Program-made: the position numbers and the translations under genes
Virus record (IMG/VR): IMGVR_UViG_3300037419_001224
Length of the DNA: 64,000 nucleotides
Reading direction: 5' to 3' (one strand)
Origin: a virus
Notes under the pieces: generated by a model
The model's database searches: none
What the model was told of the DNA's origin: nothing
What the model saw: only the letters and a program-made list of their open reading frames with translations
In this document: positions 1 to 64,000 of the stretch, one piece after another
Numbering within the stretch: position 1 is the first letter of the stretch
Layout: every line of letters starts with the position of its first letter

Positions 1-3000
1 TCGGATCGAGCTCCTTCAATGGCGCAAACTGGTCGAACACCCCCTGCACCAGGTTTTTCTTCCAGTCGGTCTTGAATGCGTTGAGCTGCTGCTGCAGGGT
101 TTCCGGCTTGCCGAGCACGTTGTCGGCAGCGCGCTTTTGCGCGGGCGTGAGATTGCCCAGCCCGCGAGAGGTGGACTTCTTTACTCCTTGAACCGGAACT
201 GCTCCGGCAGCGACGCCTCGATCTCCGGCCCCAGCGACTCGTCCGGGTGCAGTGTCGGGTCCATTGCCAGCACGTAATTTCGCCTGGTAAGAGGTCTGTT
301 GGTCTCCTGCAGAAACTGCAGAATCGGGTCTTGCCCACTCCGGGAGTTCGATTCCTCCTGCGGCTTCGGCGATGCCTTGGCGGACTTGGTCAATGGTGAT
401 TTCATCGTTCCTGTACTCCTTCCAGAGATTGTTAATTTTACCAACGATCTCTTGGTCGCGCTTCTGTCCCGGCCTGAACAAGCCACGTACCGCTTCCCAG
501 GTAATGCTCTGCATTTCACGCGGCAACAGGTTGCGATCTTCCGCAGCGCGCCGGTACGCTTCCTGGTTCAGCGAGTAGGTGCCGGACAGCCCATGCGCGG
601 CGCTGCTGCCGGTCCCGGCCCCAGTGCCGAAATTGTGCTTGACCTCGGTGGACTTGCCGGACATCGGCGACAGGTGCGCCGCCGCGATCGCGTGCGTGTC
701 GATCGTGGTGTGGCCCGCGTCCGAGTTCGGCTCGATGATGTTGTTGTAGAAGTTGCGGACCTTGTGCTCGGAACCGAGATTGGCGCTGATGTTCTCGATC
801 GACGAGTCGTTCAGGATGGCCAGCGCCTTGGAAATGGTCCGGTAGTCGGGCCACGCGATGCCGCGCTTGTCGGTCCCGTTCGATTGCTTTTTCCAGTCAC
901 CGAAGTTGCCCTCGGGCGTCACGACGCGAAAGCCCGGATCGTGGAACGTCTCGCTGTAGGCGCGCACGAAGAACGCCTGCGCCATCGGGCTGAGCTGCCC
1001 CATCGGCGCGGCTTGCGCGCTCTTCTGCTGGTCGTGCAGGATGGCAAGCGATTCGGTCTTTTCATCCGCCGACTTTTTCTTGTCGTCCCGGATCGTCTTC
1101 TCCTGCTTGCGCACGAACCCGTCCATCTCCGGCTGCCAGGTTGCGTCCTGGTGGTTCTTCCAGATATCGATCGTGCGCTCGGCCAGCGACACGTTCTGGA
1201 ACCAGTCCTTCTGCGGGCTGAACACCGCCAGCACGCCGGCAGCCGTGCGCGGCTCGATATCGTTCTTCGCGGCCCAGCGGTGCGCGATATTGTTCGCGCC
1301 GTCGTACCACAGCTTGGCGCGCTTGCGCAGGTTCGGCGGCATCAGGTCATGCAGCCACAGCAGGTTGTCCTTCATGTGGTTGATCAGGTCGTCCGCCTTC
1401 GCTTCCACGGGAAGACGCTCGTCGACCTTCGGCATGGTCGGATAACGCGCCATCAGCTCGACATTCTTCGCGAACGATGCCGGGTGCAGCCTGGCCGCGT
1501 CGAGCCCGGTCGTGAGCAGTTCCTTGGCCGGATCGCCGACCCGCTTGCTGGCGACCGCCCATGGCGCACGCGTGCCGATCTGATCGCCCTTGCGCTCGAC
1601 CGACTTCAGCACGATCTTCGCGTCGGGGTTTTTCTCGATCGTCGGCGCATTGGCCTGCGCCAGTTCCTTCTGCGACAGCAGTTCACCACGCGCCTGGCGG
1701 CGGCGCAGTTCGATCTGCTGGTCGAGGGGATCGGGCTTGCCGGCCAGTGGTTTTGGCTGCGGCTGCTCGGGCAGCGCGAGCTGCGTGTTGCGCTTGCCAA
1801 TGCCCTGCGCCATCCCCTCGCGGGTGCGGGCAGCGACACTTTCAAGCTTGGCAACTGCCTGGTAGTTCGGCCCTCGGGACGGGCCGGTTACAGCTCGTTC
1901 GGTTCGGGCGGGGAGGACTCCGGCGGCGCGCTCTGCGGCGTCGAGTTTTTGGGCGAGGAGGCCGGATGCTTCGGCACGAAAACGATCGTAGGCACCGCGA
2001 ACGGGTGGCCCGCTGGGAGCGGTGTACCCGGCGGATTGTGAACGACCTGGTGCTTGAATTTCATCTTGTCCATAGCTCGCCTTGTCGATGAAGGAAACAT
2101 ATGCCTCGTGGGTTTGGACAGGGTATTCGCCGCCCAGTTTCGCATTGACGGCTTCCGCCAGCTCCTGCACGCGTTCCAGCGGCACCGCCATCGCCATCTG
2201 TCCGTTGGCGGTCGTATGGCCCTGGATCTCGCCATTATTGATCTGGTAGATCTGTTTGTACAGTGCGCCGACATCCGCGTCTTTCGGCACGGCAACGGTA
2301 ATCAGGCCCACCTTTTCCGCGCCCGCCACGCCCGGCTTCGGCGTCACCACCATCATGCTGTCCTGCGACAGCGTGTAGCCGGCGAACTTCGCGGCCCGCT
2401 CGATCTGGGCCGGCGTCGACGATGGATCGAGCTGGAGCTGGAACGACGGGTTCGTTTCGCCCAGGTAGCCGCCCAGTTGCGGGATCATCTTGCCGCGCAC
2501 GTCGATCGTGCGCAACACGTTCGGGATCACCTGTTGCGCGACCTCGGACGAGATCGCGAACTTCTGGTCAGCCGGCAATGCGTTCCAGCGCGACGTCAGC
2601 TCCGCATTGTTCGGGTCGGGCGCGACCTCGAACATCACCGCGCTCTCGCCGCCTTGCCCTTGCTGGCGGTTCAGGTAGTCGGACAGTGCGGTGACCGCCG
2701 CTTCGCGCACGCTGCCCAGGTGCGCCACGTACTGGTCGGTCTGGAACCGGCGCATCATCCCGCCCAGCACGGTCGTGATGTTGCTGATCACGTTGCGCAC
2801 GAACCCGACCACGCGCTCGGCCACGGTCGGATTGCCGATCCGGTCGAACACGCGGTTCCAGAACTCGGGCTCCGCGAACCGGTTGCCGAACAGGTCCGCC
2901 GCGATCTCTTCCATCTTGCCGGCCTCGGACAGCTCCGGCTGGTTCACGTACGCATCCAGCGCTTTCAGGTGCTCTTCGCTGAGCTCAGGCTTGACCGCTT

Positions 3001-4714
3001 CGATGAACGCGGAGCGGATATCGTCCGGCATCGTGTGCGTGAACTCGTGCCCGAACGTGACCAGGAACGAAGCTGCGCCGCTGCTGTTGCGGTTGATGAA
3101 GATGGTGCCGGGATTGTCGGCCAGCGAAAACCCGTCCAGGTGCTTGCTGCCGCCTTCCTGCTCGAAGAACTGCACATCCAGGTGCAGCCCCTGCGCGAGC
3201 GTGCGCAGGAAGTCCGCCTGCCCCTGGCCGAGTTCATTGCTGTCCGGGTTGATCACGTTCGGCAACTGGTCCGGTGCCACCAGCCGCAGCGATCCCGTTT
3301 CGTCGGACTCGGCTTTCGCCAATAACTGCTGGGTCGCCCGCTCGGCCTGCGCCGCTTGCATCACGCCCGAGTCGTTCAATAACCCGTTCAGGTCGGTGAT
3401 CGCCTGCTCGCGTTCCGGCGTCGCGAGTTCCGGGTTGCCGGCCCGGTTCATCAGATCCTGCAGCGTATTGCGCTGTTCCTGCGACAGCCCATTGACGTAC
3501 GAGCGCATCGCATTGCTGGTGGTCGCCATGCGGGTCTGCTCGTCCAGCGCGAGTGATTCCGGCGCGGGGCCGACATCGATGTCCGTGGTCCGCTGGTTGA
3601 TCTCGTTGAACGCGGCGATCGCGTCGTCGATCGATTGCGCGTTATCCAGCGCTTCGAGTCCGGGATCGGCATTCACCGGGGCGATCGGCGATTCGGTCCT
3701 GCCAGGCTCCAGCGGGCCGACCGACTGTTCGATATTCCCGGCGGTCATCCGGCCAGCCATGTGCATCGGCGCGGCGGACACGCCTCCGGCCATTATGCCG
3801 CTGGCGAACGCCTTGCCGGCATCGAACGGCATGTCCGGTTCGGCAGCGCGCTTGCCTTCCACGCCGACATAATCCTCGTACGTGTTCTGCAATCCCTCTT
3901 CCAGTGCCGGCTTGCCGATGTTCGCCAGCGCGCCCTTGATGCCGGACTCGGTCACCTGGCCGGACATCAGCTTGCCTTCGAGCGCGCCGGTGCCGAATGC
4001 GCCGGACATCAGCGTCGTCGCGATGCCGGTTTTCACCGCCGCCTCGGTGGCGACCGACTTCGCTTCCTCGGGGCTGAACCCTTTCTGCTCCAGGAAATCC
4101 TGCACCTCGGCACCGGTCGGGCCGGCGGACAGCACGCCCTCGGTAGCTGCCGCCGCAGCGGTCGCCGCCCACTTCTCGGCGGCAAGGCGTCCAGCAGTGA
4201 CGGCAGTCGCCTCGGTCGCGCCGGCAGTCCGAGCGGCATTGAACGCCAGGCGCGTGGCGATGCTGGCCCCGCCGCCAGAAGCGAGCCCCGGAATGATGGT
4301 CGGCATCGACGACACCACGAGATCGGCCAGCGCCAGCGGTTCTTCCTTGAACGCCTTCAGCGTGTCGAGGAAGCCATCGGCCTTCTCGTACCGCTGCAGC
4401 GCCCTGGCCATGTCCGGGTCTTTCATCTGCATCTCGGCCAGCCGCTGCTCCTGCTCTTGTCCCCAGTTCTCCAGCGTGTCGGAACCGACCAGCCAGCCGA
4501 TCCCCTTGACCAGGTTCGCGGCACCCTTCGAGAACGACAGCGGCGCACGCCCGTACGGTTGCTCTTCCGGTGCGCTGGGCGTCGAGACCTCGGGCCGATA
4601 CGACGTGAGCGGCTCCCAGCCGCCGATGTCGAGCGGGCCGCGCCGTTCTTCTTCCTGGGGCACGCTGGCCCCGGACAAAGGTTCCCAGTCGGCGATGTCG
4701 ATCAGGCTGTTCAT
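1..4714 (-). CDS. Giant virion-associated multidomain protein, N-terminal >=1571 aa (Bcep22 gp75/DarB-like); C-terminus lies outside the window
   Basis: Hand translation of the minus frame whose codon low coordinates are 2 mod 3. ATG at 4714-4712 (MNSLIDIADWE...) overlaps the upstream stop as ATGA. I saw no stop down to base 1. A zincin-like HExxH (FGHEFTHTM) lies near 3.0 kb. The long plus-strand ORFs 299..2041, 2054..3325 and 3635..5431 are its same-phase antisense shadows. It is absent from the ORF track because it has no in-window stop. Confidence 0.85.
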   Translation of the reverse strand, partial: MNSLIDIADWEPLSGASVPQEEERRGPLDIGGWEPLTSYRPEVSTPSAPEEQPYGRAPLSFSKGAANLVKGIGWLVGSDTLENWGQEQEQRLAEMQMKDPDMARALQRYEKADGFLDTLKAFKEEPLALADLVVSSMPTIIPGLASGGGASIATRLAFNAARTAGATEATAVTAGRLAAEKWAATAAAAATEGVLSAGPTGAEVQDFLEQKGFSPEEAKSVATEAAVKTGIATTLMSGAFGTGALEGKLMSGQVTESGIKGALANIGKPALEEGLQNTYEDYVGVEGKRAAEPDMPFDAGKAFASGIMAGGVSAAPMHMAGRMTAGNIEQSVGPLEPGRTESPIAPVNADPGLEALDNAQSIDDAIAAFNEINQRTTDIDVGPAPESLALDEQTRMATTSNAMRSYVNGLSQEQRNTLQDLMNRAGNPELATPEREQAITDLNGLLNDSGVMQAAQAERATQQLLAKAESDETGSLRLVAPDQLPNVINPDSNELGQGQADFLRTLAQGLHLDVQFFEQEGGSKHLDGFSLADNPGTIFINRNSSGAASFLVTFGHEFTHTMPDDIRSAFIEAVKPELSEEHLKALDAYVNQPELSEAGKMEEIAADLFGNRFAEPEFWNRVFDRIGNPTVAERVVGFVRNVISNITTVLGGMMRRFQTDQYVAHLGSVREAAVTALSDYLNRQQGQGGESAVMFEVAPDPNNAELTSRWNALPADQKFAISSEVAQQVIPNVLRTIDVRGKMIPQLGGYLGETNPSFQLQLDPSSTPAQIERAAKFAGYTLSQDSMMVVTPKPGVAGAEKVGLITVAVPKDADVGALYKQIYQINNGEIQGHTTANGQMAMAVPLERVQELAEAVNAKLGGEYPVQTHEAYVSFIDKASYGQDEIQAPGRSQSAGYTAPSGPPVRGAYDRFRAEASGLLAQKLDAAERAAGVLPARTERAVTGPSRGPNYQAVAKLESVAARTREGMAQGIGKRNTQLALPEQPQPKPLAGKPDPLDQQIELRRRQARGELLSQKELAQANAPTIEKNPDAKIVLKSVERKGDQIGTRAPWAVASKRVGDPAKELLTTGLDAARLHPASFAKNVELMARYPTMPKVDERLPVEAKADDLINHMKDNLLWLHDLMPPNLRKRAKLWYDGANNIAHRWAAKNDIEPRTAAGVLAVFSPQKDWFQNVSLAERTIDIWKNHQDATWQPEMDGFVRKQEKTIRDDKKKSADEKTESLAILHDQQKSAQAAPMGQLSPMAQAFFVRAYSETFHDPGFRVVTPEGNFGDWKKQSNGTDKRGIAWPDYRTISKALAILNDSSIENISANLGSEHKVRNFYNNIIEPNSDAGHTTIDTHAIAAAHLSPMSGKSTEVKHNFGTGAGTGSSAAHGLSGTYSLNQEAYRRAAEDRNLLPREMQSITWEAVRGLFRPGQKRDQEIVGKINNLWKEYRNDEITIDQVRQGIAEAAGGIELPEWARPDSAVSAGDQQTSYQAKLRAGNGPDTAPGRVAGAGDRGVAAGAVPVQGVKKSTSRGLGNLTPAQKRAADNVLGKPETLQQQLNAFKTDWKKNLVQGVFDQFAPLKELDP

Positions 4715-5778
4715 TGCATGAACTCTTCCGGCTCGTTGTCCCGGTTATCGCGGATGAAGGGAGCGAGGATGCCGCCGAGCGGACGGCTCGCGGGCGCGGG
4801 GGCCGGTACCGCAGCCGGCTTCGGTTTCGCCGGAGCTGGCGCGGCTTTCGGCTTCGGCGGCTCGATGAAGCGGCTCAATGCCGGCGGCAGCGGCAGCCCC
4901 ACGCCGTTGCCGAGATCGATCGCGATCTTGTCGCCCTTCTTGACCAGCGGCGTGGTGCCGTTGACGACACCGTCGACGAGCTGGTACGCGGACGACACGC
5001 TGATGTTCGCATCCTCGGCGATCGACAGCGTTGCCGCCTTCTTCGCGGTCAGGTTCGCGTGCTCGGTCTCGACGGCGGATTTCGCTTTCGGGTCCATCGC
5101 GATCATCGGGTCTTTCAGCGCGTTCTCGTACGCGGCGTCTTTCGCACCGAAGATCGCGTTCAACTGGGTCGTGCGATCGCGGTCCTTCTTCGAGTCCTGC
5201 GCGCTGGTGCGGGCTTCGGCGGCATCGGTCTGCGCCTTGATCAAGCCAAGACGCGCCTCGGCCAATGCGCCGGTCAGCGCCACTCCCTGCTGGCGCAGCG
5301 CCAGGTTTTGCTCGCCCAGTTGCTGGCGCATGGCGAGGTTCGCTTCGCCCAGCCTGAGCTGGTTCTCGGTCGCCTGCGCACGGATCGCGTTCGCCTCTTC
5401 CTTGTTGTTGGCGGCGGCGACATCCTTGTAGGCGTCGACGTGGCCTGCCTTGAGCAGCGCATCGGCAACGATCTTTCCCTGGTCTTCCCCTTCCGGCGCA
5501 TTGGCGATCGCATTCGAGATGACACCGCTGACCTCGCCCCTTTTCTGCTTGTCCAGGTCCATCTTGTACAGCAGCAGGTTCTTGTTCATCTGCGTTTCCA
5601 GGTCGATGCGGTCGCGCTGCATGTTGCGCTCGTTCTCCATCCGCATCTGTTCGATCTGCTGCGCGGCGGCGAACCGGCGCTCCTGCTGCTGCGCCTCGAA
5701 GCCCTGGTGCATGAATTCCTTGCCGACGTCGGCCATGCCCGCGCCGAGCCCGCCGAGTGCGCCCATGATGATGCCCAT
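4711..5778 (-). CDS. Coiled-coil internal virion/ejection-type protein
   Basis: 355-aa ORF. Gly-rich N-terminus, long Q/A/E/K coiled-coil, Pro/Ala/Lys-rich C-terminus. Translationally coupled to its neighbours. Confidence 0.6.
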   Translation of the reverse strand: MGIIMGALGGLGAGMADVGKEFMHQGFEAQQQERRFAAAQQIEQMRMENERNMQRDRIDLETQMNKNLLLYKMDLDKQKRGEVSGVISNAIANAPEGEDQGKIVADALLKAGHVDAYKDVAAANNKEEANAIRAQATENQLRLGEANLAMRQQLGEQNLALRQQGVALTGALAEARLGLIKAQTDAAEARTSAQDSKKDRDRTTQLNAIFGAKDAAYENALKDPMIAMDPKAKSAVETEHANLTAKKAATLSIAEDANISVSSAYQLVDGVVNGTTPLVKKGDKIAIDLGNGVGLPLPPALSRFIEPPKPKAAPAPAKPKPAAVPAPAPASRPLGGILAPFIRDNRDNEPEEFMQ

Positions 5779-6299
5779 TACCGTGCTCCCATTGCACCGT
5801 TAATCACGCCAGCTTGCGCCTGGGGAACCTGTTGCGGTTGCTGAGGCTGCTGTCTTGCGGCCAACCCTTGCTGGATCGCCTGCTGCATGCCGCCTGGCGA
5901 GATGTTGAACAGTTGCAGCAACGCCGATGCGTACGCCTTGAACGCGGCAGCGATCGTCTTGTTGTCCGCCGTGATCTGTCCTGCCTGTTCCATGAAGTCG
6001 AGCCCGTAGCACAGCAATACCTGGCCGGCAGGCACCATCGCTTCCATCGGCAGGCTGCCGCGACTGTCGCGGATCAGCAACCCCACCAGCTTGGCGGCGG
6101 CTTCGCCCGCGTTTTCCGCAGGATTGCCGGGGCGCGTGAGTTGCTGGATCATCATCCGGTGCGTTTCCGACGAATGCATGACCTTCAGCCCCGCCATCAC
6201 GCCGCGCTCGAACACCGGGCGCAGCCTCGGGTCCACCATCGACGCGGTCTTGGCGGCGATCTGCGTGAGGGTCGGGTTCTTGATATCCAGCATGGTCAT
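5778..6299 (-). CDS. Hypothetical virion-module protein
   Basis: 173-aa ORF with good GC3. Start and stop overlap the neighbouring genes. Confidence 0.6.
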   Translation of the reverse strand: MTMLDIKNPTLTQIAAKTASMVDPRLRPVFERGVMAGLKVMHSSETHRMMIQQLTRPGNPAENAGEAAAKLVGLLIRDSRGSLPMEAMVPAGQVLLCYGLDFMEQAGQITADNKTIAAAFKAYASALLQLFNISPGGMQQAIQQGLAARQQPQQPQQVPQAQAGVINGAMGAR

Positions 6300-7282
6300 G
6301 CCCTCCGTGTGTTAATGATGCCGATCGGCGCAGGACGGGTCGACGCGGCCTGGCTCAGGTTATGCTGCTTCTCTTCCACGAGATCGGTGCGCCGCTTTTC
6401 CTGGTCCGCTTCCTGCTGCTTGATGTCCAGCATGCGGTCCACGTTGTGCTGCTGCTGGATGCCCTGCAGCGTCTGCCCCGCCATGTTCATCGCCATGCCG
6501 GACAGTTGCGGATGCTTCTCGATCCATTCACCGAGCTTGCCAAAGCCGCCGAGAAAGTTATCTGACGCAACGGGAGGAGCCTGGAAATTGGTGTTCCACC
6601 AGTCGTACCCCTGTCCTTGCTGCGACGCGAAGCCAGCGTCGGAGAAATGCCCGCCGCCAAAGGGCGAGCTCTCCACCGGTTGCTGGATCGGGGCCATCGC
6701 CTGCGCCGGAGCCTGGGCCGGTGCCGCATACCCGGCCTGCGCCAGGCCGACGCCATTGCCTTGCGACGTCGCCAGCTCGGAGCCGATGCCGTTCGCCGCA
6801 TACGAGTCGACCGCGTCGCTCGCCACCGAAGAAGCGACTTCCGGCTGCATCGCGCCCTGCACGATCCCCTGGCCCGCCGATTGCGCGGCATCCATCGCGG
6901 TCAAGCCGGCGACGTCGCCTGCGCCCGCCGCACCGGCTGCTTCGGCTGCGCCTGCGGCATCCATTGCATAGAAGTCCGCGACGTCGCCACCGAGCGCGCC
7001 CCACGAACCGACCGATCCCGCCGCTTCCGCGCCCATCGCTTCCGTGGCGGCGGCGGCAGGAGCAGCGATCGTGCCCTCGGCAGCGCCGAACGCGCCAGTC
7101 GCCACGCCCGCCACGCCACCCGCCAGTCCCAGCGCCGCGCCGGCTTTCGTCAAATCATCTTCACCAGTCACCGCGCCAACCGCCGCAATGCCCGCACCCA
7201 CCGTGGCGACAGTGGCTGCCGTGGCGACCCCGGACGCGACGGCGGCTCCGCCCGCGACAGCCGCTACTGCAGAAAATCCCAT
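6296..7282 (-). CDS. Gly/Ala-rich internal virion protein
   Basis: 328-aa ORF. The N-terminal two thirds are low-complexity G/A/V. The C-terminus is Q-rich. Confidence 0.6.
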   Translation of the reverse strand: MGFSAVAAVAGGAAVASGVATAATVATVGAGIAAVGAVTGEDDLTKAGAALGLAGGVAGVATGAFGAAEGTIAAPAAAATEAMGAEAAGSVGSWGALGGDVADFYAMDAAGAAEAAGAAGAGDVAGLTAMDAAQSAGQGIVQGAMQPEVASSVASDAVDSYAANGIGSELATSQGNGVGLAQAGYAAPAQAPAQAMAPIQQPVESSPFGGGHFSDAGFASQQGQGYDWWNTNFQAPPVASDNFLGGFGKLGEWIEKHPQLSGMAMNMAGQTLQGIQQQHNVDRMLDIKQQEADQEKRRTDLVEEKQHNLSQAASTRPAPIGIINTRRA

Positions 7283-7291
7283 GATTGCTCC

Positions 7292-7741
7292 TTACAGAAT
7301 CTTGCCGACGATGACTTCTTCATCCGCGTACCCGAGCCGGTTCAGCAAATGCTGCAGCCCGTTCGAGAACTTGCAGTGCCATGTCACTTTCTTCACGCCA
7401 CGCTCTTTCAGCGCCTGCTCGCTGAACCGGATCAGTTTCAGGCCGGTCGATCCGCCCCGGTATTCCGGGTCGACGAACAGCAAGTCGTTCGACGCCACCA
7501 GCGTGGTTTCGTAATGGATGTGCGGCGTCACGAAGAACACCGAATACCCGATCAGCCTGCCGTCTTCCCGCGCCGTGTAGATCGCCAGCACGCCCAGCTC
7601 TTCCAGCGACGCATAGCGCGCCCAGTCCGGCGCGAGCGGGATGGCGTCCTGGTGCAGCGCGATCTCCTTGTAGTGCTTGTCGAGCAGCGGCGTGATCTCG
7701 GCCCGCACGTCGTTCAGGCGTTCTTGCTGAAAAGTGATCAT
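7292..7741 (-). CDS. GNAT family N-acetyltransferase
   Basis: 149 aa. Acetyl-CoA pocket motif YRGGSTGLKLI (R/Q-x-x-G-x-G/A type) in the usual position. Confidence 0.65.
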   Translation of the reverse strand: MITFQQERLNDVRAEITPLLDKHYKEIALHQDAIPLAPDWARYASLEELGVLAIYTAREDGRLIGYSVFFVTPHIHYETTLVASNDLLFVDPEYRGGSTGLKLIRFSEQALKERGVKKVTWHCKFSNGLQHLLNRLGYADEEVIVGKIL

Positions 7742-8955
7742 CAGTAGTACCCGGTCGCGATCCCGCTGATCGTGCTCAGCGCATTCAGCCCGTCGACCAG
7801 GTTCTGTCGCTGCGTGGCTTGCGCCGATGACTTCGCATCGGGAGACAGTTCGCTGGTGTCGAGCGCGGCCAGGTTTTTCGCGTACTGGTTGAACATGTCG
7901 GCGGCGGACGCGTTCTGCTGCAGCAGCTTCTTGTACTCGCCTTCGATCGTGGCGACCTGGGCACGGGACTGCGAGTTGAGCGACGCGACGATCCTTTGCG
8001 CATCGGCATTCACGGCGGCGGTATATTTCTGCGCGTCCGCGCCGATATTGGCCACGTCACGCGATGCGCTCGCGCTGATGTTCGCGACCTGCACGCGGGA
8101 ACCGGCATCGATCTTCGCGACATCCCGCGATGCGCTCGCGCCGATATTGGCCACGCCGAGCCGGGTCCGGGAATCGACGTCGACGCCGTACCGCTGGGTC
8201 GCGTTGTTCGCATCGGTGACGTAGCGGGTCGTCTTCGCGCCGACATCGATCCCGTAACGCTGGGTGTCGTAGCCGTACTTGCGCATCTCGGCATCCTGGT
8301 CGATCCCGTAGCGCTGTGTCGCATTGTTGGTGTCCGTGACATAGCGTTGCGTTTGCGCGCCGACATCGATCCCATACTTTTGCGTATCGATGCCGTAGCG
8401 GCGCACGTCCGCATCAAGGTTGCCCAGGTATTTCTGCGTTTCCGAACCGACATCGATGCCGTACCGTTGCGTCTCGTTGTTGCGCTCGTTCATCGTCAGG
8501 CTGGTCCAGTTCGCCGCATTCGACAAGCCCGCACGGTTGGCCGCATCCGCGCTAAACGCCGCCGCCTGGTTCTGCGCATCCTGGTTGCGCACCGCGAACT
8601 GGTTCGCGATATCGGCGTTGTACGACGCCGCCTTGCCATAGGTCGACGCGTCCTGCGACGCGATCGGCAGCGCCGCCCGGTACACCGCATCCTGTCCCGC
8701 AGTGACCGCCATCGACGAGTTGATCAGCCCCCGTGCTCCGGCTTCCTGCAGCGCCTGGGCGCGTGCCTGCTGGATGATCGGGCTGTCTTCGCTGGTAATC
8801 GATGGCAGCAGGCCGGCGACGGTCTGGTTGCTGGTGACGTTCCACTGGGTCGGATCGGTGAGCTGCGCGGCGTTATAGCCGACCGTGTCGGTGACGTCCG
8901 CGCCATTGGTCTTCGCAGCTTTGGTATTCGTCATCTGGGACGAGATGATCGCCAT
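7741..8955 (-). CDS. Repeat-containing virion protein (QRYGID repeats)
   Basis: 404 aa. About eight copies of (T/A)Q(R/K)YG(I/V/Y)D interleaved with RYVTDxNNA. Followed by ANI(G/S)ASASRDVA repeats. Confidence 0.6.
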   Translation of the reverse strand: MAIISSQMTNTKAAKTNGADVTDTVGYNAAQLTDPTQWNVTSNQTVAGLLPSITSEDSPIIQQARAQALQEAGARGLINSSMAVTAGQDAVYRAALPIASQDASTYGKAASYNADIANQFAVRNQDAQNQAAAFSADAANRAGLSNAANWTSLTMNERNNETQRYGIDVGSETQKYLGNLDADVRRYGIDTQKYGIDVGAQTQRYVTDTNNATQRYGIDQDAEMRKYGYDTQRYGIDVGAKTTRYVTDANNATQRYGVDVDSRTRLGVANIGASASRDVAKIDAGSRVQVANISASASRDVANIGADAQKYTAAVNADAQRIVASLNSQSRAQVATIEGEYKKLLQQNASAADMFNQYAKNLAALDTSELSPDAKSSAQATQRQNLVDGLNALSTISGIATGYY

Positions 8956-8957
8956 GA

Positions 8958-9437
8958 TTATTCCTTCGCAAGCGTCCGCACGATCTCCTGCAGCGCCTCT
9001 AGACGCTGTTTATCGTAGTTGCAGGAGGCATAGTTTTTGGCAATAACGGTTTCAGCTTCTCTAAGGGAGACGGGGGGAGCATCAGCTCCTGGGGGATCTG
9101 CAAGCTCTTCTGCTGCAGCGGCAGCGTCGTGCCACACGCGGAAAGCGCCAGGCAGAGGAGGAAAAGTAGGGGACGCATACTGGTCGACTTTCGGAAGGTT
9201 GGATTGCGTGGCGCGACGCGAGTTATTTGCCTTTTCGACGAAGACCTTCTCGACCTTCGTCACCTGGTGCTGGCTCGCCAGCCGCGCCACCTCGGCATGG
9301 CTCTCGATCTTCAGTTGCATGTCGGCAGCCTCTTGCTTCATGCCGGCGATCTCGGCATCCAGACGCCAGCCGTTCGCGGTCCAGCCGCCGGCGAACGCGC
9401 CCACCAGCATGGCCAGCCAAATGATCCAGTTCGTCAT
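8958..9437 (-). CDS. Rz: i-spanin (Rz-like)
   Basis: Internal start MTNWIIWLAMLVGAFAGGW (N-terminal TM) overlaps the endolysin stop as ATGA. Coiled-coil periplasmic domain. Carries an embedded lipoprotein ORF. Confidence 0.7.
   Translation of the reverse strand: MTNWIIWLAMLVGAFAGGWTANGWRLDAEIAGMKQEAADMQLKIESHAEVARLASQHQVTKVEKVFVEKANNSRRATQSNLPKVDQYASPTFPPLPGAFRVWHDAAAAAEELADPPGADAPPVSLREAETVIAKNYASCNYDKQRLEALQEIVRTLAKE
8999..9178 (-). CDS. Rz1: o-spanin lipoprotein (Rz1-like), embedded in Rz in another frame
   Basis: Hand-translated 59-aa ORF MRPLLFLLCLALSACGTTLPLQQ... with lipobox LSAC and a Pro-rich mature part. Below the 60-aa cutoff of the ORF track. Confidence 0.7.
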   Translation of the reverse strand: MRPLLFLLCLALSACGTTLPLQQKSLQIPQELMLPPSPLEKLKPLLPKTMPPATTINSV

Positions 9438-9889
9438 CCGTGCTCCATCATGTCGGCCAGGCGCTCGGCTCTCCCCTTGACCTGCTTCGCGTACGCGGAA
9501 TTGCGGATGCCGTCCGCCGCACGCTTGTAGTCGCCGGCTTCCATCGCCGACAGCGTGTTGCGAAACGACAGCAGGCCACGGGTGGAGTCGCCCAGTCCCA
9601 TGTTGAAGCACATCGACGCCAGCACGAGCTGGCGGTTCTCGCTCATGAAGCGCCACCACGGCAGCGCCCGGTCCAGTTGCCGCTCGACCTCGCTGATGTC
9701 GTTGCCCAGCAGGTACGCGATCTCGTCGTCGGACAGCCCCTTGTCGGTCAGGTTGCGCCCGATCCCGATCGACACCTTGCCGATCACGACGCTGCCCTTT
9801 CTGACTTCCCTGCCGGTCGCGTCGTCGTACGGCTTGTCTCGCTTGGCCTCGTCGTGCGCGAGGATCTCGGCCAGCCGGTCGCGGTTCAT
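9434..9889 (-). CDS. Endolysin, T4-lysozyme-like (GH24)
   Basis: 151 aa. E-x8-D-x5-T type catalytic region (HDEAKRDKPYDDATG) and IGIGRNL motif. Confidence 0.8.
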   Translation of the reverse strand: MNRDRLAEILAHDEAKRDKPYDDATGREVRKGSVVIGKVSIGIGRNLTDKGLSDDEIAYLLGNDISEVERQLDRALPWWRFMSENRQLVLASMCFNMGLGDSTRGLLSFRNTLSAMEAGDYKRAADGIRNSAYAKQVKGRAERLADMMEHG

Positions 9890-10074
9890 TGCTCGCCCTG
9901 CCTGATCAGCCGTGCAAGCAGGATCGCGAAGAACGCGTACTTGTACCAGCCGTCCGGCATGTACTGCTTCATCTCGGGCAGGTATTCATAGGCCATGGCC
10001 AGCATGCCGAACACGGTCGCCAGTTGCGCGGAAAACAGTTTATGCGCCTGTTTCCATTCATCGATCAGTTTCAT
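9886..10074 (-). CDS. Holin/antiholin-like small membrane protein
   Basis: 62 aa with two hydrophobic segments. Lies directly upstream of the endolysin with overlapping stop/start. Confidence 0.55.
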   Translation of the reverse strand: MKLIDEWKQAHKLFSAQLATVFGMLAMAYEYLPEMKQYMPDGWYKYAFFAILLARLIRQGEQ

Positions 10075-10256
10075 TTCTTCCCCCTGTTTTCAAACCACTC
10101 GTAGATGCGCAGGCATCCCCAGATGATCGACACCAGCGCCGCAAGCGCCGGCAGCCAGCCGACCAGCGTCGTGAGCACGACGCCGATTGAGATCCCGTCG
10201 CAGACGGCCTTGACGTGCTCCATCCCTTGTCCCCCGTGAAAAAACTGACGCATCAT
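10071..10256 (-). CDS. Holin-like small membrane protein
   Basis: Start MMRQFF... at 10256 overlaps the tail-fibre stop. Two TM segments and a charged C-terminus (ENRGKK). Confidence 0.5.
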   Translation of the reverse strand: MMRQFFHGGQGMEHVKAVCDGISIGVVLTTLVGWLPALAALVSIIWGCLRIYEWFENRGKK

Positions 10257-13243
10257 GCTGCCCTCCATGCCCTGACGTAGCGGATACGGTATGCATTGGA
10301 TTTGCCTTGCGGCGTGCCGGACGTGCTCGCCGAGCCGGACGCGGAACCGAACCACAGGTCAAGCAGGATGTACATGCGCGACTGCAGCGCGGTCGTGTTG
10401 ACCTTGGGACCGAGCTGGGCACCGTCGAAATAGAACGTGATGCCGCTGGCTTCCCATTTCGCGCCGTACTTGTGATACGCGGCGGACAGGTCGGTCTGCG
10501 CGAGGTAATCACCGAGCTTGCGCTGTCCCTGCTCGACGACGTTCGGGCTCCAGACCGTGCCCGTGTAGTTGTTCGGGTGCAGGTTCGAATCGCTCCAGCC
10601 GGAGCTCGGCCCGCCGCCGGAATACGCTTCCATGACGTCGATCTCGCCGCGCCCGCTGCCGCCGTTCGACTCGTGCTCGTACAGCCAGAACGCCGGCCAG
10701 CAGCCAGCGCCGATCGGCAGTTTGGCTTCCATCTCGAAGAAGCCGTAGAGCTGGTAATACTTGCCGTCGGTGTCGATCGTGCGGTTCACAAACGGCGATT
10801 GCGGCCAGATCAGCAGCTCGCCGCCCTCGACCGAGTAATTGATGGTCGGGTCGGACGACGCGTACCACAGGTGGTCGTTCCACACGTTGAAGTTCAGCGA
10901 CGTGCCGTCGAAGTTGTCTTCGAACGTCAGCGCCCAGCCGGACACGAAGCCGGCAGGCATCGGTGGCGACGGCGAAGGGGACGGAGAAGGCGCGGGGACG
11001 CCGTTATTGATCGTCCAGGTGCGCGACGGCATCGCCGCGATCTCGTTGGCGTTCGAGCCGGCAGGCTGGTCATACGCAAGGACGCGGAACGGGAGCGTGC
11101 CGTTCGGCAGCGCCGCCGTGTTCCAGTTCAGCGTCGCACTGGTGCCGGCACCATTCAGCGTGAACGTGCCATAGATCGGCAGGTAGCTGTTGGGCGGCAC
11201 CAGCTCGACGTTCTGCATCAGGTTGCCGCTGACGGTGATGGTCACGAGCCCGCTGATCACCGCACCATCCGCAGGGGCGGCAGTCAGCGTGGCGGAGAAC
11301 ACGCCTGGCGTGGGAGCGGGAGCCGGGGCCGGGGCCGGCGGCGGCGGGGCCAGGTAACTGAGCACGTCCGGCACCCACCTGTCGGCCATGTACTGGCCCA
11401 TCAGCGTATAGACGGAATCGCTCGGATGCACACCGTCCGGGAAGTAATCGAGGATATTCCCGGTGCCGTTCGTCACCAGCGTCTTCGTGTAGTTGAACAC
11501 ATCCAGCACCGGCACCGTCGATGCGGCTGCCTGGTCCCGCGCCGCCTGCGCGATCGGCCCGATCAGGCTTCCCTGGCCGTAGCACGGCGTCATGATCACG
11601 ACCTTCTTGCCGACCGCCAGCGCGCCATCGATCAGCACCTTCAGGTTCGACGCGAATGTGGCCGGCGTCATGTCCCACTGGTCATTGGTGCCATGCCCGA
11701 GCACGACCCAGTTCGCGAGGCTCTGCGACATTTCCGTGGTCCATGCCGGATGCACGCCGTCGGTGCCGTTGATCGCGTCCAGCACGCCCTTGGAGTTCAC
11801 CGCTTCATTGCGCACGAAATACTGCGGCAGCTTTTGCGCGAACGCTTTCGGCGGCGGAACCGCCACTTGCGAGCCGTCAGGGACGTGGTATCCCCACAGC
11901 GTCGAGTTGCCATAGAACGCGACCGTTTCGTCCGGGGTCGGGGTCTGGGTTCCGCCTCCGGTCGGCGGAATGCCGGCACGCCAGGCGCGCACGTACCGGA
12001 TGTCGAAGCTGTTGCTCTGCCCCTGCGGCGTGATCGATGCGCTCGGCGGGCCGTTCGCGACATCGTGCCGGATGATCGACAGCACGAAGAACATGCGCTG
12101 GTTGATCGCGTTCGGCCCGGTCATCGCCCTGGTCCAGAACGGCTGGCCATCGAAGTAGAACGTCATCCCCGCTTCGTCCCACTTGACCCCGTACTTGTGA
12201 TGCGCCGCCGACAGGTCGGGCAGCGTGCCGAGCGCGTCATGCGCCCGTTTCTCATCGTACGAGCCAAGCCCGTTGCCGGGTTCGACCTGGGACACCACGT
12301 CGATCGGGTGATAGTCGGTGGTTGCCCACGCGTTGTCCGGGAAGCCGGGGATCGCCTGCGCAATCACCGCGTACGGCGTTTCCCCGCTGGCATGGGCCAG
12401 CAGCCAGAACGAGATGCGGATGCCCCTGCCGATCGGGTATTTGATTTCCGCCTCGAAATAACCGTATTGCTGCTCGAACTTGCCGTCGGTCGTGATGTGG
12501 CGGTTCACGTACCCGGTATCCGGCCAGATCAGCAGGTCGCCGTTGCTGATCGCGTAGTTGATGACGGGATCGGACGTCTCGTACCAGATATGGTCGGTCC
12601 ACTTGCTGGTATCGAGAAACACGGAATCGAAGTTGTCTTCGAACGTGAGAATCCAGTTGGTCCCCTGTCCGTACGGGAACGGGCCTTCCGGTGCCGGCGC
12701 GGGAGAAGGCGCGGGCGTGGCGGTCGTCACGCAATACGACAGTTCATAGGTCGAGCCGTTGCCGAATCCGGCCTGGGAGCCGACCCAGGTCCAGGACGTG
12801 GAGTCCGATCCCGACTGGTAAGCGTACGTGGTGGCATCGGCCTCGTAATAGATCTTCGCGGCGGGATCGGTGACATTGACGATCAGCGCATGGAACGCGG
12901 TCCTTGGCACGTTGCCGTGCAGCGTGAACACGAACTTGTTTTCATCATGCTTGTCGTACGCGCTCTTGACCACGTAGCCGACGAACGTGTTCGGCGTCAG
13001 CGTGCCCCATTGGCCTTCCAGGTAACCGGTCGAGTCGACGCCATTGGAAGCGGCCACCAGCACCGAATCGAGCTCGTCCTTGCCGTACAGGTCGCCCAGC
13101 TCGATCGCCCCGGTCTTCTTGTTCGCCAGGGCGCGCACGCGGGGGTCGCCCAGATCCGTGGTGGCGGTCGTCGAGATCTCCAGGTTGTTCTCGACATCGG
13201 TGATCGAGATCAGCCCCGACGGCGGCAGTGTAGGACTGGTCAT
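10253..13243 (-). CDS. Tail fibre/spike with GH16-like, SGNH hydrolase and second GH16 domains
   Basis: 996 aa. Two paralogous concanavalin/GH16-like domains, each behind a Pro-rich linker. Central SGNH/GDSL esterase signature (YGNST...GHGTND...DGVHP). Only the C-terminal GH16 copy keeps E-I-D-V-M-E (10631-10645). Confidence 0.75.
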   Translation of the reverse strand: MTSPTLPPSGLISITDVENNLEISTTATTDLGDPRVRALANKKTGAIELGDLYGKDELDSVLVAASNGVDSTGYLEGQWGTLTPNTFVGYVVKSAYDKHDENKFVFTLHGNVPRTAFHALIVNVTDPAAKIYYEADATTYAYQSGSDSTSWTWVGSQAGFGNGSTYELSYCVTTATPAPSPAPAPEGPFPYGQGTNWILTFEDNFDSVFLDTSKWTDHIWYETSDPVINYAISNGDLLIWPDTGYVNRHITTDGKFEQQYGYFEAEIKYPIGRGIRISFWLLAHASGETPYAVIAQAIPGFPDNAWATTDYHPIDVVSQVEPGNGLGSYDEKRAHDALGTLPDLSAAHHKYGVKWDEAGMTFYFDGQPFWTRAMTGPNAINQRMFFVLSIIRHDVANGPPSASITPQGQSNSFDIRYVRAWRAGIPPTGGGTQTPTPDETVAFYGNSTLWGYHVPDGSQVAVPPPKAFAQKLPQYFVRNEAVNSKGVLDAINGTDGVHPAWTTEMSQSLANWVVLGHGTNDQWDMTPATFASNLKVLIDGALAVGKKVVIMTPCYGQGSLIGPIAQAARDQAAASTVPVLDVFNYTKTLVTNGTGNILDYFPDGVHPSDSVYTLMGQYMADRWVPDVLSYLAPPPPAPAPAPAPTPGVFSATLTAAPADGAVISGLVTITVSGNLMQNVELVPPNSYLPIYGTFTLNGAGTSATLNWNTAALPNGTLPFRVLAYDQPAGSNANEIAAMPSRTWTINNGVPAPSPSPSPSPPMPAGFVSGWALTFEDNFDGTSLNFNVWNDHLWYASSDPTINYSVEGGELLIWPQSPFVNRTIDTDGKYYQLYGFFEMEAKLPIGAGCWPAFWLYEHESNGGSGRGEIDVMEAYSGGGPSSGWSDSNLHPNNYTGTVWSPNVVEQGQRKLGDYLAQTDLSAAYHKYGAKWEASGITFYFDGAQLGPKVNTTALQSRMYILLDLWFGSASGSASTSGTPQGKSNAYRIRYVRAWRAA

Positions 13244-14070
13244 TTCAGCCCCAGCGCCTTCTTGAGTTTCACGACCTCTTGCGCCAGCTCGATCGCGATC
13301 ACCAGCGCCGCCGCCTGGTTAATGCAGAGAACGCCGTTGTCATCGATGCTGACCGCTTCCGGGAACGCCTCGGCCAGCGACTGCGCGCCGACGCCGACAT
13401 CCATCGTGTTGCCTTTCTTCCAGAAGAAGATGCCGCGCTTCTTGATGGCCGCGACCTTTTCCAGGAAGTCGGCAGGCATGCGCTTCCACTTCATCTTCTT
13501 GCGCTCGTCCGACGTCTGCCGGATCACCGCGCCCTGCACGGTGCCGGAAAAGGTCGCGCTGGTGCCATTGATCGCGCCGGTAAACGTGTCGCCATTCTTG
13601 TTGGCCGGCACGTAGCCGAGCGCGGCGGTGATCTGGGCCAGCTCAAAGCCGGTCAGCCCCGCGCCACTGCCGGAGAATCCGCCCGCCGTCACGTTGCCGG
13701 AAAACGATGCGCTGGTGCCGGTGATCGGGCCGGTGAAGTCGCCGCCGCTGCGCGGCATGGTCGAGGTCGACGACGGCGGCAGGTACCAGACGCCCTGGAA
13801 ATAGGTCTTCATCGTCTTGGCGAGCGTATTGAAATACAGGTCGCCGTCGGCCAGCGCGGTGCCGTCGTAGCGCAGGATCGGATCGGACGCCAGCGCGCCC
13901 TGGTAGATCAGGCGGAATTCGCTTGATGCGGAAATGCCGGACAAGTCGTCAGCCACCTTCTGGAACGCGGCGGCGATCGCGTCGAACTCGGCCCGCATGA
14001 TCGCGGACGACCCACGCGAGATCGGCGCAGGGGCAGCGGTGGAGTGCTGGTAGTAAGTGTTGGTAGCCAT
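13240..14070 (-). CDS. Tail fibre with C-terminal intramolecular chaperone (peptidase S74-like) domain
   Basis: 276 aa. Gly/Thr/Ser fibre repeats (GDFTGPITGTSASFSGNV). C-terminus has SDERKK...GVGAQSLAEAFPEAV...L..A.QE pattern typical of auto-cleaving chaperone domains. Confidence 0.65.
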   Translation of the reverse strand: MATNTYYQHSTAAPAPISRGSSAIMRAEFDAIAAAFQKVADDLSGISASSEFRLIYQGALASDPILRYDGTALADGDLYFNTLAKTMKTYFQGVWYLPPSSTSTMPRSGGDFTGPITGTSASFSGNVTAGGFSGSGAGLTGFELAQITAALGYVPANKNGDTFTGAINGTSATFSGTVQGAVIRQTSDERKKMKWKRMPADFLEKVAAIKKRGIFFWKKGNTMDVGVGAQSLAEAFPEAVSIDDNGVLCINQAAALVIAIELAQEVVKLKKALGLK

Positions 14071-16176
14071 TTATTGCCTCTCGATCCGGCGAGCGGAAAA
14101 CATGATCGTGATGCCCTCGATCGTGTGCGACTGGTCCTGGGCGCGGTTGCTGTAGAAAATGATCCCGATGTTCTTTTCCGTTCCTTCGAGCGAAACGGAC
14201 GGCGCGGTCACGCTGCCGGAATCCCAGTTGAAACGGTCCCAGGTGAACTGGTCCCAGTAATTGCCGCCACCCACCAGCGCGGGCAACTGGTCCGGCAGCA
14301 TCGAGCGGGTGCCAACCATTTCCGCCGACGACACCGCTGGCGGCGGGCTGACCTCGCTCGACCCGTAGTTGAAGTCGTAGCTCATCGCCACTTCCGCGTA
14401 CTGCGCGACCTTGCATTCAAGGACGGCGCGGCGGTAGCGCTTCCTGGTCCTCGGCGACCGGCTGTGCGCGAACGCCATGTGAATCCAGGACTCGATCGCC
14501 CTGCCGTCGAAGCTGGTGCCGACCCCTTCCTCGTACACGTAGCCGTCGTCGGAGCCGAAGAACGTGCGCTCGATCCCGTTGCTCCAGGTGCTGGTGCAGA
14601 TGCAGCGCACCGGGATGCCATAAAACAGCGGCAGGATGCCGGACACCTTTTCGCCGGTCATCCCGATCACGATCGCCGAGCCATCGGAAAAATAAATCCG
14701 GTACTGGTTCTTGGCGCGCAATGTGGTGGCGGCGGTGACGAGCCCGCGCTTGGCGTTGATCAGCGGCTGCACCAGTTGCGAAATGGTCGAGAACAGGAAG
14801 TCGCCGTACGCATTGGTCGCCTGCACGCTCTGGATGCCTCGCGGCGTCAGGCCGAGCACGGTGTCGCCGACCGGCGACAACGAATAGGCGCGATAGCCGA
14901 TATCCTGGACCGTGGAGCGCAACTGGAAATTGACGACGCCGGTCCCGTACAGCGTGTGCGTGCGGCCAGCGGTGAACACCAGCATCGCCGAGCCGGTGTC
15001 GGACGCGCCCATCGGTTGCATGCCGGTGATCTCGTCGCCGGTCGCCAGTTCGCCCGCGCCTGTCACCACCGTCCACGAGAACGGGGAACCGGGCGACGAA
15101 AACTGCAGCGATCCCTTGAACGACAGGAACAGGCTTTGCAAGTGCGCGGAAATGTGGCTCGGCGCATCCGCCACCATCCCGGTGTAGATCGGGTAATAGC
15201 TGGTGCCGTCGAACTGGAACGCCGGGTTCACGCCGTCGCAGCCATACATCTTCTGGCCCGACGATGACCCGGTGAAGTTGTAATTGATCGCTTCCAGCCG
15301 TCCGCCAGGAAACCGCGTGATCTGGGTCGACGCGGAATCCGATGTCGCTTTCGAGGTCGACCCGACATAGATCGTCGCGTTGTTGCCGAACGTGCCGCCG
15401 ACCGGCTGCGCAATGATCAGCGTGCCGGCGGCGGTGCCGCCGCTCCAGGAGCCGGAACGCAGCAGCACCGTGGTGACGGTCGCGGTGATGGTCGGGCTGG
15501 ACGCGGCATTCGCGATCACGTCGCCAGGATTGATCTGGCTGGTGCCGGCCCGGAACTTCATGTGCCAGCCCATGCTGACCGCCTGCCAGCCGGACGAGGT
15601 CGCCTTGTAGATCAGGCCGGCATTGCCGCTCAGGTTGTCGCGGAACACGTACAGCACGTCATTCAACATCCACACGCCACGGATCGGGCCGCTGCCGGGG
15701 ACTTGCTGGATATCGTTGCGCAAGTCGTTGACGGCGAGCAGCATGTAATCGGCGTCGGCTTTCGGATCGCTGGTCACGGTCTGGGACGCGGTCACCACGC
15801 CGACCCGGATGCCGTTGACGTTCAGGTTTTCATCGAGCTGGAACGTGCCGGAGGACCGCCCGAGCACGACTTGCGCGCCGTCGACCTTCAGCACGCGCCC
15901 GGTCGCCCCGGAAAGCGCGCCGACCAGGGTCGAGCCGTCCGCCGGCCTGGTCGTCAGCAATGCGGGCAGCAACACATACGTCGCCACCCGTGTCGGCGAA
16001 TCGCGACCATCGAACCGCTCGTAGCCGTCGATCCGGCGGTAGCCGCCGACCGTGTCCGGCTCGTAGTTCTGCGCATCGAACGCCCGCCCCGGCGGCATCG
16101 AGATGGCCGGCGTCACCATGTCGAGCCCGCCCTCGATCGGGAAGAACTCGGAATCGACCTTCGGAAACTTAACCAT
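14071..16176 (-). CDS. Large tail/nozzle structural protein
   Basis: 701-aa ORF lying between the capsid module and the tail fibres. No enzymatic motif seen. Confidence 0.55.
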   Translation of the reverse strand: MVKFPKVDSEFFPIEGGLDMVTPAISMPPGRAFDAQNYEPDTVGGYRRIDGYERFDGRDSPTRVATYVLLPALLTTRPADGSTLVGALSGATGRVLKVDGAQVVLGRSSGTFQLDENLNVNGIRVGVVTASQTVTSDPKADADYMLLAVNDLRNDIQQVPGSGPIRGVWMLNDVLYVFRDNLSGNAGLIYKATSSGWQAVSMGWHMKFRAGTSQINPGDVIANAASSPTITATVTTVLLRSGSWSGGTAAGTLIIAQPVGGTFGNNATIYVGSTSKATSDSASTQITRFPGGRLEAINYNFTGSSSGQKMYGCDGVNPAFQFDGTSYYPIYTGMVADAPSHISAHLQSLFLSFKGSLQFSSPGSPFSWTVVTGAGELATGDEITGMQPMGASDTGSAMLVFTAGRTHTLYGTGVVNFQLRSTVQDIGYRAYSLSPVGDTVLGLTPRGIQSVQATNAYGDFLFSTISQLVQPLINAKRGLVTAATTLRAKNQYRIYFSDGSAIVIGMTGEKVSGILPLFYGIPVRCICTSTWSNGIERTFFGSDDGYVYEEGVGTSFDGRAIESWIHMAFAHSRSPRTRKRYRRAVLECKVAQYAEVAMSYDFNYGSSEVSPPPAVSSAEMVGTRSMLPDQLPALVGGGNYWDQFTWDRFNWDSGSVTAPSVSLEGTEKNIGIIFYSNRAQDQSHTIEGITIMFSARRIERQ

Positions 16177-16178
16177 GA

Positions 16179-16370
16179 TTAATTCTTCCTGGGGTTGTAG
16201 TCCGGTTCTGACTTCTCGCGCTGGTCATAGCTGTTATGCACGATCACACGAGGATCGTCGTCCGTCTGCGGAGCACAGGCGCAGTCCTGCGTAAGGTAGT
16301 GTTCGCGCAAGTCGTCCATCGGCACCACATGCACATGGGTGCTTGTGTTTCGCACGAGCCAGTTCATCAT
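16179..16370 (-). CDS. Small conserved phage protein (HVVP..DL.EH....DC.C.P motif)
   Basis: 63 aa. This motif recurs in small ORFs of many phage structural modules. Confidence 0.5.
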   Translation of the reverse strand: MMNWLVRNTSTHVHVVPMDDLREHYLTQDCACAPQTDDDPRVIVHNSYDQREKSEPDYNPRKN

Positions 16371-17111
16371 TTACGCGAGCGGCGGGCCAAACCCGATCGG
16401 CGGCAACTGGTCCGCCATCATCCGGTTCAGCATGCGGTTGAACTCCAGCGCGCCGGCACTATAGATCTCGGGCGCGGCCTCGTACGAGCCGTAGAACATC
16501 ATGGCCCGGTACACGATCGCCATGTGGAACTCGCTCGGCAGGTTCGGCCTGTCTTCATTGGCGGTCATTTCCGACGGCATCGCGAACGCCTCGCCACGGA
16601 TCGTGTACACCGCGTCCGGGGTCGGGCCGAGCATCAGATCCTTGGTCGGCGTCACCGTGAACACGTCCGGCTGCCGCTGCTGCGCGACCATCGGGCCGAA
16701 CAGGTACATGTCGTAGAAATCCTCATACGTCATGTACGGCAGGAACATCTCGCCGGAGCGGTCGTCCGCATCGCTGGCTGGGTACCAGCGGAACGCGTCC
16801 AGGCGCAGGTTCGCGTTCGACGCGAGCTTCATCTCGAAGTTGTTGTAGCTCTGCTTGCCGGCCACGGTGGTGAACCTGACCGGCTGGTGCATGAACCGCC
16901 AGTTCTTGTGCAGCGACTGGATATCGATCCATGCCTGCCTGATCCACGACACCAGCCTGGCCGACTCGCCGATCTGGTTTTCGACGTTGGCAGGCCCGGT
17001 GCCGCCCGCGCCGACCTCTTGGCGCAGGCGCTGCACCAGTTGCAGGAAATTCATCCCCCCGACCATGTAGTTGGCGCTGCGCGGGATGTCGGGGACCAGC
17101 TTGACGGCCAT
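16371..17111 (-). CDS. Virion structural protein (adaptor or tail-tube type)
   Basis: 246-aa ORF, translationally coupled. Assigned by position downstream of the capsid genes. Confidence 0.55.
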   Translation of the reverse strand: MAVKLVPDIPRSANYMVGGMNFLQLVQRLRQEVGAGGTGPANVENQIGESARLVSWIRQAWIDIQSLHKNWRFMHQPVRFTTVAGKQSYNNFEMKLASNANLRLDAFRWYPASDADDRSGEMFLPYMTYEDFYDMYLFGPMVAQQRQPDVFTVTPTKDLMLGPTPDAVYTIRGEAFAMPSEMTANEDRPNLPSEFHMAIVYRAMMFYGSYEAAPEIYSAGALEFNRMLNRMMADQLPPIGFGPPLA

Positions 17112-17548
17112 TACGCAGCCTCGGAAAGGACGGCGTTGAGCCAGGCGCGGCCAGCCGGGTTCTTGTCTTCGACGACAGTGAACGGATACGCGAGCGCGGT
17201 GCGGCTGCGCATCTCGATCCGGTCAGGCTCGTTCGGATTGACGACATGCTGCGTGTACTTGGTTTCCTTGCAACGCGCCAGGATCTCGACGAACATCCTG
17301 CGCATCTGCGTCGGCCTGCCACGGAACACCGGTTGCGTGACGCCGTTGACCGACAGCACGAGCGACGGCGGCTGGTTTTCATCGGTGGTATCGGCCACTT
17401 CGACCGTGACCATCTCGTTCATGAACGCTTCCTGCTGCACCATCTTCTGGAAATCGTGCGCGGCGGCGGTCTCGATCGTCTGGTCTTCTTTCAGTTCGAT
17501 CGCGTTGTTGATGACCTTGTTGCCGTCGTGATTCTTGGTCGTTGCCAT
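17111..17548 (-). CDS. Hypothetical virion-module protein
   Basis: 145-aa ORF with an SD (GAGGAAG) just after the terminator at 17561-17591. Confidence 0.55.
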   Translation of the reverse strand: MATTKNHDGNKVINNAIELKEDQTIETAAAHDFQKMVQQEAFMNEMVTVEVADTTDENQPPSLVLSVNGVTQPVFRGRPTQMRRMFVEILARCKETKYTQHVVNPNEPDRIEMRSRTALAYPFTVVEDKNPAGRAWLNAVLSEAA

Positions 17549-17560
17549 TGTTACTTCCTC

Positions 17561-17591
17561 AAAATAAAAAAGGCACCCCGAAGGGTGCCTT
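17561..17591 (-). terminator. Intrinsic terminator after the capsid/decoration genes
   Basis: Minus strand reads AAGGCACCC-TTCG-GGGTGCCTT followed by TTTTTATTTT. Confidence 0.8.
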
Positions 17592-17608
17592 TGTGGGTGC
17601 TGCGTCGA

Positions 17609-18109
17609 TTACGCAGTGATCGGATCGGTCGGCGGCAGATTGCACACATCCACCGGGGTATCGATCGTGATGCCGGTCGCGTTCCAGTTACTGGTGCCAA
17701 AGGTCCAGCTCGTGGAAACGGTCGAGCCAGCCTTGATCACCGCGTAAGCGAATGCGGTGATCGTGTCCGGCAATGCCGGCAGCGGCACGACGGTCGAGTT
17801 CGCCGAGGTGTCGGTGTACGGCACGATCGTGCCCTGCACCACCTTGACGGTGCCGTCGAGCAGCAAGCCGAACGCATAGCAGCAGACGGTGCTCGGGAGC
17901 TGCGCCTTGAACGCCGCGCCGGTCGCGCCATCGGTGGTCGGAACCGCCGTTGCAGTCAATGCCGCCTTGGAAGCGGCCTTGCCATTGACGGCGTAGTAGA
18001 CCTGGTTGGCGGTCGTGAAGGTGGTGGCTGCGCCGGACAAGCCGCCGATGCCAGCCTTTCCGAAGCAGATATTGCCGCCCCGCAGACCGTGGGTAACGGT
18101 ATAAGACAT
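17609..18109 (-). CDS. Capsid decoration-like protein
   Basis: 166 aa, Gly/Thr/Ala-rich and predicted beta-rich. Lies immediately after the major capsid gene. Confidence 0.45.
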   Translation of the reverse strand: MSYTVTHGLRGGNICFGKAGIGGLSGAATTFTTANQVYYAVNGKAASKAALTATAVPTTDGATGAAFKAQLPSTVCCYAFGLLLDGTVKVVQGTIVPYTDTSANSTVVPLPALPDTITAFAYAVIKAGSTVSTSWTFGTSNWNATGITIDTPVDVCNLPPTDPITA

Positions 18110-18132
18110 GATGTACTCCTATTCGGGAAATT

Positions 18133-18156
18133 CCGGGGCTGGATGAAAAGCCCCGG
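18133..18156 (-). terminator. Hairpin or partial terminator after the major capsid gene
   Basis: Minus strand reads CCGGGGCT-TTTCATCC-AGCCCCGG followed by a weak T tract (AATTTCCC). Confidence 0.35.
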
Positions 18157-18162
18157 TCGTCA

Positions 18163-19197
18163 TTACAGCGAGGTCACGCCAGCTTCCAGACGAACCATCC
18201 AGGCTTCGTTCAGACGCACGCACTGGAACCAGGTGCTCGCGCCGACATAGCCGAACATGCCGAGCGGGTTCGAGTGGTTTTTCTCGCCCGAGCGGATGAT
18301 GGTCGGGCTAATCGCGTTCATGCCACGCAGCGCCACTTGCCCCCATGCGTCTTCAGCGATCACGAGGAACGGATAGACGTCCACGTTGCCGGTGCCGAGC
18401 ATGCCGTTCAGCGTGCTGGAACCAGCAGCGGTAAACGGGTTGAGCAGCGGGGAGGTGATGAAGCGGAACTGCTCGACCGCGCCGATCTCGCGATCGTGGA
18501 TCGGCTTGAACGAGCCGTAATCCTCGACGCGGGTGAAGCCGGTGATGTTGCGCACATCAGACTCGGCATCGGTGTGGCAGAACACGATGTAGGCCGGCTG
18601 GACCGCCTTGGTGCCGTAATTGACCGACGGAGCCAGACGCGAGGTCACGCGCTTCGCACGGTTCGATTCCAGCACGCGGGCAGCCTGACGCAGCTTGTTC
18701 AGCGTGATGACGGTGTTGACGGCGGAACGCGAAGAGCCGTTCGCATACACGACCGAGGTGCCAGCCTTGAGCACGCCGTAGCGCACCAGTTCCAGCACTT
18801 CCGCCATGGTCTCGCCGGTCAGCTTGACCATCTCGGCGGGAACGTCGTCCTCGTACAGGTTCTCGACCTTCGAGCTGAACTTGAACAGCACGCCGAAGTT
18901 CTGCAGCGTCACGCTCACGTCCTGGAACGAGATCGTGTTCGCGTTCGGCGTCACGCCTTCGGACAACACGAAGTTGTTCGGCGTGATCACCGGGGTGCCG
19001 TTGTACGTCTGCGCACTGGTCACAGCGCCGAACGGCAGCACACGACGGAACACCAGCGTGTCGGTCGAGTTTTTCGGTTGCTCCTTCTGGGTGCCGAAAT
19101 CACCGAGAACGATGATTGGCATCGCATGAGCGAGCATCCCCTGCGCGGCGCGGATCAGATTCCGCGACGCCGGGGTGGAGTAGGTTTGCATACCCAT
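18163..19197 (-). CDS. Major capsid protein (N4-gp56/HK97-fold type)
   Basis: 344 aa, directly downstream of an acidic scaffold-like gene. N-terminal region resembles N4-gp56-family capsid proteins (recognition by eye). Confidence 0.7.
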   Translation of the reverse strand: MGMQTYSTPASRNLIRAAQGMLAHAMPIIVLGDFGTQKEQPKNSTDTLVFRRVLPFGAVTSAQTYNGTPVITPNNFVLSEGVTPNANTISFQDVSVTLQNFGVLFKFSSKVENLYEDDVPAEMVKLTGETMAEVLELVRYGVLKAGTSVVYANGSSRSAVNTVITLNKLRQAARVLESNRAKRVTSRLAPSVNYGTKAVQPAYIVFCHTDAESDVRNITGFTRVEDYGSFKPIHDREIGAVEQFRFITSPLLNPFTAAGSSTLNGMLGTGNVDVYPFLVIAEDAWGQVALRGMNAISPTIIRSGEKNHSNPLGMFGYVGASTWFQCVRLNEAWMVRLEAGVTSL

Positions 19198-19224
19198 GAT
19201 GAACTCCTGGATTGATATAAAGGG

Positions 19225-20145
19225 TTAGTAGCCCCGCTCCGCAAGCTGCTTGTCGCGCAATTGCGCTTCGTATTCCCAAAGCTCTTCCGGCGACATGTCG
19301 TCCGGGGATTTCGCCTTGGGCACGCGAACGCCCTTGGGCAGCGTTGCCGCCGCTTCGAGCTTTTGCTTGCGTTCCTGGGTGATACGGGTGGAGGGGTCGT
19401 TCTGCTTGTGGGTGTCGTACAGGCGGAGCATGCGTGCGGCATCTCCGACGCTGGTCGATTCGGCCAACGCCTTGACGTCGGTCGGTTGCGCTTCGAGCCA
19501 CTTGCCGAAGGATTCGGTGTTCACCTCTTCCTTCCAGCCGGGATACACGCCGTCCAGCGTCGCATCGACGATTTCCTGGCGCAGTTCCTTGGTGGCGTTC
19601 TTCAGGCGCTCTTCGAGCTTGCGGTCGATCTCTGCAGGGTCGACTTGCGGTCCCTGCTGGACGCCCGCCAGGCGCGCTCCGAGCAAATCCTCGGTCGCTT
19701 CCGCCCACTCGGGGAATTCGCCTTTCAGCTTTTCCCACTTGTCGGGGTTCGCTACCGCCTGCGTGACCTGGGCCTTGGAAGGCGCATCGGCGTCGGGAGC
19801 GGCACGGCGTGCGGCTTCCATTGCTTCATGCAGTTTCTTCTGCTGGCTGGTCAATCCGCCGATGTGGCCCTCGACATTCCGTTGCCGCTTCTCGATCGCT
19901 TCAAGCTTCGCGATGATCTCGGTCAGGAAAGGGTCACGTTGCGGTTCGTCTTTCGGCTCGTCGTCTTTCGGCGGATCGTCCTGCTTGTCTTCAGGCTGGT
20001 CCGCTTTCGGTTCATCTCCTTCGGATTTGGCTTCTTTCGGTTCGTCCGGCGGCGATTCTTTCGCGGTCGGGTTCTCCATCTCTGCAGCCATCTCGTTCCA
20101 GAGCTGTTGCGCCTTCTGTTCCTCCGTCAATGCTTCGGTTCCCAC
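19225..20145 (-). CDS. Scaffolding protein
   Basis: Acidic, Lys/Glu/Asp/Pro-rich helical protein upstream of the capsid gene. GTG start at 20145 preceded by GGAGGA. The ORF track offers an alternative upstream start at 20211. Confidence 0.6.
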   Translation of the reverse strand: MGTEALTEEQKAQQLWNEMAAEMENPTAKESPPDEPKEAKSEGDEPKADQPEDKQDDPPKDDEPKDEPQRDPFLTEIIAKLEAIEKRQRNVEGHIGGLTSQQKKLHEAMEAARRAAPDADAPSKAQVTQAVANPDKWEKLKGEFPEWAEATEDLLGARLAGVQQGPQVDPAEIDRKLEERLKNATKELRQEIVDATLDGVYPGWKEEVNTESFGKWLEAQPTDVKALAESTSVGDAARMLRLYDTHKQNDPSTRITQERKQKLEAAATLPKGVRVPKAKSPDDMSPEELWEYEAQLRDKQLAERGY

Positions 20146-20173
20146 TTGGTTCCTCCATGATGTGTACCGACGT

Positions 20174-20196
20174 AAAAAAACCGCCTCGCGGGCGGT
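20174..20196 (-). terminator. Intrinsic terminator upstream of the scaffold gene
   Basis: Minus strand reads ACCGCC-CGCGA-GGCGGT followed by TTTTTTT. Confidence 0.75.
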
Positions 20197-20220
20197 CTGT
20201 CGGCAAAACAATCAGCGGGA

Positions 20221-20430
20221 CTACTCCGGCTGATCGATCCTCGCCCTGGCTCGTATTTCGAGCGAGAGCAATTCCTTGAGGAGGCTGATGCGGCCTCTCG
20301 TGTGCGCGGTCTGGACCGGGTCCAGATCCAGCGCGTCGTTCTTCTTGCGTTCGCGGTCCAACATGGCTTCAGCCCATCGCTTGGTCTGCGCCCAGTTCCA
20401 CGTCACGCTATTGAATTCGTCGTTTATCAT
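20221..20430 (-). CDS. Hypothetical protein
   Basis: 69-aa ORF overlapping the upstream stop. Confidence 0.5.
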   Translation of the reverse strand: MINDEFNSVTWNWAQTKRWAEAMLDRERKKNDALDLDPVQTAHTRGRISLLKELLSLEIRARARIDQPE

Positions 20431-21194
20431 CGTCTGTCGCTATGCCTGCTGAACACCACGAACGACCCGTCCGGCCTGTCCGTCATGAACAGCGTCGCGC
20501 CATCCAGGGTCGTTGAGAGGGTTCCGGTAATCGGCTGCCCGACGCCGCCAGTGAAGGACGCGGTCGCGCCATCCAGCGTCGAGGCAAAAGTTCCGGCGAA
20601 CACCTGTTCCCCGCTCATCGCCATCGTTGCGCCAGCCAAGGCCGAAGACAGCGCGCCGGAATAGATTTCCTGGCCAGACATCGCCATCGATGCGCCGGCC
20701 AAGGCCGGGCCGATCGTGCCGGAAAAGATTTCTTCCCCGGACATCGCCATCGATGCATCCGCCAGCGTGGGCGACAGCGTGGCGGCGAAGACCTCCTCGC
20801 CCGTCATCGTCATCGTTGCGGGAGACAGCACGGCCACGAACGTGCCTTCGAGCACGCTGTAGTTGATGCCGGTCATCGACATCGATGCGCTGTCCAGCGT
20901 GGTCGCCAGGGTGCCGCTGAAGATCTCCTGCCCGGTCGCCGACATGGTCGCCGCGTCCAGCGCGGAAGCCAGCGTGCCCGAGAAGATTTCCTCCCCGGTC
21001 ATCGACATCGATGCGCCAGCAAGGGTCGACGCCAGCGTGCCGGAGAAGATCTCTTCGCCGGTCGCGGTCATCGTCGCGCCTGAAAGTGTCGATGCGAGCG
21101 TGCCGGTGACGTCCGGCGAGTTGATCGACAGGATGCTGACCGGAGTCCTGGCCGGAGGCCGGAACGGATACCGGCGGAATACTCCGGTGGACAT
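20427..21194 (-). CDS. Tandem 21-residue-repeat protein (tail-fibre associated)
   Basis: 255 aa. About ten copies of GTLASTL.GA.M.MTGEEIFS. Confidence 0.65.
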   Translation of the reverse strand: MSTGVFRRYPFRPPARTPVSILSINSPDVTGTLASTLSGATMTATGEEIFSGTLASTLAGASMSMTGEEIFSGTLASALDAATMSATGQEIFSGTLATTLDSASMSMTGINYSVLEGTFVAVLSPATMTMTGEEVFAATLSPTLADASMAMSGEEIFSGTIGPALAGASMAMSGQEIYSGALSSALAGATMAMSGEQVFAGTFASTLDGATASFTGGVGQPITGTLSTTLDGATLFMTDRPDGSFVVFSRHSDRR

Positions 21195-21197
21195 CGG

Positions 21198-21665
21198 TTA
21201 TCCGATCTCTTCGAACACCAGGTAGCCGTGCATCGTGATCGAGTCGGCAGGCGTGGTCGCCAGCTCCACCGTCATCCGGCGGCTAGGGCGCATGACCAGG
21301 CGCGTCTCCGGCGTCCAGATGAACGGATACGGCGCACGCACGTTCCACCCGAGCGGATAGTGCGTGACGATCGTGCCGACGCTGGCCTTGGTCGTGTTGT
21401 TCGCCTCGACGGTGGCGGTCGCCGCCGCATCGCCGAAGTCGGACGCGACCGGCGTGACGGACGTGCCGCCGGAGCCGCTGGTCGTCTGCCCGCTCTTGAT
21501 CAGGATCAGCAATCCCTCTTCCTGTGCATCGCCGATCTCCGACGTCTGCGACAGGCACAGCTCGTGGACGACGACCGCGCAGTTCGATCCTGCGGTCAGT
21601 TCGAACAGATCCTGCTGGGCCGTGACCGCGACACCGTTGAATTGCGCGGTGTAAATGCGGCCCAT
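21198..21665 (-). CDS. Hypothetical tail-module protein
   Basis: 155-aa ORF with good codon bias. Confidence 0.55.
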   Translation of the reverse strand: MGRIYTAQFNGVAVTAQQDLFELTAGSNCAVVVHELCLSQTSEIGDAQEEGLLILIKSGQTTSGSGGTSVTPVASDFGDAAATATVEANNTTKASVGTIVTHYPLGWNVRAPYPFIWTPETRLVMRPSRRMTVELATTPADSITMHGYLVFEEIG

Positions 21666-22073
21666 CTATGCATTCCCTTCGGTGATACTTCCAGAAGTCA
21701 CCGACACCGTCGCGTTCTGGACGATGTTCGTGCTGTTCAGGTTGATGTCCGCGCCCGACGTGCCGACGCTGCAGTCGGTGACGAACGTGCCGGCGCTGTC
21801 GGCAATACGTCCCCAGGTCGCGGTCGTGCCCGCGCCTGCGGCGGCGGTGCCGGTGCCGCTGGTGATCGCGGAAAACGTCAGCACGCCGCCGGACACGGTG
21901 CCGCACGGGTCGGAGAACGTCAGCGTGGCCAGCAAGTTGGTCGCGGTGCCGCCGGTCGCCGGACGGGTGCCGTCGTAAATCTTCAACGTGCCGGCACCAG
22001 TGCCGCCGTCGATGGCGTTCAGGATCTGCGTGAGACGGTTGTTGCGAACCGTCGAAGAAAGGCCGAGAGCCAT
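21666..22073 (-). CDS. Small tail-fibre-like protein
   Basis: 135 aa, Gly/Thr-rich. Resembles small fibre-like proteins of Burkholderia and Pseudomonas phages (recognition by eye). Confidence 0.5.
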   Translation of the reverse strand: MALGLSSTVRNNRLTQILNAIDGGTGAGTLKIYDGTRPATGGTATNLLATLTFSDPCGTVSGGVLTFSAITSGTGTAAAGAGTTATWGRIADSAGTFVTDCSVGTSGADINLNSTNIVQNATVSVTSGSITEGNA

Positions 22074-22079
22074 GGTGTG

Positions 22080-22628
22080 TTACCTCCCTAAAAATTCCTG
22101 CATCCGCTTCTTCGCGTCTTCAAACTGCGCGGTCATCCGCTGCATCTGGTCGGTGGCCGACTGCAGCTCGCGCTGCGTCGCGGCCAGTTCCGAGGTCTTC
22201 GCGGTGGCTTGCGCGGCGATCTCGTCGTGCTTGACTTGCATCGCCGACAGTTGCTTGCCCATCTCGGCCAGGTGCGCTTGTGCCTGCGCACGGGCCTCCG
22301 CGACGATCCGGTCTGCCTCTTCGCAGGCGACGGCGACGATCCGTTCGGCTTTCGCTGCCGCGTCCTGCTCGACGTTCTTCATCAGCGCAGCGGCCTGCTG
22401 TTCGCGGTCGAAGCAGTCCTTCTCGGCTGCCTCCAGTTTTTTTCTGGCCTTGGCGAGCGAGTCCTTGGTCTTGATGTGCTCGACCTTCATCTCGTCGATC
22501 TGGCTGACCAGCTCGTTGCGGAACTGGGAGAGCCCGCCGAGATCACGCAATGCGTCGCGTGCGGCGGCGATATCCGCGTAATGGATGGCGAGGCGATCCA
22601 GCGCCTCTGCTGCTTGCAGAATGCTCAT
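22080..22628 (-). CDS. Coiled-coil protein
   Basis: 182 aa, almost entirely heptad-like A/E/K/Q sequence. Confidence 0.55.
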   Translation of the reverse strand: MSILQAAEALDRLAIHYADIAAARDALRDLGGLSQFRNELVSQIDEMKVEHIKTKDSLAKARKKLEAAEKDCFDREQQAAALMKNVEQDAAAKAERIVAVACEEADRIVAEARAQAQAHLAEMGKQLSAMQVKHDEIAAQATAKTSELAATQRELQSATDQMQRMTAQFEDAKKRMQEFLGR

Positions 22629-22644
22629 CGGGCATACCCTGGAA

Positions 22645-22668
22645 AGAAAAAACCCCGCGAGTGCGGGG
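22645..22668 (-). terminator. Intrinsic terminator
   Basis: Minus strand reads CCCCGC-ACTC-GCGGGG followed by TTTTTTCTTT. Confidence 0.75.
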
Positions 22669-22676
22669 CTGGTTGG

Positions 22677-23813
22677 TCAATACCTTCTGCGGCGGATGAA
22701 ACACCTGAGCAGGAACACGAGCGGCGTGGTGGTGCCACCGAGCGCTTCCATCCTGGCTCCCTCCAGCGTGCTGGAGAACGTGCCGGTGATCGGCTGCGTC
22801 GTGCTGCTGGTCATCGACATCGTCGCGCCCGACAGCACGGCAACGAGCGTGCCGGAGAAGGTTTCCTTGCCGGTCATCGACATGGTCGCGCCAGCCAATG
22901 CCGGAGGAGCAAACGTGCCGGAGTAGATCAACTGGCCGGTCATCGACATGGTCGCCCCGGCGAGCGCATTGACGCCGATCGACATGGTTGCGCCCGCAAG
23001 GGTCGACGACAGCGTGCCGCTAAAGATTTCGCTGCCGGTGAACGATGCGGTCGCGTCAGCCAGTGTGGCCGCCAGCGTGCCGGTCGGGTTCACCGAGAAA
23101 TTGCGCCTGGTCCGCTTCGGGTCGGCGGACATCACGAACAACTGGTACGGGTTGAGCGTCAGCTCGCGCAGCTCCTGCGCATCGAGCGCCCGGTTCCAGA
23201 ATGCCCACACGCCGATCCATCCCTGCATCGGGATCAGCGGATTGGTGTCCAGTTGCGCGCCGATCACGAGCTGGGCAACCGGCGGCGCGTTCTGCACGGT
23301 CCCGGTCCCGGTGACGTCCTTGCCGTCCAGGTACACCAGCGGCACGGTGTTCATCTGCTTCATCGAGAACGCGGCCACGTAGCGCACGTTCGCCGACAGC
23401 AGCGCGGACGAGTTGTGCCCGGTCGCGCCATCGACCGCCAGCGTGTTGTTGCCGGCGATGCGGATCGCCGCGCCATCGGTGGAAAACGAGTTGCCGATCG
23501 ACAGAATCCCCTGGTCAGCCGGAGTCGTCGTGCTCAGCATGAACTCGCACAACAGCGTGATCGACTCGCCCCGGCCCTTGCACGCGAGCGCCTGCGCGAC
23601 CTGGGTGCCGTCGAACAGGGCCACCTTCTGGCCGAGCCGCACGCCCTTGGTCGGCAGCGAAAAGCCCGTGCCGGCAGTGATCTGGTAATCGATGATCCCG
23701 AGCGGCGTGAACGGGTTCGGCCCCGCCGCGATCAGCTCACGCGCATACGCCGACGACTTGTCGAGGCGCACACCCGGAGTCGGCTGCCGTACTGTCCGCA
23801 GATGCCGGCGCAT
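22677..23813 (-). CDS. LamG/concanavalin-like domain protein with C-terminal 21-residue repeats
   Basis: Start MRRHLRTV at 23813. The upstream part of track ORF 22677..24323 overlaps gene 23816..24259 and looks non-coding. LamG-like signature (...YLDG...IGAQ...WIGVWAFWNRALDAQELREL). Then GATMSMTG-type repeats. Confidence 0.65.
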   Translation of the reverse strand: MRRHLRTVRQPTPGVRLDKSSAYARELIAAGPNPFTPLGIIDYQITAGTGFSLPTKGVRLGQKVALFDGTQVAQALACKGRGESITLLCEFMLSTTTPADQGILSIGNSFSTDGAAIRIAGNNTLAVDGATGHNSSALLSANVRYVAAFSMKQMNTVPLVYLDGKDVTGTGTVQNAPPVAQLVIGAQLDTNPLIPMQGWIGVWAFWNRALDAQELRELTLNPYQLFVMSADPKRTRRNFSVNPTGTLAATLADATASFTGSEIFSGTLSSTLAGATMSIGVNALAGATMSMTGQLIYSGTFAPPALAGATMSMTGKETFSGTLVAVLSGATMSMTSSTTQPITGTFSSTLEGARMEALGGTTTPLVFLLRCFIRRRRY

Positions 23814-23815
23814 GA

Positions 23816-24259
23816 TTACGACACGTTTTCGTACACGAAGCGGTATTGCGCGGTGTTGCCGCTTCCGGCCAGCGACACGCCGGCATCGTTGTAGATGACG
23901 ATCTTGAACTGCGGCGGCAGCGTGCGGTATGCCGCGCCCACCGAGAACGCCTGCGACCGGAACGGGCCGGTGCCGGTGATGTCGAGCGTGCCTAGGCGGA
24001 ACAGGTTCGAGGTCTTCGTGTTGTCGGCGAAGTTGGTGCCGTCGACCGAGCTGATCGCATACACGACGATCTGCTTGTTGCCCGCCTCGACGACCTCGGC
24101 GACCACGATCTCGACCAGCACGTCCAGCACCGGATTGATGGAGCCGGCGATGTCGATCGCGTTCGACGTGGCCAGGCTGCCGGACGCCAGCGCGTTGAAC
24201 CCGGTAACGGTCAGCGACGTCGTCGTGCCGTACTTGAGGGTGATGTCCCCAGTAGCCAT
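23816..24259 (-). CDS. Tail-fibre module protein, paralogous to an internal domain of the 854-aa tailspike
   Basis: 147 aa. Aligns by eye along its length with the tailspike segment TITLDNLANGS...NTAQYRFVYENI, including the shared ending GNTAQYRFVYEN. Confidence 0.6.
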   Translation of the reverse strand: MATGDITLKYGTTTSLTVTGFNALASGSLATSNAIDIAGSINPVLDVLVEIVVAEVVEAGNKQIVVYAISSVDGTNFADNTKTSNLFRLGTLDITGTGPFRSQAFSVGAAYRTLPPQFKIVIYNDAGVSLAGSGNTAQYRFVYENVS

Positions 24260-24268
24260 GTGCTCCCC

Positions 24269-26833
24269 TTACGAAATCTGGATGGTCTGATTGAGTGCGT
24301 TGCGCCCAGTCGCGCTGTCCCACAGACCGGTATTGGCGAACCGGATCGCATACTCGGGACGGGTCGACAGCGCGGAGTCCGGGTCGGGCAGCAGCAGGTA
24401 CACCGCGTACGCGCCGGACGCCATGCCGACCGGCAGCGTCACGTTTTCATTGACCGTGATCTGGCTGCCTGGCAGCCATTTGCGCGGATCGGCCACCATC
24501 GACAGCGTGGTCACCGCGCCGGACACCGTGTGCCGCAGCACCAGCTTCACCGGACGCGGCATGCATGGCGCGGCGAACCCGGAATTGTTGACGATGATCG
24601 TCACCGGGATCGAGGTGCCGGACGTGGCGCTGGACGGCATCGTGCTCGAAATCAGTTCGAGCCGGTAACCGAGCTTCTTCTTGATCTGGTCGATGTAATA
24701 GCCGTTGGTCCCGGTGTTGTAGCCAGAGGTCGAACCGGCGGACGTATCGGATCGGTTGGCCCAGATATTCAGCACGCAGCGATCGTAGTTGCAGTTCAAA
24801 TACGTGGTGTGATACTTCGTCATGAACGCGATCGCAGGAACGCCACCGTTGTATGTCGCATTGAAGTTGGCTGCGTTTTCCTGGATATTCGTCTCGCCCC
24901 CGTGCGGCACCCATTTCGTGTCCTGCCGCATGAACGTGTCCTCGTTGAACGCGTTGTACGATGCGGACGGGCTGAACGGCGGATACACGAACGTGCCCCG
25001 GTCGGTCTGGCTCACACAGAACGAATCGTCGAAATGGCCGATCCGCGACCAGTCCGAGCCATTGAATGCCGCCGCGTCCTGCACGCCAACCACGTTGCCG
25101 AGCGCGCCGCCCAGCTTGATGTTGTTGTACATGCCCTTCACGTACGGCTGGCGTACCTGAACGAACCGGTTGGCCGGCAGGATTTGCAGCGTCTTCTGGA
25201 TGACCGTGCAGCGATTCGTCCTGGTGGTCGTATTCAGACTGTCCGGCCAGTTGTCCGAGCCGAAATCGGCGTTGCCCGATCCCTGGTACTCGCCCCACTG
25301 GCCGACCCAGCCGCACTGGACCATCATCAGGATGTCCGCGTTCGACGCGAAATAGGGCTGCAACTGGTCCGCGTGCCGCTGGATCTGCGCCAGCGACGCG
25401 CCGACCGCGCTGTTCTGGTCGTACGACACGCGCAGGATGATCTTCATGCCGCGAGTCCTGGCCGCATTGAAGTTGCTCTGCAACGCATTCAAGAAGGTGG
25501 CATCCAGATCCACCGTCTTGTAGTTGTTCATCAGGCAGTAATAGTGGATCAGCCGGACGTCGCGCTGGTAATTGTCCGGGTTCGTCGCGTCGGTGTTGAA
25601 GTAGGTCGACAGGTTCGACTGCGTCCAGTTTCCAAGATGGAACAGGTCCATGTAGAACCCGCGCTCGGGGTTCGGGATCTGCGCGGTGCTGACCGAGTAC
25701 GACACGGTCGACAAGCTGGTCGGCGTCGACGTGTTGATGTTTTCGTACACGAAGCGGTATTGCGCGGTGTTGCCCGACGCGGCCAGCGCCACGCCCGCAT
25801 CGTTATGCACGACCAGCTTCATGGCCGGCGGCAGTACGTTGTAGGCTGCCGCGACCGACAGCGACTGGGTGGTGAACCCGGTCGAGCCGGTCATGTCGAC
25901 CGTGCCGAGCAGGTTCAGGTTGTTCAGGTTCGTGCTGTCCGCGTAGTTCGTGCCATCCGTGCTGGATGCGCCATAGACGACGACCTGCGCATTGCCGGTC
26001 TGAATGATGTTGGCAATGGTGACATCGGCCATCACGTCCAGCACCGGAGCCGTTGCCCCGGCGATATTGATTGCGGAGCTGGTCGCGGTCGACCCGTTCG
26101 CGAGGTTATCGAGCGTAATGGTCAGCGCGGTCGTGGACCCGGTCCTGTCGGTGATGCCCGCAGGGGATGCCGCCGCCTTGATCTCGACCGCGATCACGCC
26201 GATATTGGTCGATGCGCTGGCGGTCGCATCGACCGTCGTATCGTTGTCTCCACGGAACTCGGTCGCGACAGCCGAGAAGGTTGCGCCGGTATCATGGATC
26301 TCGGTGAACCCGGAACCGGGCGTAAAGGTGCGCGGCACGCCGCCGCTGTCGCTCGCGCCGAACGCGCCATAGGTCGCATTGTTTTGCGACGAAAACCCGG
26401 CCAGGGTGGCGGTGATCGACGTGACACCCTCCGCCTTGTTCGTGACCACCTGGGCAATCGCGCCGGAACCGTTGGTGCCGGTGGTGTCGACGCCATCGAA
26501 CTCGACCAGGCTCCACGCGCACGACACGCAGTTGAACCCAGGATTGATCGTGATTGTGCCGGCGGTCGGGCTGCCGCCCATCGCCCGGTACAGCGACAGT
26601 TGCGCGTTGTAATTGCTGCCAGAGTTCAATGCCACTCCGACCTTCGCCACTTCGACCCAGGTCAGCCCGTTGCCGGACACGGACGTGAACGACGTCACCA
26701 CGCCAGTGGTTTCTTTCCCGATCTCGACCGCCAACAGTTGTAGTCTGTTTGCGCTGGGCGTGACCGATGCGGTAGTGAACGAAGACGCTGTCGATCCGGC
26801 GGAACCGGACGTCAGGGCAGCCTGCGTAACCAA
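24269..26833 (-). CDS. Tailspike with C-terminal glycosidase-like (DUF4874/DUF4832-type) domain
   Basis: 854 aa. N-terminal fibre modules, then NPERGFY ... KIILRVSYD ... GWVGQWGEY signatures typical of DUF4874/DUF4832 putative polysaccharide hydrolases. Confidence 0.6.
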   Translation of the reverse strand: MVTQAALTSGSAGSTASSFTTASVTPSANRLQLLAVEIGKETTGVVTSFTSVSGNGLTWVEVAKVGVALNSGSNYNAQLSLYRAMGGSPTAGTITINPGFNCVSCAWSLVEFDGVDTTGTNGSGAIAQVVTNKAEGVTSITATLAGFSSQNNATYGAFGASDSGGVPRTFTPGSGFTEIHDTGATFSAVATEFRGDNDTTVDATASASTNIGVIAVEIKAAASPAGITDRTGSTTALTITLDNLANGSTATSSAINIAGATAPVLDVMADVTIANIIQTGNAQVVVYGASSTDGTNYADSTNLNNLNLLGTVDMTGSTGFTTQSLSVAAAYNVLPPAMKLVVHNDAGVALAASGNTAQYRFVYENINTSTPTSLSTVSYSVSTAQIPNPERGFYMDLFHLGNWTQSNLSTYFNTDATNPDNYQRDVRLIHYYCLMNNYKTVDLDATFLNALQSNFNAARTRGMKIILRVSYDQNSAVGASLAQIQRHADQLQPYFASNADILMMVQCGWVGQWGEYQGSGNADFGSDNWPDSLNTTTRTNRCTVIQKTLQILPANRFVQVRQPYVKGMYNNIKLGGALGNVVGVQDAAAFNGSDWSRIGHFDDSFCVSQTDRGTFVYPPFSPSASYNAFNEDTFMRQDTKWVPHGGETNIQENAANFNATYNGGVPAIAFMTKYHTTYLNCNYDRCVLNIWANRSDTSAGSTSGYNTGTNGYYIDQIKKKLGYRLELISSTMPSSATSGTSIPVTIIVNNSGFAAPCMPRPVKLVLRHTVSGAVTTLSMVADPRKWLPGSQITVNENVTLPVGMASGAYAVYLLLPDPDSALSTRPEYAIRFANTGLWDSATGRNALNQTIQIS

Positions 26834-26834
26834 G

Positions 26835-27200
26835 TCAGCTCCAGGCGAGCGGGTTCACGGTGCGACCGAACAGGGTCACGGTCACGGTCGTGCCAGTGCC
26901 GCCGGCAGAGCGCACGCGCAGCTTCAGCGTCGCTTCCAGCACCTGCTTCAGGCCGGCAGCGGAGAACGCCAGGATCGTGCCTTGCGGGTCGCGCAGCGAT
27001 TCCCAGTTGGTGCTGTCGTTGCTGCCCTCGACCGTCACGGTCGCGCCGCCGAACGTGCCCTCGACCTGGATCGAGCGGTCCACGTAGTCGGACAGGTCGA
27101 CCTCGATGCCGGTGTCGGACGCGCCGAGCGTCCAGGTCGCGAGGATGATCGACTGCGCTCCCTGCGGTGCGCGCTTGACGTTTGGTACGATGTTGGCCAT
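26835..27200 (-). CDS. Hypothetical protein downstream of the portal
   Basis: 121-aa ORF, tightly packed with its neighbours. Confidence 0.55.
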   Translation of the reverse strand: MANIVPNVKRAPQGAQSIILATWTLGASDTGIEVDLSDYVDRSIQVEGTFGGATVTVEGSNDSTNWESLRDPQGTILAFSAAGLKQVLEATLKLRVRSAGGTGTTVTVTLFGRTVNPLAWS

Positions 27201-27202
27201 CT

Positions 27203-29563
27203 CTATTCCTTGGCGGGTTGCTGTTGGCTCATCTGCTGCTCATGCAGCCTGCTTTTCTCGGTCTCCAGCGCGCTCGCCTGCATCTCGGCAGCGGCGAGCT
27301 GCCGCTTGGTGGTCTCCACCATCGCGGTCTGCGCGAGCTGGGCCTTGGTCTGTTCGAGAGAGATCTTTTGCGAGTTCGCGTATTCGAGGATCGCGAGGTC
27401 GCGCTTCAGGCGCAGCTCTTCCATCTTCATCTGCTGGTTGTCGTGCGCGATCTGCAGTTGCGACTGCGCGAACGCGATCTCGCCCTTCTCCCTGGATTCG
27501 GCGGTGATCATCGACGCCTGGGCGCGGATCTTCGCGACATTCATCGCGGTTTCGGCCTTGACCTCTTCCGGCGACGGCGGCGGCGGCTGGTTCTTCAGCG
27601 CCTCGATCTCGGCATCGGACTTCAGGATCTCGGTCGGGTCGATGTGCTGGACCTTCAGCACTTCCTTCACGTACTTTTCCCAGTTCACCATCGGCGCGAT
27701 CGCCGGGTTGCCGGCAAAGCCGCCGAACTGCAGCAACGCCTGCTGCTGCATGTCGCGCACCAGCAACTCCGAGCTGCCGCGTGCATCGACCTGGAAATCG
27801 CCCTTGATCTCTTCCTTGTCGGAATAGCACATGAAGAAGTCGTAGTAGCGGCGGATATGCGGCCTGGTGATGCAATCGTCGAACTGCTTGACCATGCGCG
27901 ACAGCACGACGTTGGAGCTGTTCATCAGCAGCGTCATGCCGCCGACCGTCTCCGGCGCGGTGCCGCGTTCTCCCTGCGCCAGTTTCGGGACCGCCGATTC
28001 CTCGTCCGCGAACTTCAGCGCGAGCTCGATGATTTCCTCGAACTCCTTGGTGTTGTTCGGAATCTCGAAGATATCGAACGCGGTTCGCACGTCGACCGAG
28101 TCGTCCAGGCAGTTCCAGACCTTGCGCCCGGTGATCTGCCAGTTGCCGTCCGCCGGCTGCACGATCCCCGGCTTGACGATCACGTTCGGGCCGACCGACA
28201 GGCCGGCGTTGTCCATCATCTGCCGCCATGCCGCGTTCAATACCTTTTGCGCGGGCCGGCACAGGAACGGGATGCCGTAGCCCCAGCAACTGTTGTCGGC
28301 GCGCTCCCAGACCATGAAGTCGTACGGCAGGTCGCCGGTCTCCAGCGGGTTGACGAACCCCTTGATCACGGTCTTGTTCACGAACACGATGCAGCCGCTG
28401 ACGACTTCGGTCTCGCCGTCCGGCATGTCGATGCCGCAGGCGCGCAGATCCTCCGGGCGGAACTCGCCCCAGTATTCCCACACCTCGAAGTGCTTTTCTC
28501 CGCCGATATCCGGGTTGTTCTTGCGGTCGCGCTCGTTGGTAACGACTGGTGTCTGCGGGCCGTCTTCCAGGACTTTCTTGATCTGGTCCTTCAGGTAGCC
28601 CTGCTGCTTGGCCAGTTCGCGGATCTGCTTCGCGGTGCAGACCCGGCGCTCGTAGATGCCGGAGCCGTTGTGGACATCCTCGCCGCACGCGGGGTCCGGG
28701 AACACGTTCCACGGGTCGACTCGCTCGGACGCCGGCCTGATTTCGGAGATCAGCTCCAGCACATAGGTGTTTTGCGCGTCCTTCATCGGACGCCAAGCCT
28801 TCGAGATCCGGTTGACGACGATCGGCCCCTTCATGATGCCGGTGCCGATCACCGCGCAGTCATGCAGCATCTGCCGGCCCTGCGCGTTGTAGTCGCACTC
28901 GACCAGCGCGTCATGAATCTCGTCCTGCATTCCCTTCGCACGTTGCGCGGCGATCGCCAGTTGCGAGCTCGCGGTCTGCTGCGGTGGGAGCTGGATCACG
29001 GACTGCTGCGGCATTTGTCCCGGCTGTCCCTGCTGCGGCTGTCCCTGCTGCGGCTGTTGTTGCTGCGGCTGTTGTTGCTGGGACTGCTGCTGCATCACGA
29101 GCTGCGCCTGCTTCTGCGCTTCTTGCAGCGCGGCCTGCGTCAGTTTCGGGTTCGGCGTCGGTTTCAGACCCCAGCAGATATCGTCGACCGGGAACAGCAT
29201 GTTCGCCAGGCGCGCTTCCGCCGCGTTGGTTTTCGGGCGCGTGATATTGACGAACACGGTCGACCGCTGGACCTTGGTGTCGGTGGTCTTGATCGGATAT
29301 CCGGCTTCCGCCGCGTCCATCATGGTCGCGTTCTGCTTGTTCGCAGCGTCGCGGCTCATGTACTGGTCGATATCCTCCATCCAGCGCTTTTCGACGCCGG
29401 ACGCAGCCCGAGCCTGAACCCATCTGTCGCGTCGTGCAGCGAGCTGCGCGCCGAGCTGGTCCAGGTGCTCCTTGGCGATTTGCCGCATCTCGGCCTGCAC
29501 CATCGGATCGACTGCCATCGGTTCGCCAGCACTGATCACGCTTGCTTGTTCGTATGCGCTCAT
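27203..29563 (-). CDS. Portal protein
   Basis: About 786 aa, lying next downstream of terL. Gln-rich insert. Start taken as MSAYEQ at 29563. The upstream ATG at 29599 would lie inside the terminator hairpin. Confidence 0.7.
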   Translation of the reverse strand: MSAYEQASVISAGEPMAVDPMVQAEMRQIAKEHLDQLGAQLAARRDRWVQARAASGVEKRWMEDIDQYMSRDAANKQNATMMDAAEAGYPIKTTDTKVQRSTVFVNITRPKTNAAEARLANMLFPVDDICWGLKPTPNPKLTQAALQEAQKQAQLVMQQQSQQQQPQQQQPQQGQPQQGQPGQMPQQSVIQLPPQQTASSQLAIAAQRAKGMQDEIHDALVECDYNAQGRQMLHDCAVIGTGIMKGPIVVNRISKAWRPMKDAQNTYVLELISEIRPASERVDPWNVFPDPACGEDVHNGSGIYERRVCTAKQIRELAKQQGYLKDQIKKVLEDGPQTPVVTNERDRKNNPDIGGEKHFEVWEYWGEFRPEDLRACGIDMPDGETEVVSGCIVFVNKTVIKGFVNPLETGDLPYDFMVWERADNSCWGYGIPFLCRPAQKVLNAAWRQMMDNAGLSVGPNVIVKPGIVQPADGNWQITGRKVWNCLDDSVDVRTAFDIFEIPNNTKEFEEIIELALKFADEESAVPKLAQGERGTAPETVGGMTLLMNSSNVVLSRMVKQFDDCITRPHIRRYYDFFMCYSDKEEIKGDFQVDARGSSELLVRDMQQQALLQFGGFAGNPAIAPMVNWEKYVKEVLKVQHIDPTEILKSDAEIEALKNQPPPPSPEEVKAETAMNVAKIRAQASMITAESREKGEIAFAQSQLQIAHDNQQMKMEELRLKRDLAILEYANSQKISLEQTKAQLAQTAMVETTKRQLAAAEMQASALETEKSRLHEQQMSQQQPAKE

Positions 29564-29570
29564 AGGCCAG

Positions 29571-29596
29571 AAAAAGAAAAACCCGCACGAGGCGGG
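29571..29596 (-). terminator. Intrinsic terminator directly after the tRNA-like gene
   Basis: Minus strand reads CCCGC-CTCGT-GCGGG followed by TTTTTCTTTTT. Confidence 0.55.
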
Positions 29597-29624
29597 CAAA
29601 GGTGTGGTGACACCCGGTAGACAG

Positions 29625-29690
29625 TGGTGGCGGCAGGACTCGAACCTGCGACCTCTCCTTGCGGATGCTCTGCCGCTGGGCTACGCCACC
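29625..29690 (-). ncRNA. tRNA-like RNA gene with truncated anticodon arm (about 65 nt)
   Basis: GGTGGCG-TA-GCCC-AGCGGCA-GAGC-A-TCC-GCAA-GGA-GAGGTC-GCAGG-TTCGAGT-CCTGC-CGCCACC-A. Perfect 7-bp acceptor stem, D arm and T arm. The anticodon arm is replaced by a 3-bp stem with a GCAA tetraloop. Confidence 0.6.
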
Positions 29691-29693
29691 AGA

Positions 29694-31142
29694 TCAATAG
29701 CCGGCTTCCGCATCCAAGACGCCGATCACGACGCCGGCCTGCTGGAACCGGAAATGTTCCATGTTCACTCTCGCGTACCGCTTGGCCATCAGCGCATAGC
29801 GGGTCGCGGACATCAGGTCATCGTCTTCCTTGACGAGTTTTCCATCCTTGCGGTGGTAGATCCGGTATTCCTCGAACCAGTCGTTCAGGTGCCGGAACAC
29901 CTTGAACCGGCCCGTCTGCATGCGGTCGAGCATTTCCATGATCCCGGCCTCGACCGAATTGCTGCCGTCCGGCCAGGTGACCTTCTCGCCCATCATGTTG
30001 ATGCCGGCGTCCTTGTACAGCTTCGACAGCCGTTCGCCGGACCCCTTGTCGTGCTGCATGCCGTCGTGCGGCCACGCGACCGGAATCCAGTTCCCCTTGC
30101 CGCGCATCATCGCCGCATGGACCGCCGGAGTCTGTTCCTTTTCCCGGTAGCAGTCGTACACGTACATCGTGTCGGTGTCCGGGTCGAACGCCGCCCAGAC
30201 CGCCGCGAACGCGTGGTTGTAGCCAAAGTCGACCGCCGCCACCCTCGGCCAGTGGGCCGGGATCTTGAACGGCTCGACCATGATCCGGTCTTCCACGACC
30301 GGGAACACCGCGCCGGAACCAAGCAGCGGGATACCGAGCAGACGCGCCTTTCTCTCGTGGTCCTTGTACCGGGCCGCGATCTGCGCACGCTCTTCCGCCG
30401 TGTAGTGCAGCGCGTCGTCGATCGTCATCTGCACGTAGGTCGTGCCTAGCGGCTTCTCTTGCAGGAACCGCTTGACGACCTTCGACATCCCGAGCAACGG
30501 GGTAAACGTCAGGAACACGAACCCTTTCGTCGCATTGGTCCGGGTCAGCCCTTCCATGTAGATATCTTCAGGCGGCTCCTCGTCGAACCACACGAACTCC
30601 AGGGTTTCGCCCTGCCAGCGCTCACGTCCCTGGTCGTAGGTCTTCAGCGTGATCCGCGACAATCCTCCGGTGGCGTATCGCACCGAGATCGATTCGACCG
30701 CATCGGGAACCCCGTGCGCGGCCCGCTTGATCTCGACGATCGACTCTTTCGGGATCATCCCGGTGCCCCACTCGCCGGGTTTCCCTAGCAGCAGCCGCTG
30801 CACCGTGTCGCGGGTTCCCTGCGACGTCTCGGACGCAGCCCATGCAGTCACGGGCGCGGAGAATTTCCTGCCAGGCCACCAGTCCGGGTACTTGCCGGTC
30901 AGGTGCATCGCGGTCTCGGCGGACGCAGCCAAGGTCTTGCCGAGCTGGTTGCCCGCCATCAGCAGGACTTCCGAGATCCCAGGCCGAGCCGAGCACGCGT
31001 GAAAATCCTTTTGCTTCGGGTACGGCGCGTAATGGGCGAGCTGGTTTTCCTTGAGTTGCCGTTCTTTCGCTTCGAGCAACTCCAATAGCTGCCGCTTCTC
31101 GTCCATTGACATGGTCGAGAGGTCGATCTTGGATAAGTCCAT
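29694..31142 (-). CDS. terL: Terminase large subunit
   Basis: 482 aa with ATPase region (LMAGNQLGKT) and C-terminal nuclease region. Adjacent to the portal. Confidence 0.8.
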   Translation of the reverse strand: MDLSKIDLSTMSMDEKRQLLELLEAKERQLKENQLAHYAPYPKQKDFHACSARPGISEVLLMAGNQLGKTLAASAETAMHLTGKYPDWWPGRKFSAPVTAWAASETSQGTRDTVQRLLLGKPGEWGTGMIPKESIVEIKRAAHGVPDAVESISVRYATGGLSRITLKTYDQGRERWQGETLEFVWFDEEPPEDIYMEGLTRTNATKGFVFLTFTPLLGMSKVVKRFLQEKPLGTTYVQMTIDDALHYTAEERAQIAARYKDHERKARLLGIPLLGSGAVFPVVEDRIMVEPFKIPAHWPRVAAVDFGYNHAFAAVWAAFDPDTDTMYVYDCYREKEQTPAVHAAMMRGKGNWIPVAWPHDGMQHDKGSGERLSKLYKDAGINMMGEKVTWPDGSNSVEAGIMEMLDRMQTGRFKVFRHLNDWFEEYRIYHRKDGKLVKEDDDLMSATRYALMAKRYARVNMEHFRFQQAGVVIGVLDAEAGY

Positions 31143-31280
31143 GGGGGAAGAATTAGGTGAGGCCCGTTACGTGGGCCAGGCGGCGCAAGTCACTCAGGGA
31201 GAAAGCGAGGAAAGACCTGAGCCCTGGCTGCCGGTGTTTTAAAGCCACCTCCGGCTGGGCAGCGCCATTGCGGCGCGAAG

Positions 31281-31613
31281 TCATTTGCAATGGCAACCGG
31301 CGGGATCGGCCCAGTCCAGCAAGACCCGACAGACGTGTCCGGCAATCCTGCCGCGCCATCCGCCCGTCCCCTGGTACCGCTCCAGCCGCTCGGTGAACGT
31401 CCATTCCCTCGGCACGTCCAGGAACACGATCGTCCCGTACAGCACCGTGTAAACCGCATCCACCGCCAGCGTCAGATACACGACCAGCAGCGCCACCCAC
31501 TGCGCATCAGGATTCACCCCTCCGCGCTTCAAGGTCATCGACGCCAGGAACAGCACCCACAGCACGAAGCTGCACGGCACAAAGCCCGCAATCAACAGCA
31601 GCACGTACCACAT
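31281..31613 (-). CDS. Membrane protein
   Basis: 110 aa with two or three TM segments (MWYVLLLIAGFVPCSFVLWVLFLA...). Confidence 0.5.
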   Translation of the reverse strand: MWYVLLLIAGFVPCSFVLWVLFLASMTLKRGGVNPDAQWVALLVVYLTLAVDAVYTVLYGTIVFLDVPREWTFTERLERYQGTGGWRGRIAGHVCRVLLDWADPAGCHCK

Positions 31614-32006
31614 TCAAGTCACCGTTCCAGACATCGACATCGTTGCATCCGCCATGGTCGGACCCATCGTCCCTTCCACCAGGCTGTTGTTCATTCCACT
31701 CACCGACATCACCAAATCAGGTGCCGACGCGATGATCACGCCAGCCGGTGGCGGCTGCTGCGGCACATAGAAATTCGCATCCGGCACGAAGTGGTAAATC
31801 CCCACCAGCCCGATCTCCGCATCGTCCAGCGCCACTTCCGTCACGTACGCGTCCCGAGCAATCAACCCTTCCAGCGCCAATACCCTCGGGATCTCGTGCA
31901 GCGGGAACTTCACGATCAACTGGTCCGCATCCACGAACCGTTCCTTCAGACTCTCCAGCAGCACCAGCCGTACCCTGTTCAGTCTGACTGTTGCTGTTGT
32001 CGTCAT
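31614..32006 (-). CDS. Hypothetical protein ending in a GATMSMSG-type repeat
   Basis: 130 aa. The C-terminus (...TMGPTMADATMSMSGTVT) shares the repeat motif of genes 20427..21194 and 22677..23813. Confidence 0.55.
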   Translation of the reverse strand: MTTTATVRLNRVRLVLLESLKERFVDADQLIVKFPLHEIPRVLALEGLIARDAYVTEVALDDAEIGLVGIYHFVPDANFYVPQQPPPAGVIIASAPDLVMSVSGMNNSLVEGTMGPTMADATMSMSGTVT

Positions 32007-32417
32007 CGCTATACCGTTGTTGATTTGCTATTGGGCTCGTGTGCGGGAAAATTTTTTATTTTTTGGGAGAGGAATCTGAAAGTGGTACCTACTGGGCCAC
32101 TTTGTGGGAGCGCGAAACGCAAAGCGGGGTGGGTGGGGGTCCAGAATAAAAAGGTACCCCCCTCCCCCCCTTCATTAATCCTGCTCCAACACAACGCCGC
32201 CGGCCTGGCGCGCAGCCAGCTCAAGCCACCATGCCCAGGCACATGGCCTGTCACTTGGGCTCAATGAGTTGATATAACAATGTGTAAAACAATATGCATG
32301 TCGACCCGCACATGACGCAGATCCGGGGCGGATTGCGTGGTGCGCTTGGGTAGACTTGATGTGACGCGCAAGGTCAGGCGGATTCGTGCCAGGCTGGCAA
32401 TGAACTCGCTAAGAATG

Positions 32418-32675
32418 TCAGATCAGTATCACTGCGACCAGCAACAGGAGATCAAGCAAGATTACATACACGCGTGTGCGCGATACCCGTTGGCACAGTT
32501 GCAACCGTGTTCTCTCCCCTTCCCTCTCCCCTTGCTGCGTGGCTGCCCTTAACTCTGGCTGCGGATTGCCTGCCTCTCCTGAGTGAGCGCTCTGTTTGGC
32601 TATCCGTCTTTCCTCGCACCCCTTCAGGATGAACTCCATGCACTCTGCACATGTATTGGCGTTGTGGAACGACAT
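32418..32675 (-). CDS. Possible tail-anchored small Cys-rich protein
   Basis: 85-aa ORF from an internal ATG (MSFHNANTCAEC...). C-terminal hydrophobic tail VYVILLDLLLLVAVILI. No clear SD. Confidence 0.3.
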   Translation of the reverse strand: MSFHNANTCAECMEFILKGCEERRIAKQSAHSGEAGNPQPELRAATQQGEREGERTRLQLCQRVSRTRVYVILLDLLLLVAVILI

Positions 32676-32698
32676 CCGATAGTGCGGGCACTTGCACT

Positions 32699-33043
32699 TC
32701 ACTCGACCGTCTCCCCTTGCGCTCTCATCTTCTTCTTCACTTGCTCGCGCATCCACTCTACTGCTTCTTCTGACTTGCCCAGCTCTCCGGTAAGCAAGCG
32801 TCGATAGACCATTGCGCCTGTCTGACGCCATGTGATCTCTACTGCCCCGTGACTAATGGCCAGCTCTCTCTTGCTCAGGCAGATGTCGTAATGACTATAC
32901 GGTGTCTTGGGGCGCTGATGCCATTTGCGCGCTACGCCGATCCTGGCTGCCATCGCATGCAGCTCTTCATCCGTGTCGGCGATCATGTGGCACATCACCA
33001 TCCTGCCGAACTGGGCTCGCATGTCATCAACGTAGACAGTCAT
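32699..33043 (-). CDS. DUF4031 family protein
   Basis: MTVYVDD...GRMVMCHMIADT.EEL..MA..IG...HYD pattern typical of DUF4031. Confidence 0.65.
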   Translation of the reverse strand: MTVYVDDMRAQFGRMVMCHMIADTDEELHAMAARIGVARKWHQRPKTPYSHYDICLSKRELAISHGAVEITWRQTGAMVYRRLLTGELGKSEEAVEWMREQVKKKMRAQGETVE

Positions 33044-33047
33044 TGCG

Positions 33048-33272
33048 TTACTTCCTGCGCCTTGTGCTCTCTACAGCGTCTCTCAGCCTGGCTCTGGCCT
33101 CATGCAGGCGCAGTGCTGCGATATCCCGGTGCAGTATCAGCTCCCTGGTCGGGATCGCCGTGCATATGCCGAGCGTCTGACCTTGCACGCGGCGCTTCAT
33201 CGTGTAGATCGTCACGCCGTGCCTTGTGCGCTCCTTGCTATTGCTGACGGCTTTAGGCATCGCTCTTCTCAC
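33048..33272 (-). CDS. Small basic hypothetical protein
   Basis: 74-aa ORF (alternative start MPKAV at 33260), tightly packed. Confidence 0.4.
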   Translation of the reverse strand: MRRAMPKAVSNSKERTRHGVTIYTMKRRVQGQTLGICTAIPTRELILHRDIAALRLHEARARLRDAVESTRRRK

Positions 33273-33664
33273 TCGCCGTACACAGGGAACATGACCAGAT
33301 CACAGAACTCCAGCCAGTCCTTCATCTGATCCTGCCACTGACCATGGCACAGATCCGCTGTGTACTTGTCAGGGAAAAACCGGTGTCGCCACATATTGCC
33401 AATGCTCTTGCCCTTCAGCGCCACCACGTACCCGATCACTCTCCGCTGCCGCTTATTCCACCTTGCTATCGCCTCTGCCCTGGTGTCATGACAACATGAG
33501 CACGGGAATACAGCAAAGGTGCCAGTGTCGATCTCTATCTGGGCCTTGCATGACTTGCAACGGATTGTGTAGTCCTGATGATCGTGGCCGTAATACTCCG
33601 CACAAGCAGTGGCGTCCTCTTCTGCCTCACCACCACAAAATGGACAAGGTTTGAGCTCAGGCAT
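33269..33664 (-). CDS. Lar-family restriction-alleviation-like protein
   Basis: N-terminal LKPCPFCGGEAE zinc-ribbon signature of the Lar_restr_allev family, plus ARWNKR. Confidence 0.6.
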   Translation of the reverse strand: MPELKPCPFCGGEAEEDATACAEYYGHDHQDYTIRCKSCKAQIEIDTGTFAVFPCSCCHDTRAEAIARWNKRQRRVIGYVVALKGKSIGNMWRHRFFPDKYTADLCHGQWQDQMKDWLEFCDLVMFPVYGE

Positions 33665-33667
33665 CGC

Positions 33668-33787
33668 TCAGCTCTCGTCTCTATCGAAGACGCCCCACAT
33701 CGCCAGAACAAACAGCAGCCCAATGATGAACAGGAAGCCGTAGCCAAAGAAAGCCGCAATCACGGAAATAATGTCCTCTGCGCTCAT
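33668..33787 (-). CDS. 39-aa single-TM peptide
   Basis: MSAEDIISVIAAFFGYGFLFIIGLLFVLAMWGVFDRDES. ATGA overlap with the upstream small ORF. GAGGG about 10 nt upstream. Confidence 0.4.
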   Translation of the reverse strand: MSAEDIISVIAAFFGYGFLFIIGLLFVLAMWGVFDRDES

Positions 33788-33900
33788 CAGAAAAATGCCC
33801 TCGCTATCAGTCTCAGCAACTCGATCACGCCCCAGCCAATGATGCCTATCAGCACCATGTAGATGGCGCACATCAGCTTGAACAATTCGTTGTCAAACAT
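33787..33900 (-). CDS. 37-aa single-TM peptide
   Basis: MFDNELFKLMCAIYMVLIGIIGWGVIELLRLIARAFF. Weak SD. Confidence 0.35.
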   Translation of the reverse strand: MFDNELFKLMCAIYMVLIGIIGWGVIELLRLIARAFF

Positions 33901-33905
33901 ATACT
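33878..33905 (+). promoter_or_regulatory. Sigma70-like promoter for the Rap1a/Tai4-like moron
   Basis: TTGAAC, 16-nt spacer, TATACT. Followed by AGGAGA and the ATG at 33936. Confidence 0.45.
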
Positions 33906-33935
33906 GTCCGTAACAACAACCAACCAGGAGACGCC

Positions 33936-34322
33936 ATGAAACGCGTTGTTGCCTTGCTGCTATGCGCAGCACCAATGCTCTGTTCCGCACAGTCAGACTG
34001 GACTGGCGCTAAGCTCCTCGAAGCCTGCAACGCGACCATCCGCTCTATCGACCAACATCGCCCAGGCAACCCCGTGGAGGATCTGCGCGACGGCATCTGT
34101 ATCGGCTACTTCCACGGGTTCATGGATGGGCAGAGCGCTGCAGTCTCCGGCTTGGTCCCTAGCAAGTCATACTGCCCACCAGCCTCATTGACTGTCGAAC
34201 AATCGATGCGGATCACGCTCAAATTCATTAACGATCACCCTGAGCACCTCCACAGGTACGGAGGCGACATTGCCGCCGTTGCGCTACTCAAAGCTTTCCC
34301 GTGCCAACGCGGCCAGCAGTGA
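33936..34322 (+). CDS. Rap1a/Tai4-like periplasmic T6SS amidase-effector immunity protein (moron)
   Basis: 128 aa. Signal peptide MKRVVALLLCAAPMLCSAQS. Pattern C...C.GY..G..DG...C.P...T..Q....L.F...HPE..H.....A..ALL.AFPC matches the Rap1a/Tai4 family as I remember it. Opposite strand to all neighbours. Confidence 0.6.
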   Translation: MKRVVALLLCAAPMLCSAQSDWTGAKLLEACNATIRSIDQHRPGNPVEDLRDGICIGYFHGFMDGQSAAVSGLVPSKSYCPPASLTVEQSMRITLKFINDHPEHLHRYGGDIAAVALLKAFPCQRGQQ

Positions 34323-35072
34323 CTATCGCACCAGATGCGGCTGATACACGCTCCTTGGAGTGGCCGGCATCAGCGACTTCCATGCGACCTCTTTCAGACA
34401 TACGCCCAGTGACGCACAGTCAACCGCGACAAAGGTCGGGTCGCTCGTGTCACTGGTCGCCGTCACAATTCTGAGCTCCCAGCGGATCGCAATGTTCGAT
34501 GTCGCCACGCCGCCGGCTGTCGTCTGCGCGCCTACGTTCGTCCAGTTCGTGGTCGGGGTCAACGCCGTGGCGCTGTCCGTCTCGCCACCAATCACGCGCA
34601 TGAACAGGTATTCCTGGCTTGTGCCGCCAGTCAGCGTCATCGATCCAGGGTCAGCCGCCGTCGTGGCTTCGACCTGCTTGTCCATGATCTGCCATGCATT
34701 ACCAGCGCCAACCGTGAGGAACGTGTTCAGGTACGCCTTGGCCGTGACTGCGCCGGCAAACGTCATCGTCCAGGTATCGCCCGTGACGAGCTGCACAGTC
34801 AGCTTCGATGCCCATAACGCGACAGTGACGCCTGCGTTCGCCGCACCTCTGCTGTTCGTGAATTCGCCTACCTTGTGCCAGTAATTGCCCTTGCTGTCAG
34901 TGACACTGATCGTTTCACTATTGTCACCATCCGTGGCGCTCAGGTTATCGAACGCCACCGCATAGAACACGATGCGGCCAACCGCCAGCGTGCCGCTGAT
35001 CGTATCCGTCAATGTCGAGCTGCTGGTCTTGTTGTTCCCCGCAGTGAAACCGCCATTGTTGGTCCATGCCAT
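34323..35072 (-). CDS. Stand-alone paralogue of the tailspike N-terminal domain
   Basis: 249 aa. Loose by-eye similarity to residues 1-220 of the 854-aa tailspike (blocks RIVFYAVAF/LQLLAVEI, SKGNYWHKVGEF/GNGLTWVEVAKV, VTVALWASK/AQLSLYRAM). Confidence 0.5.
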   Translation of the reverse strand: MAWTNNGGFTAGNNKTSSSTLTDTISGTLAVGRIVFYAVAFDNLSATDGDNSETISVTDSKGNYWHKVGEFTNSRGAANAGVTVALWASKLTVQLVTGDTWTMTFAGAVTAKAYLNTFLTVGAGNAWQIMDKQVEATTAADPGSMTLTGGTSQEYLFMRVIGGETDSATALTPTTNWTNVGAQTTAGGVATSNIAIRWELRIVTATSDTSDPTFVAVDCASLGVCLKEVAWKSLMPATPRSVYQPHLVR

Positions 35073-35073
35073 G

Positions 35074-35337
35074 TCAACTGATCACACCGTCAAACCAGCC
35101 CTGCGCAATGGCCACCGCATAGATCGCGTCCGCAATGTCATCCTTGCGCGACTTGGTCGCATCACCCTGCGCCAGCAATACCGGCAGCACGAGATCAGGC
35201 CCAGCGTCGATCACGGCCTCGCCGATCAACTCGGCCTCCACGTATCGCTGGAATGTCAGCTTGGCCGTGCCAGCAAGCGCATCGATATACATCTTGGTCA
35301 GAACAAAGCTGACCGAAGCCTGTTTACTGACTGGCAT
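35074..35337 (-). CDS. Hypothetical protein
   Basis: 87-aa ORF, tightly packed. Confidence 0.5.
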   Translation of the reverse strand: MPVSKQASVSFVLTKMYIDALAGTAKLTFQRYVEAELIGEAVIDAGPDLVLPVLLAQGDATKSRKDDIADAIYAVAIAQGWFDGVIS

Positions 35338-35339
35338 GG

Positions 35340-35945
35340 TTATTCAACTTTCACTCTTTTCAACAATGCGTTCAGCTTCTGGTCGATCTGGCTGTCGCTC
35401 ATCTTGACCTCGCCCGTGTGCTCGACGATCTGGTGATCGCCATACATCCTGGGCAGCAGCCTGGACATCGTCCACTGCTTGGTGTTGACCACCACCTTCA
35501 TCGCCTGCACCTGCTCACTCGTGAGCCCAGGCTGCATCAATGCGTTGCAATGATCGACCAGCTCTTCAGCCATACCGGCAGCGCGCATCTTGAGCGCCGT
35601 GTGATACAACTGCATCAGCTCGGGATCGTCGTGGCACCACTTCAGGAACACGCTCTTGTCAGGCATGCCCACTTCCCTGGTCAGCTTCTGCATGCTCTCG
35701 CCGCCTGCAATGCGCTGACACAGCTCGACTGAGACTTCCTTGCGCAGCGCAATATCCTGTTCTTCCGTGGGCAATGCGGGCAACAGCCCCTTGTTGCGCA
35801 TCCTGACAGCGGCCCAGCCTGGCCTGCCGGCTTCTTCCAGCGCCTGGTTGATCCTGGTGTTCCAGCCATCGTCAAGCAGGCCGGAATCCCGGATCTCCAT
35901 CAGCATGAGTTTGAGAACGTCGCTCACAACTGCGCTCTCACCCAC
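35340..35945 (-). CDS. terS: Terminase small subunit-like protein
   Basis: 201 aa. HTH-like middle region (SMQKLTREVGMPDKSVFLKWC) and ...KQWTMSRLLPRMYGD pattern seen in small terminases. Lies 4 kb upstream of terL. Confidence 0.45.
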   Translation of the reverse strand: MGESAVVSDVLKLMLMEIRDSGLLDDGWNTRINQALEEAGRPGWAAVRMRNKGLLPALPTEEQDIALRKEVSVELCQRIAGGESMQKLTREVGMPDKSVFLKWCHDDPELMQLYHTALKMRAAGMAEELVDHCNALMQPGLTSEQVQAMKVVVNTKQWTMSRLLPRMYGDHQIVEHTGEVKMSDSQIDQKLNALLKRVKVE

Positions 35946-36118
35946 TCGCAGAACTTGGCAATGCGGCCATCATCAGCTTCCAAGTCATCAAGACTGAATA
36001 TCGGCTTGCCATCAAACCAGATCTGAGGCTTCTCGCCATCATGTTTGACCGTGCCGACCTCAATCTCGTGAGCAGGTTTACGCTTCACCTTTGGTGTCGT
36101 AAAGAACAGCCCCATCAT
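35924..36118 (-). CDS. Hypothetical protein
   Basis: 64-aa ORF. Confidence 0.4.
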   Translation of the reverse strand: MMGLFFTTPKVKRKPAHEIEVGTVKHDGEKPQIWFDGKPIFSLDDLEADDGRIAKFCEWVRAQL

Positions 36119-36303
36119 CCCACCATCTTGCGAGTGATCGACATGATGTCCTGCTTCTCTTCCGCAGGCATCTTCGGTTTAAGCGTCAGTCTCGGCGCAG
36201 GGTCAGTGCTGAATACCCATTCACGCACTTCCGACTCGGTCGGATCGGCACCTGGATACGAGTCCAGGAAGTCGACCGCCGGCACAAAATTCTGCTCGTT
36301 CAT
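36115..36303 (-). CDS. Hypothetical protein
   Basis: 62-aa ORF overlapping the downstream start. Confidence 0.4.
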   Translation of the reverse strand: MNEQNFVPAVDFLDSYPGADPTESEVREWVFSTDPAPRLTLKPKMPAEEKQDIMSITRKMVG

Positions 36304-36312
36304 CGTTCTCTC

Positions 36313-36525
36313 TCACTTGAGTGAGGCGACCACCGCTTCGATGCGCTCGACGCGCTGTGCCACCTCTTCCAGCTTGTTCATTACGTCCTGTAATGTGACA
36401 CTCGGCGTCATCAGACGTTCCAGGTCAGGATCAAGCTTTACCTCATTTTTCTTGTCCTGTTCCATGCGTTCCTTTAACACCACGCTTGCCCGATTGCGAA
36501 ACAACACTTTCGGGATAATCCTCAT
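36313..36525 (-). CDS. Hypothetical coiled-coil protein
   Basis: Start MRIIPKV at 36525 forms an ATGA overlap with the upstream stop. Confidence 0.45.
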   Translation of the reverse strand: MRIIPKVLFRNRASVVLKERMEQDKKNEVKLDPDLERLMTPSVTLQDVMNKLEEVAQRVERIEAVVASLK

Positions 36526-36800
36526 TTGATGCACGCCCTGTATTGCCTGCACAGGCGTCGCTCGTCGACATCCTTGCGGTACGAATCGGCCTTGGCCTGC
36601 CAGAACATGTTGTATGGCTCGTCAGCGCCGCCCAGGCACAGCGGAATGCCGTGATCCACCACGTATTTCGGGCATGCGCCTGTCGTCTTGCCTGTGACTG
36701 GACACGGATGCGTTTTCCTGAACTCGCGCACCTTGGCCGGATCTCTCGCGTCCGCGCTGACCGCAATCAGCAATAACAAGGTGGCAATAAAGGCTCTCAT
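36522..36800 (-). CDS. Secreted HNH-motif protein
   Basis: 92 aa. Signal peptide MRAFIATLLLLIAVSADA. Then DHGIPLCLGGADEPYNMFWQ (H-N-type motif). Confidence 0.5.
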   Translation of the reverse strand: MRAFIATLLLLIAVSADARDPAKVREFRKTHPCPVTGKTTGACPKYVVDHGIPLCLGGADEPYNMFWQAKADSYRKDVDERRLCRQYRACIK

Positions 36801-36973
36801 GACGCATTCAGGAAACGGAATACATCGCCATCCACGTTGTACCGAACCGCGATGATCTCTTTCCTGCCCTGGAAGCTGCTGCTCTGCAGCCAGCTCACGG
36901 CTTCGTTGTGATTGAATGTCAGGCCGATCGAGAAACCCCCGACCAGCACGTTGTAGACGACCGTACGCTTCAT
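36797..36973 (-). CDS. Hypothetical protein
   Basis: Start MKRTVVYN at 36973 forms an ATGA overlap with the upstream stop. Confidence 0.4.
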   Translation of the reverse strand: MKRTVVYNVLVGGFSIGLTFNHNEAVSWLQSSSFQGRKEIIAVRYNVDGDVFRFLNAS

Positions 36974-37281
36974 CGTTTCGCTGCCAATTGATCCCAATAG
37001 CTCTGCGCCTGGCCGGCGCTCAGCGGCGCGTTTCCATCGCCTCCGCCCAGCATCTGTCCAGCCATGGCCAACGCTTCATCCACGGACGACGCGGACTGCG
37101 CGTCTCCCTGCTGCCCGTCACCCTGCTCGGTATAGACCGAGAACGTGCCATCGCCCAGCGGCGCAATGCACACCTTGAAGTCCGCCATCGCCGAGTCTTG
37201 TTGCGGCATGTCCTGGCTGGACATATCGGCATTCATCTGCGTGTCGCGGCTCGGGGCGCTGCTGTATCCCTGCATGGCCAT
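36970..37281 (-). CDS. First ORF of the late operon, acidic Q/D/G-rich protein
   Basis: 103-aa ORF starting about 13 nt after the terminator T-tract. Confidence 0.5.
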   Translation of the reverse strand: MAMQGYSSAPSRDTQMNADMSSQDMPQQDSAMADFKVCIAPLGDGTFSVYTEQGDGQQGDAQSASSVDEALAMAGQMLGGGDGNAPLSAGQAQSYWDQLAAKR

Positions 37282-37293
37282 TCAGTGCTCCAG

Positions 37294-37320
37294 AAAAGCA
37301 AAAAGCCGCTTGCGGCGGCT
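37294..37320 (-). terminator. Intrinsic terminator upstream of the first late ORF (tR'-like)
   Basis: Minus strand reads AGCCGC-CGCAA-GCGGCT followed by TTTTGCTTTTC. Confidence 0.65.
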
Positions 37321-37416
37321 TTGGGGATGGGACGGCTAATTTAGCAAAATCATATGCCATTTCCACGAAGAAAGTGACAATAATTTTTTCCTTTATTCAA
37401 GCCACAGCTAAAATAA

Positions 37417-37435
37417 ATTAAAGCAGTGCTTGACT
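37417..37435. promoter_or_regulatory. Back-to-back promoter/operator ATTAAAGCAGTGCTTGACT
   Basis: Minus strand reads TGCTTTAAT, an extended -10 identical to both early promoters, facing the late operon. Plus strand reads TTGACT-N16-TAACTT, facing the accessory cassette. Member of the 19-bp palindrome family. Confidence 0.5.
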
Positions 37436-37505
37436 TTCCAAAAAAGCGGTGTAACTTAGAGCTCAAGGGAGCAAACGATACACACAAAGTTACCCGGAGA
37501 CAATC

Positions 37506-37700
37506 ATGGATTCATTCACCGCAGTCGGAATCGCCGAAGGCTTCATCGAAGCCGACTCACAAGAGCAAGTCATCGAGGCGTGGCAAACCCTGATCGACAG
37601 TGGCCTGTGCTGGCAACTGCAAGGCTGGTTCGGACGCACCGCAGCGAGCCTGATCGATCAAGGAATCTGCCACAAAGCCGTATCCGCAGCAAACCAATAA
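37506..37700 (+). CDS. Small acidic protein
   Basis: 64 aa, with GGAGA upstream. First gene of the plus-strand cassette. Confidence 0.55.
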   Translation: MDSFTAVGIAEGFIEADSQEQVIEAWQTLIDSGLCWQLQGWFGRTAASLIDQGICHKAVSAANQ

Positions 37701-37736
37701 AGCAATACCTGTACAGGGAGGTTTTTCAACCTTCAC

Positions 37737-38594
37737 TTGGAGACCACTATGTTCCGCACTCACTTCAACCAACGCGCCGCCTCCCCGCTGTCCGACGACC
37801 AGATCCGGCGCTTCGCCCCTTCCGTCTTCGCCGAGCAGCCGCACGAGTCCCGTGGCGAGAAGTACGCGTTCATCCCGACCTCCGCCGTGCTCGAAGGCCT
37901 GCGCCGCGAGGGATTCCAGCCGTACCAGGTCATGCAGACCCGCTGCCGCGACCAGGGCAAGCGCGATTTCACCAAGCATCTGCTGCGCCTGCGCCACCCG
38001 GATGCCCGTGCGCTGACCAATGTCGGCGACGAGATCGCCGAGATCGTGCTGCTGAACTCGCACGACGGCACCAGCAGCTACCAGCTCATGGCCGGCGTGT
38101 TCCGCCTGGTCTGCTCGAACGGCATGATCGTTGGCGACAGCAAGTTCGACGTCAAGATCCGCCATACCGGCAAGGTCGTCGACGACGTGATCGAGGGCTC
38201 ATTCCGCGTGATCGAGGAGATGAAGGAGATCGACGGTCGACTCAGCGAGTACAAGGCGATCAACCTGGCCAAGCCCGAGCAGCTCCTGCTGGCCCATGCC
38301 GCGCACAAGGTCCGCTGGGACGAGGAAGAGCACTCTCCGGTGCAGCCCGAGCAGCTCCTTGAACCGCGCCGCTTCGAGGATCGCAAGGATGACCTGTGGA
38401 CCACGTTCAACCGGGTCCAGGAAAACCTGCTCAAGGGTGGCGTCCCTGGCCGCACCCAGACTGGCCGCTCGCAGCGCACCCGCGCCGTGCAGGGCGTGAA
38501 CGAGAACGTGCGGCTCAACCGCGCTCTGTGGACGCTCGCCGATGGCCTGGCAGCGCTGAAGGAAGGTCGTCCAGTTCCAGGTCTTACCACGTAA
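37737..38594 (+). CDS. DUF932 family protein
   Basis: 285 aa. N-terminal ...LSDDQIRRFAPSVFA...SRGEKYAFIPTS..LEGL..EGF.P pattern typical of DUF932. Confidence 0.7.
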   Translation: METTMFRTHFNQRAASPLSDDQIRRFAPSVFAEQPHESRGEKYAFIPTSAVLEGLRREGFQPYQVMQTRCRDQGKRDFTKHLLRLRHPDARALTNVGDEIAEIVLLNSHDGTSSYQLMAGVFRLVCSNGMIVGDSKFDVKIRHTGKVVDDVIEGSFRVIEEMKEIDGRLSEYKAINLAKPEQLLLAHAAHKVRWDEEEHSPVQPEQLLEPRRFEDRKDDLWTTFNRVQENLLKGGVPGRTQTGRSQRTRAVQGVNENVRLNRALWTLADGLAALKEGRPVPGLTT

Positions 38595-38601
38595 TCAACC
38601 C

Positions 38602-38623
38602 CGGCCCCTTCGGGGGCCGTTTT
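38602..38623 (+). terminator. Intrinsic terminator after the DUF932 gene
   Basis: CGGCCCC-TTCG-GGGGCCG followed by TTTT. Confidence 0.7.
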
Positions 38624-38635
38624 AGGAGAAGCATC

Positions 38636-38767
38636 ATGAGAACTTGCGCCCGCGCCGTCATCGCTGCCCTCGTCGTCGTCAGCCACTCCACGGCTTACCA
38701 CTTCGTGATCGATACATGGGTTCTCGTCGACCTCATCGAAAAGTACCTAAAGGGAATCAAATTTTGA
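38636..38767 (+). CDS. 43-aa membrane peptide
   Basis: AGGAGA 7 nt upstream. MRTCARAVIAALVVVSHSTAYHFVIDTWVLVDLIEKYLKGIKF. Confidence 0.4.
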   Translation: MRTCARAVIAALVVVSHSTAYHFVIDTWVLVDLIEKYLKGIKF

Positions 38768-38773
38768 AAGGAA

Positions 38774-39199
38774 ATGAAAATGGAATCCGTCCTCACACTC
38801 GCGCAATCCGGTCTTGGCTTAGGCGGAGACGCTCCCCTGACACTCCTGCGCATAGGCGTTGGCATCTTCTTCGCATCATCCGGTTCCAACAAGCTGTTCA
38901 ACCACAACCGGCACCAATCGCTGGTCCAGACGCTGGAACAGGATCACGTCCCACTGGTCCGCTTCAATCAATGGTGGGTTCCGATCAACGAGATGGTCGG
39001 CGGCATCATGGTCGCGGCCAACGTCCTGACCGCCTTCTTCGCTGCCGTCCTGCTCGTCATCAGCATAGTCGCATGCGCGGTGGACGGGACAAAGCGGGTG
39101 ACTGAGTGGAAGCCCATCAACACCAGGGATCGGATCGCCGACTGGCTCTATCTGCCGGAAGTGCTGTACGCGATGATCCTCTCCTGCTTCATCCTCTGA
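38774..39199 (+). CDS. DoxX-like membrane protein
   Basis: 141 aa with four hydrophobic segments. LLRIGVGIFFASSGSNKL resembles the DoxX N-terminal motif. Confidence 0.45.
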   Translation: MKMESVLTLAQSGLGLGGDAPLTLLRIGVGIFFASSGSNKLFNHNRHQSLVQTLEQDHVPLVRFNQWWVPINEMVGGIMVAANVLTAFFAAVLLVISIVACAVDGTKRVTEWKPINTRDRIADWLYLPEVLYAMILSCFIL

Positions 39200-39214
39200 C
39201 TGGAGGTATTTGAC

Positions 39215-39493
39215 ATGCTTACTAAATCTCAATTGAAGGCGAGAGAGAGTGGCGCAATTGTTCGCGGCGTCCCTGGCCAGAAATTCAAAGTCAATGACAC
39301 GAACTATGTGATTTTCCTGCCCTACTCTGTTACATCCGGCAAGTGGAGCCCCGAAATTGTCACTCTTGGCAAAGTTCGTCTCCGCATAACGAAGTGGCCA
39401 TACGGTAGCCACGCTGGGCAAGTAACTGGGGCAGTGCCAGATTCGTGGTTCGTTGACCTGAACGCGGATGAACAGAGTCAAGAGGCAGCATAG
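39215..39493 (+). CDS. Hypothetical protein
   Basis: 92-aa ORF in the lower-GC part of the cassette. Confidence 0.45.
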   Translation: MLTKSQLKARESGAIVRGVPGQKFKVNDTNYVIFLPYSVTSGKWSPEIVTLGKVRLRITKWPYGSHAGQVTGAVPDSWFVDLNADEQSQEAA

Positions 39494-39568
39494 ACCTTGA
39501 CCCAAAGCTCCAGCGTATGCCCCAGGCGGGCATACACGGGCGCTTTGCCCTGTTGTACGGAGATCGCC

Positions 39569-39928
39569 ATGGACAAATACATCGAGGCCGAGAAGCGGCT
39601 GGCCGAGTTGAAAGGGTTCTTCGACATCGAGGAATCGAAACTCTATGGGTATCAACAGATATTCATGGGGCGTTGGGGCACCGAAGAAAAGCACAAGCAA
39701 CATATCCCGCGCTGGACCCGCGACGATGCCGCCGCCTTCCGACTGTCGGTCGAACACGAGGTGAACATCACTTACTACAAGGATGAGGTGATGGTGGACC
39801 TCAGAGGTTCGTGTTCGTCCGACTTTGCGCATGAACTGTGGGCCGACCACCCCGACAAAGCCACTGCCGTGCGCTATGCTATCGTACAGGCGGTCATTGC
39901 CAAACTTGAAAAAAGAGTAACGACATGA
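39569..39928 (+). CDS. DUF2591-like phage protein
   Basis: ATG at 39569 with GGAGA upstream. An alternative upstream start lies at 39497. The C-terminus ...DKATAVRYAIVQAVIA resembles DUF2591. Confidence 0.45.
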   Translation: MDKYIEAEKRLAELKGFFDIEESKLYGYQQIFMGRWGTEEKHKQHIPRWTRDDAAAFRLSVEHEVNITYYKDEVMVDLRGSCSSDFAHELWADHPDKATAVRYAIVQAVIAKLEKRVTT

Positions 39929-40515
39929 ACGCACTTGAAAAAGCAATGGCAAGGGGGAAGCTGGTCGGCTATGTCCGGGTCAGCTCCCTCGACCAGAATA
40001 CCGAGCGCCAGCTCGACGGCATCAAGGTGGACAAGCTGTTCACCGAGAAGGCCAGCGGCAAGGATGCCAACCGTCCGCAGCTCCAGGCTTGCCTGTCCTA
40101 CCTGCGGGAAGACGACACGCTGATCGTCCACAGCATGGACCGGCTGGCCAGAAACGTCGACGACCTGCGCCACATCGTCCAGGAGCTGGTGGACAAGGGC
40201 GTGTCGGTCCTGTTCGTCAAGGAGAACCTGGCGTTCAAGCCTGGCGCGAACAATCCATTCGACAAGCTGATGCTGACGCTGCTGGGCGCGTTCGCCGAGT
40301 TTGAGCGTGCGCTGATCCGCGAGCGCCAGAGAGAGGGGATAGCGCTGGCCAAACAGCGCGGCGTCTACAAGGGCAGGCCGTTCAAGCTGGACGGCGAACA
40401 ACTGGATCTTCTGTATGTCCGTGTCGATGCCGGCGAAGAGAAAGCCAGCCTGGCCAAGGAGTTTGGCATCAGCCGGCAGGCGCTGTATCGGTATCTGGCG
40501 CAGCGGAAGGCTTGA
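39925..40515 (+). CDS. Small serine recombinase (resolvase/invertase family)
   Basis: 196 aa. Catalytic GYVRVSSLDQ, DRLAR motif and C-terminal HTH (ASLAKEFGISRQALYRYL). Confidence 0.85.
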   Translation: MNALEKAMARGKLVGYVRVSSLDQNTERQLDGIKVDKLFTEKASGKDANRPQLQACLSYLREDDTLIVHSMDRLARNVDDLRHIVQELVDKGVSVLFVKENLAFKPGANNPFDKLMLTLLGAFAEFERALIRERQREGIALAKQRGVYKGRPFKLDGEQLDLLYVRVDAGEEKASLAKEFGISRQALYRYLAQRKA

Positions 40516-40774
40516 TCCACTTCCACTTCCTGTAGTTCTCAAACCCGTTCTCGTCCCTGTGCCAGGTCGCGTCATCCACCCATGCGACCACAGGGAAATC
40601 AAACGCATTCATGATCCACTGCGCTTCTTCCTTCGATCTCGGGCTTGCCGGCGCAGGAGCCCACATCTTCGGCTTGCCCTTGTCACCGTAATAAATCTCA
40701 TGCACCGAGTACCAGATCTCGGCGTCCTTTTGCTTCGAGTTGCGATGCTCGATCAGTCGATGGTTCCAGTGCAT
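40469..40774 (-). CDS. Hypothetical protein, last gene of the early-left operon
   Basis: 101-aa ORF. Its 3' end overlaps the recombinase 3' end convergently by 47 nt. Confidence 0.45.
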   Translation of the reverse strand: MHWNHRLIEHRNSKQKDAEIWYSVHEIYYGDKGKPKMWAPAPASPRSKEEAQWIMNAFDFPVVAWVDDATWHRDENGFENYRKWKWIKPSAAPDTDTAPAG

Positions 40775-40785
40775 TTAAGCCACCA

Positions 40786-40857
40786 TCATGCGAACACGAT
40801 AAAGACAATAATAAACGCCACGATCAAGCAAATGATCAAAAAGTCGTCATCCATCAT
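40786..40857 (-). CDS. 23-aa hydrophobic peptide
   Basis: Hand-translated MMDDDFLIICLIVAFIIVFIVFA, starting directly after the methyltransferase stop. Confidence 0.25.
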   Translation of the reverse strand: MMDDDFLIICLIVAFIIVFIVFA

Positions 40858-41640
40858 TCATCCCTTTCTGCCCAGATCCATATATGCTTTAATCACTTCC
40901 GCCGCGACTTGCGGGACAATGGCGTTGCCGTAGGCGCGCAGTCGTCCCACTCTGGCGGGAGCCCCATGAGCCAGCGGGAATGTGCCGGATTCAATGGGCC
41001 GCAATTCTCCGTCGAGACACTGCACCCAGTCGGAACCGCCCCAAAAGCCACTCTCGGCACCGTATCGTTCCTGAACTTGCCGTCCTTGCGCTTCATCGAT
41101 CCGCTCAGGTCGCCAGTGTCCTTGTGATCCCGTGTGGTTGGTGTCGGCCACCCAGAATAGCCGGTGCCTGATATGCGGCGCACCGACGCCCGCAGCAGGG
41201 ATACCGACCGGCGCAAAGGCGTAGCCGATTCCTTCCAGATCAGACTGAACAAGGTCGAGCCAGCCATGCTTAATTGCTGCTTCAACCTGCTCACCAAAGA
41301 TGACATCAGGATTGCAGACACGGATGAGATGATGCCATGCTGGCCATAGGTGCCGCTCGTCAGCCAGCCCCCCCCTCTTGCCTGCCGCGCTGAAAGGCTG
41401 GCAAGGGCATGAGCCAGTCCAAACCGGATGATCATCGGGCCATCCGGCAAGGCGAAGCGCATACGACCAGACTCCGATGCCAGCAAAAAAATGGCACTGT
41501 CTATACCCTCTGAGATCGCTTGGAACGACATCCTCGATACTCCTCTCATCCACGTCGCCGGGGGCAATATGTCCGGCATTGATCAGGTTGCGCAGCCATT
41601 GCGCTGCATACGGGTCAATCTCGTTGTAATACGCGGCCAT
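40858..41640 (-). CDS. Orphan DNA (cytosine-5) methyltransferase
   Basis: FFAGIGVWS (motif I-like) and SCPCQPFSAAGK (motif IV PCQ). No adjacent endonuclease. Start MAAYYNEID; the ORF track offers an alternative at 41667. Confidence 0.8.
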   Translation of the reverse strand: MAAYYNEIDPYAAQWLRNLINAGHIAPGDVDERSIEDVVPSDLRGYRQCHFFAGIGVWSYALRLAGWPDDHPVWTGSCPCQPFSAAGKRGGLADERHLWPAWHHLIRVCNPDVIFGEQVEAAIKHGWLDLVQSDLEGIGYAFAPVGIPAAGVGAPHIRHRLFWVADTNHTGSQGHWRPERIDEAQGRQVQERYGAESGFWGGSDWVQCLDGELRPIESGTFPLAHGAPARVGRLRAYGNAIVPQVAAEVIKAYMDLGRKG

Positions 41641-42076
41641 TGGGCGTCCCCATCCGTTGTGCCGCACGCCAGCGGCTCAAGACCATTTCGTGCGATTCCT
41701 TCACCATCCGGTGATAGTGACGCGTCGAACATCCCAGAATCTGCGCCTTCTGCGCCCTGCCCTTCACGATCAGGATAAAGCCATGCACATGCGCCCGGTC
41801 AAGGTGATACATCACGAACGCCTGCCGGTGCCGCTTCGGCAACCCGCAGATCACGCGATCGAACGCCAATGCCTGTTCCTCGTTACACGGCATCATGATC
41901 GACGCGCCGGAATACACTTCGCCCAGCACAGGCTTGTACGCGAACCCGAGCGGGCATTTAAAGCCTGCCGGCAGCCAGTCTTTCTTCCTGCCGTACCGCA
42001 GCCAGTTGTCCAGCTCCGTCGACAGCAGTCCTTCCAGCTCGCGGATCGTGAACGCCTCTTCATCCACGCGATGCAT
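41615..42076 (-). CDS. Q-like late-gene antiterminator (tentative)
   Basis: About 153 aa. NEEQALAFDRVICGLPKRHRQAFVMYHL ... ILGCSTRHYHRMVKES resembles the Phage_antitermQ layout as I remember it. Confidence 0.45.
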   Translation of the reverse strand: MHRVDEEAFTIRELEGLLSTELDNWLRYGRKKDWLPAGFKCPLGFAYKPVLGEVYSGASIMMPCNEEQALAFDRVICGLPKRHRQAFVMYHLDRAHVHGFILIVKGRAQKAQILGCSTRHYHRMVKESHEMVLSRWRAAQRMGTPNGRVLQRD

Positions 42077-42374
42077 ATCGATCTCTCTTGAAATCGGCAA
42101 TGGCGGCAAGCGCTGTCTCGCAGCTATCAACCACATACGTACACCACGAGTTGTATTTCATCCATTCCTTCTCGGCGTTGGATAACTCCTGCTCACTCGG
42201 CGGACCATCAGGCTTGATTTCGAGGAACACCCCGACCCCCGGCAGAATCTGCACGCACGCGTCCGGCACGCCGTACCCGCATTTCGACAGGTCCAGAACC
42301 TTGTATCCTCGACGACGCAGCCCGTCGATTACTCCCCGGTGCGTCGAGTCAGTGCGGCGTGCGTACCTGCCCAT
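42060..42374 (-). CDS. VRR-NUC domain nuclease
   Basis: GYGVPDACV...VFLEIK, a PD-(D/E)xK arrangement typical of VRR-NUC. Confidence 0.65.
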   Translation of the reverse strand: MGRYARRTDSTHRGVIDGLRRRGYKVLDLSKCGYGVPDACVQILPGVGVFLEIKPDGPPSEQELSNAEKEWMKYNSWCTYVVDSCETALAAIADFKRDRYASRG

Positions 42375-42649
42375 CAGTCTTTCACCATCGCCTCAGACAC
42401 GCCCAGCATCTCGCGCAGCGCAGAGACCGGGATGCCGGTCACCTCGTGCGCCCTGAGCACCAGGCGCTCGGAGACCGGCGCTCCCTTGCGACGCACCTTG
42501 CTCAACAGGAAATCGGTCACGCCAAGCACCTCGGCCAGCTCCGCGTCACAGGCGATCTTCAAGTGGGTCTGCAGCCCGTTCAGAAACCTGTTCGGCCTGT
42601 AATCCGGGTTCGAGAGCAGTTGCTTGCCCCCCAGCGGTACATACTTCAT
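42374..42649 (-). CDS. HTH DNA-binding protein
   Basis: 91 aa with a strong SD (GGAGAGGA). HTH-like AELAEVLGVTDFLLSKVRR. Confidence 0.55.
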   Translation of the reverse strand: MKYVPLGGKQLLSNPDYRPNRFLNGLQTHLKIACDAELAEVLGVTDFLLSKVRRKGAPVSERLVLRAHEVTGIPVSALREMLGVSEAMVKD

Positions 42650-42845
42650 TTTTCCTCTCCCTCAACACTTCCATGTACTTCTCGCGAACACGATCGACAT
42701 GCTCCTCGCCGCCGATCCTTGCCATCATCGATGCATACGCCTTCTGTAAATGCCTGGGCGCTTCCAGCATCAGGCGAACGCAGCAGTCGACGCAGCCGAA
42801 ATGGAACCGGCAGCGGCTACCGCTCGCGCATGCCTCGCACTTCAC
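42546..42845 (-). CDS. Cys-rich hypothetical protein
   Basis: 99-aa ORF. The last 104 nt overlap the next gene. Confidence 0.4.
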   Translation of the reverse strand: MKCEACASGSRCRFHFGCVDCCVRLMLEAPRHLQKAYASMMARIGGEEHVDRVREKYMEVLRERKNEVCTAGGQATALEPGLQAEQVSERAADPLEDRL

Positions 42846-43123
42846 TGCCTGGTCTGGCCAGGGAAGCTTTCTTCCTGCGCCGATTCATGAGCCTTGAACT
42901 CCTGGATTGCGCGCCGCGCCGCCAGTACCGTTTCCGACACGCCTTCGCCGTCCCTGACCGGGCTCGCCATCGCCGCGATCACCAGCTCGCCGTCCTCATC
43001 CTCGTACTTGACGTCGAACACCATCGCGAAGTGAATCCCCCGCGCCAGACACTTGTCGCGCACCTCGGTCAGCAAACCAAGCACCTCGGCTTCGAAAAAA
43101 TCCTTATGATCAAAATTAGCCAT
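42842..43123 (-). CDS. Hypothetical protein
   Basis: 93-aa ORF. Confidence 0.5.
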   Translation of the reverse strand: MANFDHKDFFEAEVLGLLTEVRDKCLARGIHFAMVFDVKYEDEDGELVIAAMASPVRDGEGVSETVLAARRAIQEFKAHESAQEESFPGQTRQ

Positions 43124-43130
43124 GGTCGCC

Positions 43131-43430
43131 TCAATGATCCAGATAGACAGGCTCTTGCCCGGAGCCGTTCTCGCACTTCTCGATTGCGCTTGCCGCTTCA
43201 GCCAGTGCGATCGATGCGCCGCACGGACTCCAGCCGTAATGCGTCGCCACCAGCGTTCCCTGCGAATCGCCCTCGTTCATCACATCGAACGCCCACACGA
43301 AATTGATGTTGTTCTTTTCGCAGAGCTCCGAGATCCGCTTCAATTCCGGGTAAATCTGTTCCTGGAAGATCTCGCGATGGTCGTACCGACGGCATTCGTG
43401 TTCCTGTTCCTCGTGCTTTTCACCACTCAT
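43131..43430 (-). CDS. Hypothetical protein
   Basis: Start MSGEKHEE with SD AGAGGAAAG. Confidence 0.5.
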   Translation of the reverse strand: MSGEKHEEQEHECRRYDHREIFQEQIYPELKRISELCEKNNINFVWAFDVMNEGDSQGTLVATHYGWSPCGASIALAEAASAIEKCENGSGQEPVYLDH

Positions 43431-44364
43431 GACTTTCCTCTTTCTTGTTTGCGCCCAGCGTCTGGGCAATCCCGCGCCTTCTCGGCGCGTCCATGAACCG
43501 CAATGACTCGCGGTCGTACCACAACTTCACGCGCCCTTCCCAGTCACCGTTGCGCTGCTTGTCCACGATCAGCACGGCGTCCGGGTCCGCATCGCTCACC
43601 GGCTTGCCGGCATCCCGATCGCGCTCCTTTTTCTTGTTCCTCCAGATCAGGATCGCGTTGTCGACCAGATCCGAGATCGCGCCCGTGCCCTTCATGTCCA
43701 TCCGGTTCGGCATCCGCTCGTCCGTTTCCCCCTTGCGGAGGTGATGAACGAAATGGATGTGGATGCCGTAGTCGCGGGCGACGGTGGTCAATGCGTCAAC
43801 AAAATCCTTCTGCCCGTTGTAGTCGTCCTCGCCCCGGACACACTTCATCAGGGAATCGATGACGAAGTGGTTCGCCTTCAGCTTGTCCACGCTGTGCTTG
43901 ACGACCGCGATCAGCCGTTCCCACTTCACCGTGCCCTGCTGGTCGTACAGCCAGATCCGCTGGCCGGCGCTGTTCATGAACCCAGCGACCTTCTCCCTGG
44001 TCGGGCAGGTTTGCCCCGATACCTGGCGCGCAATCCTGGCGAGCGTCCTGGCCGGCTTCATTTCAAAGCTGGCAATGCAGATCCGTTGGCCCTGCTCGGC
44101 GAACCGCGTCATCACCTGGCCCTGCACCATCGACTTCCCGGACCCGTTGAACCCGGCCCACGCGGTCACTTCACCGGGCGCGAAATACATCCAGGCATTG
44201 GCGAACGGCAGCTTCGGATGGTTCGGCGACTCGTGCGCCGGGGCCAGCGCATGCATCACCTGGTCCAGGTATTCCGGTGCCGGCCTGACCCTGGCCGCGT
44301 CATCGGTCTCCTGCAGATACTTGTCGAAGTCGATCTCGTCTTCAGTGAGGATCTGCGTAGGCAC
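43420..44364 (-). CDS. DnaB/RepA-like replicative helicase (RecA-fold ATPase)
   Basis: 314 aa. Walker A GFNGSGKS and Walker B-like HFVIDSL. Confidence 0.65.
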   Translation of the reverse strand: MPTQILTEDEIDFDKYLQETDDAARVRPAPEYLDQVMHALAPAHESPNHPKLPFANAWMYFAPGEVTAWAGFNGSGKSMVQGQVMTRFAEQGQRICIASFEMKPARTLARIARQVSGQTCPTREKVAGFMNSAGQRIWLYDQQGTVKWERLIAVVKHSVDKLKANHFVIDSLMKCVRGEDDYNGQKDFVDALTTVARDYGIHIHFVHHLRKGETDERMPNRMDMKGTGAISDLVDNAILIWRNKKKERDRDAGKPVSDADPDAVLIVDKQRNGDWEGRVKLWYDRESLRFMDAPRRRGIAQTLGANKKEESHEW

Positions 44365-44779
44365 GCCACTCCCCTTGATCGAACACCATCAACTCCCTGG
44401 TATCGTTGATGCAACAGACCACGACCTTTTCCGCGCCGGCTTCCGCGATCTTTTCCGCGATATCGATAACCTCGTCGGTCCAGGCCGCGCCGTGGACGTG
44501 GACCCGGCAACCGATGCAAAAGCGGAAATCATCTGACGGCTTCACGTCGGTCACGACCGGGTAACAGCCGTTTTCCAGCATCTTCTCGGGATCGGGAATG
44601 TGGCTGCCGTTTACGAGAACGGGCCTTCCTGCGTTTTTTCCGACCGGGTCGGTATGTATCCCTTCACCCCCCGAAAAAAATCGCTCAGCGGCCCGATTTT
44701 CAAATCCGACCTCGATAAAGATCGCCCTGGGTTTCTTGCCGCGTCGGCGCACGGCAACAATTTGTTTTTCGCCAACCAT
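44342..44779 (-). CDS. Hypothetical protein
   Basis: Start MVGEKQ with SD GGGAG. 145 aa. Confidence 0.5.
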   Translation of the reverse strand: MVGEKQIVAVRRRGKKPRAIFIEVGFENRAAERFFSGGEGIHTDPVGKNAGRPVLVNGSHIPDPEKMLENGCYPVVTDVKPSDDFRFCIGCRVHVHGAAWTDEVIDIAEKIAEAGAEKVVVCCINDTRELMVFDQGEWRAYADPH

Positions 44780-44780
44780 C

Positions 44781-45479
44781 TCAGCGCTCCCACGGCTTGT
44801 CGGTCGGCGGCGGGCGGCGCGGGGCACTTTCATTTCTGACCCAATTGCGCCACGTTGCTGCCCAATCCATCTTCCTGCCGTTCTGGCCCGCTTTCGCGTG
44901 CCAGTAGTCTGCAAAGCGAGAGGCTGTCTGCAATGGATCAAGGTCGGGACGCTCGTTGCGGCAGAACTCGATGTCTTCAGCGCTCGGTACCCAGTCTTGG
45001 GGTAAGCGCGAAGCGCAGCGTTGAGGTTTTCCGTTTTCGGTGCCTCTACTCAGTCCTTGTTTACTATCAATACTTATTAGTGTCGTCTCCACCGGACGCG
45101 GCTCGGGCGGAAGCGGATAGGACGGAAGCGGTGCGGATTCGACCGCTTCCGGTTGAGGCGGAAGCGGTTCCCCTCCTTCCGACACGAAGTAGTCGAGCGT
45201 CCCCATCGTTCCGTCAGGATTGCGGCCCTGAACGCGTTTCACGTACCCCGCATTGGTCAGCTCGTCGAGCAATGCGTAGGTGCCATCCCTGCCGGTTTTC
45301 TTTGCAGACTCGGAGACTTCACTGGTGAGATCGGCAACACTGACCGCCCAATTGTCCGGCTTGCCAAGCAGGTAAATCAGCATGCCCCGTGCGGCCCACG
45401 ACAGGCGTTTGTCTTCGCTGATCCGTTTGTCAAGAATGTAAAAGTTCATGGTGGGCCGCGCCGTTCTGATGATCGGCAT
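44781..45479 (-). CDS. Replication initiation protein (winged-helix N-domain, DnaT-like C-domain)
   Basis: 232 aa. N-terminal ...LSWAARGMLIYLLGKPDNW...LLDELTNAGYVKR. C-terminal ...FADYWHAKAGQNGRKMDWAATWRNWV. Confidence 0.6.
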   Translation of the reverse strand: MPIIRTARPTMNFYILDKRISEDKRLSWAARGMLIYLLGKPDNWAVSVADLTSEVSESAKKTGRDGTYALLDELTNAGYVKRVQGRNPDGTMGTLDYFVSEGGEPLPPQPEAVESAPLPSYPLPPEPRPVETTLISIDSKQGLSRGTENGKPQRCASRLPQDWVPSAEDIEFCRNERPDLDPLQTASRFADYWHAKAGQNGRKMDWAATWRNWVRNESAPRRPPPTDKPWER

Positions 45480-45737
45480 TTACTTTCCTTCTTTGTAATA
45501 CCCTTCCACTTCATGCACGACGGTGCGCAGCTTGTGGACGTCGAGCGTCTTTGCGTTGGCGACCTTCAACGCGTTGACCATCGCCTTCTTCCAGGCACGC
45601 GCATCCTGGACATAGGCCGAGTTCAGCACCTTGCGTGGCACGACTCTCGATTTCTCGATGATCCAGTCGGCGAGCTGGCGGGCCTCGTGCCGTTCGGCCT
45701 CAATCTGAGCCGGGGATTTCAGTGTTGCGGTATTCAT
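45480..45737 (-). CDS. Hypothetical protein
   Basis: Start MNTATLKS with SD GGAGG. 85 aa. Confidence 0.5.
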   Translation of the reverse strand: MNTATLKSPAQIEAERHEARQLADWIIEKSRVVPRKVLNSAYVQDARAWKKAMVNALKVANAKTLDVHKLRTVVHEVEGYYKEGK

Positions 45738-45945
45738 TTGCCGCCTCCATGAACTTGTCGATATGCGAAGAAAGGTTCTTGTTGGCCTTGCGGGTCGACT
45801 CGAATGGCCCGTTCTTCTTCGTGTTCTTTTTGAGCCGCTCCATGCACGCCTTGCAGCGCAGGCCGTGTCCATCGTCCGAGCCGATCGCGCTGATCTTCTT
45901 GATGTGCAGGCAGGAGCGGCAACGGAAGGTGCCGGGTTCACTCAT
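45700..45945 (-). CDS. Zinc-ribbon protein
   Basis: 81 aa. CRSC...CKAC. Confidence 0.45.
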   Translation of the reverse strand: MSEPGTFRCRSCLHIKKISAIGSDDGHGLRCKACMERLKKNTKKNGPFESTRKANKNLSSHIDKFMEAANEYRNTEIPGSD

Positions 45946-46144
45946 GGCGTCCCTCCTTGGCCTCGGCGCGCTTGCGGTCGTAGTGCGCCATCAGGTTGCG
46001 TCCATACGTGCCGCGTCCGATCCTGCCCTTGCGCTGCCGCTGCTTCTTCTCGGTCGACTGGTCGGCCCAGTAGTGGTCATTGACTCCGGCGACCAGCTCT
46101 GCGGTCCCGCCGATCATCATCAATACGAGTTGTGCTTGATTCAT
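45938..46144 (-). CDS. Hypothetical protein
   Basis: 68-aa ORF. Confidence 0.45.
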   Translation of the reverse strand: MNQAQLVLMMIGGTAELVAGVNDHYWADQSTEKKQRQRKGRIGRGTYGRNLMAHYDRKRAEAKEGRHE

Positions 46145-46440
46145 GCCTGCTTCTCCAGATGGCGAACAACGATTTCCAGCAACTCCAGCTCGGACACGCC
46201 CCAGAACGCGGTGAACTCGTCGCGACCCATCCCATGCACGCCGGTCCTTCCGGTGTGGTGTTCACGGCACAGCGGGATCGTCGCCTCGTGGCCGGAGCGA
46301 CCCCAGCCGTAACGGACGCGGACGTGATGGACTTGTGCTGGCGTTCCAGGCTTGCGCAGGCAGTGGCTGCAAACGATGCAGCCGAGCGCCGCCACACAAG
46401 CCATGTGCTCCTTTTCTTCCTTGGTTGCGGTGCGCTTCAC
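46141..46440 (-). CDS. Ref-like HNH nuclease (recombination enhancement family)
   Basis: CIVC...VHHV...IPLCREHH pattern. Confidence 0.6.
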   Translation of the reverse strand: MKRTATKEEKEHMACVAALGCIVCSHCLRKPGTPAQVHHVRVRYGWGRSGHEATIPLCREHHTGRTGVHGMGRDEFTAFWGVSELELLEIVVRHLEKQA

Positions 46441-46658
46441 TCAAAGATCGTGGCCAGGCGCTTTGTCTGTTTGGCCAGATCGGGGCGCAGCGCCTTGGCG
46501 GGGATGCCACTCAACTTGCTGAGCTCTTCAAGGCGATCCTTCGGAATGAGTTTCCATTGATGAACGGCCTGGTAAGTGATCTTGAATCGCTTGGCGACCG
46601 CGCTGATACCGCCGGCCAACTCGATGGCCTCGATGGTTTTCGGGTCAGTGCTTTTCAT
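46437..46658 (-). CDS. Cro/YdaS-like HTH regulator
   Basis: 73 aa. GGISAVAKRFKITYQAVHQW HTH. First gene of the early-left operon. Confidence 0.65.
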   Translation of the reverse strand: MKSTDPKTIEAIELAGGISAVAKRFKITYQAVHQWKLIPKDRLEELSKLSGIPAKALRPDLAKQTKRLATIFE

Positions 46659-46691
46659 TTATAACCTGCTGCTTGATTTCTCGGTGCGTAT

Positions 46692-46723
46692 ATTAAAGCA
46701 CCACTTGGACATGAATTCAAGCA
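46692..46723 (-). promoter_or_regulatory. Early-left promoter
   Basis: Minus strand reads TTGAAT-N17-TTTAAT with an extended TGc, about 27 nt before the cro-like ATG. The -35 forms the half-site ATTCAAGCA. Confidence 0.6.
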
Positions 46724-46792
46724 ACGCGATTAAAAAAAATGATGCGGTCGGCTTGAAAAGAGGTTGAATGAGTTGAAGAGATGTTAGAGAAT

Positions 46793-46836
46793 TAACTCGC
46801 CTAAGTTAGGCACAAAATGAAACTAACTAATAGTTA
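46793..46836. promoter_or_regulatory. Operator-like palindromes in the immunity region
   Basis: TAACT-CGCCTA-AGTTA at 46793-46808, and a perfect TAACTA-A-TAGTTA at 46824-46836. Confidence 0.45.
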
Positions 46837-46952
46837 AATGCTAACGGGAAGCAGACGAGGCGAAGATGGTTAAGAAGTTGGTTGTTTAACCTAGATAAAT
46901 GCAAAATACGACGAACCACCAGTTAATATCCAGGGAGAACGAAGGACGGACT

Positions 46953-47414
46953 ATGACGAAGATATCCAATGGAGAAGGCGCGAAGGTTGTCGTCAACAGA
47001 GAGAGATTCGAGGCCAAACTCGCGGAGCTCAAGTTGAAGCAGACGCAACTGGCGACCGATCTCGGGGTGAGCAACAACGCCGTGTCGAACTGGAAGAAAG
47101 GCGAACCAATCGGCCTGACGAACGCGATGAAGCTGGCGAAGCGCCTTCGCACAACGGTCGAATGGCTAACGGCCAAGGCACCAGCAACGGAAGACGGACG
47201 CGCTGACGCCGTCAATGAAGACGTGCATGATTCCTATGTTGTGAGCGAAGACAGTAGCAGCCTGTGGTTGATCCATCTCAGTGGCGAGGAGTTGGACATC
47301 ATCAACACATACCGCAAGGCGTCCGACCTCAACAAGGAAATGGTCAGGCACATCATCACGTCGATAAAGATGCGGACCAAGGAAGAAGGGGGCGATCCAA
47401 TCCCTATCCGATAG
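46953..47414 (+). CDS. XRE-family HTH repressor candidate
   Basis: Start MTKISNGEG with AAGGA upstream. HTH KQTQLATDLGVSNNAVSNWKKG. No S24 peptidase motif seen. Confidence 0.65.
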   Translation: MTKISNGEGAKVVVNRERFEAKLAELKLKQTQLATDLGVSNNAVSNWKKGEPIGLTNAMKLAKRLRTTVEWLTAKAPATEDGRADAVNEDVHDSYVVSEDSSSLWLIHLSGEELDIINTYRKASDLNKEMVRHIITSIKMRTKEEGGDPIPIR

Positions 47415-47415
47415 A

Positions 47416-47622
47416 CTACTTCGCCTTGGCGCGGGACTTCGCTCGAAGGTCCAATCGTCGCCCGCCCGAAGCGATCAGCCTGACGTGAGAGGCTGCTCGC
47501 TTCTGGTACTTTCGCGCCATCGCAGTGGTGAGGTATTTCACATGGAATTTCTCTTCCGCGCTAAGCACCAGATATGCTTCCACGAGCTCCATTACATCAG
47601 GGGCAAGGCTTTGGACCTGCAT
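47416..47622 (-). CDS. Small basic protein convergent with the repressor gene
   Basis: 68 aa with a strong SD (AAGGAGGG). Confidence 0.55.
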   Translation of the reverse strand: MQVQSLAPDVMELVEAYLVLSAEEKFHVKYLTTAMARKYQKRAASHVRLIASGGRRLDLRAKSRAKAK

Positions 47623-47794
47623 GATAGTCCCTCCTTTTCTTTACCTGTATAAAACCACAGTAGTCCTGGAATTGTAAACTGTCTTTTTGTGAACTACTAT
47701 CCGTCACAATATGACATAAAAGTAGTCGCCGCTGTGGCTATTTACAATCCGATACACGCGCCTACAGGTACATCCTAAAATTTTTTCTCCCCAT

Positions 47795-47837
47795 TTTCAA
47801 GTAATGCTTGATCTTTTCTTCCATCCTGTGCTTTAAT
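47795..47837 (+). promoter_or_regulatory. Early-right promoter with overlapping palindrome
   Basis: TTTCAAGTAATGCTTGATC (palindrome family) contains the -35 TTGATC. An 18-nt spacer leads to TGcTTTAAT at 47829-47837. First ATG at 47885. Confidence 0.6.
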
Positions 47838-47884
47838 AATTCCGTAGCGCTTGATTTCGCGCAAGCAGAATCTGAGGCACAGAG

Positions 47885-48142
47885 ATGAGCGAGGAACATC
47901 AGGAGCCGACCGGCTCCATGGATCTTACCCTTTCGGCGATGTACAAGGCGATCAGCGACAGGATCGTTGCACTTCCCGAAGACGAGCAGAAAAAGATTCA
48001 CGACATTCGCCAGGCGCTGCGAGGCGTCATGAAGGATACCGGTGACGCGGGCAAGGTGGCGTATGTCCTTTTCCAACTGGAGTTTGATCTCGGTGCGTTG
48101 CCGTACGGCGATCACTTCAACGACGTGCCAGAGATTAGATGA
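47885..48142 (+). CDS. Hypothetical early protein
   Basis: 85-aa ORF. Confidence 0.55.
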   Translation: MSEEHQEPTGSMDLTLSAMYKAISDRIVALPEDEQKKIHDIRQALRGVMKDTGDAGKVAYVLFQLEFDLGALPYGDHFNDVPEIR

Positions 48143-48363
48143 TGCGACTCGCTGAATTGATTCCGCATAGCTGGCGAAGCAGGATCGCCAACTTGTTTCA
48201 CGACGTCAAGGTGAAAGCATTGGAGCTTCGGATCGCGGACCTGTATGAGGAGCGCGAACTGCTGATCGCCGACATCGACAAGGATCGGCAACGCCTGATC
48301 AACATCCAGAACCGCATCGTGGAGGCCGAGCGCGACCTGTACGACCTGACTTGGAGAAAGTGA
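48139..48363 (+). CDS. Coiled-coil early protein
   Basis: 74-aa ORF. Confidence 0.5.
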   Translation: MMRLAELIPHSWRSRIANLFHDVKVKALELRIADLYEERELLIADIDKDRQRLINIQNRIVEAERDLYDLTWRK

Positions 48364-48815
48364 TGAATGAACTGCCATTGATGGCATCGGCGACGTACGG
48401 CAGTACGTCTTTAGCGCCTGACGCATTCGATGAACTCGTTCGGCAATTGAACCCGAAACCGACGACCTTCGGGATGACCAACGCAGAGCATATCCGTCAG
48501 ATTCAACAACCAGCACTTGCCATCAAGGAGCAAAGCATGACCGCACGCATCGTGAAAGTGTATATCGCCGATCCGAACGAGAACCTCCCGCTCGACAAGC
48601 GGGTGCTGCACTCGGGAGAGGAAAAGCTGACCGATCTCACCGACCAGGAGCTGTTCTTCGAGGTGCCGATCAACGAGCTGCTCACGAAGCACAACGAATT
48701 CCGCAAGACGGTTATCGACAAGAAGCAGGCCGAGAAGTTTGGCCGCGACATCTATCTGGAGCCAGCGCGCATCCGCGACCTGAAGATGGTCGTGGTGAAC
48801 GTGGCCCAGTTCTGA
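48363..48815 (+). CDS. Conserved phage hypothetical protein
   Basis: Start MNELPLM (TGATG overlap). The C-terminal half is a motif I recall from many phages. Confidence 0.55.
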   Translation: MNELPLMASATYGSTSLAPDAFDELVRQLNPKPTTFGMTNAEHIRQIQQPALAIKEQSMTARIVKVYIADPNENLPLDKRVLHSGEEKLTDLTDQELFFEVPINELLTKHNEFRKTVIDKKQAEKFGRDIYLEPARIRDLKMVVVNVAQF

Positions 48816-48825
48816 GGGGCCGGTG

Positions 48826-48981
48826 ATGGATCTGAAGTTCGACGTGCAACGCCCGACAAGGCATGGCTGGAAAGAACTGAAGGCGATGCACAAGGGCATC
48901 ACCAAGGGTTCGTGGAAAGCGACCAGGAAAGCGATCAGGCGCGAGCTCGTGAGGGCCAGGAATTTTGCGAGGGGCGAATGA
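48826..48981 (+). CDS. 51-aa basic protein
   Basis: Hand-translated MDLKFDVQRPTRHGWKELKAMHKG... Its stop overlaps the next start as ATGA. Confidence 0.35.
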   Translation: MDLKFDVQRPTRHGWKELKAMHKGITKGSWKATRKAIRRELVRARNFARGE

Positions 48982-49340
48982 ACCAGAAACCGAAGCGACT
49001 GCTGCTGGAAGCGCTGCGCAGCGGCAAATACAAGCAAACCATGGGAATGATGCACCGACAGGACGGGGCCAACGTCGATTACTTCTGCGCGCTCGGCGTG
49101 GCGTGCGATGTGTACGCGAAAGAGCATGCGATGAAGTGGGACGTTTCCCCGACAGGAACATGCACTTTGCACGGCAACATGACGTCACTTCCTGCCGCCG
49201 TGCTGAAGTGGTACGGCTGGGACTATGCGCTCGGCCCCTCGCTCTTCATCGATGGTGAAGGCCACTCGATCTCCAGGCACAACGATTTGCGTGGCGTCAC
49301 GTTTGAGCAGTTCGCGGATGCGATCGAGGAGCAGCTATGA
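48978..49340 (+). CDS. Conserved phage hypothetical protein (LLEALRSGKYKQ...CALGVAC type)
   Basis: 120 aa from the internal ATG. Confidence 0.5.
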   Translation: MNQKPKRLLLEALRSGKYKQTMGMMHRQDGANVDYFCALGVACDVYAKEHAMKWDVSPTGTCTLHGNMTSLPAAVLKWYGWDYALGPSLFIDGEGHSISRHNDLRGVTFEQFADAIEEQL

Positions 49341-49870
49341 ACGTGTGGGAAAAGCTGCAGACGGCGCGCATGAAGCTGCATGCGATGAACCTGAAGAAGA
49401 GTGGCTGGAATGACTACAGCAAGTACGCGTATTACGAGCTGGGAGACTTCCTGCCGCAGACGCTGACGCTGTTCGCCGAGCTGAAACTGATCGGCACCGT
49501 GTCGTTCGGTCGCGACGATTCGAAGCTGACGATCACCAACTACGAGAAGCCTGAAGAGCAGATCGTGGTCATGTCGCCGACCGGCAGCGCATCGCTCAAG
49601 GCGGCGCACGAGATCCAGAACATCGGCGCGGTGCAGACATACCTTCGCCGCTATCTGTGGATGGCTGCGATGGAGCTGGTCGAGCACGATGCCGTGGATG
49701 CGTCTCCCGGCCCTGGTGCCAAACCGACCTGGGTAGCGAAGATGAAGGGCGCGCAGACGCTGGAAGAGCTGCAGCAGATATTCGGCGAAGCGTACAAGGC
49801 AACTGACGGCGACGAGCGCAAGGAAGTGAAGAAGCAGTACGACGAACTGAAGTCTGCGTTCGCAACGTGA
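49337..49870 (+). CDS. erf: ERF-family single-strand annealing protein
   Basis: 177 aa. N-terminal ...KKSGWNDYSKYAYYELGDFLPQ pattern. Followed by an exonuclease gene. Confidence 0.6.
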   Translation: MNVWEKLQTARMKLHAMNLKKSGWNDYSKYAYYELGDFLPQTLTLFAELKLIGTVSFGRDDSKLTITNYEKPEEQIVVMSPTGSASLKAAHEIQNIGAVQTYLRRYLWMAAMELVEHDAVDASPGPGAKPTWVAKMKGAQTLEELQQIFGEAYKATDGDERKEVKKQYDELKSAFAT

Positions 49871-50508
49871 CGCGGCTGTTCGAGGTCGTCAACGTCGAAC
49901 AAGGATCAGAGGAATGGTTTCAGGTCCGGGCTGGCCGGGTGACCGGTGGCGAAGCTGCCGCCGTCATGGCAGGCAAGGACACGGCAACGAGAAAGGATTA
50001 CCGGCTGAAGCTGGCGGTCGAGCGGATGACCGGCAAGCCGGAGATTGACGACTACAGCAACCGGTATATGCGGCATGGGCAGGAAACGGAGCCCATGGCC
50101 AGACTGGCTGTCGAGATGAGGATGAAGGTGCTGGTACGGGAAACCGGGTTCCTGCGGCATACGAGCTTGCTGATCGGCGCGTCTCTCGATGGAGATATCG
50201 ATGATTTCGCAAAGACAATTGAAATTAAATGTCCGAAGCCTACGACGCATGTGGATTACCTGCAAGCGGGCAGGTTGCCTGCAGTCTATCGGTGGCAAGT
50301 GGTCCATGGGCTCCTGGTCAGTGGTGCGCAGAGCTGCATTTTCGCGTCGTACTGCCCTGGCCTTCCTGACGGCTTACAGCTCTTCTGCATCGAGGTCCAC
50401 GCGAAAGATCTCCCGCTCGAAGAGTATGAGACTGCGCTGAAGGCGTTTCTCAAGGAAGTCGATGACACGCATGAACAACTGCTGCGTCTGAGGAAGAAGC
50501 ATGAGTAA
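49867..50508 (+). CDS. YqaJ-type viral recombinase exonuclease
   Basis: QGSEEWFQVRAGRVTG ... SLDG ... EIKCP, a PD-(D/E)xK layout. Confidence 0.7.
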   Translation: MTRLFEVVNVEQGSEEWFQVRAGRVTGGEAAAVMAGKDTATRKDYRLKLAVERMTGKPEIDDYSNRYMRHGQETEPMARLAVEMRMKVLVRETGFLRHTSLLIGASLDGDIDDFAKTIEIKCPKPTTHVDYLQAGRLPAVYRWQVVHGLLVSGAQSCIFASYCPGLPDGLQLFCIEVHAKDLPLEEYETALKAFLKEVDDTHEQLLRLRKKHE

Positions 50509-50683
50509 GGTGGAAAAGGCAAGTGAACTGGAATGGCTGCGATGGTTCTACGAGCACGCGGAACTCAACGTGGGCAAAGGGCTGACACGCGAGGACGAGG
50601 TCCACATTCTGAAGGAAGTTTTCTGCGACCAGACTGGTAAAGCGCTGCCGGATGGATATCGAATTGATGACGAGGTGATCTAG
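50501..50683 (+). CDS. Hypothetical protein
   Basis: 60-aa ORF. Confidence 0.45.
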   Translation: MSKVEKASELEWLRWFYEHAELNVGKGLTREDEVHILKEVFCDQTGKALPDGYRIDDEVI

Positions 50684-50820
50684 TGATTGATGCAAACGTA
50701 GTCGGGATGCATATGGTCTTCGCCGGAATCATTCTTGGAATAGCGGGGTCTGCCTCCGACGTTCTTTTTGCCATCGGCATAGCAGCGATAACCGTTGGTT
50801 TTGCGCTCATTACTTTCTGA
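50683..50820 (+). CDS. 45-aa membrane peptide
   Basis: GTG start overlapping the upstream stop. Two hydrophobic segments. Confidence 0.3.
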   Translation: MIDANVVGMHMVFAGIILGIAGSASDVLFAIGIAAITVGFALITF

Positions 50821-50837
50821 TTGTCATAGGTGAATAA

Positions 50838-51290
50838 ATGGCTGGAGTAAATAAAGCAATCATCGTCGGGAATGTCGGGAAAGACCCGGAGATTCGGAAC
50901 GCGAAAGACAGTATCGTCGCCAGCTTCTCCGTCGCGACGAGCGAGAAGTACAAGGGCGAGGAGCGTACCGAGTGGCATCGGATGGTCGCGTTCGGCAAGG
51001 TGGCCGAGATCGTCGAGCAGTACGTCACCAAGGGCACCCAGGTTTACATCGAGGGCAAGATCCAGACGCGCAAGTGGGAAGACAACGACGGCATCGAGCG
51101 CTACACCACCGAGATCGTGGTGAACAGCCTGCAACTGCTTGGTCGCCGCGACAGCAACGAACGCAGCGAGGGACGCGGCCAGGCGCAGCCCAGCCAGAAC
51201 AGCAATCGTCGGCGCGATGACCGCAGCAGCCAAGAGCGTCGCCCCGCGCCAAGATTCGATGACATGGACGACGACAGCATTCCATTCTGA
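50838..51290 (+). CDS. ssb: Single-stranded DNA-binding protein
   Basis: OB-fold N-terminus ([14 protein letters not shown]...TEWHR), Gly/Gln/Arg linker and acidic tail DDDSIPF. Confidence 0.9.
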
Positions 51291-51299
51291 GGTGATGCC

Positions 51300-51632
51300 A
51301 TGGCCACTGAACGAGATGGTGAATTGTTGAAGCAGGAAGGGATCGCCAGGACGATCGAGAAGGAGCGCGAGGAATGGATCGCTCTGTATCACAGGGAGTT
51401 CTCCTTCTTCCTTCAGGAACAAGGAGACAGGCCGTTCCTCTGCGGTGACTTCCATGAATGGTTCCATGCGCGGGGCAACCCAGCCTCGCACCATCCGAAC
51501 ATGTGGGGCGCACTGTGGCATGGCCTCGCAACGAGCGGCGTGATTCGGCAGACCGGCGTTTATCGAAAGGCCACGAGAGCACTGTCCCACGCCCGCGTGT
51601 GCGCGGAGTGGGTGCGCAATGGTCGCGATTAA
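51300..51632 (+). CDS. Hypothetical protein
   Basis: 110-aa ORF. Confidence 0.5.
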   Translation: MATERDGELLKQEGIARTIEKEREEWIALYHREFSFFLQEQGDRPFLCGDFHEWFHARGNPASHHPNMWGALWHGLATSGVIRQTGVYRKATRALSHARVCAEWVRNGRD

Positions 51633-51656
51633 AACATTAACGGACGGGAGGTTCTC

Positions 51657-51935
51657 ATGGAACTTGGCAAATCGCTTGATGTGCCGGAGTGTCAGTGCCC
51701 GAGCTGCGGCAAGCAACTCAACAGGGTGACTGGCGTCGATGCCAGCGAAGCGCCGAAGCCGGAAGACATCACGATCTGCGCTGGCTGCGCTGCGGTGCTG
51801 AAGTTCGATGACCAGATGAAGGTGGTCGCGTTGTCTCAGGAAGAGATGCTCGCGCTGCCGACCGTTATGAAAGCGGAGATACGGTTTGCGCAGAGTGTGG
51901 TCAGGGACATGCACGCAGGGAAGAGGCTGAACTGA
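51657..51935 (+). CDS. Zinc-ribbon protein
   Basis: CQCPSCG...CAGC. Confidence 0.5.
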   Translation: MELGKSLDVPECQCPSCGKQLNRVTGVDASEAPKPEDITICAGCAAVLKFDDQMKVVALSQEEMLALPTVMKAEIRFAQSVVRDMHAGKRLN

Positions 51936-52058
51936 ATGATCACGCTTGAGTATTGGCTGTTCTTGGCATGGTCGTTGGCATGCTTTGCGTTTGGCGGATT
52001 CTTCTCGCTCTGCATGCTGAAGAGGTGGATCGTGAAGAGGATTCGCAGATTCGGATGA
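51936..52058 (+). CDS. 40-aa single-TM peptide
   Basis: Hand-translated MITLEYWLFLAWSLACFAFGGFFSLCMLKRWIVKRIRRFG. Confidence 0.35.
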   Translation: MITLEYWLFLAWSLACFAFGGFFSLCMLKRWIVKRIRRFG

Positions 52059-52062
52059 GGTC

Positions 52063-52863
52063 GTGGGTCACATCATGGGTGGCAGGAAGTGTCCGTGTTG
52101 CATGGGGCCGCTGTGGTTCGACCAGGCGAAGGGCTATCCGCACTGCTTGATTTGCGAGAGGGAGTTCCCGGAAGACTGGAATCAATACATCACTGATCGT
52201 GCGAAAGACGATTTTGCAGACAGCCGGAGAGACGGCACTTTGACAACCTATGGAGAAAAGGCAATGAGTGATACATCAATTCTGACCGAGTATGACTTTA
52301 TCGCAATGGTGGACGCGTCCGGCTCGATGGGCTCGGAAGACGCACCGAACGGGCGCTCCCGCTGGGCGTACATGCAGGAGACCGCAGAAGCGTTCTGCCG
52401 CGATATCCAGAAGCTGGATAGCGACGGCATCGGGCTGGTCGTGTTCGGTGGCTCGCAGATCGACTCGTATGACGGCGTGACTGTCGACAAGGTGGGCGAG
52501 GTTTTCCGCTCGCGTTCGCCGCGTGGTTCGACTCCTTTGGCCGAAGCGCTGACCTCTGCGTTGAAGCTGGCCGGCAAGTCGAACAAGAAGGACTTCATCA
52601 TCTGCTTCACTGATGGCGTGCCGGACGATCAGGATGCCGTGGCGCGTGTGATCCGCGAAGCGTCGAACAAGCAGGATAGCGATGATGCATTGACGATCCT
52701 GTTCGTTCAGGTTGGCCGTGACCAGGCCGCGACCGCGTACCTGAAGAAGCTCGACGACAACATCAGCGGATGCCGGTTCGACATTGTGGACGCGAAGACG
52801 ATCGACGAGGCGGAGAAGTTTGCCACCACGACCGATCTGATCCTGGCCGCGATCAACGACTAG
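52063..52863 (+). CDS. vWA-domain protein (TerY-like) with N-terminal zinc ribbon
   Basis: CPCC...CLIC ribbon. Then the MIDAS motif DASGSM, plus ...GSTPLAEAL... and FTDGVPDD. An internal alternative start (MSDTSIL, 52264) would give a stand-alone vWA protein. Confidence 0.75.
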   Translation: MGHIMGGRKCPCCMGPLWFDQAKGYPHCLICEREFPEDWNQYITDRAKDDFADSRRDGTLTTYGEKAMSDTSILTEYDFIAMVDASGSMGSEDAPNGRSRWAYMQETAEAFCRDIQKLDSDGIGLVVFGGSQIDSYDGVTVDKVGEVFRSRSPRGSTPLAEALTSALKLAGKSNKKDFIICFTDGVPDDQDAVARVIREASNKQDSDDALTILFVQVGRDQAATAYLKKLDDNISGCRFDIVDAKTIDEAEKFATTTDLILAAIND

Positions 52864-52871
52864 CAGGTTAT

Positions 52872-52986
52872 GCCGACGTAGCTCAGCCAGGTAGAGCACA
52901 GGGCGCTGACCGCTGCTTGCAAGGATCGCCACCTTGGGCAAGTCACATTGGCCTTGAGGCCGCAGGTTCGATTCCTGCCGTCGGTT
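52872..52986 (+). ncRNA. tRNA-like RNA gene carrying about 40 extra nt between the D arm and T arm (115 nt)
   Basis: Acceptor GCCGACG/CGTCGGT, D arm GCTC-AGCCAGGTA-GAGC and T arm GCAGG-TTCGATT-CCTGC are canonical. The middle 63 nt cannot form one standard anticodon arm plus a short variable loop. Confidence 0.55.
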
Positions 52987-52997
52987 CATTTACGGAG

Positions 52998-53219
52998 ATG
53001 CAGATGAATATCAAAGGTTACTTGCTGAGCCGTGCTGACAGCACGAGCGCATGGATCGGTTTCGTTGGGTTCGTGCTTGAGATCCTGCTCCACATGGGGA
53101 ACGTGTCCACGATCATGCTGGTGCTATTCGCGGCGCTGATCGTGCTGCCGGAGACGAAAGTCAGGGAAGTGTTTGCCGACTGGACGAAGAAGATCAAGGA
53201 CTCGGATTTCGTGGGGTGA
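52998..53219 (+). CDS. Membrane protein
   Basis: 73 aa, with GGAG upstream and two TM segments. Confidence 0.45.
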   Translation: MQMNIKGYLLSRADSTSAWIGFVGFVLEILLHMGNVSTIMLVLFAALIVLPETKVREVFADWTKKIKDSDFVG

Positions 53220-53413
53220 TCATGCAGAAGAAGAAAGCTAATTGGTTCGACTACGTGCTGCTCGTTGGAGTTTGTTGCTCGGGCATCTTCAATCTTTACC
53301 TGGCGATTGATGACTTTGACAAGGGTGCGTACCTGTGGATGGTGATCAATGGCGCGTGCTCTTTGTGGATGGCACACCTTGCGGTCATGTTGGAAGAAAG
53401 GATGGAGCGATGA
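53216..53413 (+). CDS. Membrane protein
   Basis: 65 aa with two TM segments. Confidence 0.45.
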   Translation: MIMQKKKANWFDYVLLVGVCCSGIFNLYLAIDDFDKGAYLWMVINGACSLWMAHLAVMLEERMER

Positions 53414-53637
53414 GTGTGAAGGCTAATGTGGAGTCGACGGAGAAGAAAATCGTGTCGTATCCGAAGCTCCGTAAATCAAACCTGTATGGAACGATAGTCC
53501 TGTTTGTCGCGCCGCGCATGGGCACTGTTGTTTCCGCTGGAGGTGGTGGGAACCCGATTGGCTATCACTCCGATAGTTGGTCTTTAGAATCATTCGAAGA
53601 CTTCGATGGCACGGTAACGCTGCAGAACGAGAAATGA
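53410..53637 (+). CDS. Hypothetical protein
   Basis: Start MSVKANV, ATGA overlap. Confidence 0.45.
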   Translation: MSVKANVESTEKKIVSYPKLRKSNLYGTIVLFVAPRMGTVVSAGGGGNPIGYHSDSWSLESFEDFDGTVTLQNEK

Positions 53638-54071
53638 AGACGTTCGTCATCCGCAATGCCGATATCCGCGACCGTGTCATCGCGTTCGTGCAAAGCCTGC
53701 CGCTCGAATGCGACTGGAAGGTGCGGGTCGAGGAGCACGTCGAGCCGAAGACGCGTGACCAGGAAAAGAAGTACCACGCAATGCTCCAGGATATCTCGCC
53801 CTACTTCTCGTTCATGGGCCGCACGGACTGGAGCTTCGACGATATCAAGCGGCTGCTGATCGATGCATTTGCACGAGCGCGACAGGCGGAGGGCAAGCCA
53901 CTGCATCAAGGTGGCCGCACGGTGCCGAGCCTGGATGGAACGGGTGTTGTCGCACTAGGCGCGCAGTCGCGTCACTTCACGGATGAAGAGGCGTCGGATT
54001 TCATCGAGTACCTGTATGCGTTCGGATCGGAAGCCGGCGTGCAATGGAAGGAGGAGCCGGATGGATCATGA
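53634..54071 (+). CDS. ninB: NinB/Orf-like recombination mediator
   Basis: ...KTRDQEKKYHAMLQDIS...WSFDDIKRLL resembles the NinB signature (RS..QN...HA.L.DI...W...WK). Confidence 0.5.
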   Translation: MKTFVIRNADIRDRVIAFVQSLPLECDWKVRVEEHVEPKTRDQEKKYHAMLQDISPYFSFMGRTDWSFDDIKRLLIDAFARARQAEGKPLHQGGRTVPSLDGTGVVALGAQSRHFTDEEASDFIEYLYAFGSEAGVQWKEEPDGS

Positions 54072-54312
54072 CAATTACTGGAGCATGTACCTGCATCACC
54101 TGGCGATGTTCGGCCAGGAGCAGAGAGAACGAGCAGGACAGGGGAATAGCTTGGCGGCGGCTCATGAACGCTGTCTCGGGCTGGTATGCCCTCGCGGAAG
54201 TAGCGATTTCGCCCCCTGCCCTACTCGGTTTCCCGATGCAGTCAGCGCTTTATCGGTGGCCGCTGACTGTGGAGCACCAAGTTCTCACTGGCTCTCCTTG
54301 GCGGGGCAATAG
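54061..54312 (+). CDS. Doubtful ORF in a hairpin-rich segment
   Basis: Codon bias is acceptable only in the first half. Another frame (track ORF 54044..54370) is also open. Confidence 0.2.
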   Translation: MDHDNYWSMYLHHLAMFGQEQRERAGQGNSLAAAHERCLGLVCPRGSSDFAPCPTRFPDAVSALSVAADCGAPSSHWLSLAGQ

Positions 54313-54360
54313 AGCCGGACCTGTGTCTCCGCTCCTGCTGCTACGGGCAGGAGTTTCATG

Positions 54361-54390
54361 GGCGGGGTAGTCCGACCCGCCCATCTTTTC
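54361..54390 (+). terminator. Terminator-like hairpin inside the early-right operon
   Basis: GGCGGG-GTAGTCCGA-CCCGCC followed by CATCTTTTCC. Confidence 0.4.
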
Positions 54391-54401
54391 CTGGAGTGGG
54401 C

Positions 54402-54683
54402 ATGAAGTTTGAAATTGCGGGCAGGATCAAAGGAATGAATCTGCAGGAGGCTTTGGATGAGGGCTTGATGGAACAGTCTGGCGGTGAGACGTATCTGCTG
54501 TACGACTCGATCTGTCTTGAACCCCCTCGTTATCAGCCTCACCCCGATCCTCATGACCTGAACAAGTGGACAGTGACGTTCAAGAAAGACGGGAAAGTGG
54601 TGGCGACATGGCCACGCCTGCTGCTGGCGGGAGAAACACTCTACATCCTTGGCTTGGAAGGCAGGGCGAAGGTGAATCTATGA
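54402..54683 (+). CDS. Hypothetical protein
   Basis: ATG with GGAG 7 nt upstream. Confidence 0.5.
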   Translation: MKFEIAGRIKGMNLQEALDEGLMEQSGGETYLLYDSICLEPPRYQPHPDPHDLNKWTVTFKKDGKVVATWPRLLLAGETLYILGLEGRAKVNL

Positions 54684-54844
54684 GCGTATTCGAGCAGGAT
54701 GAAGAAGTCGAGTTGCGCCTGTCGTGGCCGAAGATATGCAGACTGGCTTGCATGGCGATGATCTACGGCGTGACGTTCGACGAGATATGCGCGATAGCGC
54801 TGCGGGATTATATGGCGCGAGGGGATAGGAATGAGCGGTCCTGA
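54680..54844 (+). CDS. 54-aa hypothetical protein
   Basis: Start MSVFEQ, ATGA overlap. Confidence 0.4.
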   Translation: MSVFEQDEEVELRLSWPKICRLACMAMIYGVTFDEICAIALRDYMARGDRNERS

Positions 54845-55061
54845 TTTTAATAAACCGATTAATGTCGATCTGGACGGCATACATTGGGCGAAGATCTACT
54901 TCGTCTGGAGCCAAGAGACGGTTGGATTCGGCGAGTGCAGCATCTCCAAATTGGAAAACGGTGAACTAGTGGCGGATACGGAAGGCATGGGCAAGGAATG
55001 GGTGCGCCGTGCGCTGTATGCGGTTGTTGATACGTTGGTCGAGAACATGAAGGTGCTGTGA
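54831..55061 (+). CDS. Hypothetical protein
   Basis: 76-aa ORF. Confidence 0.45.
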   Translation: MSGPDFNKPINVDLDGIHWAKIYFVWSQETVGFGECSISKLENGELVADTEGMGKEWVRRALYAVVDTLVENMKVL

Positions 55062-55078
55062 TACGCGAGGAGAGAGAA

Positions 55079-55333
55079 ATGAGTCACGGGCCGATTGAAG
55101 AAAAGCATTACGAGACGATGCGGGCTGTCGCGGATGCGTTGAACGAGTTCTTTGCTGGTTACGGGTTCGTCCTTCTCGTATTCGAGATGACGAACCCCGG
55201 CGAGATGCCGAAAGAGGACGCGAGGATGAATTACGTCTCAAACTCCAGAAGAGACGATGTGCTGGCCGCGATGAAGGAGTTCATCGCCAACGCCGAGGGG
55301 CGCGTTGTGGATGCGCCGAGGAGCAAGCAGTGA
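55079..55333 (+). CDS. Hypothetical protein
   Basis: ATG with a strong SD (GAGGAGAGAGAA). Confidence 0.5.
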   Translation: MSHGPIEEKHYETMRAVADALNEFFAGYGFVLLVFEMTNPGEMPKEDARMNYVSNSRRDDVLAAMKEFIANAEGRVVDAPRSKQ

Positions 55334-55788
55334 ATGACGATCAACGCGGATTCGCTGCCATCGGCCTTTACCGACCAAAGGACACGAACAACATGGGCTG
55401 CGTGATGCGTGCTGCCGGTTGCTACGGCGCAGCCATGGTTGCGATCCAGGGTCCGCGCTTCGGCAACTCGAAGACCGATACGCAGAAGGCATGGAAGCAT
55501 ATCCCGACGATCCAGACTGATGAACTGCTCGGGGTTATCCCGTTCGGTGCGGTGCCGGTTGCCATCGAGATACTGCCATTCGCGAGGCCACTGACAGGGT
55601 ACGTCCATCCAGAGCGTGCTTTCTATATCTTCGGGCCGGAGGACGGATCGATATCGCTCGACATTGTTAGCCGCTGCCGCGATGTCGTATATGTGCCGAC
55701 CAACTACTGCATGAATCTGGCGGCGACGGTGAACGTGGTCCTGTATGACCGGATGCTGAAGCGTACAGCACAAAGGAGAGTGGCATGA
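55330..55788 (+). CDS. SpoU/TrmH-family (SPOUT) RNA 2'-O-methyltransferase
   Basis: Three SPOUT motifs: NMGCVMRAAGCYG, YIFGPEDGSI and VPTNYCMNLAATVNVVLYD. Confidence 0.7.
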   Translation: MNDDQRGFAAIGLYRPKDTNNMGCVMRAAGCYGAAMVAIQGPRFGNSKTDTQKAWKHIPTIQTDELLGVIPFGAVPVAIEILPFARPLTGYVHPERAFYIFGPEDGSISLDIVSRCRDVVYVPTNYCMNLAATVNVVLYDRMLKRTAQRRVA

Positions 55789-56318
55789 CCGAAACAACAA
55801 ACGACCAGTTGAAGCCGTGCCCTTTTTGCGGAGCGCCGGCTGATGATTTTAACCCTGATGGCGAAATGGAAGGCTACAGCATCAGATGCAGCGGAAGGAT
55901 GGCGATATTCAACGCAGATGAATCCTGCTGCCCAATGCATACATTCAGCTATAAAAATGAGCAAGATGCCCGCGATGCATGGAACCGACGCGCCAGCCCT
56001 GCCAGCGCCGCGCCGCTGGAGCCAATGGTGCGCTTTTGCCCTGCATGCGGAAGCATTGGCGACATCTACTATTCCAAGCATAGGGATTGCTGCCCTGATG
56101 GTAGCGAGGCAAGGCGGATACCAGTCAGTCTTGCCAATAAATGCCGCGAACTATTCATGGCGACATTGGCTAATGTCGCGCCAATTGACCCATCCAACGA
56201 GTTAATCGATGCGGTCGCAAACCTGATCAAGGTGAAGGGCCGGTTCCACACTGAACAGGCATATCAGCGTGTTGCGGATGCCTACGACAGATTGATGAGG
56301 AAATCACAGGTGGAATGA
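55785..56318 (+). CDS. Lar-family restriction-alleviation-like protein with C-terminal extension
   Basis: LKPCPFCGAPAD ... ARDAWNRR, then a second CPAC ribbon. Confidence 0.55.
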   Translation: MTETTNDQLKPCPFCGAPADDFNPDGEMEGYSIRCSGRMAIFNADESCCPMHTFSYKNEQDARDAWNRRASPASAAPLEPMVRFCPACGSIGDIYYSKHRDCCPDGSEARRIPVSLANKCRELFMATLANVAPIDPSNELIDAVANLIKVKGRFHTEQAYQRVADAYDRLMRKSQVE

Positions 56319-56596
56319 TGGCAACGAAGCTTGAGAAGTGCGCAAACATGTTGAATGAGGCTTTCAGGACAAAGCTGCCTGCGGCGTTCCATGCCAAGTT
56401 CGGTGCAGAACTGGAAACCAGCTTCAACCTGTTTTCCATGTCGCTTGTAAGCCGCCGCGTAGATGGTGCGGACTTCACACCAGAGCAGTACGCATGGGTG
56501 GAAGCCTACTCTGATGGATTTGGCGACGCGTTGGAGTTGGTGCGCACCGAAGCGAATAAGCACTATTTCGCCAAAGAAGCTAATGGAGAAAGTTAA
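56315..56596 (+). CDS. Hypothetical protein
   Basis: 93-aa ORF. Confidence 0.5.
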   Translation: MMATKLEKCANMLNEAFRTKLPAAFHAKFGAELETSFNLFSMSLVSRRVDGADFTPEQYAWVEAYSDGFGDALELVRTEANKHYFAKEANGES

Positions 56597-56889
56597 TGAG
56601 CACCAAAATGGACGCAAGGGTAAAGAAGATAAATCCTGATAGCACGGTCCTCAGCCAGATGGACGAACAGTGGCAGAAGATCGTCATGCTGCTCCTGTGG
56701 AAGCTCAATCGCGGCGAGCCGGTCAAGATCACCAGTCAAGACATCCTCGCCTTCTCTTCGGCGTTCGCGCCTAACCTCCCTGTTCTTTTCATGCACGGGA
56801 TGGCGGATGGATTCGAGCTGTCGATCGTGACGGAAGATGCCGCGAAAAGGATCGCGGAGCATGACAAGCAGATGAGAGGATCGGCATGA
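56596..56889 (+). CDS. Hypothetical protein
   Basis: 97-aa ORF. Confidence 0.5.
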   Translation: MSTKMDARVKKINPDSTVLSQMDEQWQKIVMLLLWKLNRGEPVKITSQDILAFSSAFAPNLPVLFMHGMADGFELSIVTEDAAKRIAEHDKQMRGSA

Positions 56890-57179
56890 AAGCACTCAAA
56901 AGCATTGTCGGATGGCCTGCTGCATGGCTGCTGTACTACCTCGGCGATCTCGTATCGAAGCCGTTGAATGCCTGGGACTGGGCCGCGTTCCTCTATCCGG
57001 CTTATAACCGGCTGATGCTCGCTTCTAGCAGCGTCCAGGACTGGAGCGGGTGCAAAGGACCGTGGAGACCGGCAACGATGGATACGGTGTATGACGACGG
57101 CAGCGACCATAAATGCTGCCATGTATGCGGCTACTGCAAGGATTGCGGTGATTGCGACAGATATGGGTGCGGGTGGTGA
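56886..57179 (+). CDS. Hypothetical Cys-rich protein
   Basis: 97 aa. C-terminal CCHVCGYCKDCGDCDRYGCGW. Confidence 0.5.
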   Translation: MKALKSIVGWPAAWLLYYLGDLVSKPLNAWDWAAFLYPAYNRLMLASSSVQDWSGCKGPWRPATMDTVYDDGSDHKCCHVCGYCKDCGDCDRYGCGW

Positions 57180-57499
57180 GTCCTGACGTCATCTATCGAT
57201 ACCTGAAATTCCGCAGCCGACGCGGCTACGTGCGCGGATCGACCGTCTGTCGACATCTGCGGCTGCCGTTCCAACTGCTGCGTGGTTTTGATGATCTGCT
57301 TGGACTCGGCAGTATCGGGCCGGCTGGTGACAAGTTTCCGAAGGCGCGGCATCGCTGGCTGCGCTACGCAAGGCGCAACTTCTACATGGCTGACTTCCGC
57401 TACTTCTTCAAATGGAATGGCCGGATCTACTGCTACTCGCAGCGCACTCTGCGCAAGGGAAAGTTTACTCCGCGCAAGAAAGGACTGCATCATGATTGA
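57176..57499 (+). CDS. Basic hypothetical protein
   Basis: GTG start overlapping the upstream stop. The ORF track uses TTG at 57152. Confidence 0.35.
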   Translation: MSPDVIYRYLKFRSRRGYVRGSTVCRHLRLPFQLLRGFDDLLGLGSIGPAGDKFPKARHRWLRYARRNFYMADFRYFFKWNGRIYCYSQRTLRKGKFTPRKKGLHHD

Positions 57500-57689
57500 G
57501 AAGGTGATGTCGGGTATTGTGACTCGGCATATCAGGACTGGTGGGATTTACTACGTGTTTCATCTCGGCCGGATGAAGATCGGTGATGAGTGGAAGGACG
57601 CGGTGATTTATCGCAGCATCGACGACCCCAGTAAGCCGATGTTCGTTCGTGAGATGGATAAATTCAAACGCTTCTTCGAGGAAGTGTGA
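57492..57689 (+). CDS. DUF1653-like protein
   Basis: GGIYYVFHLG...AVIYRS...MFVRE resembles the DUF1653 pattern. Confidence 0.5.
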   Translation: MIEKVMSGIVTRHIRTGGIYYVFHLGRMKIGDEWKDAVIYRSIDDPSKPMFVREMDKFKRFFEEV

Positions 57690-57690
57690 T

Positions 57691-57981
57691 GTGAAAGCGA
57701 TCCTCAAGAAAGATGAGCTGGCAGAAGAGCTGCAATGCAGTGAAAGACATATTGAACGATTGATGAAGGAAGGTTTACCATTCATTCCGTTCGGTCGTCG
57801 TCACAAGCGCTATGACCTGGACTCCGTTATCAACTGGCTCAAGTCGAGGGAATCATGCCTACCAGAAAGGACGCCGAAGGGCGTTGGCACATCGAGATTT
57901 GCTCCGAAGGTCAACGCATACATCGAATTCTGCCGAAAGGTACAGGGAAGAGGGAAGCCGAGGCAAAGGAGCACGAGCTGA
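57691..57981 (+). CDS. AlpA/Xis-like HTH protein (excisionase candidate)
   Basis: GTG start. LAEELQCSERHIERLMKEGLPFIPFG....YDLDSVINWL. The frame stays open 127 nt into int. Confidence 0.45.
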   Translation: MKAILKKDELAEELQCSERHIERLMKEGLPFIPFGRRHKRYDLDSVINWLKSRESCLPERTPKGVGTSRFAPKVNAYIEFCRKVQGRGKPRQRSTS

Positions 57982-58802
57982 AGCAATCGTTGGAATCGCG
58001 CAGGTACACGCACGATCCGGCACTCATCGATGTCATGAACCTGTATGTTGAGCACGCAGACTCGCTGCGCAGCGCCTCGACAGCGAAATACCACGCAGCA
58101 CGTATCGTTCCCTACATCGAAGGGAAACGCGCCTCAGATGCCAAGGATTGCGCAGACACGATCACAAGCAAGCTGCGCGCAAAAGGCTATGCGATCGCCA
58201 CGATCAACCGCAGCCTGGGCACACTGAAGAAAGCGCTCGGCCTGGCGTTCGACAAGCATCTCACCGAGATCAACTACGGCATGTATCTGCGCCGCATGCC
58301 CGAGCATAACGAGCGCGACGTGTTCCTCTCGATCGATGAAGTGAAGAAGATCTGCGACTGCGCGAGCGAGAACGTGCGGGCCGCGATGTGGATCGCACTG
58401 TTGACCGGCATGCGGCGCGGCGAAGTCCTCAAGATCAAGAAGGAAGACATCAAGGGCGACATCATCATTATTCCCGCCGGCAATACCAAGGCGTTCAAGA
58501 AGCGTGTGGTGCCGATCACGAAAGCCGTTATCCCCTGGCTGGAGTACGTGCCGTTCTCGATCAACTTCGAAGGGTTGAAGACGGGGTTCAGGCGGGCAAG
58601 AGAAAAGGCCGGTATGCCGCACGTCCACTTCCATGACCTGCGCCATTCCTGCGCATCACTGTTGATCGAGAGCGACGTGCCGATCGAGGTCGTGTCCAAG
58701 ATCATGGGGCACTCGTCGATCAAGATGACGGAACGCTACGTGCATATCCGTGCGGAACGCCAGCGCGAGGCGCTCGAAAAGACGTTCGGCAAGCTCGGCT
58801 AG
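57855..58802 (+). CDS. int: Tyrosine integrase
   Basis: 315 aa. ...LLTGMRRGE..., HFHDLRHSCAS and GHSSIKMTERYVH (R-H-R-Y catalytic set). Confidence 0.9.
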   Translation: MPTRKDAEGRWHIEICSEGQRIHRILPKGTGKREAEAKEHELKQSLESRRYTHDPALIDVMNLYVEHADSLRSASTAKYHAARIVPYIEGKRASDAKDCADTITSKLRAKGYAIATINRSLGTLKKALGLAFDKHLTEINYGMYLRRMPEHNERDVFLSIDEVKKICDCASENVRAAMWIALLTGMRRGEVLKIKKEDIKGDIIIIPAGNTKAFKKRVVPITKAVIPWLEYVPFSINFEGLKTGFRRAREKAGMPHVHFHDLRHSCASLLIESDVPIEVVSKIMGHSSIKMTERYVHIRAERQREALEKTFGKLG

Positions 58803-58984
58803 TCTTTCTTTTCGTCGTCGTCCAGGTTCTCTCGTTCCATGCGATCGTAATCGCGCAACGCATCCGCGAGTTGCTTGAACGCTTCAGGTGTGACTTCGGG
58901 CATGGATTGGGCAAGCAGAGAGCGTCGTGGGCCACGACGATAGCGCTTCTTGGGCCGACTTGCATCGTGTACAAGTTTGAGCAT
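58799..58984 (-). CDS. Possible small acidic-tailed protein between int and the tRNA
   Basis: 61 aa from MLKLVHDA. The longer track ORF 58799..59026 runs into the tRNA and was trimmed. Confidence 0.25.
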   Translation of the reverse strand: MLKLVHDASRPKKRYRRGPRRSLLAQSMPEVTPEAFKQLADALRDYDRMERENLDDDEKKD

Positions 58985-58989
58985 ATTCG

Positions 58990-59064
58990 TGGTGGGCGGT
59001 ACTGGGATCGAACCAGTGACTTCCACCGTGTGAAGGTGGCACTCTACCGCTGAGTTAACCGCCC
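58990..59064 (-). tRNA. tRNA-Val(CAC): tRNA-Val, anticodon CAC, CCA encoded
   Basis: GGGCGGT-TA-ACTC-AGCGGTA-GAGT-G-CCACC-TTCACAC-GGTGG-AAGTC-ACTGG-TTCGATC-CCAGT-ACCGCCC-A-CCA. A fully canonical 75-nt cloverleaf. Confidence 0.9.
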
Positions 59065-59258
59065 GGTGTAAAAGATTTACACAGGAATTACACTGGACGG
59101 TCGTAAGCTATTGATTCATAAGGGATAGCTCTTGCCGTGTGAAGGCAAAGAGTTCCCCTTTCTAATAGGCTATTGCCCGTAAAATCAACGAGTTACAGCG
59201 ACAGTAACCGACTCGAATCAGCTATTTCTTCATCGTTTTACACTGGATTTACACAGGA
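59065..59258. promoter_or_regulatory. attP: attP-like recombination site (arm repeats, IHF-consensus sites, palindromic core)
   Basis: Four direct 11-bp repeats TTTACAC(A/T)GGA at 59076, 59087, 59237 and 59248, plus an inverted partial copy at 59065. WATCAANNNNTTR matches at 59104-59116 (minus) and 59183-59195 (plus). Core hairpin TTGCC-GTGTGAA-GGCAA at 59132-59148. Confidence 0.6.
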
Positions 59259-59413
59259 ACGGGTCCGCATCCGCGCCCTTTCCTCCCCCTGCTTCGCGCC
59301 ATATTAATGCAAATTACATGCAGGGCTTTACTATCGAATCCATGTAAAGCTTTAAAAAATTCAATCAGAAAATTGCTTGCTCTCTGAAGTCTGCGGCATT
59401 AAAGTACCTCCAT

Positions 59414-59432
59414 ATTCAAGCAGTGCTTGAAT
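59414..59432. promoter_or_regulatory. Perfect 19-bp palindrome ATTCAAGCA-G-TGCTTGAAT (operator candidate)
   Basis: Perfect 9-1-9 inverted repeat 28 nt upstream of the ATG at 59460. Shares 13 identical nt with the site at 37421-37433. Confidence 0.55.
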
Positions 59433-59459
59433 TAATCAAGTAATACATGGAGACTTCAG

Positions 59460-60431
59460 ATGCCGACTCACTCCCGCAAGCGCGTCCGCTGGCAGCCAGC
59501 CGACTACGATGCGATGGCCCCAGTCCTAATCGCGCTTAACCCAGCCTTACCAAAGTCAGAGACGCTGATCAGCCTGAAAGGCTCCGATGTCAAGTACGCC
59601 ATGCGTGCGTTGCCATCGGAACGGCGCAGGCCAGATCTCTGGTCCCACCATATGCCGAAGGTTCGGCAGGGATTCAAGGACGCGTTCGCCAGGATGGCTG
59701 CCAAAGCCGAGCCTAAACCAGAACCCCAGGTCGATGATTATCGCCCACAAGTTGATCCTGCGAAACAGGAAAATGCACAGGCCACGACCGAGACGCGCCC
59801 TGCCCCCGAGAAACTGCAGGAGCTGGTCAACAAGTTCTCGAAGGAAGGAAAGCCAGCCAGCAATGGGCATGTAGGCGCTGTCCTGGCGGATGCGCCAGTG
59901 CGGCCACCGGTCAGGCAAGTCCAGACTAAACCGGTCCAGGCACCTACTTCCCTCGACGCCATGGTGGACTCGTTCGCCGCTTCCCTTGCGGAACGGTTCG
60001 CGGTCAGTTTCAGCCAGTCGCTGGCGCACCATCTTCGCGAGCAGCTTGCCCGTGAGCTGCCGACGGTTGCACGAACCGTGATGGCCGCGCCCGCTGTTGC
60101 CGCGCAGCCTGAACCAGCGGAGCACAAGGAACCAGCAAAACCAAAGCCGTTGCATATCGCGGTCGTCGGCGCGTTGCCGCAGCAGGCCCGCGATATCGAG
60201 CAGGCGTTCCCGGAACTGAAGATCACTTGCATATCGAAGGACGTCTCGTCACAGCAGGCGGTTGCGACAGCCGTCAATGCCGACAAGACGATCCTGATGA
60301 CGGACTTCGTTGGCCACCCCATCCATGCAGCCCTTAAAAACAAGATCGGCGAAAAGCTGGTCCGGTGCTCTGGCTCGGTGTCGGCGGTCAAGCATCAGAT
60401 CCACGTACTGAAGTGCGCCACCAACCACTAG
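59460..60431 (+). CDS. Hypothetical protein with DUF2325-like C-terminal domain
   Basis: 323 aa. Pro/Ala/Gln-rich middle region. The C-terminus LHIAVVGALPQQ...ADKTILMTDFVGH resembles DUF2325. Confidence 0.5.
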   Translation: MPTHSRKRVRWQPADYDAMAPVLIALNPALPKSETLISLKGSDVKYAMRALPSERRRPDLWSHHMPKVRQGFKDAFARMAAKAEPKPEPQVDDYRPQVDPAKQENAQATTETRPAPEKLQELVNKFSKEGKPASNGHVGAVLADAPVRPPVRQVQTKPVQAPTSLDAMVDSFAASLAERFAVSFSQSLAHHLREQLARELPTVARTVMAAPAVAAQPEPAEHKEPAKPKPLHIAVVGALPQQARDIEQAFPELKITCISKDVSSQQAVATAVNADKTILMTDFVGHPIHAALKNKIGEKLVRCSGSVSAVKHQIHVLKCATNH

Positions 60432-60440
60432 GAGAGAGCA

Positions 60441-60779
60441 ATGGCAGCAACAAAGCAGGAGTTCTTTTATGAGCTCGTCAATTTGATCAACCGGACTGGC
60501 GCGAATTACCTCGACGCCACCGAAGCGTTCGGAATGGTCGTTTCCGCATCCGCCAAGTGCGCGGCAGAAGTACAGAGCAAGCCGATAGCAGAAGTCAGGG
60601 ATGAGCTCGCGGAAGCGTTCGCGAAAGGCTATACGAACGACAAAGTGAAGGCTCAGGTCGTTGAAGGCGCTCCTGTCGCCGATCCGAAGACCGGTGAATG
60701 GACGTTTCCCGACAAGCAGGGACAGGAAGAACAAAAGGTCAAGGCCGCTGCTGCTTGGCCGTTCCCGACAAAACAATAG
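60441..60779 (+). CDS. Hypothetical protein
   Basis: 112-aa ORF. Confidence 0.5.
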   Translation: MAATKQEFFYELVNLINRTGANYLDATEAFGMVVSASAKCAAEVQSKPIAEVRDELAEAFAKGYTNDKVKAQVVEGAPVADPKTGEWTFPDKQGQEEQKVKAAAAWPFPTKQ

Positions 60780-60788
60780 GAGGCAGTC

Positions 60789-61232
60789 ATGAATATCTTC
60801 CCACCGGAATTCGTAGCGGCACAAAAGGAGTTTCTCGACGAAGCCAGAAGAGAAATGGAAAAGGTCGAGGAGATCGGCGGCAAGACAGCGATGCACATCT
60901 GCGTCGGGTTCCTGAGATTGTGCTCGACATGGAGCCAGGCTGCGCTCGTCTCGACGACGGCGTTCGCCATATTGGGTGACGAAGAAGATCCGATGAGTGC
61001 CGCTGCGAGTGAAGCGGCTGCCAAGGCGATCAGTATGTTAGGCGATGACTATTTCCAATACGCCGCCGCCACGCTCGGCTTCGTGTTGAAGGAAGGCTTG
61101 CACGACGACGACAAGGCAAAGCGCTGCTACGAGATCGTTTGGGCGCTGATCGTCAAGGAAGAGACGATGCTGAAGAGCCTCATGCTCAGCATGATCGAGA
61201 AGCGCTGCGCAGAGAAAACAGGAACGCACTGA
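60789..61232 (+). CDS. Hypothetical protein
   Basis: 147-aa ORF. Confidence 0.5.
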   Translation: MNIFPPEFVAAQKEFLDEARREMEKVEEIGGKTAMHICVGFLRLCSTWSQAALVSTTAFAILGDEEDPMSAAASEAAAKAISMLGDDYFQYAAATLGFVLKEGLHDDDKAKRCYEIVWALIVKEETMLKSLMLSMIEKRCAEKTGTH

Positions 61233-61687
61233 TGGCCATGACCGTCAATTCCGCCCGTCGCATTTGCGAGGAACTGTACAAGGCGTCCAGGGGCGAGATC
61301 GAGCTGACACGCGAGGTCGCGTTCCATGGCGCTCATGCGCTCCAGGCGATGCTGAAGGTGGTATTGACGAGGCCGGTCGGTGGATATCGGCTGGTGCCGG
61401 AAGAGCTGTATTGGCAAATGCAAACCGTGTATTTGCAGCACATCGCTGTCCAGATCGTGCTGCCCAAGGAGAAACAGGATGGAAAAGGAACTGACCAACG
61501 AATTGGATCAAGAGATCGAGAGCCTGGCGCGCTCGGCTGTGATGAAGGAAATGAAGGATCTGCTTCAGTCGGAAGTGGGCCGGATGGCCCCAGTGTCGGG
61601 CAAGCTGCTCGCGATGACGATCAAGGAAACGCCCGACTGGAAAAGCGGGATGGTGGCTCTGGCTCTGGCACTGAGAGCGGTGGTTGA
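61232..61687 (+). CDS. Hypothetical protein with uncertain 3' end
   Basis: Start MAMTVNS (TGATG overlap). The last roughly 70 codons overlap the next gene and have A-rich third positions. Confidence 0.35.
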   Translation: MAMTVNSARRICEELYKASRGEIELTREVAFHGAHALQAMLKVVLTRPVGGYRLVPEELYWQMQTVYLQHIAVQIVLPKEKQDGKGTDQRIGSRDREPGALGCDEGNEGSASVGSGPDGPSVGQAARDDDQGNARLEKRDGGSGSGTESGG

Positions 61688-61835
61688 ACTCGGCATCGAC
61701 CTGAACGTGGGGTCGAGAGAGACCGTCACGACCGGCGTGCTCAGGATCTTCGAGCACTTGCTGGAAGCGGACTGTGGCGTGTTCTCGATGAGCAAGGAAG
61801 AGTACCAGCAGTTCACGGAAGGGAAGAGGCACTGA
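61479..61835 (+). CDS. Hypothetical protein
   Basis: Start MEKELTN with a strong SD (AAGGAGAAACAGG). Confidence 0.5.
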   Translation: MEKELTNELDQEIESLARSAVMKEMKDLLQSEVGRMAPVSGKLLAMTIKETPDWKSGMVALALALRAVVELGIDLNVGSRETVTTGVLRIFEHLLEADCGVFSMSKEEYQQFTEGKRH

Positions 61836-61836
61836 T

Positions 61837-62079
61837 ATGACCGACTACAACGCGGCAGGCGCGGAAGTGATTAATCTTCTGGCCGGCAAATACGAGATGG
61901 ACTTCATGCAAATCTCGCTGCTGTTCGGCGCTCTCATGCGCAGTTTCATTACCTCACGCCCGCCAGAAATGAGTGAGGAGTTCGTCGAAGACCTTGTGAG
62001 AAGAACACTCGCGAAAGGGTTTGAGTCTGAAGCCGAGCTTGCCATTAAAGCCAAGGAGGAAGGAAATGACAACGCCTAA
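61837..62079 (+). CDS. Hypothetical protein
   Basis: 80-aa ORF. Confidence 0.5.
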   Translation: MTDYNAAGAEVINLLAGKYEMDFMQISLLFGALMRSFITSRPPEMSEEFVEDLVRRTLAKGFESEAELAIKAKEEGNDNA

Positions 62080-62473
62080 CTATCAGCTTCTCCGGGAAGC
62101 GTACTACTTCATCAAGTCGATCCCGGACGACGCGTTCAAGCTGGATCACTGGATCGGTGAAGGGACGCCCGAGTGCAAGACGCTCGCCTGTGCCGGTGGA
62201 TGGCTTCCGAGTTGCCCCACGTTCAGGGAACTCGGCCTGCGCAATAGCCACTATTACGGTGCTCCTTCTATCCCGCATGAAGACGGCAAGCTGCTCCTTG
62301 GGTATCCAGCGCTTGCTGAGTTGTTCGGCATTCCCTATCGCGATGTGAACGCACTGTTCGGTGCTCGCGATGTTGAGTACGCGTATGACCCGGAAGAAGT
62401 CGAGGAATTGAGCGACAAGGAGCTGTGGCTCGCGAGGATGCGCAATTACCTGAGAGAGAAGGAGCAGTGGTAA
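62066..62473 (+). CDS. Paralogue A of a tandem small-protein family
   Basis: MTTPNYQLLREAYYFI...CKTLACAGGW...LSDKELWLARMRNYL, with SD AAGGAGGAAGG. Confidence 0.55.
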   Translation: MTTPNYQLLREAYYFIKSIPDDAFKLDHWIGEGTPECKTLACAGGWLPSCPTFRELGLRNSHYYGAPSIPHEDGKLLLGYPALAELFGIPYRDVNALFGARDVEYAYDPEEVEELSDKELWLARMRNYLREKEQW

Positions 62474-62874
62474 TGAAACCGAACTACGAACTGTTGAAGG
62501 ATGCGTACGCGATCATCGACGGTATCCCGGACAAAGTGTTCCATCTCGCCGCGTGGGTCACGAGAAAGGGGAAAGCGCTTGATTGTGGAACGGTCGCATG
62601 TGCCGGCGGTTGGCTCTCGATGCACCCGCAATTTAACGACATGGGATTGAAGCTCAATGCAGAAAGATTCCCTGTTCTTCGTGGGCTGCAGGCCATCGGT
62701 GCCCTCGCTGCTTTATTCAATCTCGAATACTCGGACGCGCTAGACCTTTTCGGAATGCGCCCGATCTGCGGTGGACCTCGCAGATACGACCCCCCGAATG
62801 CTGATCGCCTGTCGGACAAGGAGCTGTGGAAAGCGCGGGTTCGCAATTTCCTGAACCGGATGGGTGCGCTATGA
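62473..62874 (+). CDS. Paralogue B of the same family
   Basis: MKPNYELLKDAYAII...CGTVACAGGW...LSDKELWKARVRNFL. Confidence 0.55.
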   Translation: MKPNYELLKDAYAIIDGIPDKVFHLAAWVTRKGKALDCGTVACAGGWLSMHPQFNDMGLKLNAERFPVLRGLQAIGALAALFNLEYSDALDLFGMRPICGGPRRYDPPNADRLSDKELWKARVRNFLNRMGAL

Positions 62875-62941
62875 GAATCGTGCTGGTGGCGTTCGCGCTG
62901 ATCGCATTCCTTGCCGCCAGCTCGATTGAAAGGAGAAAGAC

Positions 62942-63169
62942 ATGTCATGCCCAAGATGCGGAAGCCATGACCTGTGGGACGACAACCTGTGGTGGGGCTG
63001 CAATAGCTGCGGGTACGCAGGAAGCCCGGACGGCGGAACGATGTTCTTCGCAAAGGATATCGAGGGACTGCCAAGGACCGTCGACGAAGTGAACAAGAAG
63101 GCCGGATGGACATGGCTCAACTACCAGCCAATGATCGTCCCGAACCGTAACGATGATGACGAGGCGTAA
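62942..63169 (+). CDS. Zinc-ribbon protein
   Basis: MSCPRCGSHD...CNSCGY, with SD AAAGGAGAAAG. Confidence 0.5.
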   Translation: MSCPRCGSHDLWDDNLWWGCNSCGYAGSPDGGTMFFAKDIEGLPRTVDEVNKKAGWTWLNYQPMIVPNRNDDDEA

Positions 63170-63199
63170 GCCCGTTTTACTGAAGAGAAGGAGAGCAAG

Positions 63200-63625
63200 G
63201 TGACAAATTTCGATTTACTCAAGGAAGCGTATCTGATCGTCGATCAGCAGCGGAGTCTCAAACTGTCCGAGTGGCGGCACTGTGCCGCCGGCAAGCTGGC
63301 GAATCATCCGTCTTTCAGCGCGAAGACGGGTCTTCGGCTCAACGGGTGGACGCCGACCCTGGACAAGGATGGCCGCACGTATGACGAATACTCCGCGCTG
63401 GCACAGGTGTTCGATATCCCATGGGAAGAGGCGTTTGATCTGTTCTGCTCCCGTGAGCACGGGTCACCCTATGACCCTCCGGTGAAAATGAGTCGCCTTG
63501 GGAAGGTGGTGCCGCCGACATGCAAAGCGTTGTGGAAGGCGCGGATGCGCAATTTCTTCAAAGTACACGGGATACCTCTTGTCCAGGACAGGAAGCCCGC
63601 GCAACAGCAGGCGGCAGTCGCCTGA
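63200..63625 (+). CDS. Paralogue C of the same family (diverged)
   Basis: GTG start. MTNFDLLKEAYLIV...KALWKARMRNFF. Confidence 0.5.
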   Translation: MTNFDLLKEAYLIVDQQRSLKLSEWRHCAAGKLANHPSFSAKTGLRLNGWTPTLDKDGRTYDEYSALAQVFDIPWEEAFDLFCSREHGSPYDPPVKMSRLGKVVPPTCKALWKARMRNFFKVHGIPLVQDRKPAQQQAAVA

Positions 63626-63654
63626 TTAATCAACCGAAGCAAAGGAGAAGATAG

Positions 63655-64000
63655 ATGGCAATGACTATGAATATGGAAAAGATGCTGAGGGCCGCGCAGG
63701 AGCAGAAGAAGCAAGGCACGACCCTCGGCGATGCTGGCCCGGTTGCGCATGTCGCCGAGATCCGGTACCACGATGGTCCGCTGCTGCTGCCGAACGGCAT
63801 GTCTGAACAGCAGGCGGTCGAGCTGCTGGTGCGGCGTAGCGAATACCTGAATGAAGACGTGAACTTCGTCGAGGTGTTCGATGCGTTCCCGTGGGATGGC
63901 GCGCACGCGATCGACGTGGTACTGGAGCGCAAGTTCGGCTGGTCCGCCGCGACCATGATCGAGAAGCCTGGTCTGTTCGGCAACATCAAGGTCAAGCCGA
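63655..64000 (+). CDS. Hypothetical protein, 5' part only (runs off the window)
   Basis: Hand-translated MAMTMNMEKMLRAAQEQKKQGTTLGD...FGNIKVKP with AAGGAGAAG upstream. Absent from the ORF track because it has no in-window stop. Confidence 0.55.
   Translation, partial: MAMTMNMEKMLRAAQEQKKQGTTLGDAGPVAHVAEIRYHDGPLLLPNGMSEQQAVELLVRRSEYLNEDVNFVEVFDAFPWDGAHAIDVVLERKFGWSAATMIEKPGLFGNIKVKP

What the first reader, a model, noticed from the sequence alone, without database searches (positions are those of the whole stretch)
29571..29690. tRNA-like gene with the anticodon arm replaced by a 3-bp stem and GCAA tetraloop, with its own terminator, between terL and the portal
The 65-nt minus-strand element has three canonical parts. 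They are a perfect 7-bp acceptor stem (GGTGGCG/CGCCACC), a D arm, and a T arm (GCAGG-TTCGAGT-CCTGC) with discriminator A. Only 17 nt separate the D and T arms, where about 22-23 nt are needed. Those 17 nt fold as A-TCC-GCAA-GGA-GAGGTC, which gives no 7-nt anticodon loop, so the RNA cannot decode.

An intrinsic terminator (CCCGC-CTCGT-GCGGG-TTTTTCTTTTT) follows 28 nt downstream, in the middle of the late operon. That suggests a discrete expressed RNA rather than random debris.

Possible roles, all speculative:
- a decoy or competitor for tRNA-targeting host nucleases or modification enzymes;
- an RNase P or CCA-adding substrate marking an mRNA processing site between terL and the portal;
- a decayed tRNA.

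Its T arm differs by one base from that of the second aberrant tRNA-like gene at 52872..52986.
Basis: seen in the sequence. Interest (0 to 1): 0.6.

Follow-up and report, generated by a model that had tools for sequence, protein, structure and literature searches.

The report
Anticodon-less tRNA-derived gene in phage
Between the terminase and portal genes of an otherwise unknown temperate phage sits a 66-base gene that descends from a methionine-type tRNA, keeps the tRNA body but has a closed four-base cap where the anticodon should be; it cannot decode, no relative carries it, and whether it is a useful tRNA look-alike or a dead tRNA gene remains open.

Summary
Window 29625-29690 (minus strand) scores 45.4 bits on the Rfam tRNA model (cut-off 29). 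It has a perfect 7-bp acceptor stem, a canonical T arm, a D arm with one C12.A23 mismatch and a normal AGGUC variable loop. The anticodon arm is only UCC-GCAA-GGA, so it has no anticodon, and ARAGORN rejects it.

Its acceptor and D arms match environmental tRNAs that almost all carry CAU (Met/Ile2 type), so it is tRNA-derived. It is a singleton. I found no copy in IMG/VR, JGI metagenomes, GenBank phages or 401 Burkholderiales genomes. The closest phage relative (terL 65%, portal 61%) has an unrelated structured spacer at this site.

The terminator is real, but it is one of at least five in the late operon, so it is weak evidence for a separate gene.

For selection:
- None of 4370 simulated one-step deletions of real anticodon arms gives a GNRA cap.
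- Analogous short-armed tRNA look-alikes occur in 68 viral contigs, some with compensatory changes.

For decay:
- There is no conservation.
- The D stem has a mismatch.
- The same genome holds a second, apparently broken, tRNA-like gene.

My best reading is that host tRNA enzymes cut it out of the late transcript, so it acts as an RNase P "punctuation" site and releases a non-decoding tRNA mimic. An inert relic is almost as likely. Earlier notes of this scan report similar sealed-anticodon look-alikes in other phages, on unrelated DNA.

The parts
29694..31142 (-). terL (large terminase), 482 aa; its stop codon lies 3 nt upstream of the tRNA-like element
   Evidence: Translation. Pfam Terminase_6N/6C. 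PHROG terminase large subunit.
29625..29690 (-). E1, a 66-nt tRNA-derived element: 65-nt body plus discriminator A, with no encoded CCA
   Evidence: Rfam RF00005 at 45.4 bits against a cut-off of 29. Fold. U at position -1.
29684..29690 (-). Acceptor stem, 5' strand GGUGGCG. It pairs 7/7 Watson-Crick with 29626-29632 (CGCCACC)
29667..29681 (-). D arm GCCC-AGCGGCA-GAGC with A14, G15, G18, G19 and A21 present; the stem has one C12.A23 mismatch
   Evidence: The alignment marks the pair as non-standard. 30 of 30 full-length tRNAs with the same acceptor have U12-A23.
29656..29665 (-). Mini-hairpin UCC-GCAA-GGA (3 bp plus a GNRA tetraloop) in place of the 17-nt anticodon arm, flanked by A (29666) and G (29655)
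   Evidence: None of 4370 simulated one-step deletions of real arms gives a GNRA cap.
29633..29654 (-). Variable loop AGGUC plus T arm GCAGG-UUCGAGU-CCUGC (5/5 Watson-Crick, canonical T-loop)
29600..29615 (-). Small 6-bp hairpin in the 3' trailer (GGGUGU-CACC-ACACCU)
   Evidence: Fold of 29560-29700; prediction only.
29571..29597 (-). Intrinsic terminator GCCCGC-CUCGU-GCGGGU plus UUUUUCUUUUU; it ends 7 nt before the portal ATG
27203..29563 (-). Portal gene. The start ATG at 29563 is set by alignment to the L001 portal; no Shine-Dalgarno motif lies upstream
52872..52986 (+). E2, the second aberrant tRNA-like element (about 47 extra nt in the anticodon loop) in the same phage. It is not part of E1 but bears on its reading
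   Evidence: Rfam at 49.5 bits. The fold is not better than shuffles (z -0.27). Absent behind vWA homologues.

Best explanation
E1 descends from a Met/Ile2(CAU)-type tRNA gene. It keeps the 'top half' that tRNA-processing enzymes read (acceptor and T-arm stack, elbow nucleotides, U at -1, A73). Its anticodon arm has been rebuilt into a closed 3-bp, GCAA-capped stub.

Proposed mechanism:
- It has no promoter of its own and lies on the coding strand 3 nt after the terL stop codon, so it is transcribed as part of the late operon (inferred).
- There it should behave like any embedded tRNA. RNase P cuts at its 5' end and separates the terS-terL message from the portal and head message. 3' trimming and CCA addition then release a stable 66-nt tRNA-shaped RNA (inferred from what these enzymes need; not shown).
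- That RNA cannot be charged through an anticodon-dependent synthetase and cannot decode.

In effect it is an RNase P 'punctuation' mark that yields a mascRNA-like by-product. This cutting would happen whether or not selection maintains the element. Whether the released RNA has a job of its own is unknown.
For: - It is a complete tRNA body by covariance model (45.4 bits), and the fold is significantly stable.
- The acceptor (7/7) and T arm (5/5) are perfect, the T-loop is UUCGAGU, and G18G19, G15/C48, U8/A14 and U-1 can all be read directly.
- It lies on the same strand as terL and the portal gene, 3 nt from the terL stop, with no promoter-like site upstream.
- Ancestry: 30 metagenome tRNAs share its 24-nt 5' part and its acceptor 3' strand. 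28 have CAU and 2 have GAA. The nearest tRNA body (L251) has only a handful of differences from E1's by eye.
- The arm is not a simple lesion. None of 4370 one-step 6-7-nt deletions of 190 real arms yields a GNRA cap, and nothing of the CUCAUAA loop remains.
- The damage (D-stem mismatch, stub arm) is confined to the bottom half, which RNase P and CCA-adding enzymes do not need.
- The slot holds structured RNA in the closest relative too (L001, z -4.4). E2 likewise replaces a plain intercistronic hairpin found in relatives.
- The same design occurs in other phages: 68 IMG/VR loci against about 0.4 expected by chance. Members such as L180 (CCC-CUUG-GGG) and the pair L177/L183 show compensatory acceptor and T-stem changes around an unchanged stub.
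- The mascRNA model is the next-best non-tRNA structural match on E1's own strand, although far below its threshold (18.1 bits).
Against: - There is no expression or cleavage data.
- No orthologue exists, so there is no covariation for E1 itself.
- The closest relatives do without it, and most terL relatives abut the portal gene directly, so it is not a required part of late-operon design.
- The C12.A23 mismatch and the alternative D-region pairing in the minimum-energy fold may weaken the L-shape.
- There is no encoded CCA, which lowers bacterial RNase P affinity.
- The deletion simulation is post hoc.
- Ascertainment bias: only tRNA relics with intact bodies are detectable, so 'lesion only in the anticodon arm' is expected for relics as well.
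Confidence: 0.4

Rival explanations
1. Inert relic. A phage-borne tRNA-Met/Ile2 gene lost its anticodon loop and is decaying. It may still be cut by RNase P, but nothing selects for it.
For: - It is a singleton with no copy anywhere searched and is absent from the nearest relatives.
- The derived T12C change breaks a D-stem pair that is conserved in all 30 full-length look-alikes.
- The same genome holds another aberrant tRNA-like gene whose insert is not structured (z -0.27) and is not conserved behind vWA homologues.
- Many short-armed tRNA look-alikes in IMG/VR sit in tRNA arrays, where decay products are expected.
- 30% of simulated deletions give some 3-bp plus tetraloop hairpin by chance.
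Against:
- Phage genomes tend to purge useless DNA (general knowledge).
- Analogous stub-armed elements show compensatory changes in other phages.
Confidence: 0.38
2. Trans-acting tRNA decoy. The released RNA binds a host protein that recognises the tRNA body, such as a defence nuclease that removes or cuts anticodon arms or an acceptor-end-modifying toxin. Because it has no cleavable loop, it acts as a competitive inhibitor.
For: - The body and elbow are intact, and the loop is sealed by a nuclease-resistant GNRA cap.
- Defences that amputate the anticodon arm or leave anticodon-less tRNA are described (PMC12445682, from its title and abstract line; the review PMC13434031, passage read).
- The phage also carries a SPOUT RNA methyltransferase and a spare tRNA-Val, so it invests in tRNA biology.
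Against: - This is purely an analogy. No partner gene lies nearby; the neighbours are terL and the portal gene.
- Late-operon expression is late for a counter-defence.
- I found no described case of such a phage decoy RNA in five literature searches.
- There is no conservation.
Confidence: 0.15
3. Not an RNA at all: a chance tRNA resemblance in a spacer whose only function is the terminator and the portal leader.
For: No promoter was found, and terminators are common in this operon.
Against: - Rfam E-value of 1.8e-6 over 64 kb.
- 7/7 and 5/5 Watson-Crick stems plus every invariant tRNA base.
- Near-identity of the body to real tRNA-Met genes.
Confidence: 0.03

Closest known systems
Canonical elongator tRNA-Met / tRNA-Ile2 (CAU), Rfam RF00005, including phage-borne copies
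   Same: - The acceptor stem and D arm are identical (apart from T12C) to 30 environmental tRNAs, 28 of them CAU.
- It shares the T arm, the AGGUC variable loop and discriminator A73.
- It passes the Rfam tRNA threshold.
   Different: - It has no 5-bp anticodon stem, no 7-nt loop, no U33 and no anticodon; a 10-nt GNRA-capped stub stands in their place.
- ARAGORN rejects it.
- It has no encoded CCA, whereas the phage's true tRNA-Val has one.
mascRNA / MEN-beta tRNA-like RNA (Rfam RF01684), cut from the 3' end of MALAT1 by RNase P and RNase Z
   Same: - It works alike in principle: a tRNA-shaped module of about 60 nt with a shortened anticodon arm, embedded downstream of a longer transcript. Cutting at such a module both ends the upstream RNA and releases a non-decoding small RNA (established knowledge for mascRNA).
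- The mascRNA model gives a weak hit on E1.
   Different: - The score is 18.1 bits against a cut-off of 42.5, so it is not a member.
- mascRNA is eukaryotic and nuclear, with no shared ancestry.
- Processing of E1 is inferred only.
tRNA punctuation and t-elements of organelle transcripts, and tRNAs embedded in bacterial or phage operons
   Same: It is a tRNA-shaped structure between two coding regions on the coding strand, expected to be recognised by RNase P and 3' processing enzymes.
   Different: - Those elements are conserved and experimentally mapped, whereas E1 is a singleton with no data.
- t-elements usually keep only the acceptor and T half, whereas E1 also keeps the D arm.
Stub-armed tRNA look-alikes in IMG/VR phage contigs found here (for example L180, L173, L225, L192, L177/L183), and the sealed-anticodon mimics reported by earlier notes of this scan
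   Same: - They share the architecture: 64-66 nt, A26, a 10-11-nt closed hairpin, a 5-nt variable loop and a canonical T arm.
- They are also missed by ARAGORN-type logic.
   Different: - There is no sequence homology in the stems.
- The contexts differ (tRNA arrays and early genes). None lies between terL and the portal gene, and there is no PTH2 neighbour here.
- The class is mixed, and many members have unstructured linkers.
Tag-less mini-tmRNA (tRNA-like domain only) of phages
   Different: - E1 has U3-A70, not the G3:U70 alanine identity pair.
- It has a normal D arm.
- ARAGORN tmRNA mode finds nothing.

Membership tests
tRNA (Rfam RF00005) | Score at or above the curated gathering threshold over the full model | tested here: met
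   45.4 bits against 29, model positions 1-71.
tRNA (functional, decoding) | 5-bp anticodon stem with a 7-nt loop carrying U33 and a 3-nt anticodon | tested here: not met
   Only UCC-GCAA-GGA is present. ARAGORN finds no gene at default settings and no valid register at 80% or 60% thresholds.
tRNA (functional, decoding) | Acceptor 7 bp, T arm 5 bp with a UUCRANY loop, and D loop with G18G19 | tested here: met
   7/7 and 5/5 Watson-Crick pairs, T-loop UUCGAGU and D-loop AGCGGCA. One C12.A23 mismatch in the D stem.
tRNA-Met/Ile2 (CAU) lineage | Body shared with tRNAs that carry CAU | tested here: met
   A pattern built from E1's acceptor and D arm finds 30 metagenome tRNAs, all full length: 28 CAU and 2 GAA. 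Not found in the 401 Burkholderiales-order genomes searched.
mascRNA-menRNA (Rfam RF01684) | Score at or above the gathering threshold | tested here: not met
   18.1 bits against 42.5, E 0.52.
mascRNA-like / tRNA punctuation (function) | RNase P cleavage at the 5' end and release of a small stable RNA | not testable with these tools
   This needs RNA-seq, northern blots or an in vitro RNase P assay.
tmRNA tRNA-like domain / mini-tmRNA | G3:U70 alanine identity pair and a tmRNA-type D region | tested here: not met
   E1 has U3-A70 and a canonical D arm. ARAGORN tmRNA mode finds none. The tRNA model outscores its clan mates.
Bacterial Y RNA (YrlA) | Ends paired into a long Ro-binding stem with the tRNA-like acceptor closed by a loop, next to an rsr (TROVE) gene | tested here: not met
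   E1 has free acceptor ends and no long stem. Its neighbours are terL and the portal gene. TROVE is not among the top 25 Pfam families of 58 phage proteins; 12 lower-ranked families were not shown.
Sealed-anticodon tRNA mimics behind phage PTH2 (earlier notes of this scan) | Position directly behind a peptidyl-tRNA hydrolase gene | tested here: not met
   The flanking genes are terL and the portal gene.
Intrinsic terminator | GC-rich hairpin followed by a U-tract | tested here: met
   6-bp stem with 5 GC pairs, 5-nt loop, then UUUUUCUUUUU.
Conserved RNA gene (any family) | Orthologues with compensatory base changes | tested here: not met
   No orthologue was found in 160 terL-relative loci, IMG/VR patterns, JGI metagenomes or GenBank phages.

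The most novel reading that the evidence does not exclude
E1 is a selected, non-decoding tRNA mimic. A tRNA-Met body was deliberately sealed with a GNRA cap, is excised from the late transcript by RNase P, and is used by the phage in one of two ways. It may set the terminase-to-structural-protein message ratio. Or it may act as a product-like decoy for host defences that attack tRNA anticodon arms. Either way it would be one instance of a wider class of anticodon-less tRNA look-alikes in phages, a class I did not find described in five full-text searches.
Probability: 0.25. Interest if true: 0.7.

Novelty: new variant of a known kind. Interest (0 to 1): 0.4.

Why it matters
Phage tRNA genes are usually read as codon-usage helpers or, more recently, as replacements for tRNAs destroyed by host defences. 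A tRNA body kept without any anticodon fits neither role. If selection maintains such elements, they point to other uses of the tRNA shape in phages:
- message punctuation by RNase P, or
- titration of tRNA-binding host proteins.

They would also show that standard tRNA finders miss these elements. This copy alone cannot settle the matter. It is a singleton, and an inert relic explains it nearly as well. Its value is as one more data point, and as a clean test substrate because it is short, solitary and sits at a defined operon position.

Tried and rejected
**Searches for copies of E1**
- Exact and degenerate DNA patterns for E1 in IMG/VR found nothing: the full 3' half, D arm plus T-loop, and a design-specific pattern.
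- A megablast and a blastn search, with queries spanning the locus, found only unrelated short matches in GenBank phages. A blastn of E1 alone hit only ordinary full-length tRNAs.
- The single metagenome scan, using E1's acceptor and D arm with a free middle, gave only full-length tRNAs and no truncated ones.
- The same pattern found nothing in 401 genomes of the order of the best genomic terL relative.

**Searches for orthologous spacers**
- Among 160 terL-relative loci from IMG/VR and GTDB genomes, ARAGORN, a custom stem/T-loop scan and Rfam (on 15 loci) found no tRNA-like element downstream of terL.
- terL has relatives at 67-70% identity in the protein collection.

**Checks on linked ideas**
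- A vWA protein and tRNA-like RNA module was rejected. Five vWA homologues have only a plain hairpin downstream.
I found only a 17/20-nt match, and 10 of 200 shuffles scored as well.
- Two extra GGTTCGANTCC motifs in the window (18660 and 52525) lack flanking stems and lie in coding sequence, so they are chance.
- Neighbours of stub-armed look-alikes in IMG/VR show no common gene.
- Five literature searches found no description of phage genes for anticodon-less tRNA-like RNAs.
- Paralogy of E1 and E2 was rejected. Only the generic T arm is shared, and the acceptor stems differ at 4 of 7 pairs.

Full report
**What is there**

On the minus strand, 3 nt after the terL stop codon, lies a 66-nt sequence (29690 to 29625). 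It reads GGUGGCG-UA-GCCC-AGCGGCA-GAGC-A-UCC-GCAA-GGA-G-AGGUC-GCAGG-UUCGAGU-CCUGC-CGCCACC-A.

- Rfam's tRNA model matches it end to end at 45.4 bits (cut-off 29; E 1.8e-6 for the 64-kb window). It is one of only three Rfam hits in the window. The others are a true tRNA-Val(CAC) at 58990-59064 and a second aberrant element at 52872-52986.
- ARAGORN does not call it, even at 60-80% thresholds in the right register.
- The minimum-energy fold gives the 7-bp acceptor stem, the T arm and the UCC/GCAA/GGA hairpin (-30.7 kcal/mol, z -3.3).
- All invariant tRNA bases of the upper body can be read in the sequence: U8, A14, G15/C48, G18G19, A21, U54-U55-C56, A58 and G53-C61. The base before the 5' end is U.
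- There are two blemishes: a C12.A23 mismatch in the D stem and no encoded CCA. The phage's tRNA-Val does encode CCA.
- The anticodon arm is 10-11 nt instead of 17 and has no 7-nt loop, so the RNA cannot decode.

**Surroundings**

- terL is 29694-31142 (Terminase_6N/6C).
- The portal gene starts at ATG 29563. Its start aligns from residue 1 with the portal of the closest relative, and its product hits annotated portals.
- Between E1 and the portal gene lie a small predicted hairpin (29615-29600) and an intrinsic terminator (29597-29571).
- No sigma-70-like promoter lies upstream.
- The terminator is not special. The late operon has at least five minus-strand intrinsic terminators at gene junctions, as expected for an antiterminated late operon.
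- The window as a whole is a temperate phage with integrase, terS, terL, portal, head, tail, recombination and replication genes. GC content is 60%.

**Ancestry**

I built a pattern from E1's acceptor stem and D arm with a free middle. In JGI metagenomes it found 30 tRNAs, all full length. 28 have the CUCAUAA loop of Met/Ile2(CAU) tRNAs and 2 are Phe(GAA). The nearest (L251) has only a handful of differences from E1's body by eye. So E1 descends from a CAU-type tRNA. None of these tRNAs is truncated, and the pattern is not found in the 401 genomes searched from the order of the best genomic terL relative.

**Conservation**

I found none.

- GenBank phages have no nucleotide relatives, and their portals are at most 38% identical, so the 'Bcep22-like' label is unsupported.
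- The best terL relatives anywhere are 70% identical.
- In 160 terL-relative loci, no tRNA or tRNA-like element lies downstream of terL.
- The closest phage (L001; terL 65%, portal 61%) has a 281-nt spacer with an unrelated, strongly structured RNA (z -4.4) that ends in a U-tract before the portal gene.
- Most other relatives join terL directly to the portal gene.
- Four E1-specific pattern scans of IMG/VR found nothing.

E1 is therefore a lineage-specific insertion into a variable junction, and covariation cannot be tested for it.

**Relic or selected?**

Against a simple lesion:
- I deleted every possible 6 or 7 consecutive bases from 190 distinct real anticodon arms. 30% of the products can form some 3-bp plus tetraloop hairpin, but none of 4370 has a GNRA loop.
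- Nothing of a CUCAUAA loop survives in E1. So several changes hit the arm, while all 24 acceptor and T-stem bases stayed Watson-Crick paired.
- A design pattern (7-nt D loop, D stem, 14-21 nt, GGTTCGANTCC) finds 68 IMG/VR loci, against about 0.4 expected by chance (my own estimate). These give 49 distinct short-armed tRNA look-alikes.
- Several have closed stubs like E1's: L180 CCC-CUUG-GGG, L173, L225 and L192.
- L177 and L183 keep an identical stub while the acceptor pair 5:68 and the T-stem pair 49:65 change on both sides. A 66-nt gut-phage family varies at pair 1:72 as U-A, C-G and U.G.

For a relic:
- E1 is a singleton.
- T12C breaks a pair kept in all 30 full-length look-alikes.
- The second aberrant element in this phage (E2) has an insert that folds no better than shuffles. 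It is absent behind five vWA homologues, which have a plain hairpin there.
- Many IMG/VR look-alikes sit in tRNA arrays.
- The class is mixed, with many unstructured linkers.
- There is an ascertainment bias. Only relics whose bodies stay intact can be noticed, so 'damage confined to the anticodon arm' is expected for relics as well.

**Mechanism**

The following would hold whichever of these readings is right. It is inferred from the known requirements of RNase P, RNase Z or exonucleases, and the CCA-adding enzyme, and it is not shown here.

- An RNA with this acceptor and T stack, elbow and U-1, transcribed inside the late operon, should be cut at 29690/29691.
- That cut would separate the terS-terL message from the portal and head message and release a 66-nt tRNA-shaped RNA.
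- This is how mascRNA is made from MALAT1, and how organelle tRNA punctuation works.
- E1 is not a member of the mascRNA family (18.1 against 42.5 bits).

A trans-acting decoy role is conceivable, since defences that remove anticodon arms are described (PMC12445682; PMC13434031). It rests on analogy only. Five literature searches found no description of phage genes for anticodon-less tRNA look-alikes.

**Earlier notes of this scan**

These notes are unchecked leads.

- Several report sealed-anticodon tRNA look-alikes in other phages, some of them between terL and the portal gene and some behind PTH2.
- One reads a similar case as a broken tRNA-Tyr.
- One reads E2 as a dead tRNA-Thr whose insert copies the vWA gene. 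I could reproduce only a weak 17/20-nt similarity for that claim.

**Verdict**

- E1 is tRNA-derived and non-decoding (high confidence).
- An RNase P punctuation site with a released mimic is my best reading (0.40).
- An inert relic is nearly as likely (0.38).
- A decoy is less likely (0.15).
- Interest is moderate.

Noticed in passing
L001:4447-4726: The closest relative's terL-portal spacer is a 280-nt non-coding stretch. It folds far better than shuffles (-115 kcal/mol, z -4.4), contains a CCGCGAAAGCGG hairpin, and ends in GGGGCUUUUUAUUU just before the portal ATG. It has no Rfam match at gathering thresholds. It may be an undescribed structured RNA occupying the same slot as E1.
   Followed up: partly
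window 52872-52986 (+): A second tRNA-like element (49.5 bits) has about 47 extra nt in the anticodon loop and lies 9 nt after the stop codon of a vWA-domain gene (52063-52863). Five vWA homologues in IMG/VR (62-71% aa) have only a 45-50-nt spacer with a GC hairpin there.
   Followed up: partly
window 55330-55788 (+): A 152-aa SPOUT (SpoU family) RNA methyltransferase, E 5e-13 (by my recollection about the size of TrmL; not tested), lies in the early-right operon of a phage that carries one true and two aberrant tRNA genes.
   Followed up: no
window 17569-37322 (-): The late operon contains at least five minus-strand intrinsic terminators at gene junctions (stems starting at 37322, 29597, 22670, 20198 and 17592). 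This implies processive antitermination for late gene expression.
   Followed up: no
window 29563-29580 (-): The portal start codon has no Shine-Dalgarno motif and lies 7 nt after the terminator U-tract. The relative L001 has AGGAA at the usual distance. The only strong SD-like motif nearby (AAGGAG) lies inside E1's stub arm.
   Followed up: no
L161-L228 (IMG/VR): The scan found 49 distinct tRNA look-alikes with arms 4-11 nt too short. They include a 66-nt human-gut phage family (TGGAATG...; 9 variants in 22 loci) and a 61-nt family with no arm at all (ATCCCCT...). Most are not callable as tRNAs, and some sit in phage tRNA arrays.
   Followed up: partly
L261:251-365 (-): A vWA-relative contig carries a near-threshold match to the Betaproteobacteria-1 RNA (48.7 against 49.4 bits). 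This hints that this phage group infects Betaproteobacteria.
   Followed up: no
window 57855-59064: A tyrosine integrase gene (57855-58802, +) lies next to a complete tRNA-Val(CAC) with encoded CCA (58990-59064, -). No att-type repeat of the tRNA is present elsewhere in the window.
   Followed up: partly

Follow-up and report, generated by a model that had tools for sequence, protein, structure and literature searches.

A tRNA-shaped element of 115 nt in the early region of a temperate phage is best explained as a lineage-specific tRNA-Thr pseudogene that was made by templated insertion and has lost decoding; we put the probability of this reading at roughly 60%. The element lies in a window of 64,000 nt (the whole stretch of DNA analysed; IMG/VR record IMGVR_UViG_3300037419_001224) that represents a temperate phage or prophage from soil/rhizosphere metagenomes, and it begins 8 nt after the stop codon of a vWA-domain gene. 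In the proposed mechanism, ~46 bases of vWA coding sequence (those for EALTAALKLAGKS) would have been copied into the anticodon loop of a phage gene of the tRNA-Thr type, most likely through a replication template switch or illegitimate recombination with the neighboring vWA gene or its allele. The middle of the copy would then have become a perfect hairpin of 5 bp with a 7-nt loop, for which a quasi-palindrome template switch could suffice in one step. The product would combine an intact acceptor/T/D "top half" with an irregular rod of ~19 bp in place of the anticodon arm. Situated inside the early operon, the element is probably transcribed along with its neighbors, and its transcript is probably still recognized by RNase P, the 3' trimming enzymes, and the CCA-adding enzyme; RNase P may cut it out of the early transcript. 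The element itself presumably serves no function.

The tRNA scaffold of the element is far beyond chance. The Rfam tRNA model (RF00005) matches it end to end (model positions 1-71; 49.5 bits, gathering threshold 29, E = 1.3e-7), and the alignment accommodates 47 inserted nucleotides in the anticodon loop. The layout is GCCGACG-TA-GCTC-AGCCAGGTA-GAGC-A-CAGGG-[48 nt]-CCTTG-AGGCC-GCAGG-TTCGATT-CCTGC-CGTCGGT-T, and its parts are as follows:

52872-52986, plus strand: the whole tRNA-like element, 115 nt (Rfam tRNA match and sequence inspection).
52872-52898, plus strand: tRNA 5' part, comprising GCCGACG, U8 A9, the D arm GCTC-AGCCAGGTA-GAGC, and A26 (Rfam alignment, posterior probability '*' throughout).
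52899-52903, plus strand: 5' strand of the outer anticodon stem, CAGGG (Rfam pairing with CCTTG at 52952-52956); its last two G residues overlap the start of the vWA-derived block.
52902-52947, plus strand: insert S', the copy of vWA coding sequence, GGCGCTGACCGCTGCTTG ... GGCAAGTC ACA (alignment to vWA genes).
52916-52942, plus strand: inner 9-bp bulged hairpin CTTGCAAGG-ATCGCCA-CCTTGGGCAAG (sequence; MFE and centroid folds).
52952-52961, plus strand: 3' strand of the outer stem, CCTTG, and the 5-nt variable loop AGGCC (Rfam alignment).
52962-52986, plus strand: T arm, acceptor 3' strand CGTCGGT, and discriminator T, followed by CA and not CCA (Rfam alignment).

The acceptor stem GCCGACG/CGTCGGT forms seven pairs, the first of which is G·U. 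The D stem GCTC/GAGC closes a loop with G18 and G19, U8 and A9 are in place, and the T arm GCAGG-TTCGATT-CCTGC, with T54, T55, C56, and A58, precedes a 3' end that has discriminator T and lacks an encoded CCA. The outer anticodon stem CAGGG/CCTTG stands at canonical distance, with AGGCC as the variable loop, and grows to 6 bp in RNAfold; by inspection, G15:C48 and G46 are available to the tRNA core. Lesions aside, none of the 21 stem pairs or of the tertiary-interaction bases is missing; acceptor, D, and T arms are intact, and the anticodon-loop site holds 47-48 surplus bases. The sequence-only reading of this DNA was accurate on these points: the coordinates, the length of 115 nt and the plus strand, the tRNA-derived nature of the gene with its canonical acceptor, D, and T arms, and the pairing of CAGGG with CCTTG at canonical distance around a 48-nt loop. 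Of the programs it had suggested, ARAGORN in intron mode and the Rfam covariance model both find the tRNA scaffold, the former as a tRNA-Ala(cgc) with a 21-nt intron. In default mode, ARAGORN leaves the element uncalled and reports no tmRNA in the window. A permissive Rfam scan of 52700-53150 (4227 families, E ≤ 10) returned only chance-level matches beyond tRNA.

The scaffold matches the tRNA-Thr type. Among IMG/VR tRNAs of ordinary length, the same acceptor and T-loop recur in two matches, both of them tRNA-Thr (L418, TGT; L419, CGT, with the sequence GCCGACGTAGCTCAGCTGGTAGAGCAGCTGATTCGTAATCAGCAGGTCGCCGGTTCGAATCCGGCCGTCGGCTCC), and the best scaffold matches among the 634 ARAGORN tRNAs of the fetched loci are also Thr. 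The acceptor 5' strand GCCGACG is identical in the element and these two genes, which have the discriminator T and the D arm in common with it as well. Ordinary tRNA-Thr genes have the acceptor GCCGACG/CGTCGGC and the 3' end CGTCGGC-T-CCA; relative to them, C72 of the element has become T, giving G1·U72 instead of G1-C72, and TCCA has become TCA. The central 63 nt contain no NGU triplet (GGU, UGU, or CGU). In Escherichia coli, the ThrRS identity set consists of G1-C72, C2-G71, G35, and U36 (review: PMC9976931). C2-G71 is the only one of these determinants retained in the element, the other three of the four being lost. Three independent lesions in a tRNA-Thr gene are the signature of a pseudogene; the element cannot read a codon, and the known ThrRS identity elements have been lost. 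Otherwise the scaffold is flawless, an observation that sits uneasily with a plain relic.

The alignments show the extra bases to be a copy of vWA coding sequence and not an intron. The two features concerned on the donor side are:

52063-52863, plus strand: vWA-domain gene, the donor family of the insert (Pfam VWA_2 2.9e-9, VWA 2.6e-6).
52546-52585, plus strand: segment S in the prophage's own vWA gene, codons for EALTSALKLAGKSN, the counterpart of insert S'.

Element nucleotides 31-76 (window 52902-52947) are collinear with the vWA-family codons for EALTAALKLAGKS; the aligned codons encode (E)ALTAALKLAGKS(D). In the alignment, the element reads GGCGCTGACCGCTGC-TTGCAAGGATCGCCACCTTGGGCAAGTC--ACA and the family consensus reads GGCGCTGACCGCTGCnTTG-AAGC-TGGCC------GGCAAGTCGGACA, a match at ~36/46 positions with indels. 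The best local score of the insert against the homologous 75-nt segment from 79 vWA genes was 39, compared with 20.5 ± 3.05 for shuffled inserts, none of which reached 39 (0/1000). A short-word blast against all fetched sequences found the exact 17-mer GGCGCTGACCGCTGCTT (element nucleotides 31-47) inside the vWA gene of L290, a contig unrelated to this phage, at 17/17 positions; the same gene also yields the collinear GGCAAGTC-ACA. Within the prophage, segment S sits 357 nt upstream of S' in direct orientation, and its GCGCTGACCTCTGC fits the insert with one mismatch; the 14-mer GCGCTGACCGCTGC, with one mismatch allowed, has two sites in the window where 0.10 are expected. When the composite pattern GCGCTGACCNCTGC-N0-2-TTG-N8-30-GGCAAGTC (29 specified bases) was searched for in 407 loci, its only occurrences were in the insert of the element and in two vWA genes, those of the prophage and of L290.

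The copied segment is where conservation within the vWA family is highest. Because dozens of homologues conserve this coding segment and the element is found in no other lineage, the copying ran from vWA to the tRNA gene. In its middle, the copy has been remodeled, with ~7 nt gained relative to the gene; a weak inverted repeat CTTG...CAAG has become CTTGCAAGG-ATCGCCA-CCTTGGGCAAG, whose tip is the hairpin CAAGG-ATCGCCA-CCTTG. A quasi-palindrome template switch would be expected to leave such a product, from which we infer the mechanism. The first 17 nt of the insert retain the vWA family consensus, from which the prophage's own vWA gene differs at 2/17 positions, including an Ala-to-Ser change. 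Two explanations follow: another allele served as the donor, or the element has stayed conserved over some time; were the donor the prophage's own vWA gene, the event would not be recent, and a neutral relic should show more decay. The retention of the 17-nt consensus block in the insert, next to an own vWA gene changed at two of those positions, is a second observation that fits poorly with a plain relic. As a general source of long phage tRNA inserts, templated insertion was rejected: the inserts of 94 other expanded viral tRNAs gave no significant copies within their loci, paralogous tRNAs excepted.

The extra part folds no better than expected by chance. Nucleotides 28-85 folded alone give a rod of 6+4+4+5 bp with the tip loop AUCGCCA (-19.4 kcal/mol), a stability with z = -0.38 relative to shuffles, 66/200 of which are as stable; for the whole element against dinucleotide shuffles, z = -0.27. 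The tip loop, at 52925-52931, is the one that ARAGORN in intron mode takes for its anticodon CGC; it has C, not a purine, at position 37 and lies ~14 bp too far out for a canonical anticodon loop. Both alternative folds described from the sequence alone do exist, the 9-bp bulged hairpin and a second hairpin, GGCC-TTGA-GGCC, and the middle is indeed noncanonical however it is folded: no anticodon arm with a 5-bp stem and a 7-nt U33/R37 loop is present at canonical distance, and the loop that is there has 48 nt.

We removed every single contiguous segment from the element in turn and required of the remainder a 5-bp stem (≤1 G·U), a 7-nt loop with U33 and purine 37, and a variable loop of 4-5 nt. 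No single excision at any position restores a canonical anticodon arm, and the same procedure recovered the introns of 37/38 archaeal-type tRNAs from metagenomes, which served as a control. By inspection, each 41-nt excision that keeps the outer stem leaves G33 or C33, and the ARAGORN solution needs an intron placed at 32/33, together with C37 and a variable region of 25 unstructured nucleotides. We therefore rejected a BHB or any other single-segment intron, on the excision result and on the fact that a BHB motif cannot be formed around nucleotides 33-80. A group I intron was rejected for an insert of 41-48 nt with no Intron_gpI match at the gathering threshold or at E ≤ 10, as the sequence-only reading had maintained, and a ribozyme or other Rfam family for the lack of any such match in the Rfam scan. 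The argument from a structured insert was discarded on fold energies that equal those of shuffles. A "hairpin + ACAGCAA" class of inserts occurs in phage tRNA arrays (41-50 nt, at 28|29 or 29|30, with removal giving a canonical arm); we rejected it for the element, in which the motif and the boundaries are missing. The possibilities implied earlier, a short bacterial tRNA intron of a new kind or an insertion with a functional structure, are not supported, given the vWA copy, the want of a usable excision, and a chance-level fold. A literature search on short phage tRNA introns or extended anticodon stems found nothing relevant.

The element belongs to an early, nin-like plus-strand block of genes for a YqaJ exonuclease, SSB, the vWA protein, two small ORFs, NinB, a SpoU-family methyltransferase, and a Lar-like protein. 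The vWA protein has 1051 homologues of ~200 aa, mostly unnamed, and the genomic relatives of its gene are Burkholderiales prophages, including those of Massilia, Pseudoduganella, Rhodocyclaceae, Delftia, and Variovorax. Other features of the window that bear on the element are:

55330-55788: SpoU_methylase (SpoU-family methyltransferase) gene, 2.3 kb downstream of the element.
57855-58802: tyrosine integrase, adjoining a normal tRNA-Val(CAC).
58990-59064, minus strand: normal tRNA-Val(CAC).
29694-31142, minus strand: large terminase.
29625-29690, minus strand: second abnormal tRNA-like gene of the same prophage, 66 nt (tRNA model, 45.4 bits).

The context that had been read from the sequence, a vWA gene upstream and a SPOUT methyltransferase gene 2.3 kb downstream, is thus confirmed by Pfam (VWA_2 2.9e-9; SpoU_methylase at 55330-55788). 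No promoter-like or terminator-like site was found near the element, which should therefore be cotranscribed with its neighbors. Identical copies are present in three JGI samples and in contigs of ten soil/rhizosphere DNA runs, at depths up to 345x, so that the element is not an assembly artifact. No sequence variants occur among the public copies and DNA runs, and no RNA run contains the element.

Sequence comparison shows the element to be unique to this phage lineage, where it replaces an ancestral terminator hairpin. In five viral contigs whose vWA is 62-71% identical, the vWA gene is followed only by a terminator-like hairpin and a small membrane-protein gene. ARAGORN was run with and without intron mode on 88 sequences, three of them copies of this phage and the others loci of vWA relatives in GTDB genomes and IMG/VR; no relative has a same-strand tRNA-like gene 3' of vWA, and the opposite strand of one Delftia locus carries an ordinary tRNA-Lys. 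In the closest relative (L327; flanking proteins 79% and 74% identical), the intergenic region of 51 nt is an intrinsic terminator hairpin, TCGGGA-N9-TCCCGATTTTTATTTA. The 115-nt element occupies the exact place of this terminator, and the TTYATTTA that follows is common to both. The element is absent from four further relatives that are 76-79% identical, and 80 TerL relatives contain no homologue. Exact 32-mers of the element gave 0 matches in viral contigs, and gapped D-arm/T-arm scans of viral and metagenome contigs, which like the former used exact patterns only, returned many long tRNAs, none related to the element; those from metagenomes were mostly archaeal intron-containing tRNAs. In 50,697 phage records, blastn matched nothing beyond short tRNA-arm stretches, and the prophage has no proteins in common with other GC-rich phages with rod-like tRNA arms. 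The sequence-only reading had named, as the outcome that would speak against it, homologous loci with an ordinary tRNA that is disrupted in this copy by a unique, nonconserved insertion. The uniqueness is borne out for insertion and element alike, but the homologous loci hold no tRNA rather than an ordinary one.

The second abnormal gene, at 29625-29690, lies 4 nt past the terminase stop codon, is followed by a strong terminator, and has 11 nt (UCC-GCAA-GGA-G) where the 17-nt anticodon arm belongs. Its positions 29631-29655 (minus strand) are identical to element nucleotides 85-109, in the T-arm region, at 23/25 positions. In a relative with a 68% identical TerL, a tRNA-like gene of 95 nt with ~17 extra pyrimidine-rich loop bases also follows the terminase. 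The recurrence of odd genes hints that scaffolds lacking an anticodon may be tolerated or put to use, for example as sites of RNase P processing that replace terminators; equally, it could be a detection bias, as tRNA models find only those relics that have intact scaffolds. The presence of a second odd gene in the prophage and of a third in the TerL relative counts among the observations that a plain relic does not readily accommodate.

The main alternative interpretations differ in what they make of the insert. If the element were an exapted, nondecoding tRNA scaffold, the nature of the insert would be irrelevant: RNase P and 3' processing might cut an early polycistronic mRNA and so uncouple vWA from the membrane-protein and NinB genes, or a stable tRNA-like RNA might titrate a host factor for the acceptor/T-arm end, such as a tRNA-end-modifying toxin. 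Processing of this kind has precedents in MALAT1/mascRNA 3' processing, mitochondrial tRNA punctuation, and the action of RNase P on P1/P7 C4 RNA. The restriction of damage to the anticodon arm and extreme 3' end, the position at the exact site of the nearest relative's intrinsic terminator, the lack of an own promoter or terminator, the finding of a pair of such genes in this prophage and of another in a relative, and the retention of the 17-nt block while the own vWA copy drifted are all consistent with exaptation. We nevertheless consider it unlikely, because the element is conserved in no relative examined, no RNA run contains it, the public copies are without covariation, detection is biased toward intact scaffolds, and G1·U72 and the lost CCA resemble decay. 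That both odd genes of the prophage are kept purposely as nondecoding scaffolds, whether as processing "punctuation" that replaces terminators or as decoys for acceptor-end factors, we regard as distinctly doubtful. A regulatory mimic, in which a sense copy of the vWA mRNA segment titrates an antisense RNA, an RNA-binding regulator, or an RNA-guided defense, would account for the copying of the most conserved vWA stretch and for a position directly 3' of the vWA gene. It is highly improbable for a copy that matches at ~36/46 positions with indels and a remodeled middle, has no antisense promoter and no known partner, and is found in one lineage only; we know of no precedent.

Two further interpretations keep the element as a working tRNA. 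One supposes an intron that is removed by a novel endonuclease-ligase pathway of bacteria or phages or by self-cleavage; the ARAGORN call of a tRNA-Ala(cgc) with a 21-nt intron, the existence of other phage tRNA genes with short, consistently bounded inserts, and an inner hairpin whose 7-nt loop has U at position 2 are compatible with it. Against these stand the excision analysis without a solution, the absence of a BHB motif on inspection, an ARAGORN solution burdened by its 32/33 intron, C37, and 25-nt unstructured variable region, the lack of a ribozyme or intron family in Rfam, the identity of the "intron" as vWA coding sequence, and a Thr-type scaffold with no NGU triplet in the central 63 nt, which together make this reading very improbable. 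The other, which strikes us as scarcely credible, is a class II-like tRNA with the arm CAGGG-CGCUGAC-CGCUG (anticodon CUG) and a 46-nt variable region of two hairpins. The MFE fold does contain a small hairpin at 31-43, the long hairpin, and GGCC-UUGA-GGCC, and nucleotides 73-112 show a weak blastn likeness (E ~1) to the variable and T arms of phage tRNA-Leu and tRNA-Ser. However, the arm contains G33 and a G·G mismatch, and this imperfect CAGGG/CGCTGAC/CGCTG is made of the vWA codons GCG CTG ACC GCT G; the D arm is that of class I, a canonical Levitt pair and variable loop AGGCC require CCTTG at 81-85 as the 3' strand of the anticodon stem, and the fold energy is at chance level. In its workings, the element is like a phage tRNA pseudogene or tRNA-like relic and should be classed as such.

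The putative tRNA-Thr pseudogene can be set beside several known systems. With ordinary tRNA-Thr genes (L418 and L419), it shares the acceptor 5' strand, the 3' strand bar the last base, U8 and A9, the D stem, discriminator U, the T loop TTCGAWT, and a 5-nt variable loop; unlike them, it has 48 nt for an anticodon loop, U72, CA for CCA, and no NGU. It resembles tRNA pseudogenes ("pseudo" in tRNAscan-SE) in scoring with a covariance model yet not decoding, in being lineage-specific, and in its 3'-end lesions. Fragments of tRNAs that are miscalled as tRNAs have been described in prokaryotic and phage genomes (bioRxiv 10.1101/2022.07.05.498093). In contrast to known pseudogene fragments, the element is of full length, and its disabling lesion is a templated copy of an adjacent protein gene. 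Covariance-model pipelines would annotate it as a tRNA, at 49.5 bits, despite its inability to decode. To our knowledge, no tRNA disabled by a templated copy of a neighboring protein-coding gene has been described.

The BHB motif consists of two 3-nt bulges parted by a 4-bp helix. Like the BHB-containing pre-tRNAs of archaea and eukaryotes, the element has tens of extra anticodon-loop bases that extend the anticodon helix; it differs from them in lacking a BHB, in yielding no canonical arm after excision, and in belonging to phages of the Burkholderiales host group, for which we know of no splicing endonuclease. Group I introns of bacterial and phage tRNA genes are likewise sited in the anticodon loop, and they exceed 200 nt and have a P1-P9 core, whereas the insert has 41-48 nt. 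Neither the Rfam call nor the ARAGORN intron-mode call of the element is evidence for short bacterial tRNA introns. Both tmRNA and YrlA resemble the element in joining a tRNA-like acceptor/T/D module to a long irregular helix. We rejected tmRNA, given no tag reading frame or pseudoknots and no ARAGORN or Rfam tmRNA match. YrlA, the bacterial and phage Y RNA, has a permuted T-acceptor-D order and a Ro60/TROVE neighbor (PMC4201824). It was rejected for an element with the normal order of arms, a neighbor with a vWA domain only (no Ro60/TROVE), and no Rfam match.

The repeat pair S/S' also invites comparison with systems that copy sequence. Diversity-generating DGR systems have near-identical template and variable repeats, changes at template adenines, no indels, and a reverse transcriptase nearby; a DGR-like origin of S/S' was rejected on its indels and non-A differences. 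Templated insertion and quasi-palindrome template switching are established in E. coli genetics. The element shares with such template-switch mutations the direct copy from 357 nt upstream and an imperfect CTTG...CAAG repeat made perfect and longer; it differs in that the donor may be another allele, the 17-mer being nearer the family consensus than the own copy. If it is true that phages keep anticodon-less scaffolds as signals or decoys, this would be a new use of tRNA mimicry in temperate phages. On the reading that we prefer, a tRNA-Thr pseudogene made by templated insertion, the insert would be a clean natural case of templated insertion and palindrome perfection in a phage genome.

The window carries a second aberrant tRNA-like gene, which starts 4 nt after the stop codon of the gene for the large terminase (TerL; 29694-31142, minus strand) and is followed by a terminator:

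29625-29690, minus strand, aberrant tRNA-like gene (Rfam tRNA model, 45.4 bits)
~29568-29595, minus strand, terminator (GCCCGC-CTCGT-GCGGGTTTTTCTTTTT)

The acceptor, D and T arms of this gene are intact, the D arm containing one C·A mismatch; the 17-nt anticodon arm is replaced by 11 nt (UCC-GCAA-GGA-G), and the gene is without CCA. Over the variable loop and T arm it is identical at 23 of 25 positions to the 52872 element (52872-52986, plus strand), the tRNA-like gene whose anticodon loop is expanded by a copy of vWA coding sequence, and the 7-mer GCAAGGA is common to both. A search 3′ of TerL in 80 viral relatives found no counterpart of the 29625-29690 gene.

Phages with a TerL 68% identical to that of the window have a 95-nt tRNA-like gene 3′ of the terminase gene (L415:2237-2331; also L416 and L417). 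The L415 gene has the acceptor GCAGCGG/CCGCTGC-A-CCA and a 7-bp stem (GTCTCTC/GAGAGAC) closing a 22-nt pyrimidine-rich loop; ARAGORN in intron mode reports a tRNA-Arg(tcg) containing an intron of 17 nt. It is the third abnormal anticodon arm within the window's phage group.

The G+C content is ~63-65% in the structural (minus-strand) module (1-31000); across the early/lysogeny module and the region past tRNA-Val (32000-64000) it falls to ~53-59%. This drop between modules suggests that the two halves of the window are of mosaic origin.

The vWA ORF (52063-52863, plus strand), directly upstream of the 52872 element, encodes 266 residues from a GTG codon (253 in the JGI call). Its relatives are ~200 residues long and start near residue 66 of the window ORF, which has an N-terminal extension of ~60 residues (52063-52270) carrying CPCC...CLIC, a motif that looks like a zinc ribbon. 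One vWA relative is followed by a 436-nt stretch with no called gene (L412:1604-2040), which seems to code for an HNH/AP2-like motif (YIAWINMRQRC...YGGRGI); the product may be a homing endonuclease occupying this post-vWA intergenic hotspot.

Long, rod-like anticodon arms also occur in tRNA-like genes of unrelated GC-rich viral contigs, whose proteins have none in common with those of the window:

L096:3367-3463, minus strand, perfect 16-bp stem tipped by a canonical-looking loop, GUUACGA
L055 and L110, the same 10-bp stem, varied by compensatory changes (CTGCGGTACA/TGTGCCGTAG versus CTGCTGCACA/TGTGCAGCAG)
L016:1205-1305, L043 and L063:9949-10033, further rod-arm genes

Phage tRNA arrays from IMG/VR and metagenome loci contain tRNA genes of 95-125 nt that score 42-58 bits with the Rfam tRNA model, the sole matching family. 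Examples, with the arm left after excision where given, are:

L171:49-148, ACGGG-CTTTTAA-CCCGT
L104:14663-14763, CGAGC-CTTTTAA-GCTCG
L076:2483-2580, CGACC-CTTATAA-GGTCG
L072:2970-3067
L030:1143-1244
L024:2064-2166
L019:1806-1907
L122:649-885

Each gene carries an insert of 41-50 nt that interrupts the anticodon stem on its 5′ strand. The elements of the insert are a run rich in purines, a hairpin of 5-8 bp, the conserved (A)ACAGCAA, which is single-stranded, and a run rich in pyrimidines. For at least 11 distinct genes, only one excision (28|29 or 29|30) restores a perfect arm whose loop makes sense. A literature search found no description of such inserts; they look like short intervening sequences of bacteriophage tRNAs that form a class not yet described. 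The 52872 element is unrelated to them.

Follow-up and report, generated by a model that had tools for sequence, protein, structure and literature searches.

What is a complete tRNA gene doing between the integrase gene of a phage and a dense cluster of repeats? The question is raised by the window analysed here, a stretch of 64,000 nucleotides from the virus record IMGVR_UViG_3300037419_001224, in which a tyrosine integrase gene is followed by a tRNA-Val(CAC) gene on the opposite strand and then by a segment of repeats and inverted sequences. The initial annotation took this segment for an unrecombined attP, through which integration would split a host tRNA-Val(CAC) gene at the anticodon loop, and took the phage-borne tRNA for a replacement. 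We give a probability of about 0.8 to the reading of 59065-59258 as an intact attP, belonging to a temperate phage that uses tRNA-dependent lysogeny. The initial remark that such an arrangement is not known to have been described needs correction: tRNA-dependent lysogeny has been named and proven genetically (Guerrero-Bustamante & Hatfull, mBio 2024, PMC10865867). The kind of mechanism is therefore already known, and what this case adds is a member of the kind from Proteobacteria, together with natural intermediates and the junction of an integrated relative. The argument is built on the following features.

57691-57981, plus strand: Xis/AlpA-like HTH_17 ORF (Pfam HTH_17, E 3.7e-5; phrog_66 excisionase/regulator, E 7.8e-6)
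57855-58802, plus strand: tyrosine integrase (Int), 315 aa (Pfam PF00589, E 1.9e-27; phrog_1, E 1.3e-55)
58799-58984, minus strand: 61-aa ORF (ORF61) between int and the tRNA, also a gene call in the JGI contig described below
58990-59064, minus strand: complete tRNA-Val(CAC), 75 nt (ARAGORN; Rfam RF00005, 66.5 bits, gathering threshold 29)
59065-59097, plus strand: predicted P' arm, an inverted partial arm site and two direct arm-type sites
59065-59075: inverted partial arm site, reverse complement TCTTTTACACC
59076-59086, plus strand: P' arm-type site TTTACACAGGA
59087-59097, plus strand: P' arm-type site ATTACACTGGA
59104-59116, minus strand: IHF-consensus match AATCAATAGCTTA, between the P' arm and the core
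59129-59152, plus strand: predicted attP core, made of CTCTTGCC (59129-59136), GTGTGAA (59137-59143) and GGCAAAGAG (59144-59152)
59183-59195, plus strand: IHF-consensus match AATCAACGAGTTA, between the core and the P arm
59237-59258, plus strand: predicted P arm, two direct arm-type sites, TTTACACTGGA at 59237 and TTTACACAGGA at 59248

The tRNA lies 187 bp past the integrase stop, close to the 190 bp or so first given, and it forms, again as annotated, a complete cognate gene adjacent to the putative attP. It encodes its own CCA, has A as discriminator and carries the anticodon stem CCACC/GGTGG. Directly downstream of it and on the same strand is ORF61, which has no Pfam match and is absent from the relatives described below; in four of them (L019, L020, L029 and L078) the tRNA abuts the int stop. 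On the other side, the HTH_17 ORF is directly upstream of int and overlaps it, and although its start and end are uncertain, it is a candidate for the excisionase.

The repeats are concentrated in this one place. The motif TTACACWGG occurs four times in the 64 kb, always within the attP segment, where 0.18 occurrences would be expected in the window, and 0 of 100 shuffles reached four. Similarly, the IHF consensus WATCAANNNNTTR has three matches in the window (0.47 expected), two of which lie in the segment and face each other; the annotated elements are much commoner here than expected by chance. All four 11-bp repeats and the inverted copy are where the initial annotation placed them, but the consensus that it gave for them fails at 59087, whose first base is A and not T. 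In the same way the palindromic core around GTGTGAA is present but its symmetry is imperfect, as the two arms measure 8 and 9 nt and one T is extra. The core shares the 11-mer CCGTGTGAAGG (59135) with the anticodon region of the tRNA (59026), and this is the sole tRNA stretch of at least 11 nt that recurs anywhere in the window; no other second copy of a tRNA part was found there, either with up to three mismatches over 50 nt or as an exact 11-mer. By a rough estimate, a lone 11-mer match of this kind has a probability of about 2% by chance. The real support for the core comes, in our comparison of related sequences, not from this match but from a block conserved in at least 12 related phages.

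A tyrosine integrase beside the 3' end of a tRNA gene is also the textbook picture of a prophage end, and three Burkholderiales chromosomal contigs with related integrases (L006-L008) look exactly so. Read in that manner, the tRNA at 58990-59064 would itself be the attachment core, or the host gene restored at the prophage end by classical integration, and the palindrome and repeats would be incidental. We consider this very improbable, one reason being the configuration of the genome. The window is part of a circularly assembled genome of about 68.5 kb from a temperate podovirus-like phage. A JGI metagenome contig of 68,674 bp, which encodes the exact integrase protein of the window, matches window positions 47855-64000 at 100% and, 4,547 bp further on, positions 1-255. 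Because both ends of the window lie on this contig, the two are circular permutations of one genome, with a map period of 68,547 bp that the contig exceeds by 127 bp. Both flanks of the site thus belong to one circular phage genome, and the attP is therefore unrecombined with phage DNA on either side, as had been claimed. This genome encodes a major head protein, a portal/adaptor protein and the large terminase (TerL), early proteins of the ERF, YqaJ, SSB and NinB types, and a divergent pair of regulators:

46437-46658: Cro-like gene, divergent from the CI-like repressor gene
46899-47414: CI-like repressor gene, divergent from the Cro-like gene

To the right of the site, a rightward gene cluster starts at 59460, and the attP segment is the intergenic region upstream of it; this side encodes an AAA protein as well as a polyvalent protein of 2,351 aa (DUF7178, LPD38). 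The region from 59.3 to 64 kb, which conserved chromosomal DNA would have had to occupy had the tRNA been the host's, is part of that one circular phage genome. The phage is temperate, podovirus-like and in the unintegrated state here, and its host is presumably a Burkholderia-like bacterium.

A prophage end was accordingly rejected: the window has no far-end repeat of the tRNA 3' end or of any other tRNA segment, the map is a circular permutation, and the rightward genes reach the phage polyvalent protein. A classical attP that restores the tRNA was also rejected. Such a site has the 3' half contiguous with its core, as in the relative L022, whereas what lies left of the core in the window, CGGTCGTAAGCTATTGATTCATAAGGGATAG, contains neither T arm nor acceptor, and the P' arm separates the complete tRNA from the core. 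What the core has in common with Burkholderiales tRNA-Val genes is only the 15-nt TGCCGTGTGAAGGCA, with no T arm or acceptor sequence beside it, in keeping with the initial statement that it lacks the 3' half. Moreover, arm sites lie on one side only of the tRNA but on both sides of the palindromic core.

The relatives of the integrase place these elements in a family. The closest among 5.8 billion proteins is 62% identical, and all relatives at 48-62% identity adjoin tRNA-Val(CAC) sequences. Those with 48-54% identity fall into two layouts, which we call A (classical) and B (the type of the window). In the free attPs of layout A (L022-L028), the int stop is followed by two arm sites (GATTTACACCnGG), a hairpin and the reverse complement of the 3' half of tRNA-Val; identity to the tRNA extends through GTGTGAA, and unrelated DNA and two to three more arm sites follow. 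Since this identity ends exactly there, crossover at the anticodon loop is indicated, and the integrase class first proposed, which crosses over inside that loop, agrees with it. In the chromosomal contigs L006-L008, int is followed by two TTACACC arm sites and a complete tRNA-Val(CAC), beyond which lies a host flank that is conserved from genus to genus, and by this comparison they represent the integrated state with the tRNA gene rebuilt.

In layout B, int is followed by a complete tRNA-Val(CAC) and two arm sites; some 36 nt further on comes GCCGTGTGAAGGC, and after about 90 nt more there are two other arm sites. This layout is present in at least 12 phages other than that of the window (L019, L020/21, L029, L039, L040, L043, L048, L050, L057, L058 and L060/68/77). 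In the relatives that were parsed, distances from the tRNA 3' end are nearly fixed: the P' sites begin between +87 and +102, the loop begins between +147 and +150, and the P sites lie between +239 and +263. When eight sequences were aligned, the 13-nt core block GCCGTGTGAAGGC was invariant in 8/8, as were the arm hexamers, while nearly everything between them varied. The neighbouring genes, examined in two layout-B lineages (L029-L032 and L033-L037), are phage genes on both sides of the site, including lysozyme, tail and recombination genes. Across the relatives, a complete tRNA is found in every phage whose attP lacks the 3' half, and it is absent where the attP keeps the 3' half.

These alignments also modify the idea that the core copies the anticodon loop of the phage tRNA. 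The 11-nt identity stands, but it is a by-product, because both sequences are Val(CAC) anticodon loops. The core stems read (T)GCC...GGC(A) in every layout-B phage and match the host-type stem CTGCC...GGCAG of L006 and L007. In contrast, the phage tRNAs depart from this stem in every phage and have anticodon stems of many kinds, namely the CCACC/GGTGG of the window, CCGC/GCGG (with the loop GTGTGAG), CTTCC/GGAAG, CCTGC/GCAGG, CTACC/GGTAG and CAGCA/TGCTG. As judged from these stems, the core mimics the anticodon stem-loop of a host-type tRNA-Val(CAC), not the stem of the phage tRNA, and the divergent stem might shield the phage tRNA from the integrase of its own phage.

Repeats and palindromes in an intergenic segment upstream of a gene cluster could have another origin. 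Direct repeats are common in operators and origins, and the segment could serve as operators or iterons for the divergently oriented tRNA and the rightward operon from 59460 onward, in a phage that may no longer integrate. The comparison makes this hardly credible. The genes right of the site are wholly different between relatives while the site itself is conserved; the TTACAC repeats flank the tRNA 3' half in the classical relatives, and the integrated ones keep only the int-proximal set, beside the tRNA. It is because integrated relatives retain this set alone that we regard the repeats as arm-type sites split by recombination. Since integrase, arm sites, geometry, core and tRNA are all homologous to those of the relatives, the reading of 59065-59258 as a lambda-type attP is supported by the aligned sequences.

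The IHF-consensus matches are both present and face each other as initially annotated, and they have a patchier distribution. The match at 59183-59195 aligns with TATCAAAGGGTTA in L043 and CTTCAATGGGTTA in L019, and L050 has an equivalent of the match at 59104-59116. The strict consensus occurs only in the window, L043 and L050, L019 having a near match at the aligned position, and it is not kept in most of the layout-B relatives compared. IHF may take part in recombination at this attP.

In phage lambda, the attP has arm-type sites on both sides of a core with inverted core-type sites and a 7-bp overlap. The segment in the window resembles it in its size of about 200 bp, its flanking arm sites, its inverted core-type sites, its 7-bp overlap and the IHF-consensus matches in both arms. 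It differs in that its arm sites are tandem pairs with 11-12-bp spacing, in its predicted attB, which lies in a tRNA gene, and in that its IHF consensus is not conserved among relatives.

An integrated relative of the window type is found in L078 (IMGVR_UViG_3300048838_001836), which a relaxed junction pattern with the arm TTACAC retrieved from IMG/VR. With the arm TTACACWGG the attR-specific junction pattern gave 0 matches in viral and metagenome contigs, this motif being too narrow. The int gene of L078 (6119-7063) encodes a protein 48% identical to that of the window and is followed by a complete tRNA-Val(CAC) at 7071-7145. This tRNA is 73/75 identical to that of the window, the two differences being at paired acceptor-stem positions where G-C becomes A-T. 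After it come two arm sites, the left half of the core joined at GTGTGAA to GGCAGTGCTCTACCACTGAGCTAACTGCCC (...GTGACCCTGCC GTGTGAA GGCAGTGCTCTACCACTGAGCTAACTGCCC), 95 nt and then the host gene gltX (Glu/Gln-tRNA synthetase catalytic domain, PF00749, E 1e-106). Here GGCAGTGCTCTACCACTGAGCTAACTGCCC corresponds to the 5' half of a host tRNA-Val, complete as far as the first base, and to nothing else of it. No other tRNA is called in L078 by ARAGORN, and the host remnant scores 25.6 bits with Rfam (<29), its T arm replaced by a 53-nt insert and its acceptor mispaired. The phage tRNA lies 65 nt downstream of the host 5' half, in the same orientation, and the P-arm site pairs are absent, as expected for an attR junction. 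The switch from phage to host occurs at the second GTGTGAA, outside the phage tRNA, which stays wholly phage-type; this, too, speaks against the classical reading. From its sequence, L078 is an int-side junction in which the host tRNA is split at the anticodon loop and is not rebuilt. The two predictions made for lysogens, on the site that they use and on the splitting of the host gene, thus find an example in this relative.

For the window phage itself no lysogen was found, and the contigs with its own genes are all in the free configuration. Exact-protein look-ups with genes on both sides of the attP returned only this configuration, and an Int search of species-representative genomes found no close lysogen, the nearest integrases (49-54% identical) belonging to classical lysogens. 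When 57.8-60.5 kb was compared with phage and plasmid collections, the sole near match was the tRNA of the Ralstonia phage RS-PI-1, and no plasmid matched. A scan of metagenomes for attL-type sites gave many junctions in the order host terminator, tRNA 3' half, loop and phage arm, among them L074 and, within a contig of 177 kb, L045. These cannot separate layouts A and B, because both produce them and the int-side ends are outside the DNA that was fetched. Four Logan contigs that end or start inside the tRNA (L002, L004, L005 and L080) were considered as lysogen junctions and rejected, being identical to the window to the last base. The likeliest cause of these ends is k-mers in common with other tRNA-Val genes, and the contigs are evidence neither way.

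An attB within a host tRNA gene is nevertheless strongly implied for the window phage by these comparisons: its core equals the host-type anticodon stem-loop, L006-L008 are integrated in tRNA-Val(CAC), and L078 is joined to a host 5' half. The phage presumably integrates as its relatives with integrases 48-59% identical do. Under tRNA-dependent lysogeny, the integrase (57855-58802) would bind arm sites of the TTACAC type in either arm as well as the core sites TGCC/GGCA, which are inverted, and would probably be assisted by host bending proteins. Strand exchange would take place within the 7-bp GTGTGAA, where the exact cleavage positions are presumed to lie, this sequence being the anticodon loop of the host tRNA-Val(CAC) with the stem nTGCC/GGCAn. 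Integration would leave neither half of the host gene functional, the 5' half lying at the int-side junction and the 3' half at the opposite one, because the attP shares only about 15 bp (TGCC GTGTGAA GGCA) with the host gene and lacks the T arm and the 3' strand of the acceptor. The int-side junction is predicted to read int, ORF61, phage tRNA, P' arm, ...CTCTTGCC GTGTGAA and host 5' half, and the other one host 3' half, GTGTGAA GGCAAAGAG..., P arm and the gene at 59460. The hybrid sequences would be ...GGGATAGCTCTTGCC GTGTGAA GGCAGTGCTCTACC... and ...GACCCCTGCC GTGTGAA GGCAAAGAGTTCCCC.... In this process the phage tRNA would come to lie about 70 nt behind the truncated 5' half of the host gene, with which it would be co-oriented, and would supply the lost function. 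We propose it as the replacement for the disrupted host gene, which the lysogen would need and which may be expressed from the host tRNA promoter.

Does the phage tRNA compensate, or is it useful for other reasons? In cells with a cmo5U34 tRNA-Val(UAC) that also reads GUG, tRNA-Val(CAC) may be dispensable, in which case the phage tRNA could be only beneficial and not required. One could then accept the attP and suppose that the host tolerates the loss of tRNA-Val(CAC) and that the tRNA serves lytic translation or counters a defence that targets tRNAs. Roles of this kind have been proposed for phage tRNAs (discussion in PMC10865867). RS-PI-1 has nearly the same tRNA as the window (93.8% identity) but a recombinase with no more than 25% identity, which suggests that the tRNA is a mobile cassette and has its own value. 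We think this unlikely, if less so than the two readings weighed above. The isotype and anticodon of the tRNA always match the attB target, and it is the sole tRNA that ARAGORN calls in the window. It is always co-oriented with the target and always on the side of the missing 3' half. Compensation is favoured because, across the relatives, an attP without the 3' half is strictly linked to a phage tRNA-Val(CAC), and the same correlation is causal in mycobacteriophages (PMC10865867).

The published systems allow a closer comparison. Fionnbharth and other phages have cores of 8-17 bp in genes for tRNA-Lys, tRNA-Ile2 or tRNA-Leu, which integration does not restore, while close integrase relatives with cores of 43-49 bp rebuild it; the cognate phage tRNA is required for lysogeny, its deletion giving clear plaques (PMC10865867). 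The cases comprise Fionnbharth (K4), cluster L, Cain (K6) and Gordonia CQ2/DL (PMC10865867). The window shares with them the tyrosine integrase, arm-type sites around a short core (about 15 bp here) whose attB would lie in a host tRNA gene, the expected lack of reconstruction and the encoded cognate tRNA. It also shares the existence of close integrases with a long restoring core at what is probably the same attB (Boilgate against Fionnbharth there, L022-L028 against the window type here). Unlike them, our case concerns the Betaproteobacteria/Burkholderiales as host group and tRNA-Val(CAC) as target, and is known from sequence alone.

The placement of the tRNA differs as well. In Fionnbharth it is elsewhere in the genome, overlapping gene 37 and with its own demonstrated promoter, whereas in the window it lies between int and the P' arm. 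This fixed placement in cis, which would bring the tRNA directly downstream of the truncated host gene, sets the window apart from the published cases. A tRNA adjacent to int, as in the window, is found in Gaia (cluster X, compared with Omega of cluster J): the core in tRNA-Leu(CAA) measures 8 bp, the tRNA is not reconstructed, and the cognate tRNA is encoded downstream of Int (PMC10865867). Gaia has another integrase family and another target, and the published text gives no orientation or spacing to set against the +147 to +150 geometry. With classical integration into the anticodon loop, as in L022-L028 and L006-L008, the window shares the integrase family (48-54% identical), the arm motif, the loop GTGTGAA and symmetric stems as core-type sites, whereas its attP lacks T arm and acceptor and a whole tRNA gene stands between int and the P' arm. 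Williams is said to have described, in 2002, tyrosine integrases with an attP that includes the tRNA from its anticodon loop to its 3' end.

It is tempting to speculate on a cis-replacement cassette of fixed build, made up of int, tRNA and attP. In it, the tRNA would land some 70-100 nt behind the host 5' half, capture its promoter and be expressed specifically in the lysogen, while its stem would be kept divergent against self-recombination; the topology recurs in several integrase clades and, with an unrelated recombinase, in the T7-like RS-PI-1. We hold this as a tentative and rather doubtful idea. The promoter capture in particular is speculation, because neither a promoter/terminator scan of 58700-59500, which covers the window tRNA, nor a simple scan upstream of the L078 host remnant detected a sigma-70-like promoter. 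Upstream of that remnant, TTGACC-N18-TTTAAT can be read by eye, but it fails the criteria of the scan. In a neighbour-joining tree of the integrases, calculated without support values, layout-B sites fall into at least three clades interspersed with classical ones, a hint that the layout switched repeatedly during integrase evolution. If the cassette idea is true, the cis-replacement design arose or spread repeatedly in Burkholderiales phages.

Occurrence outside the Actinobacteria had been predicted, with prophage Lj965 cited (PMC10865867), and later papers describe the substitution of tRNAs by phage-related sequences in Sinorhizobium meliloti. Our reading would extend tRNA-dependent lysogeny, proven in phages of Actinobacteria and suggested for a few alphaproteobacterial prophages, to phages of Burkholderiales, where a family targeting tRNA-Val(CAC) is widespread in metagenomes. 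Within one integrase family, a natural series is offered by the classical attP, the short-core attP and the integrated junction. For annotation, this would mean that the tRNA next to int does not represent, in this case, a host gene at the end of a prophage or an accessory of codon usage, and that a search for long identity between attP and host cannot find such an attB. For engineering, vectors made from such int-attP modules would need the tRNA to be included.

Finally, the isolated Ralstonia phage RS-PI-1 (KY464836, Autographiviridae) shows the same topology: a complete tRNA-Val(CAC), a second GTGTGAA core about 100 nt away, paired repeats and an adjacent tyrosine recombinase. It differs from the window in that this recombinase points away from the tRNA, in its arm repeats CTGTCCCG, and in a core that is not symmetric and takes in about 22 nt of the 5' half of the host tRNA (D arm). 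A single literature query on RS-PI-1 and integrase returned no paper. The tRNA-Val(CAC) gene of RS-PI-1 is unannotated in its record, and the phage is available for experiments.

The isolated T7-like Ralstonia phage RS-PI-1 (L038, KY464836) shares the window's topology, with an integrase that is just 25% identical to the window's. Its relevant features, in coordinates of the KY464836 record 1-3733 after reverse-complementing, are:

2502-2576, minus strand: complete, unannotated tRNA-Val(CAC), 93.8% identical to the window's
2674-2706: core with a separate GTGTGAA, extended by ~22 nt of the host-type 5' half
about 2470-2495 and 2780-2815: CTGTCCCG pairs on either side of the site

RS-PI-1 is a candidate for tRNA-dependent lysogeny, in which a phage-borne cognate tRNA compensates for a host tRNA that is split and not rebuilt, in a cultivable system.

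In the window, the gap between the integrase gene and the tRNA is occupied by an additional ORF:

58799-58984, minus strand: 61-aa ORF, directly downstream of the tRNA and on the same strand

This ORF, which has no match in Pfam, is absent in the relatives, where the integrase stop and the tRNA abut. Integration would place both the host tRNA promoter and the phage tRNA upstream of it.

Around the attP cores of many integrase relatives, both those carrying the tRNA-Val 3' half and those with a complete tRNA-Val(CAC) beside a short core, the motif AA(A/C)CCGCAT(G/A)(A/G)AT recurs on one or both sides. It lies between the P' arm and the core in the retrieved loci L020 and L029, and between the core and the P arm in L020, L047, L049, L063 and L070. 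The window has matches to the IHF consensus in its place, at roughly the same positions. It is possible that the motif is an accessory-factor site, bound by Xis or a host factor.

A third arrangement of integrase gene and site was seen in an integrase relative, L045 (3221-4311; contig Ga0208243_1000037, 177,555 bp). Here, a host-like flank with a terminator is followed by the tRNA-Val 3' half, GTGTGAA, ~85 nt, three arm sites and an integrase homologue (53% identical), which is on the opposite strand, convergent on the site, and placed at the junction with the 3'-half remnant. In L078, a relative with the window's type of attP found integrated, there is a second enzyme just upstream of the prophage integrase:

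L078 4936-5958, plus strand: second tyrosine recombinase (PF00589 and Phage_int_SAM_4)

Several Logan contigs of the window phage have a broken end within the tRNA and match the window without a difference: L002 and L005 end at 59018, L004 ends at 59047, and L080 starts at 59028 (window coordinates). These breaks likely result from k-mers that this tRNA has in common with near-identical tRNA-Val genes from other phages or hosts present in those samples.

A 40-nt segment occurs three times rightward of attP (62414-62453, 62815-62854 and 63521-63560; 70-83% identical), each copy at the start of a small ORF in a consecutive series. These ORFs, without a match in Pfam or PHROG, appear to form a small family of paralogues. 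Diverged direct repeats of 63 nt (21 codons) form arrays at 20494-21109 and 22753-23086 (9-10 copies, 60-80% identity), on the coding side of the minus strand within the structural-gene region, and probably encode a repetitive tail-fibre or surface protein. One large gene crosses the start of the window:

1 to about 4715, minus strand, extending past the window (L001, a retrieved contig, 18352-20948): polyvalent protein of 2,351 aa with DUF7178 and LPD38

The G+C content of the window is about 63% over 1-31 kb, where the structural genes lie, and falls to about 56% over 31-64 kb, which holds the early and accessory genes.
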